A DNA stretch of 64,000 bases from Burkholderiales bacterium. Its GTDB lineage: Bacteria > Pseudomonadota > Gammaproteobacteria > Burkholderiales > JAEUOS01. The notes beneath the pieces were generated by a model. That model searched no databases, was not told the origin of the DNA, and was given only the letters and a program-made list of their open reading frames with translations. The stretch is taken from positions 433,847 to 497,846 of the forward strand of contig OZ257137.1 of NCBI GenBank assembly GCA_965279115.1, given 5' to 3'. Of the stretch, positions 1-64,000 are shown in pieces; positions within the stretch are counted from its first letter, which is position 1; the number at the start of each line of letters is the position of its first letter. The translations under genes were made by a program, and so were the position numbers.

Positions 1-164
1 TGCTCATGGCGTACAAGAACGTGCTTTACACGATCCTGATTGAACAGCGCGTCATACAAATAGAGCACCGCGCCGCCGGGATAGCCGAACACGTGTTCGA
101 CGTTTTCCTCCTGCAGGCAGCGCACGACGATTTCCGCGCCGCTGAGTTCTTCATTGGAAGACAT
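1..164 (-). CDS. ilvI: acetolactate synthase large (catalytic) subunit, N-terminal fragment running off the window edge
   Basis: Reverse-strand ATG at 164-162 reads [55 protein letters not shown], a typical ThDP-enzyme AHAS N-terminus. It is absent from the ORF track because the window truncates it. Confidence 0.85.
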
Positions 165-568
165 GATGTATTTGCCTCAAAAAGAGCCGAAAATGACAAC
201 CGGACCCGCCGAAAGCCCAATCGGGCTGCGGGTGTTTGCTGCAACTGCGCTCTGATGAAGCTGTCAGGGACGGAAGCAAAGGCTTATCTGCCAAAACTTC
301 CGGTTGCGGAGCCGTCGCGACACATTCCCGGGTAAGGTGTCGAAACGGGCGTCGTGCGGCCTTTTGAGCCTCAAACTCATTCCATTGTATCGCGATTGAG
401 GCCATCGGTCAAAATCGTTTGGCACGATACCGGTGTGCCGAACGCCCGGAACCGTGACTCTCGACAGGGAAATGTGGGCAAATTGGTGCATAATCCCCGG
501 CGAAAGCATAAAAATCGCGAGCAAGCGACCTGGCCACCCCTTCCGAACTGTCGAACTTCCTCGCCGAA

Positions 569-1102
569 GTGGAGCGCCGCGCCTTCAAGCAGGCGGTATA
601 CGCGGTCCGTGAGACCGAAGCGGCTCTGGATATCGTGCAGGACTCCATGATGCGGCTTGCCGAAAAATACGGCGACCGGCCGCCCGAGGAACTTCCGCTC
701 CTGTTCCAGCGGATCTTGCAGAATTCGATACGGGATCATTTCAGGCGTACCAAGGTGCGGTCCTTCTGGACGACTCTGTTCTCGTCCCTGGGGCCCTCGG
801 ACCCCGAAGCCGCCGAAGATTTCGATCCCCTGGAAACTTTGGAGGCCCAGCCGGGGTCCAAGTCTGCAGAAAGCGCCGAGGATGAGGTCAACCGCGACCG
901 CACCATGGCCTTGATTGAAAAGGAAATCCAGAAGCTGCCTGCACGTCAACGGGAAGCATTCCTGCTGCGTTATTGGGAGGATATGGATGTAGCCGAGACC
1001 GCAGAAGTCATGGGGTGCTCGGAAGGCAGCGTAAAAACTCACTGCTCGCGTGCAACTCACGCGCTCGCGCTGGCCCTGAAGGGCAAGGGAATAACCCTCT
1101 AG
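569..1102 (+). CDS. ECF-type RNA polymerase sigma-70 family factor
   Basis: Region 2 (DIVQDSMMRLAEKY, FQRILQNSIRDHFRR) and region 4 HTH (REAFLLRYWEDMDVAETAEVMGCSEGSVKTHCSRA). The GTG at 569 is the first ATG/GTG/TTG start. The frame is open from 512, and homolog-like residues (LATPSELSNFLAEV) precede it with only CTG codons at 530 and 548. Confidence 0.85.
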   Translation: MERRAFKQAVYAVRETEAALDIVQDSMMRLAEKYGDRPPEELPLLFQRILQNSIRDHFRRTKVRSFWTTLFSSLGPSDPEAAEDFDPLETLEAQPGSKSAESAEDEVNRDRTMALIEKEIQKLPARQREAFLLRYWEDMDVAETAEVMGCSEGSVKTHCSRATHALALALKGKGITL

Positions 1103-1105
1103 GGC

Positions 1106-1531
1106 ATGGAAATTGCACCAAAAGCAGCAATATTGGCAAATCACATCATGGGAAACAGTAAAGAACTCCAAGTCGCCTACCAGATCAAGCGCCGTCTGAA
1201 CGAGGGTGCGCTTGATCTGCCGGCCGGTGCCGCCGAGCGCCTGCGTGCCGCGCGCGAGCAGGCGCTTTCCATGCAGCGCCGTCCGGTCGCGCAGGCAGTT
1301 GCCGCGGGCGCCCATTTCACTTTCTCGTTCGGCTGGATCGGCAAGCTTGCTCCGCTGGCAGTTCTGGTTCTCGGGCTGGGCGCAATCCATATGTGGCATC
1401 AGTCCGAGCAGGTGGCCGACATCGCCGACATCGATATCCAGATGCTGGCCGACGAATTGCCTCCGAACGCCTATCTTGACAAGGGTTTTGGCGCATGGCT
1501 TAGCCAGGGCGAGAACGGGCGGCCGAATTGA
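1106..1531 (+). CDS. DUF3619-like membrane protein (putative anti-sigma partner of the ECF sigma)
   Basis: Starts 3 nt after the sigma gene stop. Has one central TM segment (LAPLAVLVLGLGAI). The sigma/DUF3619/DUF3106/RDD order is a conserved betaproteobacterial block. Alternative start at ATG 1148 (MGNSKELQ). Confidence 0.7.
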   Translation: MEIAPKAAILANHIMGNSKELQVAYQIKRRLNEGALDLPAGAAERLRAAREQALSMQRRPVAQAVAAGAHFTFSFGWIGKLAPLAVLVLGLGAIHMWHQSEQVADIADIDIQMLADELPPNAYLDKGFGAWLSQGENGRPN

Positions 1532-2235
1532 GACCCGGCTTGACGACCCTGGCAGGCAAGGTTTTTCGGGCGCCGCTTAATGCGGCGTTTCGTTTTTTCG
1601 CGATTGCCGCGGCCTCCCTGGCATTTCTGACCAGCGGTGCCGCATTGGCGCTGACCGCCCCGAAGTGGGCGGACCTCACCGCCCAGCAGCGCGAGATCCT
1701 CAAACCCCTGGCCAGCGACTGGGACAAACTCGACGAAGCCCGCCGCAACAAATGGGTGGTCGTTGCCAAGCGCTACCCGACCATGCAGCCTGAAGAACAA
1801 AAGCGCTTGCAGGGACGCATGGCCGATTGGGCGCGACTTACCCCGGAACAACGCCGCGTCGCGCGCGAGAATTTCCAGCGCACCAAGGCCTTGCCACCGG
1901 AGCAGAAAAAGGCCGAATGGCAGCAATACCAGACCCTGCCGGAAACCCAGAAGCAGCGTTTGGCGGCAACGGTCGATGAACGCAAGCCGGCGCGTCAGAA
2001 GGCGCGTCAGCGCGAACAGGAAGGCAGGGTGGTGGCACCGGTGCCGCCGGTGCGGAACTCCGCCTCGACGAAGCCGGCCGCATCCAGGGCCAAGCCGCCG
2101 GCAACGCAACAATCCGGGGCGACGCCGGCCCCCGCCGCCCCGCCGCAAGCGCCCTCCGCGATTGCACCTCAGACAGGGTCGGGGGTTGAAGCCGTACCAG
2201 CCACACTCTCGCCACCCGGCAGCCGCGCCGACTGA
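1528..2235 (+). CDS. DUF3106 domain-containing exported protein with Pro/Ala-rich tail
   Basis: TTG start overlaps the upstream stop (TTGA). Signal-peptide-like FRFFAIAAASLAFLTSGAALA. Repeated W-x-x-L-x-P-E-Q-R/K helices (WADLTAQQREIL, WARLTPEQRRVA, WQQYQTLPETQKQRL). Confidence 0.7.
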   Translation: MRPGLTTLAGKVFRAPLNAAFRFFAIAAASLAFLTSGAALALTAPKWADLTAQQREILKPLASDWDKLDEARRNKWVVVAKRYPTMQPEEQKRLQGRMADWARLTPEQRRVARENFQRTKALPPEQKKAEWQQYQTLPETQKQRLAATVDERKPARQKARQREQEGRVVAPVPPVRNSASTKPAASRAKPPATQQSGATPAPAAPPQAPSAIAPQTGSGVEAVPATLSPPGSRAD

Positions 2236-2273
2236 GAAGGCCCGACCTGCTGAGCAGCCCGGCTCACAAGGCC

Positions 2274-2780
2274 ATGTCTGATACATCCCCTACGCTCAGG
2301 CGCCGCTTGTTGGCGCTGGTCTATGAGTCCATTCTGCTTTTCGGCGTGGTGTTCATTGCAGCCTATCTCTTTTCCGCGTTGACCCGTTTCAGGGGTGATC
2401 CGGGGTCCCTGCTGTACTTTGGCTTCCAGTTCACGGTTTTCGGTGCGATAGGACTGTATTTCGTGTACTGCTGGCGCAAGTCCGGCCAGACCCTGCCGAT
2501 GAAAACCTGGAAGTTCCGCCTCGTCGACAGGAACGGAGAACGTCCGTCGCCCCTGCGCTGCTGGGCCCGTTACAGCCTCGCGTGGATAGGGCCGCTTGTC
2601 GGCCTCATCGCTTACAAGGCCATCGTGATCCTGGCAGGCTACGGCATGGCGAGGTTTTCCGCCGCAACCGCTTTCGCAGTGCTGCCACTGGTCTTCCTCA
2701 ACTTCGGCTGGGCCTTTGCCGACCGGGAAAGGCAGTTCCTCCATGACCGCCTCGCCGGTACCCGCCTTGTGAAAGCCTGA
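2274..2780 (+). CDS. RDD family membrane protein
   Basis: N-terminal R-x-x-A-x-x-Y-[ED] motif, three hydrophobic segments, GQTLPMKTWKFRLV and the terminal HDRLAGTRLV motif typical of RDD domains. Confidence 0.8.
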   Translation: MSDTSPTLRRRLLALVYESILLFGVVFIAAYLFSALTRFRGDPGSLLYFGFQFTVFGAIGLYFVYCWRKSGQTLPMKTWKFRLVDRNGERPSPLRCWARYSLAWIGPLVGLIAYKAIVILAGYGMARFSAATAFAVLPLVFLNFGWAFADRERQFLHDRLAGTRLVKA

Positions 2781-2839
2781 CCCGATCCCCGCATCGGGTA
2801 TCCTCGCGCAATCGCGATACCGAAACCTGAGCCATCATC

Positions 2840-3427
2840 ATGAGCATCTCGCGCCTGCGCAGCTTCGTTCAATCCATGACCCGCGTGGTCGAAACCGGCC
2901 AAGCCGAAAACGCCGTCCTTGATGCGGCCCGCCCGTTGTTGGCCGACCTGATCACCCATGATGACTGGCTGCCGGATGCGTTCGCCAAGCCAAACCCGGA
3001 CAAGTATCAGCAGTATCTGCTCTACTGCGACCCGTTCGAGCGATTCTCGCTGGTGAGTTTCGTCTGGGGCCCCGGCCAGAAGACGCCTGTTCATGACCAC
3101 ATGACCTGGGGCATGGTGGGCGTGATGCGCGGCTCGGAAATGTGCCGCGAGTACGCGATGAAATCGGGCAAGCTGGAACAGACCGGCGAACACCTTGTCT
3201 CCCCCGGAGGAATCGATCTGGTCAGCCCGACCCTGGGAGACATCCACGTGGTCTCCAATGCCGCTGCCGATCGCGCTTCCATAAGCATCCATTGCTATGG
3301 CGCAAACATCGGGGCGGTGCGGCGCCATGTCTTCGTCGCCGACACCGGGGCCGCGAGCGAATTCATCTCCGGTTACTCGAGCAACGTCACGCCCAATCTC
3401 TGGGACCGCTCCACCGAAAAAGCCTGA
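2840..3427 (+). CDS. cysteine dioxygenase type I family cupin (3-mercaptopropionate/cysteine dioxygenase-like)
   Basis: Cupin metal motif PVHDHMTWGMVGVMRG plus a downstream IHxxxN/H (GDIHVVSN, SISIHCYG). Length of 195 aa fits bacterial CDO homologs. Confidence 0.7.
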   Translation: MSISRLRSFVQSMTRVVETGQAENAVLDAARPLLADLITHDDWLPDAFAKPNPDKYQQYLLYCDPFERFSLVSFVWGPGQKTPVHDHMTWGMVGVMRGSEMCREYAMKSGKLEQTGEHLVSPGGIDLVSPTLGDIHVVSNAAADRASISIHCYGANIGAVRRHVFVADTGAASEFISGYSSNVTPNLWDRSTEKA

Positions 3428-3489
3428 CCCGGACGCGAAAACCGCTCGCCGCCCTGCCGTTCCCCCAACCCATTTTTCCCCGAACAAGC

Positions 3490-3915
3490 ATGCTCTGGAT
3501 CAAGGCCCTGCACATCATCTTTGTCGTGACATGGTTTGCCGGTTTGTTCTACCTGCCAAGGCTTTTCATCTACCACGTGGCCGCGACAGACGACATCAGC
3601 ATCGAGCGGTTCAAGGTCATGGAACGCCGGTTGTACAACGGCATCATGACGCCTTCGGCCGTCTTCGCCCTGATACCCGGCCTGACCCTGTACCTCCAGT
3701 ACGGCATCGGCGCAGGCAACGCGTGGATGCATGCCAAGCTCTTCCTGGTCGCGATCCTGGTGGCGCATCACATCTATCTTGGCCTGCTGCTGCGCGAGTT
3801 CGCCCATGACCGCAATCGGCATTCCGAAACCTTCTATCGCTGGCTCAATGAAATCCCGGCCGCCCCGGTGCTTTTCATCGTGGTCTTCCTGGTAGTTCTC
3901 AAACCCACCTTCTAG
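3490..3915 (+). CDS. hemJ: protoporphyrinogen IX oxidase HemJ (UPF0093/CopD-like)
   Basis: MLWIKALHIIFVVTWFAGLFYLPRLFIYH is the hallmark HemJ N-terminus. 141 aa with 4 TM segments. Internal ATG of track ORF 3142..3915. Confidence 0.85.
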   Translation: MLWIKALHIIFVVTWFAGLFYLPRLFIYHVAATDDISIERFKVMERRLYNGIMTPSAVFALIPGLTLYLQYGIGAGNAWMHAKLFLVAILVAHHIYLGLLLREFAHDRNRHSETFYRWLNEIPAAPVLFIVVFLVVLKPTF

Positions 3916-3922
3916 AGCCCTC

Positions 3923-4522
3923 ATGTCCAAAATTGTCGATTACTACTTCACCCCGGTCTCGCCCTGGGCCTATCTGGGCCACGCACGCTTTACCGCAATG
4001 GCAGCCAAGACGGGCGCAACGGTGCGTCCGCGCCCCGTCGACTACGGCAAGATCTTTCCCGTTTCCGGCGGCCTGCCGCTGAAGCAACGGCCTGCACAGC
4101 GCCAGGCCTACCGATTGATGGAGCTGCGCCGCTGGCGCGACTGGCTTGGCCTGCCCCTGACGATCGAACCGAAGTTTTTTCCGGTCGACGCGGGCACCGC
4201 CAGCCTCATGTTGACCGCCTGTCTCGCACAGGGCAGCGACGCCACCATGCGCCTTGCCGGCACCATGCTGCGCGCGGTCTGGGCGGAGGAAAAGAACTTG
4301 GCCGACCACGAGACGCTCGTCGCTCTCGCCCAGTCTGCCGGTTTGGACGGGCGGGCTCTGCTCGATGCCGCCCGCGATACGGCAACCACCGAGACCTACG
4401 CTCGCCACACGGCCGAGGCCATTGACCTGCAGGTGTTCGGCGCACCAACCTACGTGATCGAAGGCGAACTGTTCTGGGGCCAGGACCGCCTCGACTTCGT
4501 TGAACGCGCGCTGTCGGCCTGA
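3923..4522 (+). CDS. 2-hydroxychromene-2-carboxylate isomerase family protein (DsbA-like fold)
   Basis: N-terminus IVDYYFTPVSPWAYLG and C-terminal FGAPTYVIEGELFWGQDRLDF are characteristic of the HCCA isomerase/DsbA-like family. Confidence 0.8.
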   Translation: MSKIVDYYFTPVSPWAYLGHARFTAMAAKTGATVRPRPVDYGKIFPVSGGLPLKQRPAQRQAYRLMELRRWRDWLGLPLTIEPKFFPVDAGTASLMLTACLAQGSDATMRLAGTMLRAVWAEEKNLADHETLVALAQSAGLDGRALLDAARDTATTETYARHTAEAIDLQVFGAPTYVIEGELFWGQDRLDFVERALSA

Positions 4523-4526
4523 CGCC

Positions 4527-5672
4527 GTGGCGGAAAACTTCTTCGCGCCATGTCCGCGCGGGCTGGAGCCCTACCTTGTCGCCGAACTGGCCGAACTGGG
4601 AATCGACGGGGCGCGCGAATCGGGCGGCGGCGTCGCCTTTTCAGGGCCGTTTGAAACCGCCTATCGGGTCAACCTCGGGTCGCGCCTTGCCAGCCGGGTG
4701 CTGTGGCAGGTAGCTACGGGGCCATACGCTGCGGAGAAAGACCTGCACGCGCTGGCGCACAGCACGCCGTGGGAAAGCTATTTCGCGCCGACGCAGACCT
4801 TGCGTGTCGATGTCGTCGCCACCCGCAGCCCGCTGAAAAGCCTGAAATTCGCCACGCTGACGGTCAAGGACGGCGTCTGCGACCGCCTGCGCGAACTCAC
4901 CGGCCTGCGCCCGAATATCGCCAAGCTCGGCCCCGACGTGCGGGTGTATGCCTATCTGGACGAGCGCAACGCCACGCTGTATCTCGATACTTCCGGCGAG
5001 GCCTTGTTCAAGCGCGGTTACCGCGTGGTCGACGTGGTCGCGCCGATTCGCGAAAACCTCGCTGCCGGCATCCTGCGCATGATCGGCTGGAACCCCGACA
5101 TCCCCCTGTATGACCCGATGTGCGGCAGCGGCACCTTCCTGATCGAGGCCGCACAGATCGCGCTGGGCATCCCGCCGGGATTGAAGCGACGCTTCGGCTT
5201 CTACAACCTCAAGCAGTTCGACGCGCCGGCCTGGCAACGCCTGCGCGACACCTGGCCGCGCCGCGTCGACGCGCACCCCAGGATATTCGGCAGCGACATC
5301 ACCCAGGAGGCATTGCGAGCCGCGCTGGCGAACTTCACAGCGGCTGGCGTCGATGAAGTGATCCGCGTGCGCCCGGGCGACATCCTGGCGCTTGCCGCGC
5401 CGGCAAAGGAAGGCATCATGATCGCCAACCCGCCTTATGGCGAGCGCCTCGGTGAAGATGCCGAGCTTGCGGCGTTCTACCCCCGCCTGGGCGATGCGCT
5501 GAAGAAGAACTATTCGGGCTGGAACTGTTTTTTCATCACCGCCGACCGGCGCATGGAAAAGCTGATCCGCCTGAAGGCAAGCCGGCGCACGCCACTGATG
5601 AACGGCGACCTCGACTGCCGCCTGTTCGAATTCCAGGTGATTGCCGGATCGAATCGCCCCGCCGCAGGCTAG
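4527..5672 (+). CDS. THUMP domain-containing class I SAM-dependent RNA methyltransferase (RlmL/COG0116-like)
   Basis: The THUMP region is followed by SAM-binding DPMCGSGTFLIEA and a catalytic NPPYGERL motif. GTG 4527 is chosen because it removes the overlap with the upstream gene. The track ORF begins at 4500. Confidence 0.8.
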   Translation: MAENFFAPCPRGLEPYLVAELAELGIDGARESGGGVAFSGPFETAYRVNLGSRLASRVLWQVATGPYAAEKDLHALAHSTPWESYFAPTQTLRVDVVATRSPLKSLKFATLTVKDGVCDRLRELTGLRPNIAKLGPDVRVYAYLDERNATLYLDTSGEALFKRGYRVVDVVAPIRENLAAGILRMIGWNPDIPLYDPMCGSGTFLIEAAQIALGIPPGLKRRFGFYNLKQFDAPAWQRLRDTWPRRVDAHPRIFGSDITQEALRAALANFTAAGVDEVIRVRPGDILALAAPAKEGIMIANPPYGERLGEDAELAAFYPRLGDALKKNYSGWNCFFITADRRMEKLIRLKASRRTPLMNGDLDCRLFEFQVIAGSNRPAAG

Positions 5673-5703
5673 CGCGACAGGTCGCGGACGTCAGGGGACC
5701 GGG

Positions 5704-6192
5704 TCAGGCTACCTTGAGGGCTGCCACGATATCTTTTTCAAGGTCCTTCGGTTCGGTCTGCGGCGCATAGCGCTTGATGACATTGCCATCGCGGCCGACC
5801 AGGAACTTGGTGAAGTTCCACTTGATCGACTCCGACCCCAACAAGCCAGGCGCGGCCTTGACCAGCCATTTGTAGAGCGGATGGGCGAGGGCGCCATTGA
5901 CATCGATCTTGTCCATCATGCGAAAGGACACACCGTAGTTCTTCTGGCAGAAGGCGCCGATTTCATCCGCACCACCGGGCTCCTGCCCGCCAAACTGGTT
6001 GCACGGAAACCCGATCACCTCAAGCCCTGCAGCCTGGTGCGCCTGGTGCAAGGCCTCGAGCCCCTGGTATTGCGGGGTCAATCCGCACTGGCTGGCGGTG
6101 TTGACCACCAGCACCACCTTGCCCTTGAGCGCGGAAAGCTTGAAAGGCTTCCCGGCCAGCGTAGTGGCGGAAAACTCGTGGAGATTACTCAC
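5704..6192 (-). CDS. glutathione peroxidase
   Basis: VVNTASQCGLTPQY (catalytic Cys), FPCNQFGGQEPG and WNFTKFLV are the three GPx signature blocks. Confidence 0.92.
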   Translation of the reverse strand: MSNLHEFSATTLAGKPFKLSALKGKVVLVVNTASQCGLTPQYQGLEALHQAHQAAGLEVIGFPCNQFGGQEPGGADEIGAFCQKNYGVSFRMMDKIDVNGALAHPLYKWLVKAAPGLLGSESIKWNFTKFLVGRDGNVIKRYAPQTEPKDLEKDIVAALKVA

Positions 6193-6202
6193 CGGGCCTT
6201 CC

Positions 6203-7339
6203 TCAAACGATGGTCAGGCCGCCGATGTTCTCGCCCAGGTCCTTGGACTTCGAATCCTTGCTGTGGAGCTTGATCATCAGGCGCAGGTCGTTGACCGAGT
6301 CGGCGTTGCGCAAGGCATCTTCATAGCTGATGCGGCCTTCCTCATAGAGATCGAACAGGGCCTGGTCAAAGGTCTGCATGCCGAGTTCGCGGGACTTCTT
6401 CATGATCTCCTTGATCTCGTGCACCTCGCCCTTGAAGATGAGGTCGGAAATCAACGGCGAATTGAGCATGACTTCCACCGCCGCGGCGCGTCCCTTGCTG
6501 TCCTTCAGGGGAATCAGCCGTTGCGAAATCAGGGCACGCATGTTGAGCGACAGGTCCATCAGCAACTGCGAGCGCCGCTCTTCGGGAAAGAAGTTGATGA
6601 TCCGGTCAAGCGCCTGGTTGGCGCTGTTCGCATGCAGCGTCGCCATGCACAGGTGGCCGGTTTCGGAGAAGGCGATGGCGTGCTCCATGGTCTCGCGCTC
6701 GCGGATCTCGCCGATGAGGATGACGTCGGGCGCCTGGCGCAAGGTGTTCTTGAGCGCCGCTTCCCACGAATCGGTGTCGACCCCCACCTCGCGTTGCGTC
6801 ACCACGCAATTCTTGTGGGGGTGGACGTATTCGATCGGGTCCTCGATGGTGATGATGTGACCGTAGGAATTCTCGTTGCGGTAGCCGATCATGGCAGCCA
6901 GCGTGGTCGACTTGCCCGACCCGGTTCCTCCCACCATGATGACCAGGCCACGCTTGGTCATCGCCACGTCCTTCAACACCGGCGGCACCTTGAGATCCTC
7001 GAATTTCGGGATGTTGGAGGTGATCACCCGCAGCACCATGCCCATGTTGCCCTGCTGCACGAACGCATTGACACGGAAGCGGCCGATGCCGGCCGGCGAG
7101 ATGGCGAAATTGCACTCCTTCTTCGCCTCGAACTCGGCAGCCTGCTTGTCGTTCATGATCGCGCGACACAGGTCTTGCGTGTGAATCGGCGTCAGCGGCT
7201 GGTTCGACACCGGCGTCATCTTGCTGTCGATCCTGAACGCCGGCGGGAAGCCCGAAGTGATGAAAAGATCCGAACCCTTCTTGCTGAGCAGAAGCCTCAG
7301 CAGGTCGTACATGAACTTGGTTGCCTGGTCGCGTTCCAT
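6203..7339 (-). CDS. pilU: type IV pilus twitching-motility ATPase PilU
   Basis: PilT-family hexameric ATPase with Walker A GGTGSGKSTT and 378 aa. It lies immediately downstream of pilT, as is usual. Confidence 0.9.
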   Translation of the reverse strand: MERDQATKFMYDLLRLLLSKKGSDLFITSGFPPAFRIDSKMTPVSNQPLTPIHTQDLCRAIMNDKQAAEFEAKKECNFAISPAGIGRFRVNAFVQQGNMGMVLRVITSNIPKFEDLKVPPVLKDVAMTKRGLVIMVGGTGSGKSTTLAAMIGYRNENSYGHIITIEDPIEYVHPHKNCVVTQREVGVDTDSWEAALKNTLRQAPDVILIGEIRERETMEHAIAFSETGHLCMATLHANSANQALDRIINFFPEERRSQLLMDLSLNMRALISQRLIPLKDSKGRAAAVEVMLNSPLISDLIFKGEVHEIKEIMKKSRELGMQTFDQALFDLYEEGRISYEDALRNADSVNDLRLMIKLHSKDSKSKDLGENIGGLTIV

Positions 7340-7368
7340 GATGGCGCTCTCGTTGTTGGGCTAGTCGA

Positions 7369-8412
7369 TCAGCCGGCGAAATTGTCCTTGTTCGCCGCCT
7401 TGTTGCGTGCCTCTGCGGAAGACACCACGTTGCGCTTGACGAGGTCGGTGAGGTTCTGGTCGAGCGTCTGCATGCCGAACTGCTGGCCGGTCTGGATCGC
7501 CGAATACATCTGCGCGATCTTGTTCTCGCGGATCAGGTTGCGGATGGCCGGGGTGCCGATCATGATCTCGTGCGCCGCGACCCGGCCGTTGCCGTCCTTG
7601 GTCTTGAGCAGCGTCTGCGATATCACCGCGCGGATCGATTCCGAGAGCATCGAGCGGACCATTTCCTTTTCCGCGGCGGGAAACACGTCGACGATCCGGT
7701 CGATGGTCTTGGCGGCAGAACTGGTGTGGAGCGTACCGAACACCAGGTGGCCGGTTTCAGCCGCCGAAAGCGCCAGGCGGATGGTCTCCAGGTCGCGCAT
7801 TTCGCCCACCAGGATCACGTCCGGGTCTTCACGCAGGGCTGAGCGCAGTGCGTTGTTGAACGACAACGTGTGCGGCCCGACCTCGCGCTGGTTGATCAGG
7901 CATTTCTTGGATTCGTGCACGAATTCGATCGGATCTTCCACCGTGAGGATGTGGCCGTATTCGTTTTCGTTGATGTGGTTGACCATCGCCGCCAGCGTGG
8001 TCGACTTGCCCGAACCGGTCGGGCCGGTGACCAGCACGATGCCGCGCGGCTGGTTGGCGATGTCGCCGAAGCTCTTGGGCGCGTTGAGTTCCTCAAGCGA
8101 CAGGATCTTCGAGGGAATCGTCCGCATGACCGCGCCCGCGCCGCGGTTCTGCACAAAGGCGTTGACGCGAAAGCGCGCCAGGTTGGGAATGGCGAATGAA
8201 AAATCGCATTCCAGGTTCTCTTCGTAGGCCTTGCGCTGGCCGTCGTTCATGATGTCGTAGATCATCCCGTGCACTTCGGAGTGATCCATCGCCGGCAGGT
8301 TGATGCGGCGAACGTCGCCGTGGACGCGAATCATGGGCGGCAGGCCCGCCGACAGATGCAGGTCGGACGCCTTGTTTTTGACCACGAATGCGAGGAGCTC
8401 TGATATGTCCAT
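7369..8412 (-). CDS. pilT: type IV pilus retraction ATPase PilT
   Basis: MDISELL..ASDLHLSAGLPPMIRVHGD, Walker A GPTGSGKSTT and the PilT-specific AHEIMIGTPAIRNLIRE motif. 347 aa. Confidence 0.95.
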   Translation of the reverse strand: MDISELLAFVVKNKASDLHLSAGLPPMIRVHGDVRRINLPAMDHSEVHGMIYDIMNDGQRKAYEENLECDFSFAIPNLARFRVNAFVQNRGAGAVMRTIPSKILSLEELNAPKSFGDIANQPRGIVLVTGPTGSGKSTTLAAMVNHINENEYGHILTVEDPIEFVHESKKCLINQREVGPHTLSFNNALRSALREDPDVILVGEMRDLETIRLALSAAETGHLVFGTLHTSSAAKTIDRIVDVFPAAEKEMVRSMLSESIRAVISQTLLKTKDGNGRVAAHEIMIGTPAIRNLIRENKIAQMYSAIQTGQQFGMQTLDQNLTDLVKRNVVSSAEARNKAANKDNFAG

Positions 8413-8500
8413 CTATAATTCTCCGTCTTGGAACATGTGGCGCTCTGGCGGACCCCTCCGCGATTGGAGCAACCGCTTGCATGACCATCAAAAGATTAAC

Positions 8501-9202
8501 ATGCCTTTGACCTCCGCAATAGCAGAGAAGACGCGGGAAGTCCGCGCACTCATGACATCTGCATGCACAAAAGCGGGTCGTGCGCCCGATTCGGTGCGTC
8601 TTCTGGCGGTCAGCAAGACCTTTGGGGCCGACGCGGTTGCGGCCGCCCATGCCGCCGGCCTCACCGCCTTTGGCGAAAACTACGTTCAGGAAGGCGTCGA
8701 AAAGGCCGTTGAACTGGCCGGCCTTGGCCTGGAATGGCACTTCATCGGTCCGCTCCAAAGTAACAAAACGCGCCCCGTGGCGGAGCATTTCGCGTGGGTG
8801 CACAGCATCGACCGGCTCAAAATCGCCGAACGCCTTTCCGCCCAGCGGTCCGCCCACCTGCCCGACCTGCAGGTCTGCCTGCAGGTCAACATCAGCGGCG
8901 AAATCAGCAAAAGTGGCGTTGAATCGGCCGCCATCGCAGAACTGGCCATCGCGGTGGCCGCCCTGCCGCGCCTGAAACTGCGCGGCCTGATGACCATCCC
9001 GCAGCCGGCCGCAACCCTCGAAGCCCAGCGCGCGCCCTTCCGTGAACTGCGCCTGCTTCTCGAGCAACTCAACGCCCGCGGCCTCGGCTGCGACACCCTC
9101 TCGATGGGCATGTCGGCCGACCTCGAAGCCGCCATTCTCGAAGGCGCCACCATCGTGCGGGTCGGCACCGCCATCTTCGGAACCAGGACTAAACCCCAAT
9201 GA
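8501..9202 (+). CDS. yggS: YggS family pyridoxal-phosphate homeostasis protein
   Basis: LLAVSKTF (PLP lysine), FGENYVQE, WHFIGPLQSNK and SMGMSADLEAAI motifs. Internal ATG 8501 of track ORF 8300..9202. Sits upstream of proC as in many genomes. Confidence 0.9.
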   Translation: MPLTSAIAEKTREVRALMTSACTKAGRAPDSVRLLAVSKTFGADAVAAAHAAGLTAFGENYVQEGVEKAVELAGLGLEWHFIGPLQSNKTRPVAEHFAWVHSIDRLKIAERLSAQRSAHLPDLQVCLQVNISGEISKSGVESAAIAELAIAVAALPRLKLRGLMTIPQPAATLEAQRAPFRELRLLLEQLNARGLGCDTLSMGMSADLEAAILEGATIVRVGTAIFGTRTKPQ

Positions 9203-10011
9203 AAATCGCCTTCATCGGCGGTGGCAACATGGCCACCGCGCTCATCGGCGGCATGAAAGCCAAGGGCTTCGATGCCGCCAACGTGACCGTGGTCGAGCCC
9301 TTCGAGGCGGGCCGCGAAAAGATCGCCCGTGAATTTGGCGTGACCGCGATCGCCGCGCCGGACGCCAGCCTCGCGGACGCGGCGCTGGTGGTCATGGCGG
9401 TCAAGCCGCAAAACATGCGCGAGGCCACCACGGCATTGGCTCCATTCATCCGCAACCAGACGGTGCTTTCGATCGCCGCCGGTACGCGCCTGGCGGACCT
9501 GAAACGCTGGCTGGGCGGCCACTCGAAGCTGGTGCGCACCATGCCCAACACGCCGGCCCTGATCGGCCAGGGCATCACGGCGCTTTTTGCCGCGCCCGGC
9601 GTAGAGGTATCACGCCGCGCGGAAGCCGAAACCGTCCTCGCCGCCGTCGGCCAGACCGTCTGGGTCGACAGCGAAGAATTGCTCGACCCGGTCACCGCGC
9701 TTTCAGGTAGCGGGCCGGCCTACGTGTTCTTTTTCCTCGAAGCCCTGCAGTCCGGTGGCGAAGCCTTGGGCCTGGAAGCCGAAACCGCCCGTCGCCTGGC
9801 CCTCCAAACCGTCGTCGGCGCCGCCCAGCTCGCCGCCAACTCGCCCGAAAGCTTCGCGACGCTGCGTGAACGCGTCACCTCCAAGGGTGGCACGACGTTC
9901 GCGGCGCTGGAAGTGATGCGCGCGCGGGACATCCCGGGGGCAATCGGTGCGGCGATGCGGGCGGCGAGCGACCGGGGGCGTGAAATGGGGGAGACGCTGG
10001 GAAAGGATTGA
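9199..10011 (+). CDS. proC: pyrroline-5-carboxylate reductase
   Basis: MKIAFIGGGNMATALIGG Rossmann N-terminus and C-terminal SKGGTTFAALEVM motif. ATGA overlap with yggS. Confidence 0.95.
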   Translation: MKIAFIGGGNMATALIGGMKAKGFDAANVTVVEPFEAGREKIAREFGVTAIAAPDASLADAALVVMAVKPQNMREATTALAPFIRNQTVLSIAAGTRLADLKRWLGGHSKLVRTMPNTPALIGQGITALFAAPGVEVSRRAEAETVLAAVGQTVWVDSEELLDPVTALSGSGPAYVFFFLEALQSGGEALGLEAETARRLALQTVVGAAQLAANSPESFATLRERVTSKGGTTFAALEVMRARDIPGAIGAAMRAASDRGREMGETLGKD

Positions 10012-10031
10012 GCCTGCCTTGGCGGCCCGTC

Positions 10032-11030
10032 CTAGTTCTTCTTGGTGTCGATGCCGGCGGCCTTGATGGCCGCGGTCCACTGAGGGCGCTCGGCGGCCAT
10101 CATGCGATTGAAGTCTTGCGCCGGCAACACCATGGGATCGAAGCTCATTTCCCTCATGCGGCGCAAGAAAGTTGCGTCCTTGGCCAGCGCGAGGACCTCA
10201 CGTTCGAGGAAATCCTGGGTTTCCCTGGGCGTTGCCGCGGGCATGAACACGCCGTACCAGTTGACGATGTCGAGGTTGGACAAGCCCGCCTCCGCGAGTG
10301 TGGGCACGTCGGCAAAGGCCTCGAGCCGGTTCGATTCCAGGGTGGCAAGAGCGCGCAGGCGCCCGGACTTCACGTGCTCCTTCACCGACTCGGCCGACTG
10401 CACCAGCATCTGCACCTCGCCGCCGAGCAGGCCCACCACCGCCGGCCCGCTGCCCTTGTAGGGAACGTGGGTCATCTGCATGCCCGCGTTGGCGCACACG
10501 ATCTCGGCGATCAGGTGCAGGGTGTTGCCCAGGCCGGGCGACCCGAAGTTGAGCTTCTTCGGCTCCGCCCTGGCCAGCGCGACCAGTTCGCGCAGCGTGC
10601 TGGCCTTGACGTTGCTGTTGATCACCAGCACCGCCGGATTGCGCCCCACCAGACCCGCAGTCGCCAGGTCGCGCCGTGCGTCGTAGGCCGGCCTGGGCTC
10701 GAAATTGTCGGCCACCGTGATCGGCGTGGGTGGCGAGAACAGCAGCGTGTGCCCGTCGGGCGCTGCGCGCACCACGCCCAGTGTGGCCACCTGGCCCGAG
10801 GCCCCGGCGATGTTCTCCACCACCACCTGGTAGCCGATGCGCTGCGACCAGATCGTAGCCACCAGGCGCGCCACATGATCGGGCCCGCCGCCCGGCGGCG
10901 ACGGGACGACCAGCTTCACCGGCCGCGTCGGAAAGCGTGGTGCCTGCGCGAAGGCAGGCGCCGCGGCCAGCGCGAGCCCCGATCGCAGCACGCGCCGGCG
11001 TGCCTGGCACGGTGGCGTGTCAACGGCCAT
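10032..11030 (-). CDS. Bug family tripartite tricarboxylate transporter (TTT) substrate-binding protein
   Basis: Signal peptide then FPTRPVKLVVPSPPGGGPD..VVENIAGASG, the Bug family signature. ATG at 11030 is preceded by GGAGGAG. The longer track ORF (to 11327) is an out-of-frame read-through of the His-repeat DNA. Confidence 0.85.
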   Translation of the reverse strand: MAVDTPPCQARRRVLRSGLALAAAPAFAQAPRFPTRPVKLVVPSPPGGGPDHVARLVATIWSQRIGYQVVVENIAGASGQVATLGVVRAAPDGHTLLFSPPTPITVADNFEPRPAYDARRDLATAGLVGRNPAVLVINSNVKASTLRELVALARAEPKKLNFGSPGLGNTLHLIAEIVCANAGMQMTHVPYKGSGPAVVGLLGGEVQMLVQSAESVKEHVKSGRLRALATLESNRLEAFADVPTLAEAGLSNLDIVNWYGVFMPAATPRETQDFLEREVLALAKDATFLRRMREMSFDPMVLPAQDFNRMMAAERPQWTAAIKAAGIDTKKN

Positions 11031-12531
11031 GGTCTCCTCCCCGGCGCGAGCCGCGATTTTGCGCCTTGTCGTGCTTGTGCTCATGCTCATGCCGGTGGCC
11101 GTGGTCATGCCCATGATCGTGGGAATGGTCGTGGACATGCCCGTGATCGTGCGGGTGATCATGGTGATGCGAATGCCCGTGATCGTGGCCTTCCGCGTGC
11201 CCATGCGGATGCTCGTGGCCATGCGCGCGCGCCTGCGGGTGGCTGTGGCGATGATGGATCTGCTCGCCCAGGATGCCGGGGCGCGCGCCTTCGTGATGGT
11301 CGCGCAGGTAGTGCTGGCGCAGCACATCGGCCCCGTAGTCGTTGCCGTTGGGCGTACGCACGATGGTATGAATGTGGAACTTGGCCGGATGCTCGTTGGT
11401 GAGGAACACGCCTGAATGATGGTCGAACTCGATCATCACCACCGGGCTCTGGATGCGGTAGTAAAAGGTGTCTTCCTCGCCGGTGCCGCCGATCCAGCAA
11501 AAGCGCGTCGCGTCGAGATGGCGCTCGATCTCCTCGATCCGGGCGGTGCGGGGCCCCTCGGGCAGGGGCTCGACGTATGCATTGATGAGGTCCAGCAGGC
11601 GACGCCGCTGCGATGCTGAAAAGCCGCTCACCTCGAGGCCTTCGTAGGGAACGATCCGGTTGTCCTGGAATGCCCCGCCCAGATGCAGCTGGTCGGCCGG
11701 GTGGCGGCGTCCCGCCGGCAAGTCGCCGCCCACGCACGATTGGTACACCACCGCGTGTCGGCGCTGCTCGGCCGACAACGCGCGCATCAATTCGAGCCCG
11801 CCATTCTCCTCGTCCTGGAACAGGCGCTTTCCGGCCCATGGTCCGGTATCGATATAGTTGGGTTCGGCCCCCATGAAGGTGGGTGACAGCACCAACTGCC
11901 CGCGAACCACGAGGCAGTTGAGCGCCAGGTGGTGCCCCATCAGCTGCCATCCCCAGGCCGCCTCCGTCGACGGCATGCCGAAGAGCGTGAAGTTGTAACT
12001 CAATTCCCCGAGAACCTTCGTGTTTCCGGCGAGCTCGCCGAGAAAGTGGTTGAAACGCATCACGTCGCGGGTCTTGTCGTAGCCGCGTGCGCTCAAGGAC
12101 GCCCGAATCAGCGCGAGGATCGCCTGCAGCACTCCCTCCGACACCTCTTCGAGGCGCAGGCCGTGCTTGTAGGTGTACATCTCGGTGTTGTTCCAGCGGC
12201 GCCACTCGCGGGCGTCGATGGGCAGCATGAGCGCCTGTCGCAGCTCGGGCGACAGGGTGTCGATGAGCGCGCCGGCCGCGCGCGCCATCGCCTCGGAGGG
12301 CGCGCCATTGGGAGCAAGCGTGAAGAGCCCTTGCAGGGGATGGCCATCGGTGGTCACCCCGACATACGGCTCGTGGTACAGCTTGTCCCAGGGGACGAAC
12401 AGCAGGTCGCGCGGACGCGGGTTGACCAGCCCCGCGGCACCATGTGCATGGGCATCACGGCCCTGCAGCGCGGCTACCCTGGGATACGCCAGGGTCGGCA
12501 CAAACGGCCGGAAATCACGGGTGTTTGCCAT
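11020..12531 (-). CDS. DUF3500 domain-containing protein with C-terminal histidine-rich (HxH/HDHGH) tail
   Basis: The core resembles DUF3500 proteins (WGWQLMGHHLALNCLV, YYRIQSPVVMIEFDHH, HIHTIVRTPNGNDYG). ATG 12531 is preceded by GGAGGAG. About 30 His occur in the last ~90 residues. The stop overlaps the downstream Bug gene by 11 nt. Confidence 0.7.
   Translation of the reverse strand: MANTRDFRPFVPTLAYPRVAALQGRDAHAHGAAGLVNPRPRDLLFVPWDKLYHEPYVGVTTDGHPLQGLFTLAPNGAPSEAMARAAGALIDTLSPELRQALMLPIDAREWRRWNNTEMYTYKHGLRLEEVSEGVLQAILALIRASLSARGYDKTRDVMRFNHFLGELAGNTKVLGELSYNFTLFGMPSTEAAWGWQLMGHHLALNCLVVRGQLVLSPTFMGAEPNYIDTGPWAGKRLFQDEENGGLELMRALSAEQRRHAVVYQSCVGGDLPAGRRHPADQLHLGGAFQDNRIVPYEGLEVSGFSASQRRRLLDLINAYVEPLPEGPRTARIEEIERHLDATRFCWIGGTGEEDTFYYRIQSPVVMIEFDHHSGVFLTNEHPAKFHIHTIVRTPNGNDYGADVLRQHYLRDHHEGARPGILGEQIHHRHSHPQARAHGHEHPHGHAEGHDHGHSHHHDHPHDHGHVHDHSHDHGHDHGHRHEHEHKHDKAQNRGSRRGGDHGR
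11023..11298 (-). repeat. imperfect tandem coding repeats (units related to ATGCCCGTGATCGTG on the + strand) encoding the His-rich tail
   Basis: catgcccatgatcgtgg / catgcccgtgatcgtgc / aatgcccgtgatcgtgg recur within 11100-11190. Translation gives HDHGH-type repeats. Confidence 0.7.
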
Positions 12532-12566
12532 GCTGCTCCTCCGCTGATCCTGCTGACCTGGGCACC

Positions 12567-13556
12567 TTACTCGAGTTTCACGCCGGTCTGCTTGATCACC
12601 GCGCCCCATTTGGCACGCTCGGCATCAAGAAAGGCCGAGTATTCCGCGGGCGTGCTGCCGACCGATTCACTCACCGTTTCGCGCCGCTGCGCGATGATCT
12701 CCGGCACCTTGGCTACCTGCGCGATGGCGGCGCTGACGCGGTTGACAATGGCCTGCGGCGTGCCGGCCGGCGCCAGGAGGCCGATCCACACCAGCGGATC
12801 ATAGGTCGCGAGTCCGGCCTCGCCAAAGGTCGGCACATCGGGAAATGTCGGGTGCCGCGCCTTGCCGGAAATGGCGAGCACGCGCAGCCGGCCGGCGCGC
12901 ACGTTGCCCATCACCGGGGCGAGCGCCTCGTAGATCGCGGAGATCTGCCCGGACAGCAGGTCGTTGAACGGCGTCGAGGTGTTGTAGTGGATGAACTTGA
13001 ACTCGGCCCCGGTCACCATCCCGAACCAGGCGCCGGCGAGGTGCGTGGCCGTACCTACCCCGAGCGTACCGGCATTCGAGTAGGCCGCATTGGACTTTAC
13101 GAGTGCGACGTAAGCAGCCACGTTCTGCGCCGGTACGGCCGCATTGACTGTCAGCGCATAGGCGGTGGTCGAGATCAGGCTGATCGGAATCAGGTCGCGC
13201 TTGGCATCGTAGGGCAGGTTCGAATACAGGATTGGGCCGGTGACAAGCGCCGTCGGCGATCCGACCAGGAAGGTGTAGCCGTCAGGCGCGGACTTGACTA
13301 CCGCCTCGGTGGCGATGCGCCCGGCTGCACCCGGGCGATTGTCGATGACCACCGTCTGCCCTAGCAGTTGTCCCAGGCGTGGTGCCATCTGCCGCACATC
13401 GACATCCGGCCCCGATCCCGGCGGGGTCGGCACGATGAAGCGGATCGGCTTGTTCGGATAGTCCTGCGCGACCGCTGATGTCATCAGGCCGACCGCAAGA
13501 GCCACCAGCGCCATGCCCGCCAATCGCCTGCCTGTGCTGCGTGTGAAGGTTTTCAT
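12567..13556 (-). CDS. Bug family TTT substrate-binding protein
   Basis: Signal peptide MKTFTRSTGRRLAGMALVALAVGLMTSAVA then YPNKPIRFIVPTPPGSGPD..VIDNRPGAAG. Internal ATG 13556 of track ORF 12567..13730. Confidence 0.85.
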   Translation of the reverse strand: MKTFTRSTGRRLAGMALVALAVGLMTSAVAQDYPNKPIRFIVPTPPGSGPDVDVRQMAPRLGQLLGQTVVIDNRPGAAGRIATEAVVKSAPDGYTFLVGSPTALVTGPILYSNLPYDAKRDLIPISLISTTAYALTVNAAVPAQNVAAYVALVKSNAAYSNAGTLGVGTATHLAGAWFGMVTGAEFKFIHYNTSTPFNDLLSGQISAIYEALAPVMGNVRAGRLRVLAISGKARHPTFPDVPTFGEAGLATYDPLVWIGLLAPAGTPQAIVNRVSAAIAQVAKVPEIIAQRRETVSESVGSTPAEYSAFLDAERAKWGAVIKQTGVKLE

Positions 13557-13614
13557 GTTTGTCTCCCGAGTTTTGGTTGATTCGTAAGGTCCACCAAGCC
13601 GCGCTGCCCTTGCC

Positions 13615-15225
13615 TCAGTGCACCCGGACAACGTTGCCCGGGCGCGCCTTCCATTCGTGCAACAACCGATGCGCGCCGGCGGGCGCAGCGAAGCCACCGA
13701 ACACGTAGTGATCCGGCCGCACCAGCGCACCGATGCAACCGGCCGCCTCCAGCCACGTGCGCAGCAGCCTGTCCTTCTCCTCTACCAGGAGGACACCACC
13801 CGCCTCGTGCGTGCTGGGTCCGACGAGAATCGCCTGTACGGCTTGGCTTGCTGCCAGTTCCGCAATCGCACGAAGATCGGCTTCGGACGCCGCCGAAGAA
13901 AGCACCAGCCGCCATTCGGGTCCGGTCACATCATCCAGCATCACAGCACTGCCACTGGCATCACGCACGACCGGCTGCGGAAACACCTTGCCCGCCAGGG
14001 GCGCCTCTGCTGACACCAGGCCCGCCGCGAGGCCGGGGATGAGTTCCTGGCGATACAAGAGGCGCGGCGCACCGCCACCTTCGGCCAGCATGCGCGCGTC
14101 GCGTGCTTGCGCAAGCCCGGGATCACGTTCCGAAATGATGCGCCCGAACTCCTTGGCCCGCCGCGTGGTCTCGACCACATGCGGTCGACGCTCCTCGGTG
14201 TAGGTATCGAGCAATCGCGCATCCGCACCGCGACGCAGCACCCGCTCGAGCTTCCATGCAAGGTTGCCGACGTCGCGCAGCCCCTGACACATGCCCTGTC
14301 CCAGAAAGGGCGGCGTCATGTGCGCGCTGTCGCCAGCCAGCAGCACCCGGCCGCGCCGCCAGTCGCGTGCCACCAGCGCATGAAACTCATAGGCGGCAGC
14401 GCGCCAGATGCGCGCCTGCCCGGGCTTGAGCCAGCGCGACAGCAGGCGCCACAGCCGCTCCTCCCCCACCTCACCGCTGGCAGCCTCACCGGGCAGGGTC
14501 ATGAACTCCCAGCGCCGGTGGTTGCCGGGACAGGTGATGAAGGTGCTTGGCCGTTCCGGCTGGCAATACTGCACGTTGGTGGCAGGCAGTTGCGCCAGGA
14601 ACTCGTCCCCGACCATCACGTCGACGACGATCCATGGTTCGTCGTAGTCGAAGCTTTCGAGTTCGATGCCGAGCCTGCGGCGCACCTGACTGGACGCACC
14701 GTCACAGGCGACCACATAGGCGGCGCTGCAGGAGGATGCCAGCCCATCATCGGCACGCAGTTCGAGCCTGACGATGCCGCCTTCGTCATTCAAGCCTGCC
14801 AGTTCGCAGCCGAGCGCCACGTCCACGCACGGAAATCCGGCCACTGCCGCACGCAGCACTGCCTCGATACCCGGCTGGTCGCAGGTGTAGTTGGGCTCCC
14901 AGGTCAGGGGATAGGGTGGCGGAATGCGACGTACCCGCTGGATCAGCCGCCCGCCGACACCGAAATACTCCGCGTCCCGAAATGGCGCGATATGCGGCGC
15001 CAATGCCTCGGCCGCGCCGATGCGCTGGAAGATGCGCATCGCGTCATGGTCGAACCCCACTGCGCGCGGCTGTGCGAAGACTTCGCGCGATTTCTCGATG
15101 ACGGCTACCGTGAGCCCGTAACGCCCCAGCAGCCCCGCCAGCGTGACGCCGACCGGTCCGTAGCCGATGACAGCGACGTCATAATGCTTGCCGTTCGGTA
15201 TCGACGAAATTGCTGCGGCGCACAT
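13615..15225 (-). CDS. FAD-dependent aromatic monooxygenase (MhpA / 3-(3-hydroxyphenyl)propionate hydroxylase-like)
   Basis: YDVAVIGYGPVGVTLAGLL (GxGxxG), CDGASSQVRR and GDSAHMTPPFLGQGMCQGLRD flavoprotein hydroxylase motifs. ATG at 15225. The track ORF extends spuriously to 15774. Confidence 0.8.
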   Translation of the reverse strand: MCAAAISSIPNGKHYDVAVIGYGPVGVTLAGLLGRYGLTVAVIEKSREVFAQPRAVGFDHDAMRIFQRIGAAEALAPHIAPFRDAEYFGVGGRLIQRVRRIPPPYPLTWEPNYTCDQPGIEAVLRAAVAGFPCVDVALGCELAGLNDEGGIVRLELRADDGLASSCSAAYVVACDGASSQVRRRLGIELESFDYDEPWIVVDVMVGDEFLAQLPATNVQYCQPERPSTFITCPGNHRRWEFMTLPGEAASGEVGEERLWRLLSRWLKPGQARIWRAAAYEFHALVARDWRRGRVLLAGDSAHMTPPFLGQGMCQGLRDVGNLAWKLERVLRRGADARLLDTYTEERRPHVVETTRRAKEFGRIISERDPGLAQARDARMLAEGGGAPRLLYRQELIPGLAAGLVSAEAPLAGKVFPQPVVRDASGSAVMLDDVTGPEWRLVLSSAASEADLRAIAELAASQAVQAILVGPSTHEAGGVLLVEEKDRLLRTWLEAAGCIGALVRPDHYVFGGFAAPAGAHRLLHEWKARPGNVVRVH

Positions 15226-15358
15226 TGCGAATCCATCCCCAGTCTTCCGCGCGGGCGAACTCGTCCGCGCACCTGCCACATGGCGCGGCAAGATTAGCCA
15301 GCACGCGTTTGCACGTCCAATGAAAGATATTGCGCCCCGCGTTGCAAGGAATTGAACA

Positions 15359-16276
15359 ATGACCAAACGCCCGCACAAACTCTCGCTCGACAACCTGCGC
15401 GTGCTCGACGCCATCGAGCGACACGGCTCGTTCGCAGCCGCCGCGCAGGAACTTTGCGTGGTGACCTCCTCGGTCACCCATGTCATCCGCAACATCGAGC
15501 AGAACCTCGGACTCACGCTGTTCGACCGCTCCGGCCGCAGCGCGCGCTTCACCACCGACGGCAGGCTGCTGCTGGAAAAGGGCCGGCGCCTCCTGCAACG
15601 CGCCGCAGAATTCGATGAAGAGGTGCAACTGCTGGCTACCGGCTGGGAAACCTCGCTCACCCTGGCGCTCGACCAGCCCATCCGCATGGACGCACTGGTG
15701 CCGCTGTTCGAATCCTTCTGCGCGGAGGCCACCGGCACGTCGCTGCATGTCAAGCGCGAGGCGGTGGCGGGCACCTGGGATTCCCTGCTCTCCGGCCGTG
15801 CCGATCTTGCGGTGGGGGCGCCGGCGGGCGGCCCGCCGGGCGGCGGCTACGAAACCCTGCCGCTGTATCGAATCAAGTTCGTCTTCGCGGTGGCACCCGG
15901 CCACCCGCTGGCCCTGTTGAAGGGCCTGATACCGAGCAGCGAAATCGCCCGCCACCGCTCGGTGATCGTCGCCGACACCACGCGCCAGTTGCCGCGCCTG
16001 CCGCGCAGCCTGCTCGACAGTCGCAACTGCCTCTCCGTGCCGGATGCCGAGACCAAGCTGGGCGCCATCCTCGCCGGCATCGGCTGCGGCTTCCTGCCCC
16101 ACAAGATGGCCCAGCCGCATCTGAAGGCCGGACGATTGGTCGCATTGAAGTCGGAAACGCCGCCGCCGCCGACCCAGGCCATGCTGGCATGGCGCGCCGG
16201 CGAAAACGGCCGGGCGCTGCAGTGGTGGATCAAGGCACTCACCCGGCCGGGACTGGCCGAGAAGTTGTTTTACTGA
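15359..16276 (+). CDS. LysR family transcriptional regulator
   Basis: N-terminal wHTH (LRVLDAIERHGSFAAAAQELCVVTSSVTHVIRNIEQNLGLTLFDRSGR). Divergent from the monooxygenase gene. Confidence 0.9.
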   Translation: MTKRPHKLSLDNLRVLDAIERHGSFAAAAQELCVVTSSVTHVIRNIEQNLGLTLFDRSGRSARFTTDGRLLLEKGRRLLQRAAEFDEEVQLLATGWETSLTLALDQPIRMDALVPLFESFCAEATGTSLHVKREAVAGTWDSLLSGRADLAVGAPAGGPPGGGYETLPLYRIKFVFAVAPGHPLALLKGLIPSSEIARHRSVIVADTTRQLPRLPRSLLDSRNCLSVPDAETKLGAILAGIGCGFLPHKMAQPHLKAGRLVALKSETPPPPTQAMLAWRAGENGRALQWWIKALTRPGLAEKLFY

Positions 16277-16284
16277 GGCCAAAC

Positions 16285-17394
16285 CTACAGAGTGATCACC
16301 GGCTTGATTTCCTGCATGCTTTTCATGCGTTCGAGGGCAAGGTTCACGTCATCGAGCTTGTAGCGCCCCGTGATCATTTTCGCGAACGGGAAGTCGTCCA
16401 GGTGTGTGGAGATGAAATCGAGCGCCAGCGAATAGCTGCGGGCGTCGCCGGAAAACGAGCCGATCACGTTGAGGTTTTTCTTGACGATGAGCGACGGCTG
16501 AAACTCGGTCTTGCCCTCACCTAGTTGTCCCACGATCAGGTAGCGCGCCCCCTTGCGGCACAACTGCAGGCCCTCGACGAATGCCGCCGGCACCCCGGTG
16601 AATTCCAGCACGATATCCGCGCCCCGGCCGCCGGTGTGTTCCTGCACCAGCGCAAGCCGCTCTTCCGGAGTCGTCGAGTCGATGGAGATGCACATGTCGG
16701 CGCCAAACTCGCGCGCCAGGTCCAGTCGCGCCTGCGGCGCACCGATCACGATCACCTTGCGCGCACCGCGCACCCTGGCGTTGGCCGTCGCCAGCAAGCC
16801 CAGCGGGCCTGCTCCCTGGATCACCACCGTCTCGGACGGTTCGATCTGCCCGAGTTGCGACATCGCGTTCATCACCGAGCGCAGGGCGCAACTCGACAGG
16901 CTGGCCAGTTCGTCCGGCACGTTGTCCGGCACCTTCAGGCGCCCGGCCTGCGGCAGCACATAGCCGTATTCCGAGAAACCACCCAGCAGGTATGGCGCCT
17001 CCTCCATGTTTTCGTACATGTAGGCGCGACGGTTGACGCACAGCGTCGGCTTGCGCGCCGTGGTGCAGTAGAAGCAGGTGCCGCAGGCGGTGTGCGTGTA
17101 GAGCACGCGGTCGCCCACACGCAGCGCATTGCCCACCGAATCCTGGTCCGCGCCCTGTCCCAGCCGCAACACCCGTCCGACCATCTCGTGGCCGATGATG
17201 ACCGGCAGGTTCACCTTGAGCGCCAGCGAGCCCTGCCACAGGTGCACATCGGTCCCGCAGATCGAACAGGCCTCGATCTTCACCAGCGCCGCGCCATCTT
17301 CCACGTCGGTTGGTATCGGCACGTTTTCTATCGCAAGCGGCGCCTTGAACTGGCGCAGCACGGCCGCGCGTGAAAATTCCGGAATGGCTGTCAT
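16285..17394 (-). CDS. zinc-binding medium-chain alcohol dehydrogenase family protein
   Basis: Catalytic Zn motif CSICGTDVH..GHEMVGRV, structural Zn Cys cluster CGTCFYC..C, and NAD-binding VIQGAGPLGL. Confidence 0.85.
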   Translation of the reverse strand: MTAIPEFSRAAVLRQFKAPLAIENVPIPTDVEDGAALVKIEACSICGTDVHLWQGSLALKVNLPVIIGHEMVGRVLRLGQGADQDSVGNALRVGDRVLYTHTACGTCFYCTTARKPTLCVNRRAYMYENMEEAPYLLGGFSEYGYVLPQAGRLKVPDNVPDELASLSSCALRSVMNAMSQLGQIEPSETVVIQGAGPLGLLATANARVRGARKVIVIGAPQARLDLAREFGADMCISIDSTTPEERLALVQEHTGGRGADIVLEFTGVPAAFVEGLQLCRKGARYLIVGQLGEGKTEFQPSLIVKKNLNVIGSFSGDARSYSLALDFISTHLDDFPFAKMITGRYKLDDVNLALERMKSMQEIKPVITL

Positions 17395-17438
17395 ATCGAC
17401 CTTGCGATTGGAGTTGAGGCGCTATCTCTCGTGATGCG

Positions 17439-18332
17439 CTAGACGCCCGGCCACATGCGCCAGCGCACGGCATAGTCCGCCGCCATGCCGGCGAAGATCG
17501 CCGCGCCGAGCCAGTTGTTGTGCATGAAGGCCTTGAAGCACCCCTCGCGCGAACGGTCGCGGATCAGGGTGTTGTGATACAGCGCCATGCCCATGGCCAC
17601 GAAAAGGCCAGCGAAGTAAAGCGGCCCCATCGTTCGTTCAAGCCCGATCCAGGCGAGGATCGCGAAGGTGGCGGTGTAGGACAGCATCACCGCGGTAACG
17701 TCGAAGTTGCCGAAGGTGATGGCGGAAGTGCGAATGCCGATCTTGATGTCATCGTCGCGATCGACCATCGCGTATTCGGTGTCGTAGGCGATGGCCCAGA
17801 AGATGTTGGCCAGCAGCAGCAGCCAGGCCACCGGCGGCACGCGGTCGAGCACGGCGGCGAAGCTCATCGGGATGCCGAAGCCGAACGCCACGCCCAGGTA
17901 GGCCTGCGGCAGCGCCAGAAAGCGCTTGGTGAAGGGGTAGCTGATCGCCAGGAACAGCGCCGCCACCGACAGGCCCCATACCAGGTACGAAAGCTTGATG
18001 ATCAGCATGAACGAGCAGGCCGAAAGGATGAGCGCCAGCACAATGGCTTCCTTGCGGCTCACCCGGCCGGTAGTCAGCGGCCGGTCGGCGGTGCGTTTGA
18101 CGTGCCGGTCGAAATCGATGTCGGCATAGTCGTTCATCACACAGCCCGCCGAGCGCATGAGCAAGGTGCCGAAAGCGAAGATCCACACCAGCCACCATGA
18201 CGGGTGCCCGTCGGCAGCGATCCACAGCCCCCAGAAGGTCGGCCACAGAAGCAAGAGCGTGCCGATCGGCTTGTGCAGGCGCATCAGCCTCTCGTAGAGC
18301 GTGAGGCGCTCGGCAATCGCGTTCCAGTTCAT
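17439..18332 (-). CDS. ubiA: 4-hydroxybenzoate octaprenyltransferase
   Basis: [22 protein letters not shown] and [20 protein letters not shown] (Asp-rich prenyltransferase motif). Internal ATG 18332 (MNWNAIAE). Confidence 0.9.
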
Positions 18333-18372
18333 GGGGCGCAAGGATAGAGAAAGAACGGAAAGCGCGCCGGGC

Positions 18373-20472
18373 TCATACGCCGAGATAGGCTTCGCGGCTG
18401 CCCAGCCAGCGCTCCAGGTGCGCCTCGACCCGGGCATCACCCTGCGTAAGCATGGCCTCGGCGCAATCGCGTGCGGCTTCGATCAGGTCGACGTCCTCTT
18501 CCAGATCGGCAAAACGCAACAACGGCACGCCGCTTTGCTGGCGCCCGAGAAACTCGCCCGGGCCGCGCAGGCGCAGGTCGGCGCGCGCGATCTCGAAGCC
18601 GTCGGTGGTCTCGAACATCACCTTCAGGCGCTCGCGCGCGCCCTGTGACAGCGGATTGGCGTAGAGCAGGATGCACACGCTTTCATGCGTGCCGCGCCCC
18701 ACCCGGCCGCGCAACTGGTGCAGCTGCGACAGACCAAAGCGCTCCGCGTGCTCGATCACCATCAGGGACGCGTTGGGCACATCCACGCCCACCTCGATGA
18801 CCGTGGTCGCCACCAGCACCTGCGTGGTCCCGGCGACGAAATCGACCATCACCGCCGCCTTGTCCTCCGGCTTCATGCGGCCGTGCACCAGCCCGACCTT
18901 CAGTTCGGCAAGCGCCGCGGTCAAGTGTTCATGGGTCTCGACCGCGGTTTTCAGGTCGAGCGTCTCGGATTCCTCGATCAGCGGGCATACCCAGTACACC
19001 TGCCGCCCCGCGCGGCAGGCCTCGCGGATGCGCTCGACCACCTCGTCCCGGCGCGCCTCGGCCACCAGCTTGGTCACCACAGGGGTGCGCCCGGGTGGCA
19101 GTTCGTCGATCACCGAAACATCCAGGTCGGCATAGAAGGTCATGGCCAATGTGCGCGGGATCGGCGTGGCGCTCATCATCAGTTGATGCGGCTGGGTGGT
19201 CGCATCCCCCGCCTCGCCACCCTTGCGCGCCAGCGACAGGCGCTGCTCCACACCGAAGCGGTGCTGCTCGTCGACAATCGCCAGGCCCAGGCGGTGAAAG
19301 CTCACCTTGTCCTGGAACAGCGCATGGGTGCCCACCACCAGCGCGGCGCTGCCATCGGCCGCGGCTGCCAGACCCATGTCCTTCTGCTTCTTCTTGAGGC
19401 TGCCCGCCAGCCAGGCGATATTGACGCCCAGGGGCTTGAGCCAGAACTCCAGCTTTCGGTAGTGCTGCTCGGCAAGGATTTCCGTGGGCGCCATGAAGGC
19501 GGCCTGGTAACCGCAGTCGATGGCGCGGCAGGCTGCCAGCGCCGCCACGATGGTCTTGCCGCTGCCGACATCGCCCTGCAACAGGCGACGCATGGGATGC
19601 GGTGCGGCGAGGTCGCGCGCGATTTCCTCGAAAGTTCGTGCTTGCGCACGGGTCAGGCGGAACGGCAGGCCGGCCAGCAGGCGCGCCTCGAGCGATTCTT
19701 CGGGTGTTGCCGCTTTCGCCAGCACTGGTGCGCTCTGGATGCGCCGTGCCCGATAGGCACGCTTGAGCGATAGTTGCTGGGCGAGGATCTCGTCGAACTT
19801 CATGCGCCGCCAGGCCTGCGGATCGCGGCCTTCGGTCACGCCCGGCGCGGGAAAGTGCAATGCGTCGATGGCGCGGGCGAACGGCGCCAATGCCAGGTCG
19901 CGCACCGGAGGTGCGGTGTCCGCCAGCTGCCCTTCCTTGCGCGCCGCCTCGATGGCCGAAACGATGATGCGCCGCAGGGTGCCCTGACCGACGCCAGCGG
20001 TGGCGGGGTATACCGGCGTGAGCGCCTGCGGCAGGGGCGTGCCCTCGAACACCTCGCGATAGCGCGGATGGATCATCTCGGCACCCACAAAACCGGTGCG
20101 CGGTTCGCCCGAGACGCGCAGGCGCTTGCCTTCGGCCAGGGCCTTGACCTGGCTGCCGTAAAAGTTGAGAAAGCGCAGGGTCAGCACGCCGCTGTCGTCG
20201 GCGATCCTGACCATCAGGGTGCGACGCGGCCGATACTGGACGTCGGCGCTTGCGATCACGCCCTCCACCTGCGCGAACACGCCATCGACCAGCGCATCAA
20301 TAGGCGTGATGCGGGTCTCGTCCTCGTAACGCAAGGGCAGATGCAGGATAAGGTCGAATCGCGACCTGAGTCCGAGTTTGGCGAGCTTGGCGCCAATCGC
20401 CGGTGCGACGCCCGGCGGCCCCTTGGGCGGCGCCTGCTTTTGTACAGCCTTGGCGCTGCGCGCGGTGCTCAA
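18373..20472 (-). CDS. recG: ATP-dependent DNA helicase RecG
   Basis: Wedge domain, Walker [17 protein letters not shown], and TPIPRTL and [12 protein letters not shown] motifs. The only sensible start is TTG at 20472, overlapping the ridA stop (TTGA) and giving 699 aa. The track ORF runs on into ridA. Confidence 0.9.
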
Positions 20473-20852
20473 CCGATGACCAGCACCGCGTCGGCTTCGA
20501 CCTGCGCGCCGCGCGGCAGGCTGGCCACGCCCACGGCGGCACGCGCCGGGTACGGCTGGGTGAAGTAACGCGCCATCGCCTCGTTGACTTTGGCGAAGTT
20601 GCCCAGGTCGGTCAGGAAGATGGTGACCTTCACCGCGTCGCCCAGCGATCCGCCGCACGCGGCGGCCACCGCCTTCAAGTTCTCGAAGACCTGCACCACC
20701 TCCGCCTCGAAACCGCCCGTGACCAGCTGGCCGGTAGCCGGATCAAGGGCGATCTGCCCGGAGAGGTAACAGGTGTTGCCGGCCCTGATGGCCTGCGAAT
20801 AGGTGCCGATGGCGGCGGGTGCAGAAGGCGTTGAAACCGGGGTGTTGGGCAT
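20469..20852 (-). CDS. ridA: RidA/YjgF family reactive enamine/imine deaminase
   Basis: [47 protein letters not shown] are the family signatures. 127 aa. Confidence 0.9.
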
Positions 20853-20938
20853 GGCGCGATTGACGCTTGAAGCTAAGGGATGCCAGTTTAATCAAAAGTA
20901 CCCCCTCCACCGCACACCGGACGCAGCCAGCTGATCCG

Positions 20939-20970
20939 CAAAACAAAAAGGCGTCCCTCGCGGAACGCCT
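20939..20970 (-). terminator. rho-independent terminator downstream of aceA
   Basis: The minus strand reads GGCGTTCC-GCGA-GGGACGCC (8-bp stem, GNRA loop) followed by TTTTTGTTTT, 55 nt after the aceA stop. Confidence 0.8.
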
Positions 20971-21024
20971 CTTTCAGCCCCGCAACAGGACTCGGAACGG
21001 CGCGAACGCCGCCCCGAACCCGCC

Positions 21025-22350
<1,326 letters not shown>

Positions 22351-22499
22351 GGCATTTCCTTCCTGGTTTTGATTGAACACGCACTGTTTTGTCGCCTCCG
22401 CCCGCCCCCTTCAATTCAGGGTGTCTGGGGCTCTTGTGCATTGCGTGAGGCGCAGTGTGCAAAACCCGGATGCTGCATGGCAACCAATTTAGCGACGTG

Positions 22500-22613
22500 T
22501 AGCACTTACTTAATAATTCTTTGTTTTCATGAAGTTTTTTGTTTTTTTATTGATTTATGTCAAGAGTAAATAAGCACTTAAATCGCGCGCTGCAACAACT
22601 CGCTAAGTGCTTA
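22500..22613. promoter_or_regulatory. AT-rich island with three copies of a TA(A)GCACTTA near-palindrome upstream of aceA
   Basis: TAGCACTTA at 22500-22508, TAAGCACTTA at 22571-22580, and its exact reverse complement TAAGTGCTTA at 22604-22613. T-runs lie between them (gaagttttttgtttttttattgatttatg). Confidence 0.45.
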
Positions 22614-22809
22614 AAACGCGAATCTTGAAAAACCCTGTGGATACGATGGGTTACTCGGTTCAACAAGTTTGCCGCAACATATCCGACTGGAATGCTCAGG
22701 TATACTTCGGCAACCCGTGTCCGCGACCAACCCTGTTGGTTGCGACGCCGCAAGGCCACCCTCACGGGCACCTACATCAACCGCAAATTTTTGTGACAAC
22801 CAGCACGCA

Positions 22810-23409
22810 ATGACACCCATCGACCCGCACCACACCCCGGAAAAGTCCGCCGCCAAGATGCGCCCGATTCCCCGCTTCATTTTTGCCAGCCGCTGGTTGC
22901 AGTTTCCGCTGTACCTGGGCCTGATTGCGGCGCAGCTTGTCTACGTCTTCCATTTCTGGGTGGAACTCACGCACCTGATCGAGGCCGCTTTCGGACACGG
23001 CCCGCTATTGAAGGATGCGGTCGACGGCAAGCTCACGGAAACGGCGATCATGCTGGTGGTGCTCGGCCTGATCGACGTCGTCATGATTTCCAACCTGCTC
23101 ATCATGGTGATCGTCGGTGGCTACGAGACGTTTGTGTCGCGGATGAATCTGGAAGACCATCCGGATCAGCCGGAATGGCTATCGCACGTCAACGCCAGCG
23201 TGCTCAAGGTCAAACTGGCGACGGCCATCATCGGCATCTCGTCGATCCATCTGCTGAAAACCTTCATCAACGCGCAGCATTACGACGAGAAGACCCTGAT
23301 CGCCCAGACGGTGATCCACATCGCCTTCCTGCTGTCCGCGATGGCAATCGCCTACACCGACTACATCATGGAGAAGTCGATCACGCTGGCGCGCGCGCAC
23401 CAGCACTAG
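22810..23409 (+). CDS. YqhA/UPF0114 family membrane protein
   Basis: RWLQFPLYLGLIAAQLVYVFHF..IDVVMISNLLIMVIVGGYETFVS..KVKLATAIIGISSIHLL matches the UPF0114 pattern. ATG 22810 is used (alternative ATG at MRPIPRF). Confidence 0.75.
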   Translation: MTPIDPHHTPEKSAAKMRPIPRFIFASRWLQFPLYLGLIAAQLVYVFHFWVELTHLIEAAFGHGPLLKDAVDGKLTETAIMLVVLGLIDVVMISNLLIMVIVGGYETFVSRMNLEDHPDQPEWLSHVNASVLKVKLATAIIGISSIHLLKTFINAQHYDEKTLIAQTVIHIAFLLSAMAIAYTDYIMEKSITLARAHQH

Positions 23410-23461
23410 GGGGCCGAAGGCAGGCCTTTACTTTTGCGCGCCCATTCAGACGGGCGCCGCG

Positions 23462-23803
23462 TCAGAAGGGCATCTTGAATCCGGCCGGCATGCCCATGCC
23501 GGAGGACAGTGCGCCCTTCTTCTCTTCCGAGACCGTGTCGGCCTTGCGGGACGCGTCGTTGAAGGCCGCTGCGATCAGGTCTTCGAGCATTTCGCGGTCG
23601 TCGCCCAGCAGGGACGGATCGATGGTCACACGCTTGACCGAATGGTTGCCGCTCATCACCACCTTGACCATGCCGGCGCCGGACTGGCCTTCGATGTCCA
23701 TGGCGGCCAGCTCTTCCTGGATCTTCGCCATTTGTTGCTGCATCTTTTCCTGCATTGCCTGCGCCTGTTTCATCAGGCCGGCCAGTTGTCCCTTGTTGAA
23801 CAT
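23462..23803 (-). CDS. ybaB: YbaB/EbfC family nucleoid-associated protein
   Basis: [56 protein letters not shown]. Lies directly downstream of dnaX. Confidence 0.92.
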
Positions 23804-23885
23804 GTGAGAGCACTCCGTAGGTCAGGGTTTGCGCGCGCGAAGCGCGATAGATTCGGGGGGTGGATTCGGAATTTTCGCGCCGGAC

Positions 23886-25505
23886 TCAGGCCGGCCGGAT
23901 ATTGGTAGCTGCCGCGCCGGTCTTTTCGACCATTTCCTTGACAAACGGGTCGGCGTCGATCGACGCCTCCGCCGCCTTCTGGCGCACATCGTTGTGCTTT
24001 TCGGCGATCGCCGCCACCGAGGCGCCGGCCATCTCGCCTACCGCAACTGCCAGGCGCACCGGACGCCCAAGGTATTGCTCGATCGCCGCGCGCAGCTTTT
24101 CCTGCATCGGCTTGTCGTCGGCAAGCACCTTGGTGGGCACACGCAGGTGGAAGGTGCCGGCGTCATGCGCATCGAATTCACTCTTGTTGGCCCAGGTGCG
24201 CACAAAGCCGGTCAGCGGCAGACGCGCGATGAGCGCCGGCCAGTCGCCATCGAATGTGCCGTTGGCCACCGCCGCACTCGCGGCCGGCGCAACCGGTGCC
24301 GTCCGCACGGGCTGGGTTGCGGCGGGCTCCTTCGGCGCAGGCGCGGCGCGCTCCGCGGGTGCACGGGCAGCGGCCGGCTGGCGCGAAGCGGCAGGCGCGG
24401 GGGAAGCCGCCGCGCCCCCATCATCCGGCCGAAAGCTCAGCATGCGCAACGCCGTCATGGTGAAACCGGTCGCCTCGTCGGGCGCGAACGGCAGGTCATT
24501 CTTGCCATGGATCGCGATCTGGTAGAACAACTGCACGTCCTCGGGCGAAAGCGCGGCCGCCAGTCGCATCACATCGGCGCGGTCCGGCACATCCTCGGAC
24601 ACCGCCGCCGGGATCACCTGCGCCACGGCGATGCGCGACAGCAATGCGGCCAGGTCCGACATCGCCTGGGCGAATGAAAGGCTCATGCCCTCCATGGCGG
24701 TGATGGTCTGGTGCAGCGCCGGGCCATCCTGCGCGGCCACCGCATCGAGTATGCGCACCAGATGCGCCGAATCGATGGTCCCCAGCATGCCGCGCACCGC
24801 AACCTCGGTCACCGGCCCGGCACTGTAGGCGATCGCCTGGTCCGAAAGCGACAGCGCGTCGCGCATGCTGCCCGAGGCCGCCTGCGCCAGGAGGCGCAGG
24901 GCCGGCTTCTCGGCTTCAATGCCTTCCTCGCCGAACACGCGTTCCAGGTGGCCGACGATCTGCGACTGCGGCATCTGCTTCAGGTTGAACTGCAGGCAGC
25001 GCGACAACACGGTGACGGGGATCTTCTGCGGATCGGTGGTCGCCAGCACGAACTTGACATGCTCGGGCGGTTCCTCGAGGGTCTTCAACATCGCGTTGAA
25101 CGCGGTGTTGGTGAGCATGTGCACCTCGTCGATCATCAGCACCTTGTAGCGCGAGGAGTCGAGCTTGTAGGGGGCAGACTCGAGGATCTGCGTCATCTCG
25201 TCGATGCCGCGGTTGGAGGCCGCGTCCATCTCGATGTAGTCGATGAAACGACCTGCATCGATCGCCACGCAGGTCGCACACACGCCACACGGTGTGGAAG
25301 TCACCCCGGTTTCGCAGTTGAGCGCCTTGGCAAGAATGCGCGAGATGGTGGTCTTGCCGACGCCGCGGGTGCCGGTGAACAGGTAGGCGTGGTGCAATCG
25401 CTTGCCGTCGAGCGCATGGGTCAAGGCCTTGACCACATGCTCCTGCCCCACCAGGGTCGCGAAATTCTTCGGGCGGTACTTGCGGGCAAGAACGAGATAG
25501 GACAT
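23886..25505 (-). CDS. dnaX: DNA polymerase III subunit gamma/tau
   Basis: MSYLVLARKYRPKNFATLVGQEHV, Walker A GTRGVGKTT, Zn module CGVCATCVAI, and DEVHML. Ala/Pro-rich linker. 539 aa from ATG 25505. Confidence 0.93.
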   Translation of the reverse strand: MSYLVLARKYRPKNFATLVGQEHVVKALTHALDGKRLHHAYLFTGTRGVGKTTISRILAKALNCETGVTSTPCGVCATCVAIDAGRFIDYIEMDAASNRGIDEMTQILESAPYKLDSSRYKVLMIDEVHMLTNTAFNAMLKTLEEPPEHVKFVLATTDPQKIPVTVLSRCLQFNLKQMPQSQIVGHLERVFGEEGIEAEKPALRLLAQAASGSMRDALSLSDQAIAYSAGPVTEVAVRGMLGTIDSAHLVRILDAVAAQDGPALHQTITAMEGMSLSFAQAMSDLAALLSRIAVAQVIPAAVSEDVPDRADVMRLAAALSPEDVQLFYQIAIHGKNDLPFAPDEATGFTMTALRMLSFRPDDGGAAASPAPAASRQPAAARAPAERAAPAPKEPAATQPVRTAPVAPAASAAVANGTFDGDWPALIARLPLTGFVRTWANKSEFDAHDAGTFHLRVPTKVLADDKPMQEKLRAAIEQYLGRPVRLAVAVGEMAGASVAAIAEKHNDVRQKAAEASIDADPFVKEMVEKTGAAATNIRPA

Positions 25506-25626
25506 GGGTGAAATTCTACCCGACCGCCTGTCCGGCAACCGCCCTCTTGTGCTCGAGACAGGGGCTGCAAACCCGGATGGCAGTCCGGCAACAAGCCGGA
25601 CCGGTGCGCGCCGCGATGCAGAATTC

Positions 25627-25727
25627 GGTTGGCGAGCCTGACCCCGGCACTTGGGGTGATTGGTTATGGCTGCTTCGTTCCCGACCTGACCAGGTTCCCA
25701 AGCCTCAATGCGGGGGGGCCCGCCACC
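25627..25727 (-). ncRNA. ffs: signal recognition particle RNA (small/4.5S type)
   Basis: The minus strand contains CCUGGUCAGGUCGGGAACGAAGCAGCCAUAAC, the conserved domain IV (compare E. coli 4.5S ACCAGGUCAGGUCCGGAAGGAAGCAGCC). The 5' GGUGGCGGGCC pairs with the 3' GGCUCGCCAACC. The position upstream of dnaX is classical. Confidence 0.85.
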
Positions 25728-25777
25728 GCGAATTGTATCAGCCGGCCATGTCGGGGCGTTCCAACACGCGTGGCGGC

Positions 25778-26041
25778 CTAGCCGCCGCCCTTCTGGAAAT
25801 AGAGATCGAAGCGGCGCCGGAAGGCCTCTGCGTCCGCCTCGTTCAAGCCCGTCACGTGGATTTCCACCTCGCGCAGCGGCAGGCGAATCAGGCCAATGCG
25901 CCGCTCGCGCGCCGGGCCGAGATGGATGCGCCAGCGCCCCGCCCCGGTCGGGCCCGCGTACCCGCCATCCACCGCTTCAATGGCGACATGGTTCACCGCC
26001 GCCGGCAGCAGGCGTTCAAACTCCGGCTGAGTGATGTTCAT
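25778..26041 (-). CDS. small hypothetical protein ending in Gly-Gly-Gly
   Basis: 87 aa from ATG 26041 (MNITQPEFERLL...FDLYFQKGGG). An alternative start lies 21 nt upstream (MLLVRQE). High GC3 coding pattern in this frame. I recognise no family. Confidence 0.5.
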   Translation of the reverse strand: MNITQPEFERLLPAAVNHVAIEAVDGGYAGPTGAGRWRIHLGPARERRIGLIRLPLREVEIHVTGLNEADAEAFRRRFDLYFQKGGG

Positions 26042-26108
26042 TTCCTGGCGGACCAGCAGCATGCGATTCGCGGCGATCGTGCGCAGGCAGACTGAATGCT
26101 GGGACGGC

Positions 26109-26363
26109 CTAGCCGCCCGCCACTGGCGGCCAGATGGCCAGCGCATCGCCGTCGGCGAGCGCGCGCGTCGCCCGCGCCTCGGGTGCGATGAACACGCCAT
26201 TGACCAGCACCAGGTGCACCAGTTTGGGCGGCAGGTTGTAGGGCGCGATGATCTCGGCGATGGTGGCCCCCTCGCCTACCTCGAGTTCAACCATGTTGGT
26301 GCGACGCGCCTCGGCGGGCAGGTAGTCGGACAGCGTGGCGTAGAGCTTGAAGGTGATCTTCAT
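26109..26363 (-). CDS. MoaD/ThiS family ubiquitin-like sulfur-carrier protein
   Basis: 84 aa, MKITFKLYATLSDYLP...NGVFIAPEARATRALADGDALAIWPPVAGG. Beta-grasp length and terminal GG are typical of MoaD/ThiS. Confidence 0.75.
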   Translation of the reverse strand: MKITFKLYATLSDYLPAEARRTNMVELEVGEGATIAEIIAPYNLPPKLVHLVLVNGVFIAPEARATRALADGDALAIWPPVAGG

Positions 26364-26392
26364 CGTCGCGGCTGCGGATATCGAACGGCGCC

Positions 26393-27049
26393 CTACGGCG
26401 CAAGCCGGCCGAGCCGCCAGCCCGCTGCGCCCGCGGTGTAGGCGACGCGATCGTGCAGGCGGCTGCGGCGCCCTTGCCAGAACTCGAAGCATTCCGGTAT
26501 CAGGCGATAGCCACCCCAATGCGCCGGACGCGGCGGCGCCTCCCCCAGGCGCGCCTGCGCGGCGGCGAACTCGCGCTCGAGCCATTCGCGGTTTTCGATC
26601 TCGCGGCTTTGCGGCGAGGCGTGGGCACCGATGCGGCTCAAAAGTGGCCGCGAGGCGAAATAGTCATCCGCTGCGCCGGCCTCCGCCTTCTCGACATGAC
26701 CTTCGATGCGCACCTCGCGTTCGAGTTCGACCCAGTGGAAAAGCATCGCCGCATACGGATTGGCCGCCAGTTCGGCGCCCTTGCGGCTCTGATAGTTCGT
26801 GTAGAAAACGAAGCCGCGCGCATCGACCTCTTTCAAGAGCAGGATGCGCGAGGACGGGCGGCCCCTCGCATCGGCGGTCGCCAGTGACATCGCCGTGGGC
26901 TCCGGGCATTGCGCCGCCATCGCCTCGGCCATCCATTTGCGAAATTGCTCGAACGGGTCGGCCGCCACGTCGGCCACGTCCAGCGAGGCCAGCGCATAGT
27001 CCTTGCGCAGGTCGGCAAGGTTCAAATCGGTAGGGCGGGAGGGTTGCAT
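26393..27049 (-). CDS. pdxH: pyridoxamine 5'-phosphate oxidase
   Basis: [34 protein letters not shown], and C-terminal [24 protein letters not shown] signatures. Internal ATG 27049. Confidence 0.93.
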
Positions 27050-27140
27050 TGTCGCGTCCGGCAGACATGGTGCACTAGGGAAAACCCATTCTACCGCGCG
27101 CCCCCCAACGCTAGCGCCGAAGGCCCGGGTGGAACATGGG

Positions 27141-27160
27141 GACCACAACCGGTTGTGGTC
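27141..27160. promoter_or_regulatory. perfect 20-bp palindrome GACCACAACCGGTTGTGGTC in the pdxH / SWIB divergent region
   Basis: Read directly from the sequence. The two 10-nt half sites are exact reverse complements. Confidence 0.4.
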
Positions 27161-27458
27161 ACGCCACCGATGAGCACAGATGCTAGTGACACCGGTTTTC
27201 CGCTGCTCACATGAACTGCGACGGTTTTCAGAGGAGAAACGCGCGAAAAATTTCGCTTTTCCCTCTGTAAACCCGTTGACAAGGCATTCCGGAGTGTGCA
27301 TCCTTCGCGCTGTCACTCTCGGAGAGGGCATTTTTCAGAGTGGCAAGAGACGCAAAATCGTGTGCGGCCGGAATCAAGCGGCGCCGGTTTTGCGACTCTT
27401 GGCAAGTCAGATGCTCGAATCGTTCCGTCAAACTTCATCCTTTCAGGAGGAAATACGC

Positions 27459-27887
27459 ATGGCAACTGCCAAGAAAGCCGCAGCAAAGAAACCCGCAGCC
27501 AAGAAGCCGGCCGCCAAGAAACCCGCAGCCAAGAAAGTAGCCGCCAAGAAGCCGGCCGCCAAGAAGCCAGCGGCCAAGAAGCCCGCTGCCAAGAAGCCGG
27601 CCGCCAAGAAAGCCGCCGCGCCCAAGAAAAAGCGTGCCCCCAATGCGGCGTTCATGAAGCCGGTCACGCCGTCGGCCATCCTGGCCGCGGTCATCGGTGA
27701 GAAGCCCGCGCCGCGCACCGAAGTCACCAGCAAGATCTGGGCGTACATCAAGAAGAACGGCCTGCAGGACAAGGCCAACAAGCGCATGATCAACGCTGAC
27801 GACAAGCTCAAGGCCGTGTTCAACGGCAAGAAGCAGGTCTCGATGTTCGAGATGACCAAGCTGGTTTCGGCCCACCTCAAGGCCTGA
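27459..27887 (+). CDS. histone H1-like (AAKKP repeat) / SWIB-MDM2 domain fusion protein
   Basis: AGGAGG RBS, then MATAKKAAAKKPAAKKP... (about ten AAKK[PVA] units). The C-terminal part, PSAILAAVIGEKPAPRTEVTSKIWAYIKKNGLQD..INADDKLKAVFNGKKQVSMFEMTKLVSAHL, is a SWIB/MDM2 domain pattern. Confidence 0.85.
   Translation: MATAKKAAAKKPAAKKPAAKKPAAKKVAAKKPAAKKPAAKKPAAKKPAAKKAAAPKKKRAPNAAFMKPVTPSAILAAVIGEKPAPRTEVTSKIWAYIKKNGLQDKANKRMINADDKLKAVFNGKKQVSMFEMTKLVSAHLKA
27468..27632 (+). repeat. 15-nt tandem coding repeats (GCC AAG AAR CCN GCN) encoding AAKKP units
   Basis: Direct reading of 27468-27632. The units differ mainly at wobble positions. Confidence 0.85.
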
Positions 27888-27911
27888 TCGCTTCACGCTT
27901 CTGCAGCATGC

Positions 27912-27942
27912 AAAAGGCCCGCCTCGGCGGGCCTTTTCTTTT
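27912..27942 (+). terminator. rho-independent terminator after the SWIB gene
   Basis: AAAAGGCCCGC-CTCG-GCGGGCCTTTTCTTTT, 25 nt after the stop codon. Confidence 0.85.
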
Positions 27943-27980
27943 GCTTGCGAGCGCTCTACCCGCTACGACCCGCCCCGCGC

Positions 27981-28331
27981 CTACAGCGCCCCGCCAACCA
28001 GGTTTTTCGCCGCGCCGGCCGCCCGCAGGCGCCGTGACAGCCGCAAGTACCATGCGCCAAGATGCCGCGCCAGGCGGGTGGCGGGCCCGTGCGTACGGCG
28101 CGGCGCCGAAATGGACACCTGCGCCGGCGCCAGGGCTGCCACGACCAGTGAGGCGTTCCCGCTCACGCGCAGGGTTTGTCCGCGCAGCAATACGTGGTCG
28201 CGGGCGTTGCCGTCCTGGGTGACCCATACGCTGCCCTTCAACACCGTGATGGCTGCGGCAGCCGCGCGCGTGACCGAGATCACATCGCGGGACCCGAGCC
28301 TGAATTCCAGTTGTTCAAAGACGGCTTGCAT
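27981..28331 (-). CDS. DUF2917-like small protein
   Basis: 116 aa. ITVLKGSVWVTQDGNARDHVLLRGQTL resembles the DUF2917 core (G.vWvTqdGd..D.vL..G). Divergent from a LysR gene, as is common for this family. Confidence 0.55.
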   Translation of the reverse strand: MQAVFEQLEFRLGSRDVISVTRAAAAAITVLKGSVWVTQDGNARDHVLLRGQTLRVSGNASLVVAALAPAQVSISAPRRTHGPATRLARHLGAWYLRLSRRLRAAGAAKNLVGGAL

Positions 28332-28459
28332 GGCAGACTTCCTTTCAGATCAGTTTTTCGCATCCGAATCGTTCGCATCAGCGCGTCCGACCGGAACCTG
28401 TGAAAAGATTATGCTTCGCGTCGCCGCCCACGCACAAACGACATTAACGCCGATTTCAC

Positions 28460-29383
28460 ATGCAAAATTCTCATGCGAAGCAGGAACTTCGCCAGGCCCT
28501 GCCGCCGCTGGACTCGTTGCGCGGCTTCGAGGCGGCGGCGCGTCACCTGAGTTTCACCCGTGCGGCCGCGGACCTGTTCGTCACCCAATCGGCGATCAGC
28601 CGGCAGGTCAAGAGCGTCGAGTCGGCCATCGGCGTGCCGCTGTTCCAGCGCTTCAACCGCCGCCTCGAACTCACCCCGGCGGGTGAGCGCCTGTTCGGTG
28701 CGGTCAGCCGCGCACTGGCGGGGCTGGATGCCGCGATCGTCGATATCAAGGGGCCCCTCGCCAGTGTCGTCACGGTCACGACCCCGTTGTCCTTCGCGTC
28801 GCTGTGGCTGGTGCCGCGCCTGTCCGCGTTTCGCGCGCGCCATCCTGAGATCGACATCCGCATCGCCGCCAACGACAGCATCCTTTCGCTAGAACGCGAA
28901 CGCATGGACTGCGCGATCCGCTTCTGCGAGCCCGCTTCGGCGCCGCGCGATGCCGTGCCGCTGATGAGCGAAGAGGCGTTCCCGGTCGCCAGCCCCGCCC
29001 TGATCCGCAGGAAGCGCCTGAAAAGCCCGGCGGACCTGGCCGCGCATGTGCTGTTGCGCTATGCGGACTCCCACCTGGTGCCTTGGCTGGACTGGAGCAC
29101 CTGGCTCTCCGCCTGGGGCATGGCGGACCTGAAGCCGGCCGGCACTCTGACCTTCTCGCACTACGACCAGTTGATCGCCGCCGCGGTCGAAGGCGAAGGC
29201 GTGGCCATCGGCCGCACACCGCATGTGGCGCGCCTGGTGCGCCAGGGCAAGCTGGCGCTGCCATTCAACGAAAGGCTGGCGGCGGCGCGGCAGTACTTCG
29301 TGGTGGTGTCGCGCGGCAGCCGCGCGCGACCGGAGGTGGGTGCCTTCGCCGACTGGGTGCTGGCCGCCGCGCGCGGCGAATGA
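28460..29383 (+). CDS. LysR family transcriptional regulator (GcvA-like)
   Basis: LPPLDSLRGFEAAARHLSFTRAAADLFVTQSAISRQVKSVESAIGVPLFQR wHTH. 307 aa. Confidence 0.9.
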   Translation: MQNSHAKQELRQALPPLDSLRGFEAAARHLSFTRAAADLFVTQSAISRQVKSVESAIGVPLFQRFNRRLELTPAGERLFGAVSRALAGLDAAIVDIKGPLASVVTVTTPLSFASLWLVPRLSAFRARHPEIDIRIAANDSILSLERERMDCAIRFCEPASAPRDAVPLMSEEAFPVASPALIRRKRLKSPADLAAHVLLRYADSHLVPWLDWSTWLSAWGMADLKPAGTLTFSHYDQLIAAAVEGEGVAIGRTPHVARLVRQGKLALPFNERLAAARQYFVVVSRGSRARPEVGAFADWVLAAARGE

Positions 29384-29412
29384 ACCGCCGGCCCGACGCA
29401 GTCTTCGATACG

Positions 29413-30189
29413 CTACTTCAGGAAGCCGCTGGTGATTTCCACTGCCACGGACAATTCGTCATTGCGCGGGTCGTCGAGCGCCAGCAGGCGCCGCAGTTCC
29501 GGCGAGAGCGCCGCCTGGGTTTCCGGCCGCAACAGGCGTTTCTGGTACTGCTGCTGCGGCTTGTCGCCACGGCAGTAGAAGCTGTGCAGCGCGGCACGCG
29601 GCCGCCCGGTGTTGTTGGCCTCGCCGCCGTGCCAGAGGTGGGCGTTCATCACCACCACCGTGCCGGCACGGCCAGTGAGCAGGACCTCCCCCGGATGATG
29701 ATCGCGCGGGTTTTCGGGCAGGCGTTTCAGCAGGTGCGTGCCGGGCACCGCGCGCGTCGGTCCGTTCGCGGTGGTGAAGTCATCCAGCATCCAGATGCAG
29801 TTGCACACCCAGTAGCCGCGTTCGTCTGGGAGCGCGCCCATGTCGCAATGCAGGGGCTGACTGGTGCCGTTCATCGGCAGGGCGATGCGTACATTCAGGC
29901 TGGAGAGCTTGAAATCGGCGCCCAGCACCTGTCCCACCGCCGCGAGGATCGCCGGCATGGCGATGGCTTGCCGAAACACCTCCCCCTTGTCGACGCAGTT
30001 GGCCAGGCGCAGCGCGCCGGGTTCATGCTTGAACTCGGCCCCCGCGCGCTCGCCCTCGGCCGCCGTGATCTCGGCGATCGTGGCGCGCATTTGCGCCAGC
30101 ATCTGCGCCGGCATGAAGTCCGGCAGGACCGTATAGCCATTGGTCTCGAGTTCGCGCCGCGCCTGGGCGGGGATTTCCTGGATCTGCAT
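29413..30189 (-). CDS. phytanoyl-CoA dioxygenase (PhyH) family Fe(II)/2-oxoglutarate oxygenase
   Basis: GYTVLPDF, the H-x-D facial triad (PLHCDMG), and distal [26 protein letters not shown] 30189 (MQIQEIP) follows AAGGA. Confidence 0.75.
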
Positions 30190-30351
30190 TTCGGATTCCT
30201 TCAGAGAACCGGCCCGGCAATGGAGCAAGGCACGGCAGGGCCGCTCGCCACAGTTTATTATCCCGGGATGCCCCCGTGCTTGCGGCGCCTCCGGCCGCTT
30301 GTTACGATGGTTTGATCAGGCGCCGGTATGGGCCGCTCCAGCAAGGAACCC

Positions 30352-30885
30352 ATGGCCGATCCGTCCGACTCCGCTTTCGCTGCCCCGCCAGCCGCGCCGC
30401 TCAACCCGTATGCCTCGCCCAAGGCGGCAGTGGCGCACCAGGCGGGCGACGGCGCCGAACTCGCCGCGCGCTCGCAACGGCTCACTGCGGCGATCATGGA
30501 CTACCTGGTCTTTTTCGTTCCGCTGGGCGTTGCGCTGATCCCCATGTTCATGGCCTCCGGACGCATGGCCACCGGCGTCATCGCCGGGCTACTGGCGGGT
30601 GGCCTGGCGTTTCTCGCCATCGTCATACGCAACTGCCTTCTGCTGGCGGGCAATGGCCAGACCATCGGCAAGAAGGCGGTCGGCATCCGTGTGGTGCGTA
30701 CCGACGGCTCTGATGCCGGTTTTGTGCGCCTGTTCTTCCTGCGCGGCGGCCTGTCCTGGCTGCTGGCCGCGATTCCGGGGATAGGCAACCTTTATGCGCT
30801 GATCGATGTGCTGTTCATTTTCCGCGAAGACCGCCGCTGCCTGCACGACCTGATCGCCGACACCAAGGTGGTCGAAGCTGGATAA
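30352..30885 (+). CDS. RDD family membrane protein (first gene of the MoxR/DUF58 membrane operon)
   Basis: Pro/Ala-rich N-terminus with NPYASP, then RSQRLTAAIMDYLVFF..GQTIGKKAVGIRVV..CLHDLIADTKVV. ATG 30352 has an AAGGA RBS. The track start at 30328 is also possible. Confidence 0.8.
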   Translation: MADPSDSAFAAPPAAPLNPYASPKAAVAHQAGDGAELAARSQRLTAAIMDYLVFFVPLGVALIPMFMASGRMATGVIAGLLAGGLAFLAIVIRNCLLLAGNGQTIGKKAVGIRVVRTDGSDAGFVRLFFLRGGLSWLLAAIPGIGNLYALIDVLFIFREDRRCLHDLIADTKVVEAG

Positions 30886-30907
30886 CCGCACGCAGAGCGG
30901 AGTTGCG

Positions 30908-31591
30908 ATGCTCGACACGCTGCGTCGCGTACCCACGCCAGAGGGGTTCGAACTGACCTTGCGGCTGGCCGGGCCGGTGCCGCGCGCGCTGGCCTATGCG
31001 GTCGATCTCGCCATCAGGGTCGCTCTGTTCGCCGCCTTTTCGATGTCGCTGTCGCTGTTTCGCGGCGGCGGCACCGGCCTGATGCTGATCGCCGCCTTCC
31101 TGCTGGAATGGTTCTATCCGGTGGCGTTTGAAGTCTGGTGGTCCGGCGCCACCCCCGGCAAGCGCGCCTTCGGCCTGGCGGTGCTGGGCGATAACGGCAC
31201 GCCGGTGTCCTTCGGCGCCTCGGTCACCCGCAACCTGCTGCGCGCGGTCGACTTCCTGCCGATGCTGTATGCCTTCGGCCTGGTTTCCATGCTGCTGTCG
31301 CGCGACTTCAAGCGCCTCGGCGACCTTGCCGCCGGTACCATCGTGGTGTATCGCGACCGCCCTGGTGCAAGGGCCCCGATACCCGCCGCCCCGCCGCTGG
31401 CGCCGGCGGTGGCATTGAGCCTCGAGGAGCGCCGCGCCGTCCTTGACTTCGCCGAGCGCCATGCCACCCTCAGCGAGGAGCGCGCCGACGAGGTCGCCGC
31501 GCATGCCGTGCCGCTGCTACGCCGCGGCATGGCGCCGGCTCGCGCGCTGCTGGGCGTCGCCAACCACCAGCGCGGGGGCAAGCCGACATGA
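30908..31591 (+). CDS. RDD family membrane protein with C-terminal helical extension
   Basis: RALAYAVDLAIRV..GATPGKRAFGLAVLGDNG..RLGDLAAGTIVVYR. Confidence 0.8.
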   Translation: MLDTLRRVPTPEGFELTLRLAGPVPRALAYAVDLAIRVALFAAFSMSLSLFRGGGTGLMLIAAFLLEWFYPVAFEVWWSGATPGKRAFGLAVLGDNGTPVSFGASVTRNLLRAVDFLPMLYAFGLVSMLLSRDFKRLGDLAAGTIVVYRDRPGARAPIPAAPPLAPAVALSLEERRAVLDFAERHATLSEERADEVAAHAVPLLRRGMAPARALLGVANHQRGGKPT

Positions 31592-32577
31592 ACCAGGCCC
31601 AGTTCGAAGCCAGGCACACCGACGAGTGGCGCGAGTTCGAATCCTGGCTCGACGCCCTGGGCTCGCGCAAGCAGGCGTCCGCCGGCGTCAACGCGCGCCG
31701 CTGGCCGCATCGCTATCGCGCCGTGGCGCACCACCTGGCGCTCGCGCGCGACCGTGCCTACGGCCCCGAACTGGTGGACCGCCTGCAGCATCTCGCCCTG
31801 CGCGGCCACCAGGCGCTCTACGGCAGCCGCGGCAACGCCATCGGCGCGGTCATCGAATTCATCGGCAGCGGTTTTCCGAAGCTGGTGCGGCGCGAGTCGA
31901 CCTTTGTCTGGATCGCCATCGCGCTGCTGTTCATTCCGCTCCTGGGCCTGATCGCCGTGCTGCTGCGCTGGCCCGAATTCGTCCACTACCTGGCCAGTCC
32001 CGAGCAACTGTCGCAGTACGAGTCCATGTACGCGCCGTCGAACCGAGCGCTCGGCCCGCAGCACAAGGCCGAGAGCCAGGTGATGATGTTCGGCTACTAC
32101 ATCTGGAACAACGTCAAGATCGATTTCCAGTGCTTTGCCGGCGGCCTGCTGTTCGGCGTCGGCTCGGTCTTCTTCATGCTGTTCAACGGCATGATGATAG
32201 GCGCGGTGGCCGGCCATCTCACCCAGCTGGGCTACATCCCCACGTTCTGGGGATTCGTCGCCGGCCACAGTTCGTGGGAGCTGCTGGGCGCCGCCATTTC
32301 CGGCGCGGCCGGCCTGAAGATCGGGTGGGCCCTGATCGCGCCGGGACCGCATGCGCGCAAGGCGGCGCTCATGATCGCGTCGCGCACCGCGGTGCGCCTG
32401 CTCTACGGTGCCGCCGGCATGACCATCTGCGCGGCCTTCATCGAGGCGTTCTGGTCATCGCTGCGCAACCTGCCTGCCGAGCTCAAGTACGCCGTCGGCA
32501 TCGCGTTCTGGGTGTTGTTCCTGCTTTACTTCCTGTTCGCCGGCCGCAGCCGGGAGGCAGCCGTCAATGGAGATTGA
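31588..32577 (+). CDS. stage II sporulation protein M-like (DUF95) polytopic membrane protein
   Basis: ATGA overlap with the upstream gene. An N-terminal cytoplasmic helical region is followed by ~6 TM segments with IWNNVKIDFQCFAGGLLFGVGSVFFMLFNGMMIG and HSSWELLGAAISGAAG, typical of SpoIIM/DUF95. Confidence 0.7.
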   Translation: MNQAQFEARHTDEWREFESWLDALGSRKQASAGVNARRWPHRYRAVAHHLALARDRAYGPELVDRLQHLALRGHQALYGSRGNAIGAVIEFIGSGFPKLVRRESTFVWIAIALLFIPLLGLIAVLLRWPEFVHYLASPEQLSQYESMYAPSNRALGPQHKAESQVMMFGYYIWNNVKIDFQCFAGGLLFGVGSVFFMLFNGMMIGAVAGHLTQLGYIPTFWGFVAGHSSWELLGAAISGAAGLKIGWALIAPGPHARKAALMIASRTAVRLLYGAAGMTICAAFIEAFWSSLRNLPAELKYAVGIAFWVLFLLYFLFAGRSREAAVNGD

Positions 32578-34072
32578 CAAGCTCTCGCTGGCCCTGCGCG
32601 CGCGTAACGCCTGGGAGGCCTTCGACCTCGGCATTGCACTGGCGCGCCGCACCGGATTGCCGCTGTTCGCGGGTTTCGCCGTGCCCTACGTGATCTTCGC
32701 GCTCCTGGTCAATCTTGCCTTGTGGGGCCAGCCCGCGATGGCGGCCATCGTGGTGTGGTGGTTCAAGCCGGCTTTCGACCGCATCGCCCTGCACGTGCTG
32801 GCGCAGGCGGTGTTCGGCACCGCGCCGGGCACGCGCGCCATCCTGCGCAGCCTTGCCACGGTTCCGCGCAACGGGCTCTTGGCCTCGCTCACGGTGCAGC
32901 GCTTCGACTTCGCGCGCAGTTTCCACCTGCCGGTCGCCCAGCTCGAGGGACAGACCGGCCGTGCCGGCCGCGCGCGCCGCGCCCTGCTTGACCGGCGCAC
33001 CCGCAGCCATGCCGTCTGGCTGGCGATCGTGATCATCCACTTCCTCTATGTGCTGGTGCTCGGTTTCGACGGGCTGCTGCGACTGCTCGCGCCTGAAGGC
33101 ATGCACTTCGGCTTCAATTTCGGCGACCTGTTCGCCGGCCGATCGCAAGGCGACGATGGCCTCGCGTCCCAGTACCTCTTCAATGCCGCGCTGCTGGCGG
33201 CGGAATGCATCCTCGAACCGCTGTATGTGGCAGCCGGCTTCACCCTTTACCTGAGCCGCCGCACGTCGCTGGAAGGCTGGGACCTGGAGATCGCCTTCCG
33301 GCGCCTGGCTGCGCGCCATGGCGGCAAGGCCGCGACCATGCTGGCAATGCTGCTGGCGCTGGGATTGGCCGGCGGCGAATCCGCACAGGCGGCCACCGCA
33401 CCGGCGGCGAGCGCCGAGAAGCGCGCCATCGCCGAGATCCTCAAGTCACCGGATTTTCGCGAGTACGAGGAGACAAAATCCTGGAAACGCAAGGGCGAAC
33501 CTCCGGACGAGGTTCCGGAGTTGCGGCGCCCTGACCGCCTGTTCGAATTTCTCGGCAAGCTCGCGCAGGTCATGGCGGAATTGATGCGCATTCTCGCCTG
33601 GGGCGCCGCCATTTTTGTCGCCGGCTGGCTTCTTTACCAGATCAGCCAGCGCCTTGGCTGGTTCCGCGGCGCCTTCAAGCGCGCCGAACCCTGGCGGCCC
33701 GAAGTGATGTTCGGCATGGACCTGCGCCCGGAGTCGCTGCCCGCCGACATCGCCGCCGCCGCGCGCGCAAGACTGGCCGAGGATGACCTGCGCGGCGCCC
33801 TGTCGCTCCTGTATCGCGGCGCGCTCGCCGGACTGGTGCATGAACGCAACCTCGCCCTGGGCGAGGGCGACACCGAAGGCGATTGCGTGCGCCGCGTCGG
33901 CGCGACCGCCCCGGCGGCACTTGCAACCTTCTTCGCGCGCCTGGTCGATACCTGGGGATTGCTCGCGTATGGTCGCCGCATGCCGGAGGCCAGTGACGTC
34001 GGGCATCTGGTCAATGAATGGGAGCAACATTTTGGCGGTGCCCGCCCGGTTGCCCCGGGAGCGCAGGCATGA
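32567..34072 (+). CDS. membrane protein with C-terminal DUF4129-like domain
   Basis: GGGAGG RBS and an 11-nt overlap with the upstream gene. Several N-terminal TM segments. The C-terminal region (ARARLAEDDLRGALSLLYRGALAGLVHERNLALGEGDTEGDC) matches the DUF4129 helix pattern seen at the end of TgpA-type transglutaminases. Confidence 0.6.
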   Translation: MEIDKLSLALRARNAWEAFDLGIALARRTGLPLFAGFAVPYVIFALLVNLALWGQPAMAAIVVWWFKPAFDRIALHVLAQAVFGTAPGTRAILRSLATVPRNGLLASLTVQRFDFARSFHLPVAQLEGQTGRAGRARRALLDRRTRSHAVWLAIVIIHFLYVLVLGFDGLLRLLAPEGMHFGFNFGDLFAGRSQGDDGLASQYLFNAALLAAECILEPLYVAAGFTLYLSRRTSLEGWDLEIAFRRLAARHGGKAATMLAMLLALGLAGGESAQAATAPAASAEKRAIAEILKSPDFREYEETKSWKRKGEPPDEVPELRRPDRLFEFLGKLAQVMAELMRILAWGAAIFVAGWLLYQISQRLGWFRGAFKRAEPWRPEVMFGMDLRPESLPADIAAAARARLAEDDLRGALSLLYRGALAGLVHERNLALGEGDTEGDCVRRVGATAPAALATFFARLVDTWGLLAYGRRMPEASDVGHLVNEWEQHFGGARPVAPGAQA

Positions 34073-35253
34073 AGCGCGTTCCCCTCGTGCCCGCGCTCGC
34101 AGTCCTGCTGGCCATCGGTGCCGCCGTGTGGTGGTGGACGAATTTCGAGCAGGTCGCCGAGACGATCTACGTCGGGCTCTCGGGCAAGGCGAAAAGCGAC
34201 CCGCACCTGGCATTCAAGCGGCTGCTGGCGGCCAGCGGGCTGCACTTCGAGGAGACCGCGCCTGCCCAGACGCCGGATGCCGCGATCGCCGCCTTGCCGC
34301 GCGGCGGTGTTCTGCTGCTGCAGACGCGCCGCGACGTGTTGATGACGCCGGCGCGCATCGAGGCGCTGTTGCGCTGGGTATCCGCCGGCGGCCACCTGAT
34401 CGTCGCGGCCGAGCCGGTATCCCGCGCCGATCCGCTGCTCGCGCAACTGGGCATCGCGCGCGAGCTCATGCGCGCCCCGGCGGCCAAGGGTGGCAAGCCC
34501 GGCCCGCTGACACGACGCATCGCGCTGCCGCTGGCGGGTGCTGCAAGGCCGCTGGAAATCGAAATGACGGCCCCGATCATCCTCAAGGCGTCCCGCCTTG
34601 CCGAGTGGTCGGCCGACGACGCCTTCGGCACCCGCATGCTTTCGCAGAAGCGCCAGGCAGGGCGCGTTACCGTCGCGGCCGATCTCGGCTGGATCGCCTA
34701 TCGCGGCACCGGCGGCAACCCCGATCCGGGAAGGCAACCCGGCCATATCGGCAAACTCGATCACGCCGAAGCCATCGTCGCCCTGGCGCGCCTGGACGCA
34801 CGCGCCGCCGGCGTGCGCTTGCTGGGCGGCGGTTCCGCGCTTTCGCTGTGGGTCTGGCTGCAGGAAAACGCGTGGGCCGCGCTGGCCAGCCTGGGCATGT
34901 TGCTGCTGCTGTGGCTGTGGCGCGTGGTGCCGCGTTTCGGCCCGCTGGCGGCGCCCGAGTCGGGCGGCGAGCTGCGCCTTTCGAGCCACCTCGAAGCCAG
35001 CGGCAGGTTCTATCGCCGCCATCTGCCGATCGAGGCGATCCACCAGGGACTGTCGCGCGCATTCCTGCAGCGCCTGGCGGAGCGCCGCCCCGCCGTCGCC
35101 GCACGCGCGGCACGCGAGCGCAATGCCGAACTGGCACGCATGTGCGGTGCCAGCCCGCAAGCGGTCGCGCGCGCGCTCGACGTGCCGGCCACCTCGGCGG
35201 GCGACTTCATTCGCAGCGCCATCCTCATCAAACGCCTGGAGCAGGCGCTGTGA
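34069..35253 (+). CDS. DUF4350-like protein (N-terminal TM anchor)
   Basis: ATGA overlap. The TM anchor ALAVLLAIGAAVWWW is followed by LPRGGVLLLQTRRDVLMTPARIEALLRWVSAGGHLIVAAEP, the DUF4350 core. Confidence 0.6.
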   Translation: MKRVPLVPALAVLLAIGAAVWWWTNFEQVAETIYVGLSGKAKSDPHLAFKRLLAASGLHFEETAPAQTPDAAIAALPRGGVLLLQTRRDVLMTPARIEALLRWVSAGGHLIVAAEPVSRADPLLAQLGIARELMRAPAAKGGKPGPLTRRIALPLAGAARPLEIEMTAPIILKASRLAEWSADDAFGTRMLSQKRQAGRVTVAADLGWIAYRGTGGNPDPGRQPGHIGKLDHAEAIVALARLDARAAGVRLLGGGSALSLWVWLQENAWAALASLGMLLLLWLWRVVPRFGPLAAPESGGELRLSSHLEASGRFYRRHLPIEAIHQGLSRAFLQRLAERRPAVAARAARERNAELARMCGASPQAVARALDVPATSAGDFIRSAILIKRLEQAL

Positions 35254-35313
35254 ACCCGCGTCCGGCGGCCATAGCGCCCTGCCGAAAACCCCGCTTCGCC
35301 CAAAGGAACCCCC

Positions 35314-36288
35314 ATGCCGCTCTCAGATGAACAAACCAGCCAGGCCCAGCGCTTCCTCACCTCGGTGAGGGCAGAGGTATCCGGCGCCGTGATCGGCCAG
35401 CCCGACGTCATCGACCAGGTGCTCATCGCGCTGGCCGCCGCGGGCCATGTGCTGATCGAAGGCGTGCCGGGTCTGGGCAAGACGCTTCTGGTGCGGGCGA
35501 TTTCGCGCACCTTCGACGGCGCATTCGGGCGCATCCAGTTCACCCCCGACCTGATGCCGGCCGACGTCACCGGCCACGCCATCTATGACCCTTCCAGCGG
35601 CCAGTTCACCACCCGCAAGGGACCGGTGTTCACCAACCTGCTCCTGGCCGACGAGATCAACCGCGCGCCTGCCAAGACCCAGGCCGCACTGCTGGAGGTG
35701 ATGCAGGAGGCGCAGGTCACCATCGACGGGGTATCGCATCCGCTGCCGGCGCCCTTCATGGTGCTGGCCACGCAAAACCCGGTGGAACAGGAAGGCACCT
35801 ATCCCCTGCCCGAGGCGCAGCTCGACCGCTTCCTGCTCAAGGTGCGCATCGGCTACCCCTCGCATGCCGACGAGGTGGCGATGATAGGCGCGGTCACCGG
35901 CGGCAAGGCCGGGGACAAGCTCGCGGTCGACAATGTGCGCGCGCTGGTCAAGCCGCAGGCCGTGCAGGCCCTGCAGCAGATGGCGGCGCAGGTGCAGGTG
36001 GAGGCGGAGGTGCTCGACTACGCGGTGCGCATCGTCCGCAAGACCCGCGAGTTCCCCGCCTTTTCCAGCGGCGCCGGATCGCGCGGCGGCCTGGCGCTGG
36101 TGCGCGCGGCGCGCGCGCAGGCCCTGTTCGGCGGCCGCGGCTTTGTCACACCCGACGACATCAAGCAGGTCGCGCTGCCCGCCCTGCGCCACCGCGTGCG
36201 CCCCGCGCCCGAGCAGGAGATCGAGGGCCGCGATGCCGACGTCCTGCTTGCGGCCATGCTTGAACAGGTGCCGGCGCCGCGCAAATGA
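35314..36288 (+). CDS. MoxR family AAA+ ATPase
   Basis: Walker A GVPGLGKT, Walker B LLADEINRA, VLATQNPVEQEGTYPLPEAQLDRF, and arginine finger region GAGSRGGLALVRAARA. Confidence 0.92.
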   Translation: MPLSDEQTSQAQRFLTSVRAEVSGAVIGQPDVIDQVLIALAAAGHVLIEGVPGLGKTLLVRAISRTFDGAFGRIQFTPDLMPADVTGHAIYDPSSGQFTTRKGPVFTNLLLADEINRAPAKTQAALLEVMQEAQVTIDGVSHPLPAPFMVLATQNPVEQEGTYPLPEAQLDRFLLKVRIGYPSHADEVAMIGAVTGGKAGDKLAVDNVRALVKPQAVQALQQMAAQVQVEAEVLDYAVRIVRKTREFPAFSSGAGSRGGLALVRAARAQALFGGRGFVTPDDIKQVALPALRHRVRPAPEQEIEGRDADVLLAAMLEQVPAPRK

Positions 36289-36316
36289 CTTCCCGGCGAT
36301 CCGCCTGACCGACAAG

Positions 36317-37636
36317 ATGTCGCGCCCGTCTCCCACGCTCCTCGCCCTGGCGTTCGCCTGGCTTGCGCTTGGCGCACTGGCGGCCGCCTTGCCACCGGTC
36401 ACCGACGTATGGCGCGTCGCCGGTCTGCTTGCGGCCGTGGCGATGGTCGCGGACTGGCTGCTCGTCCGCGCGGATGCGGGCCTCACGGTCGAGCGCAGCC
36501 TGCCCGGCTCGTTGCCTGTCGGTGTGGCCGGCGAAGTCCAACTGTCGGTCGCCAATCGCGGACGCCGCAACCTGCGCCTGACCCTGCATGACCACCATCC
36601 GGCCGAGGGCACTGCCGAGGGCCTGCCGCTTTCGCTTGCACTCCCGTCAGGCAAGGTGGCGCGCACCGTCTACCGGTTCACGCCGCTGCAACGCGGTGCC
36701 GCCAGCTTCGGCCTGTGCGACCTCAGGGTGCTGTCGCCGCTGCGCCTGTGGGAGCGCAAGATCCGATGCGGGACGCCCACGCCGGTGCGGGTGTTTCCCA
36801 ACTTCGCGGCGCTCACGCGCTACGCGCTTTTCGCCACCGACAACCGCCTGTCGCAGATCGGCATCCTGACGCGCCGGCGTCGCGGCGAAGGGCTGGACTT
36901 CCACCAGTTGCGCGAGTACCGCGAGGGCGATTCGCAACGCCAGATCGACTGGAACGCTACTTCGCGCATGCGCCGCCTGATCACCCGCGAATATCGCGAG
37001 GAACGCGACCAGCAGATCGTGTTCCTGATCGACTGCGGCCGGCGCATGTCGGCCAGCGACACCGACGCGCGCCACCTGCGCCATTTCGACCATGTGTTGA
37101 ACGCCGCCCTGCTGCTGGGCTATGTGAGCCTGCGCCAGGGCGATGCCGTCGGCTACATGACCTTTGGCACCGCATCGCCGCGCTTCCTCGCCCCGCGCAA
37201 GTCGGGCGCCACCGTCAACCTGCTGCTGGCGGGCCTCTACGACATCCAGCCCGGCCTGATGATGCCCGACTACTACCAGGCGGCACTGGATTGCTCGAAG
37301 CGCCTGTCGCGCCGCGCCCTGGTGATCATCCTCACCAACCTGCGCGACGAGGACGACGACGAACTCGCCCCCGCCCTGAAGCTGCTCTCCGCCCGGCACC
37401 TGGTAATGCTGGCGTCGCTGCGCGAACCGTCCCTCGATGAAACCCTTGCGCGCCCGGTCACCGGCCAGGACAGTGCCCTCACCTATGCCGCCGCGCTCGA
37501 CTACCGCGAGGAGCGCAACCGCGCCTTGAAGCGCGTCCAGCTGGGTGGCGCGCAGGTACTTGATGTCACGCCGAATTCGCTGCCGGTGGCGCTGGTGAAC
37601 CGCTACCTGGAGATCAAGCGCGCCGGGATGCTTTGA
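36317..37636 (+). CDS. DUF58 domain-containing protein (VWA-like partner of MoxR)
   Basis: Two N-terminal TM segments, then GEGLDFHQLREYREGDSQRQIDWNATSRMRRLITREYREERDQQIVFLIDCGRRMS, the DUF58 signature. Internal ATG 36317 of track ORF 35933..37636. Confidence 0.88.
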   Translation: MSRPSPTLLALAFAWLALGALAAALPPVTDVWRVAGLLAAVAMVADWLLVRADAGLTVERSLPGSLPVGVAGEVQLSVANRGRRNLRLTLHDHHPAEGTAEGLPLSLALPSGKVARTVYRFTPLQRGAASFGLCDLRVLSPLRLWERKIRCGTPTPVRVFPNFAALTRYALFATDNRLSQIGILTRRRRGEGLDFHQLREYREGDSQRQIDWNATSRMRRLITREYREERDQQIVFLIDCGRRMSASDTDARHLRHFDHVLNAALLLGYVSLRQGDAVGYMTFGTASPRFLAPRKSGATVNLLLAGLYDIQPGLMMPDYYQAALDCSKRLSRRALVIILTNLRDEDDDELAPALKLLSARHLVMLASLREPSLDETLARPVTGQDSALTYAAALDYREERNRALKRVQLGGAQVLDVTPNSLPVALVNRYLEIKRAGML

Positions 37637-37637
37637 G

Positions 37638-38258
37638 ATGGCAGGAACCAACAATCCATACGCCCCGCCGCAGGCCGACTTGTCCGGCGGCGGCTTGCGC
37701 GACGCCCTGTTCAGGGATGGCAAGGTCCTGGTTGCCGCGCGCGATGCCGCCTTTCCGGCACGCTGTATCCGCTGCAACGCCGCCACCGGTACCCGGACCT
37801 ATTCGCGCAAGCTCAGCTGGACACCCCCCGGCTGGTCCGGCCTGTATGCGCTCGGGCTGCTCATGCCGGTGCATCCGGCCTTTGGCCTGGGCTTGCTGGC
37901 CGCATTGATCATGACAAACGTGAAGCGCAGGTCAGCCGAGGTGGAGTACCCGCTGTGCGCCCGCCACGCACGCCGGCTCGAGGTAGGACGCATCGTGCTC
38001 TGCGGCGGCATCGCCGTCATGCTGCCGCTGTTTGCATGGGCCTTCATGAGCCTGGGAGGCACAACGCTTTACTACCGATTGCCTCCGGAAGCCGCGATGG
38101 CAGTATTCGCATGCGTGTTTCCGTGGGGGATTTTCGTGGGGCTCTCCAACCGCACCATCATCGCAAAGAAAATCACCGACACGACGCTTCACCTGGGGGG
38201 CTGCGGCGACGCCTTCCTCGCTTCGCTGCCGACGCTGGCGGCAACGAAGCGCGATTGA
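37638..38258 (+). CDS. hypothetical membrane protein, last gene of the MoxR/DUF58 operon
   Basis: The ATG is 1 nt after the DUF58 stop. N-terminal NPYAPPQADL motif, C-x-x-C (CIRCNA) plus a distal C-x-x-H (CARH), and 3-4 hydrophobic segments. Confidence 0.6.
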   Translation: MAGTNNPYAPPQADLSGGGLRDALFRDGKVLVAARDAAFPARCIRCNAATGTRTYSRKLSWTPPGWSGLYALGLLMPVHPAFGLGLLAALIMTNVKRRSAEVEYPLCARHARRLEVGRIVLCGGIAVMLPLFAWAFMSLGGTTLYYRLPPEAAMAVFACVFPWGIFVGLSNRTIIAKKITDTTLHLGGCGDAFLASLPTLAATKRD

Positions 38259-39515
38259 TCAACCAGCCGCCGCCTGCGCGGTGGCGAGATAAGCCTCCAT
38301 CACCCGCGTCGGATCCGCCTTGAGTTTGGCCTTCCAGGGACCCAGCTTCGCGCGGGTCTGGATCAGGCCGCGCAGCGCGCCCACATGGTCGGTCAGGCCC
38401 AGCGAGGTGGCGCCGATGAGGTGATCGCCCTTGAACTCCAGGCGCAGGTACTTGAAGGCCGCCTCGTCCTTGAGCTCGGCGAATTCGCCGCCCTCCGCCG
38501 GCGTCGCCCCCCACCACTGCCCGAACGAGGATGAGATCAGCCCGAGGGTGTCGAGCACGTTCATCGACAGGCTGCCGGAGGAACGCGCCGAGCGTCCCGC
38601 CATATTGAGCGCCGCAATGCGCGACTCGTCGGCCGCCACCGGCTGGATCGCGTTGACGGTCTTCTTGCCGGTGGAAAAATCGAGCGACTGCGAAACATCA
38701 CCGGCCGCATACACGCCGGGCACGCTGGTCTGCATGGTCTCGTCGACCAGCACGCCTTCCTCGCAGGCGATGCCGCTACCGTCGAGAAAGCCGATATTTG
38801 GCTTGACGCCGGTGGCCGAGATGATGAGGTCGGTCTCGATCACGCTGCCGTTGGAAAGCTTCACCCGCATGTGGGCGCCGGCCGCTTCGATCGCCTCGGC
38901 TCTTGCATTGACATGCACGCGGATGCCCTGTTTCTCGCACCAGGTCTTGATGAGCCCGCCCGCGCCTTCGGTCATCATGCGCGGCACCATGCGGTTGCCG
39001 GCCTCCACCACGGTGAGCTCGACACCGCGCGCGGCCAGCGACTCCATGATGATGCAGCCGATGAAACCGGCGCCCAGTTGCAGGACCCGCGCGCCCTTGG
39101 GCGTTTTCTGCATGATCCAGCGCGCGTCTTCGAGCGTCCAGCATGGATGCACATTGGGCAGGTCGATGCCGGGAATCGGCGGCGCCATCGGCCGCGATCC
39201 GGTGGCGATGAGCAGGCGGTCATAGGGCAGCGACTGGCCGTTGGTCAGGCGTACCGTCTTGAGCTTGGTATCGACGGCTTCGGCGCGGGCACAAAGCAGG
39301 TTGATGCCCTGTTCAGCCCAATGCCGCTCGCCCTTGCGCAGCCAGGTGCCGCGCTCGTCGATGTTGCCGATGAGCAGGTAGGGAATCGCCATGCGGGAAT
39401 ACGGCGGCACCGGCTCGTCACCGATGAGGGTGATGCTATCCCGGGGGGCCGCCTTGCGGAGGGTTTCGGCGGCGATGACGCCGGCGGGGCCGTTGCCGAT
39501 GATGACGTGATGCAT
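38259..39515 (-). CDS. aorC: FAD/NAD(P)-binding pyridine nucleotide-disulfide oxidoreductase family subunit of aldehyde oxidoreductase (AorC-like)
   Basis: HHVIIGNGPAGVIAAE (FAD GxGxxG), QLGAGFIGCIIMESL (NAD), and YAAGDV. Its 418 aa size and its position after aorA and aorB match the three-subunit bacterial AOR. Confidence 0.75.
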   Translation of the reverse strand: MHHVIIGNGPAGVIAAETLRKAAPRDSITLIGDEPVPPYSRMAIPYLLIGNIDERGTWLRKGERHWAEQGINLLCARAEAVDTKLKTVRLTNGQSLPYDRLLIATGSRPMAPPIPGIDLPNVHPCWTLEDARWIMQKTPKGARVLQLGAGFIGCIIMESLAARGVELTVVEAGNRMVPRMMTEGAGGLIKTWCEKQGIRVHVNARAEAIEAAGAHMRVKLSNGSVIETDLIISATGVKPNIGFLDGSGIACEEGVLVDETMQTSVPGVYAAGDVSQSLDFSTGKKTVNAIQPVAADESRIAALNMAGRSARSSGSLSMNVLDTLGLISSSFGQWWGATPAEGGEFAELKDEAAFKYLRLEFKGDHLIGATSLGLTDHVGALRGLIQTRAKLGPWKAKLKADPTRVMEAYLATAQAAAG

Positions 39516-39542
39516 GTGGAACCTCGAATGTGCAACAGACGA

Positions 39543-39575
39543 TAAAAAGGGGCGATGTCTTGCAACACCGCCCCT
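39543..39575 (-). terminator. terminator-like hairpin plus T-tract between aorB and aorC (possible attenuator)
   Basis: The minus strand reads AGGGGCG-N14-CGCCCCT followed by TTTTTAT. It lies 22 nt after the aorB stop and 28 nt before the aorC ATG. Confidence 0.45.
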
Positions 39576-39596
39576 CGCCTTACGGTTTCAAGCGGC

Positions 39597-41444
39597 CTAC
39601 AGTCCCAGGCGGGCCTGCGTTTCCGCAGTCGGCTTGCCGCCGGTATCCCAGCCGCGCAGCTGGTAGTACTCGGGCAGCATCTTGTCGAGCCCGGACACCA
39701 GGCCCTTGGCGGGACCGGTCTTGGCCGGTTCCTTGAGCAGGCGCTCGGGCAGGGTGTCGTCCTTCTCGGTGAAGCCGGCGGCATTGTTGAACTGGCGCTC
39801 CATGTTCCAGATGCGCTCGCCCACCACGCCCAGGTTTTCCACCGACCAGTCGCCCTCGCAGGCGGCCGCGAGTTGCGGCGAGAGGTCCTGGAGCGTCCAG
39901 GCGAAGGTGGTGAAGATGCAGGTGCCGGAGGAGTCGAAAGCCGCGGTGGCGTCCTGGAAGGCCTTGACCAGACCGGCCTTGCCCTCGGTGACCAGCGGAT
40001 CGGTCTTGACCGGAATACCCAGAACTTCGGAGGCCACGGTGTAGCCGCGCAGGTGGCAGGCGCCGCGGTTGGAGGTGGCGTAGGCCAGGCCCATGCCCTG
40101 GATGCCGCGCCCGTCGTAGGCAGGGAATTCCTGGCCCTTGACCGACATCGACAGGTTGGGATGCCCGTACTTGGCCGTGAGCCGCTTGGAGCCCATGCCG
40201 ATTTCCTTGCCGAAGCCTTCGCCACGGGCGACCTGCTCGGCGAAGAAGGTGAGCGCCTTGGCCGAACCGAACGGTGCCTCGATGCCAAGTTGTTCCTTGG
40301 TGAGCACACCCATTTCGTAGAGCTCCATCACCGCCCCGACGGTCGCGCCGAAGGAGATGGGATCGAAAGCGTCCTCGTTGCAGATGAAGTTGGCGTAGGT
40401 CAGCGCCTCGAGGTCGTTGACCCCGTTGGCAGATCCCAGCGCCCAGGCAGCTTCGTACTCCAGGCCACCGGAGGCGCCCCAGTACTCGGGCTTGTTCACC
40501 ACCGTGTAGTGGGTCTCGTCGATCTTGGAGATGCGGCCACAGGCGATGGTGCAGCCGAAGCAGGCCTGGTTGTTGACCAGGTTGGGCTTGCCGTCGGTCT
40601 TGCGCGGCGCATGCATGGCTTCGGCCGAGATGTCCTTCGCGCCCTCGAACTGGATGTCCTTGTGGTTGCGCGTGGGCATGGCGCCGATCTCGTTGATCAC
40701 GTTCATCAGCACCTGGGTGCCGAACTTCGGCAGGCCCTGGCCAGTGACGGCGTTGTCGGCGAGCACTTTCTTGGCGGCCTTGGTAGCCGCCATGAAGGCC
40801 TTGGGATCCTTGATGCCCGAAACACCGATGGTGCCGCGCACGGTGATGGCCTTGAGGTTCTTCGATCCCATCACCGTGCCGACGCCGGAGCGGCCGGCGG
40901 CGCGATGGAGGTCATTGACCACGCAGGCGAACAGCGCGCCGGTTTCGCCGGCACGGCCGATCGAGGACACGCGCATCAGCGGATCCTGGTGCTTTTTCTT
41001 GAGCGTCTCTTCGGTGACCCAGGTGGTCTTGCCCCAGAGGTCGGCGGCATCCAGCAGTTCTGCCTTGTCGTTCTGGATGTTGAGGTAAACCGGCTTGGCC
41101 GACTTGCCCTCGAAAATGATCATGTCCCAGCCGGCCATTTTCAGCTCGGCGCCCCAGTAGCCGCCCGAGTTGGAGCAGGCAATGGCGCCGGTGAGCGGGC
41201 CCTTGGTGATGACGGAATAGCGCCCGCCAGTGGAGGCCATCGTGCCGGTGAGCGGGCCGGTGGCGAAGATCAGCTTGTTGTCGGCCGACAGCGGATCGAC
41301 CTTGGGGTCGACTTCACTGACGAAATACTTGGTGGCGAGACCGCGCTGCCCGAGGTACTTCTTTGCCCAATCCATGTTGAGCGGCTCGGAGGTGCAAGTG
41401 CCCTTGGAAAGGTTGACGCGCAACAGTTTTTTTGCCCAGGTCAT
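39597..41444 (-). CDS. aorB: tungsten (pterin) aldehyde:ferredoxin oxidoreductase family catalytic subunit (AorB-like)
   Basis: 615 aa. N-terminus WAKKLLRVNLSKGT...GGRGLATKY, and internal blocks GRSGVGTVMGSKNLKAI, CFGCTIACGR (4Fe-4S Cys) and CHLRGYT, typical of the AOR family. Confidence 0.9.
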   Translation of the reverse strand: MTWAKKLLRVNLSKGTCTSEPLNMDWAKKYLGQRGLATKYFVSEVDPKVDPLSADNKLIFATGPLTGTMASTGGRYSVITKGPLTGAIACSNSGGYWGAELKMAGWDMIIFEGKSAKPVYLNIQNDKAELLDAADLWGKTTWVTEETLKKKHQDPLMRVSSIGRAGETGALFACVVNDLHRAAGRSGVGTVMGSKNLKAITVRGTIGVSGIKDPKAFMAATKAAKKVLADNAVTGQGLPKFGTQVLMNVINEIGAMPTRNHKDIQFEGAKDISAEAMHAPRKTDGKPNLVNNQACFGCTIACGRISKIDETHYTVVNKPEYWGASGGLEYEAAWALGSANGVNDLEALTYANFICNEDAFDPISFGATVGAVMELYEMGVLTKEQLGIEAPFGSAKALTFFAEQVARGEGFGKEIGMGSKRLTAKYGHPNLSMSVKGQEFPAYDGRGIQGMGLAYATSNRGACHLRGYTVASEVLGIPVKTDPLVTEGKAGLVKAFQDATAAFDSSGTCIFTTFAWTLQDLSPQLAAACEGDWSVENLGVVGERIWNMERQFNNAAGFTEKDDTLPERLLKEPAKTGPAKGLVSGLDKMLPEYYQLRGWDTGGKPTAETQARLGL

Positions 41445-41464
41445 GTTTTTCTCCTTCGTCTCGT

Positions 41465-41941
41465 TCAGCCGGCCTTGGGGGCGTTGTCAAGCTTGGCGGC
41501 CCATTGCTTCATGCGCTCAAGTCCGGTCCAGTCCGCGTCCACATAGGTGATGGCGCCGGTGGGGCAGGCGTCCGCGCAGGCGGGGTCACCGCCGCACAGG
41601 TCGCACTTCTGCACCTTGCCGGTGTCCTGCACATAGTTGACGGTACCGAACGGGCAGGAAATGGTGCACACCTTGCAGCCGACACACACATCGTCGATCA
41701 CCACCTTGGCGCCGGTGTTCTTGTCGACCTTGATGGCCTCCACCGGGCAGGCGTGCATGCACCAGGCTTCATCGCACTGGGTGCAGGTGTAGGGCACCTT
41801 GCGTCCGGTATGGTGGAAATCGAACACCTTGATGCGCGATTTCGCGGTGTTGAAGGTGCCGTAGTTCTCGTAGGAACACGCCATTTCGCACTGCAAACAG
41901 CCGGTGCACTTGGCCGGGTCGATGTGTAGCGACTTCTGCAT
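41465..41941 (-). CDS. aorA: 4Fe-4S dicluster ferredoxin-like subunit (AorA-like)
   Basis: Four Cys clusters (CTGCLQCEMAC, CTQCDEAWCMHACP, CVGCKVCTISCP, CDLCGGDPACADACP). 158 aa. Sits 20 nt upstream of aorB. Confidence 0.85.
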   Translation of the reverse strand: MQKSLHIDPAKCTGCLQCEMACSYENYGTFNTAKSRIKVFDFHHTGRKVPYTCTQCDEAWCMHACPVEAIKVDKNTGAKVVIDDVCVGCKVCTISCPFGTVNYVQDTGKVQKCDLCGGDPACADACPTGAITYVDADWTGLERMKQWAAKLDNAPKAG

Positions 41942-42001
41942 GGAGCCTCCGTCCTTTTGTTCAATCCTGCGGGGTTGGTTGCCTCTATCCTTCAGCGGTA
42001 A

Positions 42002-42030
42002 AGTGTAGAACCAAGTGGGGACTTATGCAA
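42002..42030 (-). promoter_or_regulatory. candidate sigma-70 promoter for aorA (TTGCAT-17 nt-TACACT)
   Basis: The minus strand reads TTGCATaagtccccacttggttcTACACT, ending about 60 nt upstream of the aorA ATG. Pattern match only. Confidence 0.3.
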
Positions 42031-42276
42031 ACGCATTCCTAACCGCGCCGGTCGATCCGCGTCACATTCCTGTCACGCGCAAAATGTCGCACCGCACCAA
42101 CCGCGCAATTGCGCTGACGCCGGACAAAAAAGCTACGATGCAAACCCGGTAAGATCGCCCCCGGCACTTTCGCTATCAGTCACGTTTGGGCAGGACTCAT
42201 CATCATCGACGCCATCAAGCAACTACAGGAGCAACTGGCCGGCCGCGAATACGTCTGCGACGATCGCCTCGCCACC

Positions 42277-43098
42277 GTGCTCTACCTCTCCCGGCAAATG
42301 CGCCGCCCGCTATTCCTCGAAGGGGAGGCCGGCGTGGGCAAGACCGAACTGGCCAAGGTGCTGGCCGAGGTCGAAGACACGCAGCTGATCCGCCTGCAGT
42401 GCTACGAAGGCCTGGGGGTGGCCGAGGCCGCCTACGAATGGAACGCCGCGCGCCAGCTGATGGAAATCCGCATGGCCGAGGCCGCGCACGTTACCGACCG
42501 CGACGCAATCTCGCGCGACCTATACAGGCGCGAGATGCTGATCGAGCGCCCCCTGTTGCAGGCGCTCACCCAGCCGAAATCGCCGGTGCTCCTGATTGAC
42601 GAACTCGACCGCGCCGACGAGCCCTTCGAGGCCTACCTGCTGGAACTGCTGGCCGAATACCAGATCACCGTTCCCGAACTGGGCACCATCAAGGCGATGT
42701 ACCCGCCGATGGTGGTGATCACCTCCAACCGCACCCGCGAAATCCGCGACGCGTTGAAGCGCCGCTGCCTGTACCACTGGGTGGAGTTTCCCGACGCACG
42801 GCGCGAACTGGAAATCGTGCGCCGCAAGGCCCCGGGCGCCGCAGCCGCCATCTCGACCCAGGCAGTGGAGTTCGTCCAGCGCCTGCGCACGGTGGAGCTC
42901 TACAAGCTGCCCGGCGTGGCCGAGACCATCGACTGGGTCAATGCGTTGACTGCGCTCAACGTGCTCGCGCTCGACCCGGATTCGGTGCAGGACACGCTCG
43001 GCGTGCTGCTTAAGTACCAGGAAGACGTCGAGCGCGTGATGGAGGGTGAAGGCGCGCGGATTCTCGACGAACTGCGGGCGGCGGCGATCCTGCGCTGA
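42277..43098 (+). CDS. MoxR-type AAA+ ATPase, CoxD-like
   Basis: Walker A GEAGVGKT, Walker B LLIDELDRA, and VVITSNRTREIRDALKRRC. GTG 42277 is the first canonical start but leaves only 16 aa before Walker A. Homolog-like sequence (IDAIKQLQEQLAGREYVCDDRLAT) continues in frame back to about 42199, where only ATC/CTC codons occur after a GCAGGA RBS-like site. Confidence 0.8.
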   Translation: MLYLSRQMRRPLFLEGEAGVGKTELAKVLAEVEDTQLIRLQCYEGLGVAEAAYEWNAARQLMEIRMAEAAHVTDRDAISRDLYRREMLIERPLLQALTQPKSPVLLIDELDRADEPFEAYLLELLAEYQITVPELGTIKAMYPPMVVITSNRTREIRDALKRRCLYHWVEFPDARRELEIVRRKAPGAAAAISTQAVEFVQRLRTVELYKLPGVAETIDWVNALTALNVLALDPDSVQDTLGVLLKYQEDVERVMEGEGARILDELRAAAILR

Positions 43099-43446
43099 GA
43101 ATCCCCTGTTAGTGCATGCGGGTGATGGCGTGATGGTCATCACCTTGACGCAAGCCGCCGAATGCGATGAGATCGCGTAGGAAAACCTTTGATCGGCAAA
43201 GGAAGCCTCGCGGTTGCCTGCGCCGGAGGAGTTCGCGATATGCGTACCTGGGCCCTGTGTTTCCGACAGCCGCCGCGGACAGCGACTGGTCGCCGGCTTC
43301 GTTCGCGCGCGAGGGAGGATTTCGAGCGGACCGCGCAGGAAATCGATTCGTTCCGGTGCGCCACATGATCGCCCTGATACATCTGCGACGGTTCAGATCG
43401 GACGGGCGCGCTGCTGCCTGCCCGATCTGAAATCCAGGGCGCGCGC

Positions 43447-44712
43447 ATGAAAATTCGGGCTATGACCTTCCTGCTCACCGCCGCCGCAGTGGCGGGGGCG
43501 GGCTATCCGTGGTACCGCGCGCTGACCATTCTTGGTTTGCGTGACGAACCGAACGGCGAAATGCCGATTGAAATCGCATTCGCGCTCTGGATATTCGCCG
43601 GCATATTGTGCGCATCGTTGGCCTGCCGTCTGGCTATCGGGGTACTGGCGCGCAACGGCACTTTCGGCCGGCAAGCGACGTCTGTCGAAACGGCATATCA
43701 GGCCCCCTCCGCGAGCGCCGACCCTGCATTCCAGCGCGACATGTGGGGCTTGGCGAAAGCGCTTCCGGCGGCCCGGCCGAAAGCGCGGCCCACACGACCG
43801 GAGATCGTCCCCACACCCGACCAGGCGGATGCGCTCGTGCCAAGTTTGGTGGCGGGATTGGGATGGATCGTGCTTGCCCTGTCGGTGGATCGTTTCGCAC
43901 CGGCCTCCGAGCTCCCGGGTCCGGCAGCCGAGTTGCGGCTGGCCAGCGGGGTGGTGCTGGCGGTCCTGTTCAGTCTCGCGCTGACGCTGGCGTTCCGTCC
44001 GACGCACTTCGGCCACGTCGAAGAGAAGTCGCCAACGGCGCCCCCATGGCACCACCGCCTGCAGATCGCCCAGCTGCTGACGGTGATCGCCGCATGCGCC
44101 TTTGTCGCCATACAGGGGCCGCTCGCGTCATTCGTCGCGTTGGGACATTCGCTTGCCGGCGTTCCGGCAATCGCGCTCGCGTTCATGCTGTGCGTCGCCG
44201 TCCCGGCAGGCGCGTTGATCGGCATATTCGTCTTCATTCCCATGGTCCTGTTGTGCGAGCTCGCATTCGTGCGACTGGACCGCCCCGCGACCCGCAAATT
44301 CTTTGCCCTGCACGATCCCCGTGAGTTTTTCCGCGCCATCGACTGGAGAGCCCGGCTGGTAGCCGGCACGGTCGGGCTGCTCGTGCCGTATTTCATCATC
44401 GATGATCGGTGGTTCCAGGTGTCCAGCACCGGAGACTTTGCGAGGCTTGCCTGGATTTGGACCCTGTCCGGATTCTTTTGGGGCGCCGTAACGCTTTTCG
44501 TGATGGCACTGCTTACGGGCGCCATCAAGATGTCCCTGGAACCGCACGGCGAGAATCGTGACGACGACATGCTTGGTTACGGTACGCGGGACCTACCAGC
44601 CCGCAACGAATCTCCGCCATCGCCTTCGGAAAGCGAGGATGGGGGTTCCAGTGAAGGTGGTTCCGCTGGCGACAGTGGCGGAGGCGGCGGCGGAGGTGGC
44701 GGGGGCTCGTAG
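43447..44712 (+). CDS. orphan polytopic membrane protein with acidic/Ser-rich and poly-Gly C-terminus
   Basis: 421-aa ORF with about 8 hydrophobic segments, ending DDDMLGYGTRDLPARNESPPSPSESEDGGSSEGGSAGDSGGGGGGGGGGS. I recognise no family. It has more A/T-ending codons (ATA, TTG, CGT, GTA, ATT) than neighbouring genes. Confidence 0.6.
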   Translation: MKIRAMTFLLTAAAVAGAGYPWYRALTILGLRDEPNGEMPIEIAFALWIFAGILCASLACRLAIGVLARNGTFGRQATSVETAYQAPSASADPAFQRDMWGLAKALPAARPKARPTRPEIVPTPDQADALVPSLVAGLGWIVLALSVDRFAPASELPGPAAELRLASGVVLAVLFSLALTLAFRPTHFGHVEEKSPTAPPWHHRLQIAQLLTVIAACAFVAIQGPLASFVALGHSLAGVPAIALAFMLCVAVPAGALIGIFVFIPMVLLCELAFVRLDRPATRKFFALHDPREFFRAIDWRARLVAGTVGLLVPYFIIDDRWFQVSSTGDFARLAWIWTLSGFFWGAVTLFVMALLTGAIKMSLEPHGENRDDDMLGYGTRDLPARNESPPSPSESEDGGSSEGGSAGDSGGGGGGGGGGS

Positions 44713-44744
44713 TTCAATCAAATCGAGCGACGTTCATCGAGTGA

Positions 44745-45221
44745 TTCGCCCGCCGAGAGGCGTCACTCGCGCTGCAAGTAGCGGAGGGAAACGACGCGCC
44801 GCTACGCGACGCATCGCCAAGGACAGCGGACCTACACGGCAAACCCGCGAGGTGGCACTACTCGGCCCTGATGTTCGCTGCCGCGCTCAAGTGCGGCAGG
44901 CGGGTCGGCATGTTCGCGACCTTCGCCCCGGCGGTTGCTTCGATGGAGGCGGAATTCCGTGCAATGGCGCGCGCCGCCGGAGCCGACGCCAGACTGGATA
45001 CCTACTGCGTGCCGGATGCCATCGCGGCGGCCAATGCGGGCGACATCGCGGGCCACGATAGCCTCGCGGCCGAAGCGGCGCCGCGTTTCAAGGACCATGA
45101 CGCGGTGTTGCTTGCCCACTTCTCCACCTCGACCGCCCGAACCTCGGTGGAGCAAACGCTCGGTCGCGAAGTATTGACCGCACACGACGCCGCGGTCCTG
45201 CACTTGCCAACGCAGGCGTGA
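44745..45221 (+). pseudogene. remnant (C-terminal half) of an Asp/Glu/hydantoin racemase family gene
   Basis: GRRVGMFATFAPAVASMEAEF...DAVLLAHFSTSTARTSVEQTLGREVLTAHDAAV matches only the second half of ~220-aa arylmalonate decarboxylase/racemase-like proteins. The frame opens only at 44745, and upstream residues show no N-terminal domain. Confidence 0.5.
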
Positions 45222-45234
45222 GACACTCGCGCCC

Positions 45235-46449
45235 ATGTCCCGAGGCCGCCTTGCAGAAAACGTCACCCACTTCGCGCGGGTGCTGCGTGCCGCCGGCTTG
45301 CCGGTGGGGCCGGACCGGGTGGTCACGGCCCTGAAGGCGCTGGAAATCTGTGGCGTGGAACAGCGCGTGCGGGTGCATGCCGCGCTCTCCTCGGTGCTGA
45401 TCGACCGGCACGAGCACCAAGCGGTATTCGACGCCGCCTTCGCTGCCTTCTGGCGCGACCCCAAGCTCTTCGAGCGCCTCATGTACCTCTCCCTGCCCAA
45501 GATCCAGGGGCGCGGCGACAAGGAACGCGAGAAGCGTCAGCAGCGTCTTGAAGAGGCGCTTACTGCCAAGACACCACCGCCTGCGCCGAAGAAGGACGAG
45601 CCGGACGCCGAGGACAAGGTTGATCTCGAAACCACGCTCACCTTTTCCGAACGCGAGCGGCTGCAGAAGGCGGATTTCGAAACCATGAGCGCGGCCGAAT
45701 TCACGCTCGCCAAGAAACTGGCCGAGAAGCTGCCGCTGCCGATCCCGCCGTTGGTGACGCGCCGCTTCGAAACCTCGGCGCGCGGTTCGCTCGACCTGCG
45801 CGCCATGGCGCGCCACGGCGCGCGCGACCCGTTCGGCGGCACGCTCGCCTATCGCCGCCATGCCGAGCGCGAGGCACCGCTGGTGGTACTGATCGACATT
45901 TCCGGTTCGATGCAGCGTTACTCGCGCTTGTTCCTGCACTGGGTGCATGCGCTCACCAGGGTGCGGAGCAACGTGACGGTGTTCACCCTGGGCACGCGGC
46001 TGACCGCGATTTCGCGCTACCTGAAGCACCGCGATGCCGACGAAGCCCTGGCCGCCGCGGGCGCTGCCGTGCAGGACTGGAACGGCGGCACACGCCTGGC
46101 CACCTGCCTTGCCGAGTTCAACCGCGTACATGCACGCCGGGTGCTCACCGGCAACGCGGCCGTACTGCTGCTCACCGATGGGCTCGAGCGCGACGATGGC
46201 GGCGTATTGGGCGAAGAGGCCGCGCGCCTGAAGCGCCTGGCGCGGCGCATCGTCTGGCTCAACCCGTTGCTGCGCTACGACGGCTTCGAGCCGCGCGCTG
46301 CCGGCATTCGCGCGATCTTGCCGCATGTGGACGCGTTCCTGCCGGCGCACAACCTGACCTCGCTTGCGGACCTGGCCAAGGCGCTTGCTGCCGGCACAAC
46401 AACCGACGTTCGTTCGCCCCGGCGGCCGCGAACGAAGACGGCGCACTGA
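45235..46449 (+). CDS. VWA domain-containing protein, CoxE-like
   Basis: N-terminal NVTHFARVLRAAGLPVGPDRV and C-terminal VWA with MIDAS DISGSM. WLNPLL...P near the end is typical of CoxE-family proteins. Confidence 0.85.
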   Translation: MSRGRLAENVTHFARVLRAAGLPVGPDRVVTALKALEICGVEQRVRVHAALSSVLIDRHEHQAVFDAAFAAFWRDPKLFERLMYLSLPKIQGRGDKEREKRQQRLEEALTAKTPPPAPKKDEPDAEDKVDLETTLTFSERERLQKADFETMSAAEFTLAKKLAEKLPLPIPPLVTRRFETSARGSLDLRAMARHGARDPFGGTLAYRRHAEREAPLVVLIDISGSMQRYSRLFLHWVHALTRVRSNVTVFTLGTRLTAISRYLKHRDADEALAAAGAAVQDWNGGTRLATCLAEFNRVHARRVLTGNAAVLLLTDGLERDDGGVLGEEAARLKRLARRIVWLNPLLRYDGFEPRAAGIRAILPHVDAFLPAHNLTSLADLAKALAAGTTTDVRSPRRPRTKTAH

Positions 46450-46521
46450 AGAAATTGCTAAAAAGGTAGGCGGCCCAGCGCCAGCGCATTCGCTGCGGTA
46501 CCGCGATTTCCTTACGTGCCT

Positions 46522-46542
46522 CGTACTATCAAACCGAATACG
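46522..46542. promoter_or_regulatory. imperfect inverted repeat CGTACTAT-N7-AATACG upstream of modA (ModE-operator-like)
   Basis: Read from the sequence. Resembles the TAYAT-containing half sites of ModE operators, but it lies only 5 nt before the ATG. Confidence 0.2.
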
Positions 46543-46546
46543 ACGG

Positions 46547-47335
46547 ATGTCTTCCACTCGGATCCTCCCTGCAACGCGCGCCCTGTTCAAAGCCCTGGCG
46601 TTCGGCCTGCTCGCTTCGCTGGGCTCACTCGCCCTCGCGGCCGACATTACCGTCTTTGCCGCCGCCAGCCTGAAGGAATCGCTGGACGAGAACGTCAAGA
46701 CCTTCGCGGCGAGAACCGGGCATCGGGTACGCGTGTCCTATGCCGGCAGCAACGCGCTGGCCAAGCAGATAGAGAATGGCGCGCCGGCCGACCTGTTCCT
46801 CTCCGCCGACGAGGAATGGATGGACTACGTGGCGCAAAAGCGCCTGATCGTCCCAGGCACGCGCAGGAACCTGCTGGTCAATACCCTGGTATTGGTAGCT
46901 CCGTCGGCCAGCGATGCAAGGTTGGAAATCGCGCCCGGGTTCGGCTTGGCCGCTGCGCTCAAGGGCGGACGGCTCGCACTGGCCAACCCGGATTCGGTGC
47001 CAATAGGCAAGTACGCCAAGGCGGCCCTGACCTCCCTGGGGGTTTGGAACGAACTGGAAAAATCACTCACCCGGTCCGAGAACGTGCGCGCTTCGCTGAT
47101 CCTGGTGGCGCGCGGTGAAGCTCCGTTTGGCATCGTCTATGCGACCGACGCGAAAGCCGAACCCCGGACCCGGGTAATCGACAGCTTCGCCGCCAACCTT
47201 CATCCGCCCGTGGTCTATCCAGCGGCGATCATCGCGGGAAAGCACAATCCTGCCACGCAGTCCTTGCTGGACTATCTGGCTGGCCCCGAAGCGCGCACGG
47301 TCTGGACCAGATACGGCTTCGGTATCGCGCGCTGA
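46547..47335 (+). CDS. modA: molybdate (possibly also tungstate) ABC transporter substrate-binding protein
   Basis: Signal peptide then ADITVFAAASLKESLDE..SYAGSNALAKQIENGAPADLFLSADE..PIGKYAKAAL..VYATDA, the ModA signatures. Internal ATG 46547. Confidence 0.88.
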   Translation: MSSTRILPATRALFKALAFGLLASLGSLALAADITVFAAASLKESLDENVKTFAARTGHRVRVSYAGSNALAKQIENGAPADLFLSADEEWMDYVAQKRLIVPGTRRNLLVNTLVLVAPSASDARLEIAPGFGLAAALKGGRLALANPDSVPIGKYAKAALTSLGVWNELEKSLTRSENVRASLILVARGEAPFGIVYATDAKAEPRTRVIDSFAANLHPPVVYPAAIIAGKHNPATQSLLDYLAGPEARTVWTRYGFGIAR

Positions 47336-47401
47336 CTTGTTGACGGTGTGGCGCAGGCTCCCTGGTTTGTGCAGTGTCGTGCGGGACGCTCACACCCGCG
47401 C

Positions 47402-48454
47402 CTACGCCGCCAGCCGCTCCTCCCGCAACAGCCCCAACGCCTCCTGCCCCGGCCGGTCCGAGTAGCTGAACAACACCGCATCATCCACGCCTTCCAGCGT
47501 GAGCGGCATCCAGGACGGCACCACGAAAATGTCGCGCGGCGCGAAGTCGTAGGCCTGGGTTCCTACCGTGGCACGGCCGCGCCCTTCGGCGCACACGTAC
47601 ACGGTAGCATCGGTGCGGCGCGTCGGCTTGCCCTTGAAACCCCTGGGCAGCAGTTGCATGAAGGTGGCAATCGTCGGCATGGCCCAGGAGCCGGTGGCTG
47701 GGTTCACGTAACGCAGCTTCACGCCGTCCCAGGCGTCGATGTCGCGGTCATGCGAGAGCTTGTACAAGGCCTCGCGCGAGCGCGCGTACGGGTAGCAGAA
47801 CACCGGCGAAGGCGCCGTGGCGAACCTGGGCGCGTAGTCCACCGGCAACATGTTGTAGCCGTACTTGGCAAACGAATTTCCCTGTGGCCGCGTGACCGGT
47901 TGCGAAGCCTGGGGATAGTTTTCCGCGAAGGTGGCATCGAAAAGTTCGACGATCGGCAGGTCCAACCCGTCGAGCCACACCACCGGCTCGCTGCCTTCAT
48001 TGCCGTGGTCGTGCCAGGTCCAGGGCGGGGTGATGATGAAGTCGCCCGGGCTCATGAGGGTGCGCTCGCCATCAACCGCCGTGTAGGCGCCGGAGCCTTC
48101 GACGATGAAGCGCAGCGCCGATTGCGAATGGCGGTGGCTGGGCGCCACCTCGCCCGGCAGTATGAGTTGCAACCCGGCATACAGCGAGGTGGTCACCTTG
48201 GAGGTGCCGGGCAGGGCCGGGTTTTCAAGGATGAGCACGCGGCGGATCGCCTCTTCGGCCGTGATCACCGAGCCGGATTCCATGACGAAGGGACGCACCT
48301 CGGCGTCGTAGCGCCACAACATGGGCGCACAGGAAGGCCTGGGCGCCGGCGGCACCAGCGCATGCAGCACCTCCCACAGCGGCATCAGCTGGTTGGGACG
48401 CATGCGCGCGTAGTAGGCCTCGCGTGCGGTCTTTTGCGTGACTTTGGTATCCAT
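47402..48454 (-). CDS. gentisate 1,2-dioxygenase (bicupin)
   Basis: LMPLWEVLHALVP, the cupin His motif PGEVAPSHRHSQSALRFIVEG, and WTWHDHGNEG. 350 aa from ATG 48454. Confidence 0.85.
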   Translation of the reverse strand: MDTKVTQKTAREAYYARMRPNQLMPLWEVLHALVPPAPRPSCAPMLWRYDAEVRPFVMESGSVITAEEAIRRVLILENPALPGTSKVTTSLYAGLQLILPGEVAPSHRHSQSALRFIVEGSGAYTAVDGERTLMSPGDFIITPPWTWHDHGNEGSEPVVWLDGLDLPIVELFDATFAENYPQASQPVTRPQGNSFAKYGYNMLPVDYAPRFATAPSPVFCYPYARSREALYKLSHDRDIDAWDGVKLRYVNPATGSWAMPTIATFMQLLPRGFKGKPTRRTDATVYVCAEGRGRATVGTQAYDFAPRDIFVVPSWMPLTLEGVDDAVLFSYSDRPGQEALGLLREERLAA

Positions 48455-48588
48455 GTCAGCCTCCTCTTGTTGGTCCCGGCCTGCCCCGCAAGCATGGGCA
48501 CGGCGCACGCCGTGCCAACGGTATCCTATGCAGGAACGCGTGGACCGGATTGACGTGGATCAAGCGCGCGGGCGGAAATGCCCTTGCC

Positions 48589-48617
48589 GGGCGTTCAACC
48601 GGCAACGCCCTTTGTTT
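48589..48617 (+). terminator. terminator-like hairpin (GGGCGTT-N8-AACGCCC plus TTTGTTT) in the leader of the small Lys-rich ORF
   Basis: Read from the sequence. It lies 35 nt upstream of ATG 48653, and no upstream + strand gene needs terminating here. Confidence 0.35.
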
Positions 48618-48652
48618 CCGTACACTGGGACGCAACCAACAGGAGTCCCGCA

Positions 48653-48808
48653 ATGGCCACCAACGCCAAGACCGTCAAACGCCTCGCCAAGGAAGTCCAT
48701 ATCAAGGCCCAGCGCGACAAGCTGGCCCTGATGAGCCCGAACGACCGCAAGGCGGCGATGCGACAGGTCGCCGCACGGGTGAAAAAGCAGCAAGAGAAGA
48801 AAAAGTAG
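48653..48808 (+). CDS. small lysine-rich hypothetical protein (51 aa)
   Basis: AGGAG RBS 7 nt before the ATG. MATNAKTVKRLAKEVHIKAQRDKLALMSPNDRKAAMRQVAARVKKQQEKKK. Confidence 0.55.
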   Translation: MATNAKTVKRLAKEVHIKAQRDKLALMSPNDRKAAMRQVAARVKKQQEKKK

Positions 48809-48825
48809 TCGTTAAAGGCGCCTGG

Positions 48826-49686
48826 CTATTTGACGCAATCGTAGTGGAGCAATGTAATGCTGCCGCGCCAGTAAGGCTTGCGCCCCTCGGGCAGCAACCA
48901 CGCCACCTCGCCCGTCATCGGTACGGTCATGCCGTCGCAGACCTGGTAGTCGGACCAGCGGCCCTCCCAGGGCGCCATGGTCGTGAGCTTGCCGACCATG
49001 CGGCCGCGCGCCTCGGCGCGCATGGAATCGATCAGCCCGGCGTCGTTGAACCTGAACAATAGGGTCAGACTGACCGCACCGTCGGTATAGGTGACATTGG
49101 CGGAGTGGTCGTCCACGGGCGACCATTGCGCACCCTGGCTGGGCAACAGCGCCGTCGGATACCACGCCGCTTCGGCCAGAAACCGCATCAACTCACCGCG
49201 TGCGAGTTCACCACCACCACGCAAATCCGCCACGTTGAAGAGCCCGAGCAGCGCGGCATGCAACACGCCTTCGCCGGCGGCATAGGCGTCGTGTCCCCGC
49301 ACCGCCAAACCGGGGAACATCGCGATGCGGGCGTCCCACAGGAAACCCGGGCGACGGGTCACAACATGCTGGCGCGAGGTGAACGGCTTCCATTGTTCAC
49401 CGGTGGCAGACATGTTGAACACGCCGGTGTGCTCAACGACAGCTCCGACAACCATCGGCTGCCCTTCCTTGAGGGCCGCACGGAAGTAGCGTTGCACCGG
49501 TGCCGGCAAGCCTTCGAGTTCCCGCAAGGAGTAGCAACGCGGGGCAAGCGGAATGCGCCCCGCTTCAATTCGGGCGGCCAGCACCTGCGTCGCCGCACGC
49601 CAGCGCCGGGCGCCCAGCAAGGCCAAGCCGACCGCCATGCCAGCCAACGCGCAAAACGCCAAAACGGTCCACGCAAGCCAAGTCAT
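48826..49686 (-). CDS. hypothetical N-terminally membrane-anchored protein
   Basis: 286 aa from ATG 49686 (MTWLAWTVLAFCALAGMAVGLALLG...). Conserved-looking C-terminus GEVAWLLPEGRKPYWRGSI. Possibly a DUF6544-type protein, but I cannot verify this. Confidence 0.6.
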   Translation of the reverse strand: MTWLAWTVLAFCALAGMAVGLALLGARRWRAATQVLAARIEAGRIPLAPRCYSLRELEGLPAPVQRYFRAALKEGQPMVVGAVVEHTGVFNMSATGEQWKPFTSRQHVVTRRPGFLWDARIAMFPGLAVRGHDAYAAGEGVLHAALLGLFNVADLRGGGELARGELMRFLAEAAWYPTALLPSQGAQWSPVDDHSANVTYTDGAVSLTLLFRFNDAGLIDSMRAEARGRMVGKLTTMAPWEGRWSDYQVCDGMTVPMTGEVAWLLPEGRKPYWRGSITLLHYDCVK

Positions 49687-49740
49687 GCTGGTTCTTGCCT
49701 TGGTGCGGAAAAATTCGGCATCTGCCGGAAATGTAGTGGT

Positions 49741-50229
49741 TTGACGGGACGTCATCTGTTCGTCAACGCACTGCCCGGGGCCGATTACACTCCGGTTGCC
49801 GAGCATGACTGCTCCGACGACGAGCTTGCAACGATTCTCGACCAGTCGCGACGCGCGAACACGGCGCATGGCCTCACCGGCCTGCTGATCTACTTTGCGC
49901 CTACACGTGAATTCTGCCAGTTGCTCGAAGGGCAGAAAGAGGACGTTCTCCGATTGATGGCGAATATCAAGAGCGACGACCGGCACGGCCTGATCGTCAT
50001 CGAAATTCAGGAGGAAGTCGCCGCCCGCAGCTTCGGTGCCTGGTCGATGGGTTTCCTGCATTCAAACGCCTTCAACCCGAACGCTTGGCCGGAGTACGTG
50101 GATGTGCTGCACAACGGCCTGAACGGCGCTCACCTCACCGGAGTACGCACCTCGGCAGTGCAGTTTTTGCGGACCATCCAAACCACGCTGAAGGTGCCGG
50201 ATGAAAAGGCAGTGCGCCTGTTCGCTTAG
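49741..50229 (+). CDS. BLUF (blue-light sensing FAD) domain protein
   Basis: DELATILDQSRRANTAHGLTGLLIYFAPTREFCQLLEGQKEDVLRLMANIKSDDRH...FGAWSMGF contains the BLUF Tyr (DYTPVAE), Gln (FCQLLEG) and W-x-M motifs. The only nearby start is TTG 49741. The track ORF extends antisense into the neighbouring gene. Confidence 0.75.
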   Translation: MTGRHLFVNALPGADYTPVAEHDCSDDELATILDQSRRANTAHGLTGLLIYFAPTREFCQLLEGQKEDVLRLMANIKSDDRHGLIVIEIQEEVAARSFGAWSMGFLHSNAFNPNAWPEYVDVLHNGLNGAHLTGVRTSAVQFLRTIQTTLKVPDEKAVRLFA

Positions 50230-50266
50230 GTCTTTCTGCAGCCGGGCAGCCTTTCGATGTCGCCGA

Positions 50267-52480
50267 CTACAAGCGAAATCTGAACGTCGCCCCCTCGCCC
50301 ACCCTGCCTTCGGCCTCAAGCACGCCGCCGTGCCGCTCTACCACTCGCTTGGCTACCGCCATGCCGATGCCTGATCCCTCGAATTCCTCGCGCGAGTGCA
50401 GGCGGGTAAACACCCCGAACACCTTGTCCACGTACTTCTGGTCGAAACCGACGCCGTTGTCGCGCACCCGGTAGAAGCCCGCGTCGAAGTCCACCCGCAC
50501 CACGGGGGTCTCGCGCCCGGCGGAATACTTGGCGGCGTTGTCCAGCAGGTTTAGCCACACTTGCTTCAGGAGCGTGCCATCACCGGTGCAATCCGGGAGG
50601 TCGGCCACTTCAAAACGCGCGGTTGGCCAGGATTGGCCCAACACGCCCAGGCATTCGGCGACAATGCCGTTGCACGACACCGGGCCAAACTTCACATCGG
50701 TACGCGAAGTCCGCGCGAACGCCAGCAGGTCGTCGAGCAGACGATTCATGAACTGAGCGTTTGCGATGATGCGTTCAAGATAGCGTTCGCGCTCGGCCGC
50801 GCTGTCCCCGGCATCGGCGGTACGCAGCAAGGTCGCGAAACCGATCAAGCCGCGCAGCGGCGCGCGCAGATCGTGGGCGATGGTGTAGTCGAATTCCTCG
50901 AGTTGGCGCACCGTCGCTTCAAGAGCCCGGGTGCGCTCGTGCACCGTGTCCCGCGCCTGGCGCAACGCGAAGCGCACATGCACCGCCGATAGATCCGCCA
51001 CAAATCGTTGCTCGATCTCTGACCAGGGCGCGGAACGTCCGCGCACGATCTCGCGCCAGGCGGCGAAAGAACGCCGCGGCGAAAGGCGCAGCCCGTCGGC
51101 CGAGAGCGTCACCACCTTGCGCGGGTCCCCCGCCCAGAAGACTTCCCGGTCCCTCGACTGGCGCAACATCGCCATGCCAGCGCGTCCGGGCGCGTCGAAC
51201 CTCACCACAAGCGCGCCGCCGAATACGGCCTCATCCGGCAATTCGTCGCCAAGTTGGCTCGTTTGCCACACCGGCGTATCGGCTACGCGCTGTCGCAGAT
51301 GTTCGACCAACACCGCGCGGCGCACCTCCGGAGCCGCCTCGCCCCACCACGAAACACCCTTGTCCGACCAGGCCAAGATGGCCCCGGCCTGCATGCGATC
51401 GCGAAGCTCCTTTTCGAACTGGCCGACCAGGTGATCGAAATCGTGCAGTCCTTCGGCCGATGCCGCAGCAAGCATGCGCGCCTGCAACAGGTCGGCCTGG
51501 GCGGTCGCGTCGGCAACGCGCCGCGCCGAAGAGCGCGCGATCAGTGTCGCCAGCGAATGGGCCACGATGCCCACCATCTTGCGGCGCGCCAGGGGCACTG
51601 TCGCCAGCTGGTAATGGTGGCAGGCGATCATTCCCCAAAGACGCCCGTTCACCATGAGCGAAAGCACGAACGTGGCACGCACGCCCATGTTTTGCAGGTA
51701 TTCAATGTGCACCGGGGAAATGCCGCGCAGATCGGCCAGGCTCATGTCGAGCGGCGCTGCATCCACACACTCGCCGCTCACTCGCAACGCGACCGGCACG
51801 TATTGCACGTCTGGAATGTAACGCGCCAGGTTGATCTCATAGAGACGCCGCGCCTGTACCGGGATGTCGCCGGCGGGATAGTTGAGGCCGAGAAAGGGCG
51901 CAAGGTCCTGCCGGCGCGATTCGCCAACGACTTCGCCATTCCAATCCTGGTCGAATCGGTAAATCATCACGCGATGCAAGCCGGTCAGGTCGCGCACCAG
52001 GTCGGCCGCCACTGTCCACAGGTCGCGGTCCTCGGTATCGGCCCCGAGCATGTTGAGCATGCGCTGCAGGTGTTCGAGGGTGACGTTGCCGCCATCGTCG
52101 TTTTGCGCGGCGGTGAACTCCAGGATCGTGCGGCCCGCATGCCGGTGCGCCAGCACGTCCAGGCGACGGCCTGCGAGCGCGATGCATTCGTGCACGGGGA
52201 GGTGGGATTCCGCGTCGAAATACGCCAGCCTCTCGTAGATGCGGCCTGCGGCGACCGCGCCAACGCACACATCGAGCGTGTTGCCGAGCGGCTCGAAATC
52301 GCGCGTGAGGCCGACGATTTCGCAGAAATTCGCCGAGGCGTGCGTCACCCGCTGGCTGAGCGGATCAATCGCCAGCAGCGCGCCGTGCGCCTGGGCCACA
52401 CCTGGAACATGAATCGGTTCGCGCGCACAGGCCTCAAGGGCGTCCGCTTGCGTAAACGGGTCGGCAGGCCGCTCAGTCAT
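50267..52480 (-). CDS. bphP: bacteriophytochrome-type sensor histidine kinase (PAS2-GAF-PHY-HisKA-HATPase)
   Basis: N-terminal LEACAREPIHVPGVAQAHGALLA (chromophore Cys directly before the REPIH motif). GAF block RVMIYRFDQDWNGEVVGE..YPAGDIPVQARRLY..SPVHIEYLQNMGV..LWGMIACHH. H-box FDYTIAHDLRAPL. G-boxes DNGVGF and GSGIGM. Confidence 0.88.
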   Translation of the reverse strand: MTERPADPFTQADALEACAREPIHVPGVAQAHGALLAIDPLSQRVTHASANFCEIVGLTRDFEPLGNTLDVCVGAVAAGRIYERLAYFDAESHLPVHECIALAGRRLDVLAHRHAGRTILEFTAAQNDDGGNVTLEHLQRMLNMLGADTEDRDLWTVAADLVRDLTGLHRVMIYRFDQDWNGEVVGESRRQDLAPFLGLNYPAGDIPVQARRLYEINLARYIPDVQYVPVALRVSGECVDAAPLDMSLADLRGISPVHIEYLQNMGVRATFVLSLMVNGRLWGMIACHHYQLATVPLARRKMVGIVAHSLATLIARSSARRVADATAQADLLQARMLAAASAEGLHDFDHLVGQFEKELRDRMQAGAILAWSDKGVSWWGEAAPEVRRAVLVEHLRQRVADTPVWQTSQLGDELPDEAVFGGALVVRFDAPGRAGMAMLRQSRDREVFWAGDPRKVVTLSADGLRLSPRRSFAAWREIVRGRSAPWSEIEQRFVADLSAVHVRFALRQARDTVHERTRALEATVRQLEEFDYTIAHDLRAPLRGLIGFATLLRTADAGDSAAERERYLERIIANAQFMNRLLDDLLAFARTSRTDVKFGPVSCNGIVAECLGVLGQSWPTARFEVADLPDCTGDGTLLKQVWLNLLDNAAKYSAGRETPVVRVDFDAGFYRVRDNGVGFDQKYVDKVFGVFTRLHSREEFEGSGIGMAVAKRVVERHGGVLEAEGRVGEGATFRFRL

Positions 52481-52653
52481 GGCGGACAGTGCGGTTTCGC
52501 AAGCGTAGGCGGAATGCGGTTGTCATGGGCGAATCAGCGTGCATAACCAGACTATACCAATCATGCAATTTGCTCAATTAAGTCATTTCGACCGCTTTTC
52601 CGGCCTGATTCTCCTGGTTTATGGGAACCTCGCTCGGCGCTTCTGGCTCCCAC

Positions 52654-53430
52654 TCAGCCCAGCGGCAGGTCGCGCCGATGCCGCATGTACGGTGAATACA
52701 CCGGCGCATCCGGCTTGATACGACCATCCGCGCCCCACTCCACCATCTTGTTGAACGGTACCTCGCCGCGCTCGTCAAGCTGCGTCAATCCCGTCGCATA
52801 GTCAGCCTCGATTCGCTTCAAGCGCGCCTCCACTACCGCAGCCTCCGAATAGCGCAGCCCCGCTTCCACACCGTAGGCGACAAACGGCGCAAGCACCTCG
52901 TAGCCCACATAGGCGAGCGAGAAGTTCACCGGCCACAGCATCAGGTCGATGTCGCCGCTACGTCCGTTGTAGGCATAGGTTTCCGCGCTGGTACCCACAG
53001 TGACCGACAGCATCGCGCGCCGGCCGGTGAAGCGGCCGTTCTCGAAGCGCTGCTTGCTGGTGTACACGTCGCCGTAGATGAACACCCGGTCCAGCCAGCC
53101 CTTGAGCATGGCCGGCGGCAGGTGCCACCACATAGGGTATTGCAGGATCAGGAGGTCGGCCGCTTCCAGTCGCCCGATTTCTGCGGCGACGTCGGCGGGA
53201 ATGGCGCCCTCGGCCGACGCGTGGCGCTGCTCGGACTGCACGTCGAAGCGGTCCGCGTCAAGCGCGGGGGTGTAGTGCGAGGCGCGCTCGCAGGGGTCGA
53301 ATCCCATCTGGTACAGGTCGGAGATGGTGACTGTCCAGCCTTGCGCTTCGAGGGACCGCCGGGCCACCTGACCCAGGTGGGCGTTGTACGACTTGGGCTC
53401 CGGATGGGCCAACACGATATGCGCTTGCAT
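52654..53430 (-). CDS. NAD(P)H:quinone oxidoreductase, flavodoxin-like fold (NQO1/DT-diaphorase-like)
   Basis: IVLAHPEPKSYN...ADLLILQYPMWWHLPPAMLKGWLDRVF pattern of the Flavodoxin_2 family. 258 aa. Confidence 0.8.
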   Translation of the reverse strand: MQAHIVLAHPEPKSYNAHLGQVARRSLEAQGWTVTISDLYQMGFDPCERASHYTPALDADRFDVQSEQRHASAEGAIPADVAAEIGRLEAADLLILQYPMWWHLPPAMLKGWLDRVFIYGDVYTSKQRFENGRFTGRRAMLSVTVGTSAETYAYNGRSGDIDLMLWPVNFSLAYVGYEVLAPFVAYGVEAGLRYSEAAVVEARLKRIEADYATGLTQLDERGEVPFNKMVEWGADGRIKPDAPVYSPYMRHRRDLPLG

Positions 53431-53475
53431 GGAATTTCCGCCGGTGTAAGGGCGGCCATGCTAGCGCACTCGCGT

Positions 53476-53976
53476 TCAGGTGCGCAGTTCAGGCAACTTC
53501 TCGCCCTTGGGCACGAAGCGGATCGCCAGGCCGTTGTTGCAATAGCGCAGACCGGTGGGCTTGGGGCCGTCGTCGAACACATGGCCCTGGTGCCCCTCGC
53601 AGCGCGCACAGTGGTACTCGGTGCGCGGCAGTATCAGCTTGAAATCCTTCTTGGTGCCCACCGCGCCGGGCAGGGTGTCCCAGAAGCTGGGCCAGCCGGT
53701 GCCGCTTTCGTACTTCTTGGCACTGTCGAACAGCGGCAGGAAACAGGCCGCGCAGACGAAGGTGCCGGCGCGCTTTTCATTGTTGAGCGGGCTCGAACCG
53801 GGCGGCTCGGTACCTTCCTCGAACAGAATATGGAACTGGTTGGCCGCAACCAGTTTCTTCCATTCCGCCGGTGACTTGACCAGTTTCTTGAGGCCGGCCT
53901 TGTCCTGCGCGCGCAGGTTGGCCGCGACGGTGGCGAACAGGCCGAAAACTCCGGCTATCCAGTGACGACGTTGCAT
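53476..53976 (-). CDS. msrB: peptide-methionine (R)-S-oxide reductase MsrB with N-terminal export signal
   Basis: Zn CxxC pairs (CAACFLPLF, CARCEGHQGHVF) and catalytic RYCNNG. N-terminus MQRRHWIAGVFGLFATVAANLRA looks like a (twin-arginine-like) signal peptide. AGGAGC RBS. Confidence 0.88.
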   Translation of the reverse strand: MQRRHWIAGVFGLFATVAANLRAQDKAGLKKLVKSPAEWKKLVAANQFHILFEEGTEPPGSSPLNNEKRAGTFVCAACFLPLFDSAKKYESGTGWPSFWDTLPGAVGTKKDFKLILPRTEYHCARCEGHQGHVFDDGPKPTGLRYCNNGLAIRFVPKGEKLPELRT

Positions 53977-54055
53977 GCGATGCTCCTGATGAAATGGGGT
54001 GTGGGGATGCATACGTTGGAAGGTTAACAGCGGATGCGCCGACGCCATTCCGGCG

Positions 54056-55141
54056 CTAGGCGGTAAAACCGACGCTGCGCTTGTCGAAGGCGATCGCCTT
54101 GACCAGCACGAACACCCGGCGGCCGGTGGCGATGCCGAGTTCGTCCATGGCCTGGCGCGATATCCGCGCCGGCACCTCCTCCTGCCCGAGGCGCACCTGC
54201 GCCTCGATGATCGCGCCGCCGCCATCGCTCACGCCGGCGACCTCGCCCTCGAGCACGTTGCGGATGCTGATCCCCGAGGGCCGCTCGGTGGCCAGCGATA
54301 CGTCGCGCGACCGGATGCGGATGCGCACCCGCGTACCCAGCGGCGTGTCCATGCCCGGCGCCACCAGTTCGCCGCCGGAAAAACGGAAGCGCGTCAGGAA
54401 GTAGGCCTGGTCATGCGCGACCGCCTCGGCCTCGATCAGTGCGCCCCCTTCGTAGCGGCCGGTATGGGGCCGCAGGTCGGCGCGGTTGAAGATCTCGTGC
54501 ACGCTGCCGTGCGCCATCACGCGGCCCTCGTTCATCAGCACCACATGGTCGGCCAGGCGGGTGATCTCGCTCACCGCGTGGCTTACGTAGACAACGGGTT
54601 GCCGCAGCTCGTTGCGCAAGGCCTCGATGTATCGCAACACTTCCTGGCGGCGCTGGTTGTCGAGCGCGGCCAGCGGCTCGTCCATCAGCAACAGGCGCGG
54701 CTGGGAGAGCAGCGCACGGCCGATCGCCACGCGTTGCTTCTCGCCACCGGACAGGGCGGCCGGACTGCGCTCGAGCAGCGCCTCGATGCCCAGCAGGCCC
54801 ACCACCGCGTCAAAGCCGATGCGCATGCCCGACCTGGGCGCGCCGTACAGCAGGTTCTTCTTCACCGAGAGGTGCGGAAACAGCAGCGCGTCCTGGAACA
54901 CGTAGCCGACGCGGCGCCTCTCGGGCGGCAGGTTGATGCCGGCGGCCGCGTCGAACAACACCTCGCCGTCGATGGTGATCCTGCCGGCCTCCGGCTTGAG
55001 CAGCCCGGCGATCGCATTGACCACGCTGGACTTGCCCGAGCCGGAACGCCCGAACAGGCCGACCACCGGCGCATCAGCCGCAAAATCGACATTCAGTTCG
55101 GTGGCGCCCAATTGCCGCCGGATCGACACCTCGAGCTTCAC
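54056..55141 (-). CDS. modC: molybdate ABC transporter ATP-binding protein
   Basis: Walker A GRSGSGKSS, LSGGEKQRVAIGRAL, LLLMDEPLAALD, plus a C-terminal Mop/TOBE domain. GTG 55141 overlaps the modB stop (GTGA). Confidence 0.88.
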   Translation of the reverse strand: MKLEVSIRRQLGATELNVDFAADAPVVGLFGRSGSGKSSVVNAIAGLLKPEAGRITIDGEVLFDAAAGINLPPERRRVGYVFQDALLFPHLSVKKNLLYGAPRSGMRIGFDAVVGLLGIEALLERSPAALSGGEKQRVAIGRALLSQPRLLLMDEPLAALDNQRRQEVLRYIEALRNELRQPVVYVSHAVSEITRLADHVVLMNEGRVMAHGSVHEIFNRADLRPHTGRYEGGALIEAEAVAHDQAYFLTRFRFSGGELVAPGMDTPLGTRVRIRIRSRDVSLATERPSGISIRNVLEGEVAGVSDGGGAIIEAQVRLGQEEVPARISRQAMDELGIATGRRVFVLVKAIAFDKRSVGFTA

Positions 55142-55836
55142 ATCAGGCTCCGCGCCGCGTGAGTGCCCCGCGAGCGCCGGTTCATCCATTCAGAGGCCGC
55201 CAGCGCCGCCAGCGACAGCAGGACGGAGATCGCACACAGCTTGAGCACCGCGGCGTCGCCGCCCGGACTCTGCGTGAAGTTGTAGATCGCCAGCGGCAGG
55301 GTCTGGGTTTCCCCGGGAATGTTGGACACGAAGGTGATGGTGGCGCCGAACTCACCCAGCGAGCGCGCGAAGGCCAGCAGGCCGCCCATGATGATGCCCG
55401 GCAGCGCCAATGGTAGCGTCACCGAGGCCAGCACCCGCCACCGGCTGGCACCCAGGGTGCGGGCGGCCGATTCCAGGCGCGGGTCGATGGCTTCGAGCGC
55501 AAGGCGGATCGCGCGCACCATCAACGGAAAGCCCATGATGCCGGCCGCCAGCGCGGCACCGGTCCAGCGGAACGCGAAGGTGAGGCCCAGCACCTGCTCG
55601 AAAAAAGCGCCGAACGGCCCCTTGCGGCCGAAGCCCAGCAGCAGGAAATAGCCGATCACCACCGGCGGCAGCACCAGCGGCAGATGGATCAGCGCATCGA
55701 ACAGGGTCTTGCCCGGAAAGCGCCCGCGCGCCAGCACCAGGGCCGCCGCCGCAGCCAGCGGCAGGGTGAAAACCACACTGGCCGCCGCGACCTTCAGGCT
55801 CAACAGGACAATGGTGATTTCTTCGGCAGACAGCAT
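55138..55836 (-). CDS. modB: molybdate ABC transporter permease
   Basis: 232 aa from ATG 55836. EAA-loop region EAIDPRLESAARTLGASRWRVLASVTLPLALPG. Followed by modC. Confidence 0.88.
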   Translation of the reverse strand: MLSAEEITIVLLSLKVAAASVVFTLPLAAAAALVLARGRFPGKTLFDALIHLPLVLPPVVIGYFLLLGFGRKGPFGAFFEQVLGLTFAFRWTGAALAAGIMGFPLMVRAIRLALEAIDPRLESAARTLGASRWRVLASVTLPLALPGIIMGGLLAFARSLGEFGATITFVSNIPGETQTLPLAIYNFTQSPGGDAAVLKLCAISVLLSLAALAASEWMNRRSRGTHAARSLM

Positions 55837-55899
55837 GCGCCGATTATCGCGTATGCCCATCCGGCCACGGCGACCGGAGGCATCGCTGGGAACCGGTGG

Positions 55900-56784
55900 T
55901 CAGCTGCAGAGCGCCAGCACTGCCTCGGCGAACAGGCGTGGTGCTTCCTGCGGCGGGTTGTGCCCTATGCCCGGAAACACTCGCCGCTCGTAGGGCCCGG
56001 TGAAAAAGCGCGCATGGTTCGCCGAGGTGTGCGGCGGATTTACGCCGTCGGCGTCGCCGTGGATGGTGATGGTCGGCACGCTGATCTTCGGCAGCCCCGC
56101 CAGGCGCGCCTCGGTCTCGGCATAACGCGCCTCGCCGGCGGCATTGCCCATGCGGTGGCGATAGGAATGCACCACCACGTCGACGAAGTCCGGATTGTCC
56201 AGCGACGGCGCCGTCCGCTGCCAGGTGGCCTCGTCGAAGTGCCAGGTGGGCGACCACAGCTTCCACAGCAGCCGGCACAGTTCCGCGCGGCGGGTGGCGA
56301 GCGCATTGCGGCCGCGCTGGGTGTGAAAGTAATACTGGTACCAGAAACGCTGTTCCTGCTCGGGATCGGCTGGCGCGGCCGAGCCGGCGATGTCCTGGAT
56401 CTGGTAGCCGCAACAGGTGACCAATCCATGTATCCGCTCCGGACGCAACGCGGCGGCCACGCAGGCGGCGCGCCCGCCCCAGTCGAAGCCCGCCACCACC
56501 GCGCGCGGCAGTTGCAGCGCGTCGAGCAACTCGATCAGGTCCTGTCCGATGGCCGCCTGCTGGCCGGAGCGCGGCGTGTCGGCGGAAAAGAACCGCGTGC
56601 CGCCGTGGCCGCGCAGGCAGGGCACAACGGTGCGCAGGCCCTCAGCGTTGAGGATGGGTACCACCTCGTCGTAGCAATGCTGGTCGTAGGGAAAGCCATG
56701 CAACAGCACTACCGTCATGGCATCGGGCGGGCCGCTGATCTCGCAGGCAACATCAAGTACGGAGGTGAGAACTCGCTGGGTCAT
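55900..56784 (-). CDS. alpha/beta hydrolase fold protein (epoxide hydrolase / haloalkane dehalogenase-like)
   Basis: VVLLHGFPYD oxyanion region, nucleophile elbow AGFDWGG (Asp nucleophile type), and C-terminal GIGHNPPQEAP. ATG 56784 is preceded by AAGGAG. Confidence 0.8.
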   Translation of the reverse strand: MTQRVLTSVLDVACEISGPPDAMTVVLLHGFPYDQHCYDEVVPILNAEGLRTVVPCLRGHGGTRFFSADTPRSGQQAAIGQDLIELLDALQLPRAVVAGFDWGGRAACVAAALRPERIHGLVTCCGYQIQDIAGSAAPADPEQEQRFWYQYYFHTQRGRNALATRRAELCRLLWKLWSPTWHFDEATWQRTAPSLDNPDFVDVVVHSYRHRMGNAAGEARYAETEARLAGLPKISVPTITIHGDADGVNPPHTSANHARFFTGPYERRVFPGIGHNPPQEAPRLFAEAVLALCS

Positions 56785-56998
56785 GCCGCGGCACTCCTTG
56801 AATGAAAGCTTCTGCATCCTACTGCATGGCGGCGCCGGGTTTCCCGCTGCGCGCCTCAAGCGACGCGCATGAACGCAGGTGATACACCCACTCGCAGAGT
56901 GGCCATGTTTTCGACGCCCCGACAGGCATACACTGGAATCGGCTTCAGACGGGATGGCTCCTGCCCCGCGGGAGACGGGTCTCGTCCAAGGAGGACCC

Positions 56999-59900
56999 AT
57001 GCGGCCCCGATTCCAATTCCCGCCCGCGCACGAACGCGATCGTCGTCTCACGCTGGCAGGCGCGGTCCTGCTTGTGGCCTTTGCGGTCGTGCTGGCAGCC
57101 ACAGGCGTGGTGCCGCCTGAAGCGGATGGCGGCTACTGGACACCTAATCCACACCCCTGGCTGGCGGCGATACTGGCCGTCTCCGCGACATCCGGCCTGT
57201 TCCTGCTGAACTGGCTGCGCGGACAGCGCCAGCCACCCCCGGGCGCAAGCAGTGGCGCGACATCGCGCTACTCGATGAAGGTATTGCTGGTGACGCTGGT
57301 CGCGTCGGTCGCCCTGCCACTGGCTTTCCTTCTCGCCCATCACATGCAGCGCGAAGCCACGCTCGAGGTCGAAAAGGCCAGGCAGTTCGTCACCGGACTG
57401 GCCGACGTTACCGCCGCCGACACCACCGCGGCGCTCGCCGAGTCCGAGCGCATCGCCCGATACCTTGCCGAACGGCAGATGGTTCGTTCGCTCGACCCCG
57501 CCCGTTGCGACCCCTACCTGCATGAACTGAGGAAGCTCAATCGGTACTACGCCAACCTGGCCACCGTCGACGCCGAAGGCAACAGTGTCTGCTCGACCAT
57601 TCAGGCACCCTCCGGCGCACGCCTGAACATCGGCAATCCGGCCTGGCTGCAAAACCTGAAGGCCAACAACAATCTTTCGGTGAGCGGGCCACAGACGGGC
57701 ATCTACAGCGGCCGCTGGATCATTGTCGTGGCGTATCCGATCCGCGACGATAGCGGCGCCGTCACCGGGGCCGCCCAGGTGGTGCTTGACCTTGACGCCT
57801 TTCAACCCGTGGTGCGGGCCGCACTGCCCGCGGGCGGTGTGGTCGGCCTGATGGATGGCAAGGGCGTGGTGATCGCGCGCTCCGGTCCGACACCGGTCGC
57901 GGTTGGCCGCGACATCAGCGGCACCGACATCGGCCGGTCGATTCTGACGCGCAAGCAAGCCAGCGAAATCCTGGTGGGCAACGACGGCGTGGAACGCTAC
58001 TACGCCTATCGCAAGGTCGATCGCGCCGACTGGTATGCCATCGTCGGCTTGCCGACCGACCTGGTCTACGCGGAGGCTCGGCGCAACACGCGCCTGAACC
58101 TGCTGGTCGGAGCCGTGGTCACGCTCTTTTCAGGGTTGCTCGCTTTCATGGTGCACCGGCGCATCGTCAAGCCGCTGGCGGCGCTGCGCGATACGGCACG
58201 CGCGATCGCGGGCGGCGACAAGAGTCGCCGGGCTCCCGAAAACGGACCCACGGAGATTGCCGAAGTATCGACAACATTCAACCGGCTGATGGACCTGATA
58301 CCCCGGATCGAGGGACAACTGCAAGTCAGCGAGGACCACTACCGCCTGCTTTTCGAATCCTCGCCGGATGCGATTCGCGTGGTGTGCGACAACCGCATCG
58401 TCATGCTCAACCATGCCGCGGTCGTGTTGCACGGCGTTTCATCCAAGGAAGCATTGCTGGGCCGCAATGTGATTGACACCATGCATCCGGACTATCGCGA
58501 CCGGGTCCGCGAACGCATCCGCGCCGTTCTCGAAGAACGGCAGGTGCTGCCGCGCGACGAACAAATCCTGGTCAGGGACGACGGCTCGGAATGCTGGGTC
58601 GAGTCGATTGTCCTGCCGTTCACCTATCAGGGCAAGGCGGCGTTGCTGAGCATTGTCCGCGACCTGAGCGTGCGCAAAAGCACGGAACAGCGCGTCCAGC
58701 GCCTGATCGACCTGCGCCTGACCGTGGGCGACGTCAACGCGGCCATCACGCGTGAGCGTGACTGGCGGGCCCTGTGCGAGTCGGCGGCGCGCATTGTCGT
58801 GGAGCGGGGTCGCATGTCTTCGGCACTGGTTCGCATGCACGACCCCGTGACCGACAACCTGATTCCGTGGGCCGGCCACCTGCCGCGCACCGACCTCCCC
58901 GCTCCCGGGGTCGTCTCCGCGTCCGACCCGCAATCTCCGACGGCGCGCGCGTTCGCGTCCGGGCGTCGCGTGATCATCAACCGCATCGAGAGTGCCGGTG
59001 TCGACATCGCGATACAGACGGCGGCCAGTGCCCGGGGAATCGTCTCGGCGGGCGTGTTTCCAATCATGTGGGAAGGTCGCGCCATCGGCACGTTTGCGGT
59101 TTTTTCCGGCGAGACCGAGGTTTTCGATGACGAGTTTTCCGGATTGCTCGAGGAGATCGCCGCGAATCTGGCATTCGCCAACGCCAAGTACAAGACCGAG
59201 GAAGCGCTGGCCGAAACCAACGAGCGCCTGACCGGCATGATCGGTTCGGCCATGGACGCCATCATCACCGTCGATTCGGGAATGCGCGTGGCCGTGTTCA
59301 ACCGCGCCGCGGAATCCATGTTCGGCATCGACGCGACCACGGCCATCGGCATGCCCCTGGAGACCCTTCTGCCGCAGGGTTACCGGAGTGCGCACGCCGG
59401 ATGGATGCGCAGCTTCGCCGCAGGCGGGAAGAGCACACGCTCCATGGGCAATCCCGGCAAGGTCATGGCCAGGCGCGCCAATGGCGACGAGTTTCCGGTG
59501 GAAGCTTCGATTTCGCACGCACGCACCGGCCGCGACATCATGTACACGGTGATCATGCGCGACGTCACCGGACGCCTCGCCACCGAACGCTCGCTCGCGG
59601 AGGCCGAGCGCCGCTATCGCAGCCTGGTGGAAAACTCGCCAGGCGGCGTCGCATTGATGGACCGTGACATCATCGAATACGCGAATCCGGGACTGGTCCG
59701 GATGTTCGGTTTCGACAAGTCCGCGGACGCGGTGGGAACCAGCATTTTCGGCCTGCTGGCACCGGCGTTTCACAGCCGTGTGCGCAACAATCTCAACTTC
59801 CTCGCAAAGTCCGCCGGTCATGCCGTTCCGAATGGACGGATGCGGATGATCCGCCGTGATGGCAGCGTGATCGACGTGGAGGCTGCCGCCACCTCGATAG

Positions 59901-60715
59901 ATCTGGGCGGACGCACCCTGATCCAGGTCGAAATGCGCGATGTCACGCGGGAATTGCACGCGCTGGCCGAAATCCACAGCCTGAACCGTTCGCTGGAGGC
60001 GCGCATCGAAGCCAGGACCGCAGAGCTGACGCGGGCGAATCGCGACCTGGAGGCGTTTGCCTACTCGATCGCCCATGACCTGCGCGGACCGTTGAGAAGC
60101 ATGACCGGATTCGCGCAACTGCTCGCGATTGACGAGCAGGAGGGAAATCCGGATCAAGTCCGTGCCCACGTCGAGCGCATCGTCTCCAACGCCAGCCGGA
60201 TGAACGAACTCATTGACGGGCTGCTCAGGGTCGCACGCGCCTCCCACGTCGCGCTCGAACGGCTGCCCGTCGACATGGCGTCATTGGCGGTTTCGGTCAT
60301 CGCCGAAGTGAAGGGGGAAAGTCGCGCGCGGATTGAAGTAGGCAAGCTTCCCGTGGTGCTTGGCGACCCGCTGGCACTGCGCCAGGTCTGGACAAACCTG
60401 CTATCCAACGCCCTGAAATACAGCGCCAGGTCCGAGGTCCCCGAGATCAAGGTCGCACACCGCACGGAAGGCGCTGAATTGATCTTCAGCGTTGCCGACA
60501 ATGGCGCCGGCTTCGACGCCGCATTTGCCGACAAGCTTTTCGGCGTGTTCCAGCGCCTGCATGCCGCCACCGACTTCGAAGGCACCGGCATCGGGCTTGC
60601 CATCGTGCGCAGGATAGTGGAACGGCACGACGGTCGCGTGTGGGCGGAGGGCAGGCCCGGGGCAGGCGCGACCTTCCATTTTTCCCTGCCGATCAGCCGG
60701 CTGTCGCCGCCGTGA
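56999..60715 (+). CDS. multi-domain sensor histidine kinase (TM - dCache-like periplasmic domain - TM - HAMP - PAS/GAF/PAS/PAS - HisKA - HATPase)
   Basis: AAGGAGG RBS. Cache-like block YYANLATVDAEGNSVCST...WIIVVAYPIRDDSGAVTG. HAMP block IVKPLAALRDTARAIAGGD. Several PAS cores. H-box FAYSIAHDLRGPL. G-boxes DNGAGF and GTGIGL. Confidence 0.88.
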   Translation: MRPRFQFPPAHERDRRLTLAGAVLLVAFAVVLAATGVVPPEADGGYWTPNPHPWLAAILAVSATSGLFLLNWLRGQRQPPPGASSGATSRYSMKVLLVTLVASVALPLAFLLAHHMQREATLEVEKARQFVTGLADVTAADTTAALAESERIARYLAERQMVRSLDPARCDPYLHELRKLNRYYANLATVDAEGNSVCSTIQAPSGARLNIGNPAWLQNLKANNNLSVSGPQTGIYSGRWIIVVAYPIRDDSGAVTGAAQVVLDLDAFQPVVRAALPAGGVVGLMDGKGVVIARSGPTPVAVGRDISGTDIGRSILTRKQASEILVGNDGVERYYAYRKVDRADWYAIVGLPTDLVYAEARRNTRLNLLVGAVVTLFSGLLAFMVHRRIVKPLAALRDTARAIAGGDKSRRAPENGPTEIAEVSTTFNRLMDLIPRIEGQLQVSEDHYRLLFESSPDAIRVVCDNRIVMLNHAAVVLHGVSSKEALLGRNVIDTMHPDYRDRVRERIRAVLEERQVLPRDEQILVRDDGSECWVESIVLPFTYQGKAALLSIVRDLSVRKSTEQRVQRLIDLRLTVGDVNAAITRERDWRALCESAARIVVERGRMSSALVRMHDPVTDNLIPWAGHLPRTDLPAPGVVSASDPQSPTARAFASGRRVIINRIESAGVDIAIQTAASARGIVSAGVFPIMWEGRAIGTFAVFSGETEVFDDEFSGLLEEIAANLAFANAKYKTEEALAETNERLTGMIGSAMDAIITVDSGMRVAVFNRAAESMFGIDATTAIGMPLETLLPQGYRSAHAGWMRSFAAGGKSTRSMGNPGKVMARRANGDEFPVEASISHARTGRDIMYTVIMRDVTGRLATERSLAEAERRYRSLVENSPGGVALMDRDIIEYANPGLVRMFGFDKSADAVGTSIFGLLAPAFHSRVRNNLNFLAKSAGHAVPNGRMRMIRRDGSVIDVEAAATSIDLGGRTLIQVEMRDVTRELHALAEIHSLNRSLEARIEARTAELTRANRDLEAFAYSIAHDLRGPLRSMTGFAQLLAIDEQEGNPDQVRAHVERIVSNASRMNELIDGLLRVARASHVALERLPVDMASLAVSVIAEVKGESRARIEVGKLPVVLGDPLALRQVWTNLLSNALKYSARSEVPEIKVAHRTEGAELIFSVADNGAGFDAAFADKLFGVFQRLHAATDFEGTGIGLAIVRRIVERHDGRVWAEGRPGAGATFHFSLPISRLSPP

Positions 60716-60756
60716 CTGGCAATATGCGGCGCGCACGCGCGATCCATCCACAGCGA

Positions 60757-61752
60757 TCAACTGCCGCGAGGCTTGATGGCGCGCGTCCCTTGCACCGCCT
60801 GGCCCCCGGCGGGCCGCTTCCTCGCTGTGCCGGCACGCGCTTTCGGCAGGTGCGCGTTTCTCACCCTTTCGGCCGCACGCCTGACCACGTCGCAGAAATA
60901 CTCTGCCGCCGGCGTGAGCGGCAATCCCGCACGGCGCACCACGCACATCGGCGGTGACGGCAGGGGTTCGGCCACCGGAATGGTTTGCAGCACGTCGCGG
61001 GTGAGCGGCGAGGTGATCCACTGCACCGGCAGCATCATCAGCAGGTCCGAACTGGTGATGGCGATAATGAAGGTGAGCGCCGAGTGCGACTGCATCACCA
61101 GACGCGGTGCCGGCAGGCCGTTCTGCGCGAACAGCGGGCCGAGTTCCTCCTCGGCCTTGCGGGTGATCGATGTGGTGATCCATTCGGCGTCGGCCAGGTC
61201 CTTCAGTGAACGTGCACCGGCCAGCGGGTGGCCCTTGCGGCCGATGATCACGCGGGTGTTGTCGAAGAGCTTTTCCACCACCAGGCCGGCGGCGGCCGGC
61301 GCGCCCGGCGGCGGACCGATGTAGCAATCCAGCGTGCCGTCGCGCAGCGCCCGTTCGTAGGTAGGGAAGACGCCCTCGAACATGTCGAGGTGGACGCCTG
61401 GGTAGCGCTTGCGGAACGCCCCCAGCGCTTCCGGCAGGAGTGCGATGTGCGCCACCGTCGACAGGCACACGCTCAGGCTGCCATAGGACTGGCCCTGCAG
61501 CTGCCCCACCTCGTCGCGCGCGCGCTTGAGTTCGCTGTGGGCGGCGTTGGCGCGGCGGATGAAGCGCTCGCCGACGGCGGTTACGACCACGCCGCTGGAA
61601 CTGCGCTCGAAGAGGGCCACGCCGAGTTCGCGCTCCAGCTCGCGGATGCTGCGCGTCAGTGCCGGCTGCGCCACGCCGAGGTGGCGCGCGGCGGCGCGCA
61701 GGCTGCCATGCTCGGCGACCGCCAGCACGTCACGCAAATGGTTGATCTTCAT
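60757..61752 (-). CDS. LysR family transcriptional regulator
   Basis: MKINHLRDVLAVAEHGSLRAAARHLGVAQPALTRSIRELERELGVALFERS wHTH. Divergent from the Bug/Rieske module. Confidence 0.9.
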   Translation of the reverse strand: MKINHLRDVLAVAEHGSLRAAARHLGVAQPALTRSIRELERELGVALFERSSSGVVVTAVGERFIRRANAAHSELKRARDEVGQLQGQSYGSLSVCLSTVAHIALLPEALGAFRKRYPGVHLDMFEGVFPTYERALRDGTLDCYIGPPPGAPAAAGLVVEKLFDNTRVIIGRKGHPLAGARSLKDLADAEWITTSITRKAEEELGPLFAQNGLPAPRLVMQSHSALTFIIAITSSDLLMMLPVQWITSPLTRDVLQTIPVAEPLPSPPMCVVRRAGLPLTPAAEYFCDVVRRAAERVRNAHLPKARAGTARKRPAGGQAVQGTRAIKPRGS

Positions 61753-61755
61753 GCC

Positions 61756-61772
61756 GATACCAAATTGTTATC
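61756..61772. promoter_or_regulatory. LysR-type T-N11-A box candidate (GATAccaaattgtTATC)
   Basis: Inverted repeat read from the sequence in the divergent LysR / Bug intergenic region. Confidence 0.3.
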
Positions 61773-61865
61773 ACCCTGATGATATTGCCATCTTTTGCTA
61801 TTGACGTGGGCTTGCGTAGCATCCGGGGCTAGCGTCGCCGAACCATCGGTGACAGATACCAAGAC

Positions 61866-62885
61866 ATGGAGAAGACAATGAACATCAGGTCGCTTGATGC
61901 GGCGCGGCGCGCGCTGGTTCGCCTGGTCGCAGCCATCCTGCTCATCACCGGCGCGGGGCTGTGCACCGCCGGTAGCGCACTGGCGCAAGCCTGGCCCAGC
62001 AAGCCGGTGCGCCTGGTGCTGCCCTTCCCGGCGGGGGTGCCACCGGACATCGTCGCGCGACTGATGGCCGACAAGCTGTCCGCCCTGTGGGGCCAGGGCG
62101 TGGTGGTGGACAACCGCGGCGGTGCCGGCGGCATCGCCGCGATGTCCGGCTTTGTGCGCATGCCGGCCGATGGCTATACCCTGGCCTTCGTCGCCGCCTC
62201 CACCGTCACGCTCACACCGCACCTGTTCAAGGACCCGCAGTTCAATGTCGACCGCGACCTGGCGATCGCGGCCGTGGCCGCCACCGGGCCGATGATGATC
62301 ACCGTCAATCCCGCCCTGCCGGTACAAACCCTGCCTGACCTCGTCAAGCATGTGAAGTCGCAGCCCGGCAAGGTGAATTTCGCGGCCACCCTGCTCAACT
62401 CGGTGCCGCACCTGACTGGGCTGATGCTCAACCGTTCGGCCGGCATGGAGATGTACCCGGTGCCTTACAACGGCTCGGTGCCGGCCATCACCGCCACCGT
62501 GGCAGGCGAGGCGCAGGTAGTGATCGACGGACTGCCGACGCTGGTGCAGCATGTCAAGGCGGGCAAATTGCGCGCCATCGCCGTCACCTCGGAGAAACGC
62601 CTGCCCGGGTTCGAGTCGGTGCCCACGGCGTCGGAGACCATCCCCGGCTTCGAGCCGCTCGGCTGGTTCGCCGTTTTCGCCCCGGCGGGCACGCCCACCG
62701 CGGTGATTGAAAAGGTCAATGCCGACGTCAACCGTGTGGCGCAGATGCCGGACATCAGTGCTCGCCTGGCCGACCTGGGCATGTACCCTCGCCCCGGCCC
62801 GGTCGCGTCCGCTGCCGAGTTCCTGCGTTCCGAACGGGCGCTGTGGCAGAAGGTGGTCAAGGACTTCAACATCCCGGCGCAATGA
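61866..62885 (+). CDS. Bug family TTT substrate-binding protein
   Basis: Signal peptide then WPSKPVRLVLPFPAGVPPD..VVDNRGGAGG Bug signature. Alternative ATG at 61878. Confidence 0.85.
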   Translation: MEKTMNIRSLDAARRALVRLVAAILLITGAGLCTAGSALAQAWPSKPVRLVLPFPAGVPPDIVARLMADKLSALWGQGVVVDNRGGAGGIAAMSGFVRMPADGYTLAFVAASTVTLTPHLFKDPQFNVDRDLAIAAVAATGPMMITVNPALPVQTLPDLVKHVKSQPGKVNFAATLLNSVPHLTGLMLNRSAGMEMYPVPYNGSVPAITATVAGEAQVVIDGLPTLVQHVKAGKLRAIAVTSEKRLPGFESVPTASETIPGFEPLGWFAVFAPAGTPTAVIEKVNADVNRVAQMPDISARLADLGMYPRPGPVASAAEFLRSERALWQKVVKDFNIPAQ

Positions 62886-63940
62886 CCATGTTCATACGCA
62901 AATGCTGGTATGTCGCGGCCTGGCCGCATGAACTGACCGACAAGCCGCTCGCGCGCACCCTGCTGGGTGACCCGGTGGTGCTGTACCGCCAGGCCGACGG
63001 CGTGGCCGTGGCGCTGGAAGACCGTTGCTGCCATCGTGACCTGCCGCTTTCGATGGGCCAGGTGTGCGGCGACCGCATCGTGTGCATGTACCACGGCCTG
63101 GCCTTCGACAAGACCGGCAAGTGCGTGCATATCCCGGTGCAGGACCACATTCCGGAGAACGCGCGGGTGCGCGGTTATCCGCTCATCGAGCAGGACGGCA
63201 TCGTGTGGATCTGGATGGGCGACCCGGCGCTGGCCGACCCGGCCGACATCCTGGACTACCCGTGGCACAACGATCCCGGGTGGGCGCACCGCACCGGCTA
63301 CTACCATCTCGCCGGCCGCCACGAGCTCGTCAACGACAACCTGATGGATCTCTCGCATGTGGGCTGGGTGCACCGGCAGACCATCGGCGGCACGCCCGAG
63401 GCGCACTCGCGGGCCGCCATGAAAACCGAGCGCCAGGGCGACAGCGTGATCGTGCGCCGCTGGATGCCGGACACCGTGCCGCCGCCCACCTATGTGCGCG
63501 CGGTCGGCTTCACCGGCAACATCGACCGCTGGATGGAAATCCGCTTCAAGCCCGGCGTGATCTGGATCTATGTCGGTGCCAACGATGCAGGCAAAGGCAT
63601 CGACGAGACCACCTATCGCAACACACTGGGCGGCCGCATCTTCGACGGCGTCACCCCGGAAACGGCGACAACCACGCACTATTTCTTCAGCGCGGCGCAC
63701 AACTTCCATGTCGACAAGCCGCCGGTGACCACCGCTTTCTTCAACGAGATCCTCGCAACCTTCGAGGAAGACCGCGTGGTCATCGAGGCGCAGCAGGCGC
63801 GCGCGCTGCCCGGCCGCAAGCAACTCGGCATACAGAGCGATGCCGGCGGCGTGCAGGTGCGACGCATCATCGCCGAGCGCCTGGCGGCCGAAAGCGCGAC
63901 GTATGGCGCGGCTGCCGCTCCGCAAGGGGAACCGGCATGA
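62882..63940 (+). CDS. Rieske (2Fe-2S) aromatic ring-hydroxylating / O-demethylating oxygenase component (VanA-like, class IA)
   Basis: KCWYVAAWPHEL, the Rieske motif CCHRDLPLS..CMYHGLAF, and mononuclear Fe motif NLMDLSHVGWVH. ATGA overlap with the Bug gene. Confidence 0.85.
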   Translation: MTMFIRKCWYVAAWPHELTDKPLARTLLGDPVVLYRQADGVAVALEDRCCHRDLPLSMGQVCGDRIVCMYHGLAFDKTGKCVHIPVQDHIPENARVRGYPLIEQDGIVWIWMGDPALADPADILDYPWHNDPGWAHRTGYYHLAGRHELVNDNLMDLSHVGWVHRQTIGGTPEAHSRAAMKTERQGDSVIVRRWMPDTVPPPTYVRAVGFTGNIDRWMEIRFKPGVIWIYVGANDAGKGIDETTYRNTLGGRIFDGVTPETATTTHYFFSAAHNFHVDKPPVTTAFFNEILATFEEDRVVIEAQQARALPGRKQLGIQSDAGGVQVRRIIAERLAAESATYGAAAAPQGEPA

Positions 63941-64000
63941 TGGCGAAAGCCGAAACCCATGCCACCCGGGTCCTGATCGTCGGCGCCGGTCCGGCCGGCC
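63937..64000 (+). CDS. FAD/NAD(P)-binding oxidoreductase, N-terminal fragment (runs off window)
   Basis: ATGA overlap with the Rieske gene. MMAKAETHATRVLIVGAGPAG is a Rossmann GxGxxG start. Confidence 0.6.
   Translation, partial: MMAKAETHATRVLIVGAGPAG

Follow-up and report, generated by a model that had tools for sequence, protein, structure and literature searches.

The locus comprises eight open reading frames, g1 to g8, between positions 30328 and 38258 of the window (the whole stretch of DNA that was analysed, 64,000 nucleotides). On the left, a PhyH dioxygenase gene (29413-30228, reverse strand) is divergent from g1, and on the right, a flavoprotein gene (38259-39515, reverse strand) is convergent with g8. 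The block consists of the following features:

30229..30327, forward strand: putative promoter region of the block, intergenic between the divergent PhyH gene and g1
30328..30885, forward strand: g1, RDD-family membrane protein with 3 TM segments, accessory (Pfam RDD, 1e-17)
30908..31591, forward strand: g2, RDD-family membrane protein with 3 TM segments, core (Pfam RDD, 3e-17)
31588..32577, forward strand: g3, SpoIIM/DUF95-family polytopic membrane protein, core (Pfam SpoIIM, 3e-31)
32567..34072, forward strand: g4, 6-TM all-helical protein with a C-terminal DUF4129 bundle predicted to be cytoplasmic, core (Pfam DUF4129, 7e-7)
34069..35253, forward strand: g5, DUF4350 protein, core (Pfam DUF4350, 3e-11)
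35314..36288, forward strand: g6, MoxR-type AAA+ ATPase, cytoplasmic, core (AAA_3, 1e-64; AAA_lid_2, 2e-20)
36317..37636, forward strand: g7, DUF58 protein, core (Pfam DUF58, 2e-25)
37638..38258, forward strand: g8, small accessory membrane protein with about 3 TM segments (no domain match)

The successive junctions from g1/g2 to g7/g8 measure 22, -4 (ATGA), -11, -4 (ATGA), 60, 28, and 1 nt, negative values denoting overlaps. Coordinates, reading frames, and junctions bear out the preliminary description, made from the sequence alone, of eight tightly joined genes on one strand; GC3 values of 0.80-0.90 in all eight frames, in a window of about 65% GC, fit coding sequence. The block is a real, tightly packed operon. 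Its promoter region is likely the interval 30229-30327, where a candidate TTGCGG-N17-TACGAT lies upstream of g1 at approximately 30280-30308, below the threshold of the consensus scan. The single terminator-like site that the scan places inside the block is a weak one at 33093, within g4, and shuffled sequence gives more; a search of the block against Rfam returned no matches. Hydrophobic transmembrane segments are predicted in seven of the eight products, one more than the six counted previously, as the DUF58 protein adds an N-terminal TM hairpin. All the Pfam domain calls of the preliminary description hold, each scoring above its curated gathering threshold (e.g., 109 bits against 26.9 for SpoIIM in g3 and 90 bits against 23.4 for DUF58 in g7), and MoxR stands as the sole recognizable enzyme, NCBIfam giving a name to none of the other products.

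The proposal of an eight-gene unit survives in part. In a survey of 82 loci from other genomes, only g2-g7 (RDD, SpoIIM-like, DUF4129, DUF4350, MoxR, and DUF58) form a conserved syntenic unit, whereas g1 and g8 are confined to the closest relatives. Among 72 fetched loci of sufficient length, which come from different species, 71 contain the complete core, and the gene order is kept in all but two. A relative of g4 is encoded by at least 581 species genomes, and the core spans Burkholderiales, Rhodocyclales, Pseudomonas, Methylocaldum, Thiotrichales, and Ectothiorhodospiraceae. The coupling is conserved as well: g2/g3 and g3/g4 overlap in most of the 82 loci (medians of -4 and -14 nt, respectively), and the median g5/g6 junction is -4 nt, with starts there crudely placed. 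The moxR-DUF58 pair, 28 nt apart here, is adjacent in 72 loci. Such an arrangement is far beyond chance. That the genes adjoin fortuitously, or that the eight do not make one functional unit, would agree with the lack of conservation of g1 and g8 alongside the core and with the 60-nt and 28-nt gaps that flank moxR; it is nevertheless scarcely credible, and for the six-gene core, found together across several lineages, it is refuted by synteny. Beyond the core, the only product that recurs nearby is protein X, a DUF7847-like membrane protein encoded at 12 of the 29 non-Pseudomonas loci, and no neighbour hinting at a substrate is conserved among the 82.

The products of g1 and g8 are lineage-specific accessory membrane proteins that extend the core. 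Both are present in a 94%-identical relative; a g1 counterpart occurs in one of the 82 surveyed loci (it is absent, e.g., from L001 and L003) and a g8 counterpart in none. The Pro/Ala-rich N-terminal tail of g1 carries an NPYASP motif, and translation may begin at the second ATG (30352), given the 178-aa length of the gene as called in the 94%-identical relative. Although both belong to the RDD family, g1 and g2 share no significant similarity. The g8 product, which has an N-terminal NPYAPP motif and a CxxC...CxxH knuckle, matched nothing in Pfam, NCBIfam, or PADLOC. Only 10 homologues were found, the distant ones adjoining hslVU or PBP genes rather than MoxR; here g8 is probably co-transcribed with the block.

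The four membrane proteins of the core were assigned topologies from hydropathy, the positive-inside rule, and monomer AF2 models. The g2 protein, found in 80 of the 82 loci (69% identity in L003 and 49% in L001), ends in a tail of about 80 aa that is predicted to be cytoplasmic. In g3, an N-terminal domain of about 100 aa, likewise predicted to be cytoplasmic, corresponds to DUF8413 in relatives, the orthologues carrying precomputed PF28475 and PF01944 matches; a G-H...E-L motif is conserved in the TM region. Bacillus subtilis SpoIIM, which forms an engulfment machine with SpoIID and SpoIIP, is a member of this Pfam family but lacks the extra domain; neither the cluster nor the genes flanking it include a SpoIID or SpoIIP gene. 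The presence of SpoIIM in a non-sporulating Gram-negative bacterium, formerly taken as a hint of function, is no surprise, since such homologues are common and "appear to perform a different function" (PMC5898192).

The DUF4129 match of g4 covers residues 415-486. Its invariant residues cluster in the segments LEGWDLE (235-241) and GDTEGDC (434-440), both placed in the cytoplasm by prediction, and a charged residue inside a TM helix is conserved at E217-P218. The AF2 monomer model (pLDDT 82.7) is all-helical, and a Foldseek search of it against the PDB gave nothing with E below 0.3, weak HEPN-type four-helix bundles being the best hits. This want of an informative structural match counts against the mechanism set out below. 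A link to TgpA-type transglutaminases had also been suggested; DUF4129 is indeed shared, but nothing else supports the link. As a candidate TgpA-type transglutaminase, g4 was rejected: it has DUF4129 only, with no transglutaminase domain, an all-helical model, and no transglutaminase among its structural matches.

The g5 family comprises 1858 clusters at 50% identity (E<=1e-3). With TM segments at residues 1-24 (TM or signal anchor) and 268-288, the protein is predicted to expose a flavodoxin-like (GldG-like) domain to the periplasm between the two and a conserved tail with the pattern PRFGP...H to the cytoplasm; the GldG/flavodoxin relation of DUF4350 is taken from PMC5898192. Its most conserved positions (R289, G291, H307, and A310) lie directly past the second TM segment. 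In both g4 and g5, the invariant residues fall mainly in segments that are cytoplasmic by the positive-inside rule, and the periplasmic parts are poorly conserved.

By its domains, its motifs, and the adjacent DUF58 gene, g6 is assigned to the MoxR-class AAA+ ATPases (MRP-like). Both Walker motifs, A (GVPGLGKT) and B (LLADEINRA), are intact, and 75 orthologues conserve them; the nearest solved structure is PDB ID: 2R44 (5.5e-73). A secondary Pfam match to bpMoxR (2e-10) would fit a ternary MoxR-vWA system of conflict or defence, and PMC12067865 cites a connection of MoxR-vWA systems with biological conflict. This reading is disfavoured as very improbable: the bpMoxR match is far weaker than that to AAA_3 (1e-64), beta-propeller and effector domains are absent, and PADLOC yields only marginal P-loop matches, none of them meaningful. 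Moreover, hundreds of species carry the module on the chromosome in conserved synteny, and the analysis found no copy on a plasmid.

For g7, the start at 36317 agrees with the orthologue alignments. The AF2 model (pLDDT 83.5) contains an N-terminal TM hairpin, an Ig-like beta-sandwich, and a domain of VWA fold, together with an invariant Arg-rich flexible loop. In Foldseek searches, residues 233-436 match the VWA domains of Rpn10, Ku80, TFIIH p44, and NorD (E from 1e-5 to 1e-6), the NorD matches coming from NorQD complexes (9qhd_G and 9qhg_G, E about 1e-5); orthologues carry precomputed PF13519 (VWA_2) matches. The canonical MIDAS pattern DxSxS...T...D is replaced by D-C-G-R-R at the corresponding position, and these residues at the end of beta-1 (D239, C240, G241, R242, and R243) do not vary among 60 orthologues.

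A MoxR-class ATPase with an adjoining gene for a VWA-fold partner is also the arrangement of NorQ/NorD, CbbQ/CbbO, RavA/ViaA, and CoxD/CoxE, and the structural alignment of g7 with NorD of NorQD makes pairs of this type a likely model for the coupling of g6 to its target. The study of NorQD gives a general MoxR/VWA model: a finger of the VWA protein is lodged in the pore of the ring, and the target is engaged through an acidic patch, to which the MIDAS face binds (PMC9976466). The NorD-type partners, however, are soluble proteins whose MIDAS is canonical (DxSxS-T-D) and whose client is a known enzyme, whereas g7 is predicted to be membrane-anchored and has D-C-G-R-R at the MIDAS position. Since the MIDAS is non-canonical, the target-binding mode of NorD may not apply to g7. 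These pairs nonetheless raise the alternative that the locus encodes a chaperone for cofactor insertion or enzyme maturation (like NorQ/NorD, CbbQ/CbbO, or CoxD/CoxE) whose client is encoded elsewhere, the membrane proteins serving only as a scaffold or delivery platform. Every characterized MoxR/VWA pair acts on a defined client enzyme (PMC9976466), and the g7 VWA domain resembles that of NorD; yet no enzyme gene recurs beside the core across the 82 loci, g7 lacks the metal-binding serines, and the four co-inherited membrane proteins are more simply regarded as clients themselves, so that this alternative appears improbable.

A DUF58 gene directly after MoxR is shared with the Bat (Bacteroides aerotolerance) operon and other moxR-DUF58-VWA-TPR operons of the MRP subfamily, as well as with mycobacterial moxR1-DUF58-vWA and the bifidobacterial PFNA cluster (Pkb2-FN3-MoxR-DUF58-transglutaminase; PMC11834572, PMC12067865). 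Unlike these sets, the locus has no BatA/BatB-type VWA membrane proteins, TPR, kinase, FN3, or transglutaminase, and the membrane proteins that accompany MoxR-DUF58 are entirely different. Assignment as a Bat operon was rejected: no VWA or TPR gene (BatA/BatB, BatC, or BatE) follows g7, as g8 has no Pfam match and the next gene is convergent.

The gene neighbourhood itself has already been noticed in the literature and is not new; the locus is a further example of a known, uncharacterized type. A full-text literature search found no functional characterization of this gene set or of the exact cluster. Makarova, Galperin, and Koonin (2015) described an archaeal operon of DUF4350, MoxR, and vWA genes, predicted to encode a secretion or membrane-remodelling complex, and observed that bacterial SpoIIM homologues adjoin a vWA protein and a COG0714 ATPase (PMC5898192). 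The archaeal arrangement, arCOG01314 (DUF4350)-MoxR (COG0714)-Ig+vWA, is recognizable in g5-g7: an anchored DUF4350 protein with an extracytoplasmic flavodoxin/GldG-like domain, here bearing a signal or anchor at its N terminus and a C-terminal TM segment, is encoded next to MoxR and an Ig-like/vWA protein, the latter being the DUF58 architecture of the AF2 model. The two also differ. S-layer-like and Ig-domain proteins (arCOG02884, PF07760) accompany the archaeal genes but have no Pfam match in g1-g8 and no counterpart among the recurrent neighbours, whereas the locus has RDD, SpoIIM-like, and DUF4129 membrane partners; the archaeal vWA protein is treated as secreted (PMC5898192), whereas the g7 VWA domain is probably cytoplasmic, behind the TM hairpin. 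For both, the role is a computational prediction. The earlier idea, that of a machine for envelope remodelling or complex assembly, is plausible as a hypothesis and agrees with the prediction in PMC5898192.

In a related interpretation, the operon would encode a transport or export system in which the channel or carrier consists of the RDD protein, the SpoIIM-like protein, or both, DUF4350 contributes its GldG-like domain as a periplasmic accessory, and MoxR/DUF58 gates or assembles the whole. The polytopic g2, g3, and g4 have conserved charged TM residues (e.g., E217-P218 in g4 and G-H...E-L in g3), and one RDD protein is reportedly a cation/proton antiporter. DUF4350 is related to GldG, the accessory subunit of a gliding-motility ABC transporter, and secretion has been proposed for the archaeal core (PMC5898192). 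Against this, the conserved set includes no ABC ATPase, permease, secretin, outer-membrane component, or recognizable cargo gene, and the g4 model resembles no PDB transporter; the interpretation is therefore possible but doubtful. It overlaps the "novel secretion system" view of Makarova et al.

The preferred reading, held tentatively and at somewhat less than even chance, is that MoxR and its VWA partner form a remodelling motor, tethered to the membrane, that works on cytoplasmic domains of the membrane proteins encoded with it. RDD, SpoIIM-like, DUF4129, DUF4350, MoxR, and DUF58 proteins would form a six-component inner-membrane system, in which DUF58, anchored by its TM hairpin with the Ig-like and VWA domains facing the cytoplasm, would hold the cytoplasmic AAA+ ring of MoxR at the membrane. 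The VWA domain could couple ATP hydrolysis by the ring to a bound target, in the manner proposed for MoxR/VWA pairs such as NorQ/NorD. The likeliest targets would be the N-terminal domain of g3, the PRFGP...H tail of g5, and, in g4, both the DUF4129 bundle and the two acidic patches LEGWDLE and GDTEGDC. Orthologues of g7 have an invariant Gly and an Arg-Arg pair in place of the MIDAS serines, so that docking may rely on arginine-carboxylate contacts rather than on a bound metal. Remodelling powered by ATP would then assemble or switch a membrane complex. As the GldG-like DUF4350 domain is the sole sizeable periplasmic part, the output would lie on the envelope side, potentially as assembly, export, or remodelling of an envelope component.

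Comparable gene content is found in a different phylum. The annotation table of PMC8191103 lists the same Pfam set for Mycobacterium chelonae BB28_RS01875-01900, co-regulated in RNA-seq, with M. tuberculosis orthologues Rv3689-Rv3695 in the moxR2 region; the likeness of the cluster to the locus is one of annotated products (SpoIIM, RDD, DUF58, MoxR, DUF4350, and a membrane protein). Two of the M. tuberculosis tags are "c"-suffixed (e.g., Rv3694c), so the orientation differs. A more far-reaching version of the preferred reading, which seems unlikely, is that a membrane-tethered MoxR/DUF58 motor with an arginine-based, metal-independent adhesion site assembles or gates a complex of the RDD, SpoIIM, DUF4129, and DUF4350 proteins, through which an envelope component is exported or remodelled. 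If true, the six-gene module would be an inner-membrane machine powered by an AAA+ ATPase, widespread yet so far uncharacterized, and would represent a new class of apparatus for secretion or membrane remodelling, common to Proteobacteria and Actinobacteria (including M. tuberculosis) and present in reduced form in Archaea. The literature search found no function assigned to the mycobacterial Rv3689-Rv3695 cluster; weak and indirect hints are the recovery of Rv3694c and Rv3695 in a divisome co-IP, the need for Rv3691 in slow growth, and an SNV in Rv3690 in a D-cycloserine-resistant double mutant.

The segment at 30328-38258 of the window (GC ~65%) is filled by eight ORFs on the + strand, g1-g8, all with a GC3 of 0.80-0.90, the level expected for real genes in this genome. 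In a homologue search, the closest named relatives of the window's proteins belong to uncultured Burkholderiales and other Betaproteobacteria. The domain assignments proposed in the preliminary description all score above the curated Pfam cut-offs.

Genes of the block at 30328-38258 (all + strand), with Pfam matches and E-values
g1, RDD, 1e-17
g2, RDD, 3e-17
g3, SpoIIM, 3e-31
g4, DUF4129 (C-terminal), 7e-7
g5, from 34069, DUF4350, 3e-11
g6, MoxR ATPase: AAA_3, 1e-64, and AAA_lid_2, 2e-20
g7, from 36317, DUF58, 2e-25
g8, 37638-38258, no Pfam family; best match DZR_2, 0.11

The tight junctions noticed at the outset are confirmed, measuring 22, -4, -11, -4, 60, 28, and 1 nt from g1/g2 to g7/g8; the g5 and g7 starts on which these lengths rest agree with the orthologue alignments. 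Hydropathy and the AF2 model of g7 place TM segments in seven of the eight products rather than the six initially predicted. NCBIfam assigns a name to none of the seven non-ATPase products. On its upstream side the block is bordered by a LysR gene and, in divergent orientation, a PhyH dioxygenase gene; on its downstream side, a flavoprotein / aldehyde:ferredoxin oxidoreductase / ferredoxin set is convergent with it. A consensus scan found a single weak terminator-like site within it (33093, inside g4), fewer than in shuffled sequence, and an Rfam search in and near the block returned zero matches.

The genes g2-g7 form a genuine, strongly conserved six-gene module, to which g1 and g8 are two local add-ons. 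A search with g4 found 721 homologous proteins, and the same genes recur in the context of Methylocaldum marinum and of a betaproteobacterial contig. When the g4 alignment was used to scan a single genome of each GTDB species, at least 581 species proved to encode a g4 relative; the best 80 of these belong to Burkholderiales, Rhodocyclales, many Pseudomonas, Stutzerimonas, and Ectopseudomonas species, Ectothiorhodospiraceae, and Thiotrichales. In a synteny survey of 82 loci (tblastn and HMM), the RDD, SpoIIM, DUF4129, DUF4350, MoxR, and DUF58 genes lie together on one strand in 71, so that chance adjacency is effectively excluded; ten further loci are cut by contig ends and one has no adjacent RDD gene. 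The gene order is identical in all but two of the complete loci, where RDD is found downstream. The g2/g3 and g3/g4 pairs overlap in most surveyed loci (medians -4 and -14 nt, with starts placed approximately). The proposal of an eight-gene operon thus stands as regards the tight same-strand block, but the conserved unit comprises only six genes.

Genes for enzymes, regulators, or cargo do not recur beside the core among the surveyed loci. The sole further recurrent neighbour is a membrane protein of ~270 aa (DUF7847-like, 4e-10) whose gene precedes RDD in 12 of 29 non-Pseudomonas loci (e.g., L001 15078-15884 and L003 7432-8253). The window lacks it, and g1 takes its place directly upstream of g2; kinship with the g4 N-terminus, RDD, or SpoIIM was tested and rejected. 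In Methylocaldum, an OmpR-type two-component pair and CreD follow the module. Among long DUF4350 homologues no Rosetta-stone fusions were found, the extra length consisting only of insertions inside the domain. A defence system is effectively excluded: PADLOC gives marginal P-loop matches only, and a tblastn search with g5 against 72,556 plasmids gave zero matches.

The orthologue of the conserved RDD gene is g2, not g1. Within the survey g1 occurs in one locus and g8 in none, while all eight genes are kept in a 94%-identical relative; judged by this distribution, g1 and g8 are recent, lineage-specific additions, and they are probably co-transcribed with the core here. Only ten homologues of g8 are detectable, and those with 26-35% identity are neighbours of hslVU or PBP genes instead of MoxR. 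Both g1 (30403-30420, residues 26-31) and g8 (37653-37670, residues 6-11) carry NPYA[S/P]P near the N-terminus, and a six-frame search of the 64-kb window gives no further match to NPY-x(1,2)-P. N-P-Y-A is invariant in 11/11 members of the g8 family; the motif may represent a shared recognition tag. The g8 family also keeps R-C-x2-C-N (42-47), C-x2-H (107-110), and a C-terminal G...L..LP motif; the Cys and His residues, which precede the TM helices, resemble a small zinc knuckle.

The ATPase g6 retains conserved Walker A and Walker B motifs, and its nearest solved structure is 2R44. Its partner g7, for which a sequence search among solved structures gave no match, was modelled with AF2 at a pLDDT of 83.5 and consists of four parts.

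Parts of the g7 model
residues 6-51, TM hairpin
residues 56-160, β-sandwich
residues 186-227, Arg-rich loop, almost invariant yet of low confidence
residues 233-436, VWA α/β domain

In Foldseek searches the β-sandwich matches Ig-like, macroglobulin, and CARDB domains, and the VWA domain matches Rpn10, Ku80, TFIIH p44, and NorD within solved NorQD complexes. The position of the MIDAS, the metal-binding site of VWA domains, is occupied by D-C-G-R-R, invariant in 60 orthologues, and the canonical DxSxS is thus absent.

The g3 protein has a predicted cytoplasmic N-terminal domain of ~100 aa (DUF8413 in relatives) followed by the SpoIIM TM core. The AF2 model of g4 is all-helical with six TM helices (pLDDT 82.7); by the positive-inside rule its topology is predicted to be N-in/C-in, which would make the DUF4129 bundle cytoplasmic and place the invariant acidic motifs LEGWDLE and GDTEGDC on that side. 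No PDB structure matched the g4 model with E below 0.3 in Foldseek. Its top matches are HEPN-like four-helix bundles, on DUF4129, but a HEPN nuclease is not claimed: the candidate R...H pair reads Rx7H, and its His is not fully conserved. In the predicted topology of g5, an N-terminal anchor comes first; the DUF4350 domain, periplasmic and weakly conserved, is followed by a second TM and then by a cytoplasmic tail with the most conserved residues, PRFGP...H. By the predicted topology, conserved residues therefore cluster at the cytoplasmic face and within the membrane. A docking fold common to the cytoplasmic domains of g2, g3, g4, and g5 was refuted by profile-profile comparison.

The evidence best supports a membrane-tethered MoxR/VWA remodelling motor whose targets would be cytoplasmic domains of the co-inherited membrane proteins. 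That the module is instead a transporter seems doubtful, and that it serves as a chaperone for an enzyme encoded elsewhere is improbable. The remodelling motor could be coupled as in the characterised NorQ/NorD chaperone pair, in whose model the pore of the ring holds a 'finger' of the VWA protein and the target is bound through an acidic patch by the MIDAS face (PMC9976466). Here, with Arg-Arg in place of the MIDAS residues and with acidic patches that are invariant in g4, a metal-independent contact may be supposed. A role directed at the envelope, for instance in secretion or membrane remodelling, may be envisaged from the GldG-like periplasmic domain and from the prediction made by Makarova et al. 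in 2015 for the archaeal DUF4350-MoxR-vWA core (PMC5898192).

The neighbourhood, initially taken as new, is a member of a kind already noticed in the literature, among whose components the generic ATPase alone has been assigned a function: bacterial SpoIIM homologues are reported to adjoin a vWA protein and a COG0714 ATPase (PMC5898192), and a study on M. chelonae describes a strongly co-regulated set with the same annotations, mapped to Rv3689-Rv3695 (PMC8191103). A full-text literature search found no functional study of the six-gene set and, for the Mtb locus tags Rv3689-Rv3695, only omics tables; a 2026 bioRxiv paper predicting protein-protein interactions of DUF proteins does not deal with DUF58. 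Mycobacterial hints on function are weak: the divisome protein Rv0954 co-immunoprecipitates Rv3694c and Rv3695, slow growth of BCG requires Rv3691, and one D-cycloserine-resistant double mutant carries an Rv3690 SNV. The locus lacks the hallmarks of Bat operons, MoxR-vWA-beta-propeller systems, and TgpA transglutaminases, and the role of DUF58 adjoining MoxR was still called unclear in a 2025 review (PMC12067865). The locus itself reveals no new principle and would not surprise a specialist; its value lies in the clean definition of core versus accessory genes and in the replaced DUF58 MIDAS. Solving the module would provide functions for five families that are poorly understood or have none assigned (RDD, non-sporulation SpoIIM, DUF4129, DUF4350, and DUF58), and would put to the test a prediction, now ten years old, of a new secretion or membrane-remodelling system. 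With carriers in at least 581 species genomes and an identically annotated set in M. tuberculosis, it constitutes a good 'dark matter' target, especially because its carriers include many culturable Pseudomonas and tractable species of that genus.

The block is closely followed by a second AAA+/VWA pair.

Features downstream of the block
38259-41941 (-), flavoprotein / aldehyde:ferredoxin oxidoreductase / 4Fe-4S ferredoxin set, divergent from the pair
42277-43098 (+), CoxD-like AAA_5 ATPase
43099-45234, ~2.1 kb with no long ORF matching Pfam
45235-46449 (+), VWA_CoxE protein, 1.4e-52

The pair may be a maturation factor for the W/Mo-pterin enzyme. The CoxD-like and CoxE-like genes adjoin each other in the 94%-identical relative (L089), and the alignment is interrupted directly behind the stop codon of the ATPase gene; neither terminal repeats nor an Rfam match were found in the 43099-45234 insertion. 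Upstream, the LysR regulator (+) and PhyH-family dioxygenase (-) genes occupy 28460-30228, between a SWIB/HC2 gene (27180-27887) and g1, whereas in the same relative (L089/L090) the block directly follows the SWIB gene; this stretch is a local insertion or deletion at the upstream border of the operon. Farther upstream, a bacterial small SRP RNA (25628-25724, -; Rfam RF00169, 69.9 bits) lies directly upstream of dnaX (23886-25538, -), which is an ordinary arrangement.
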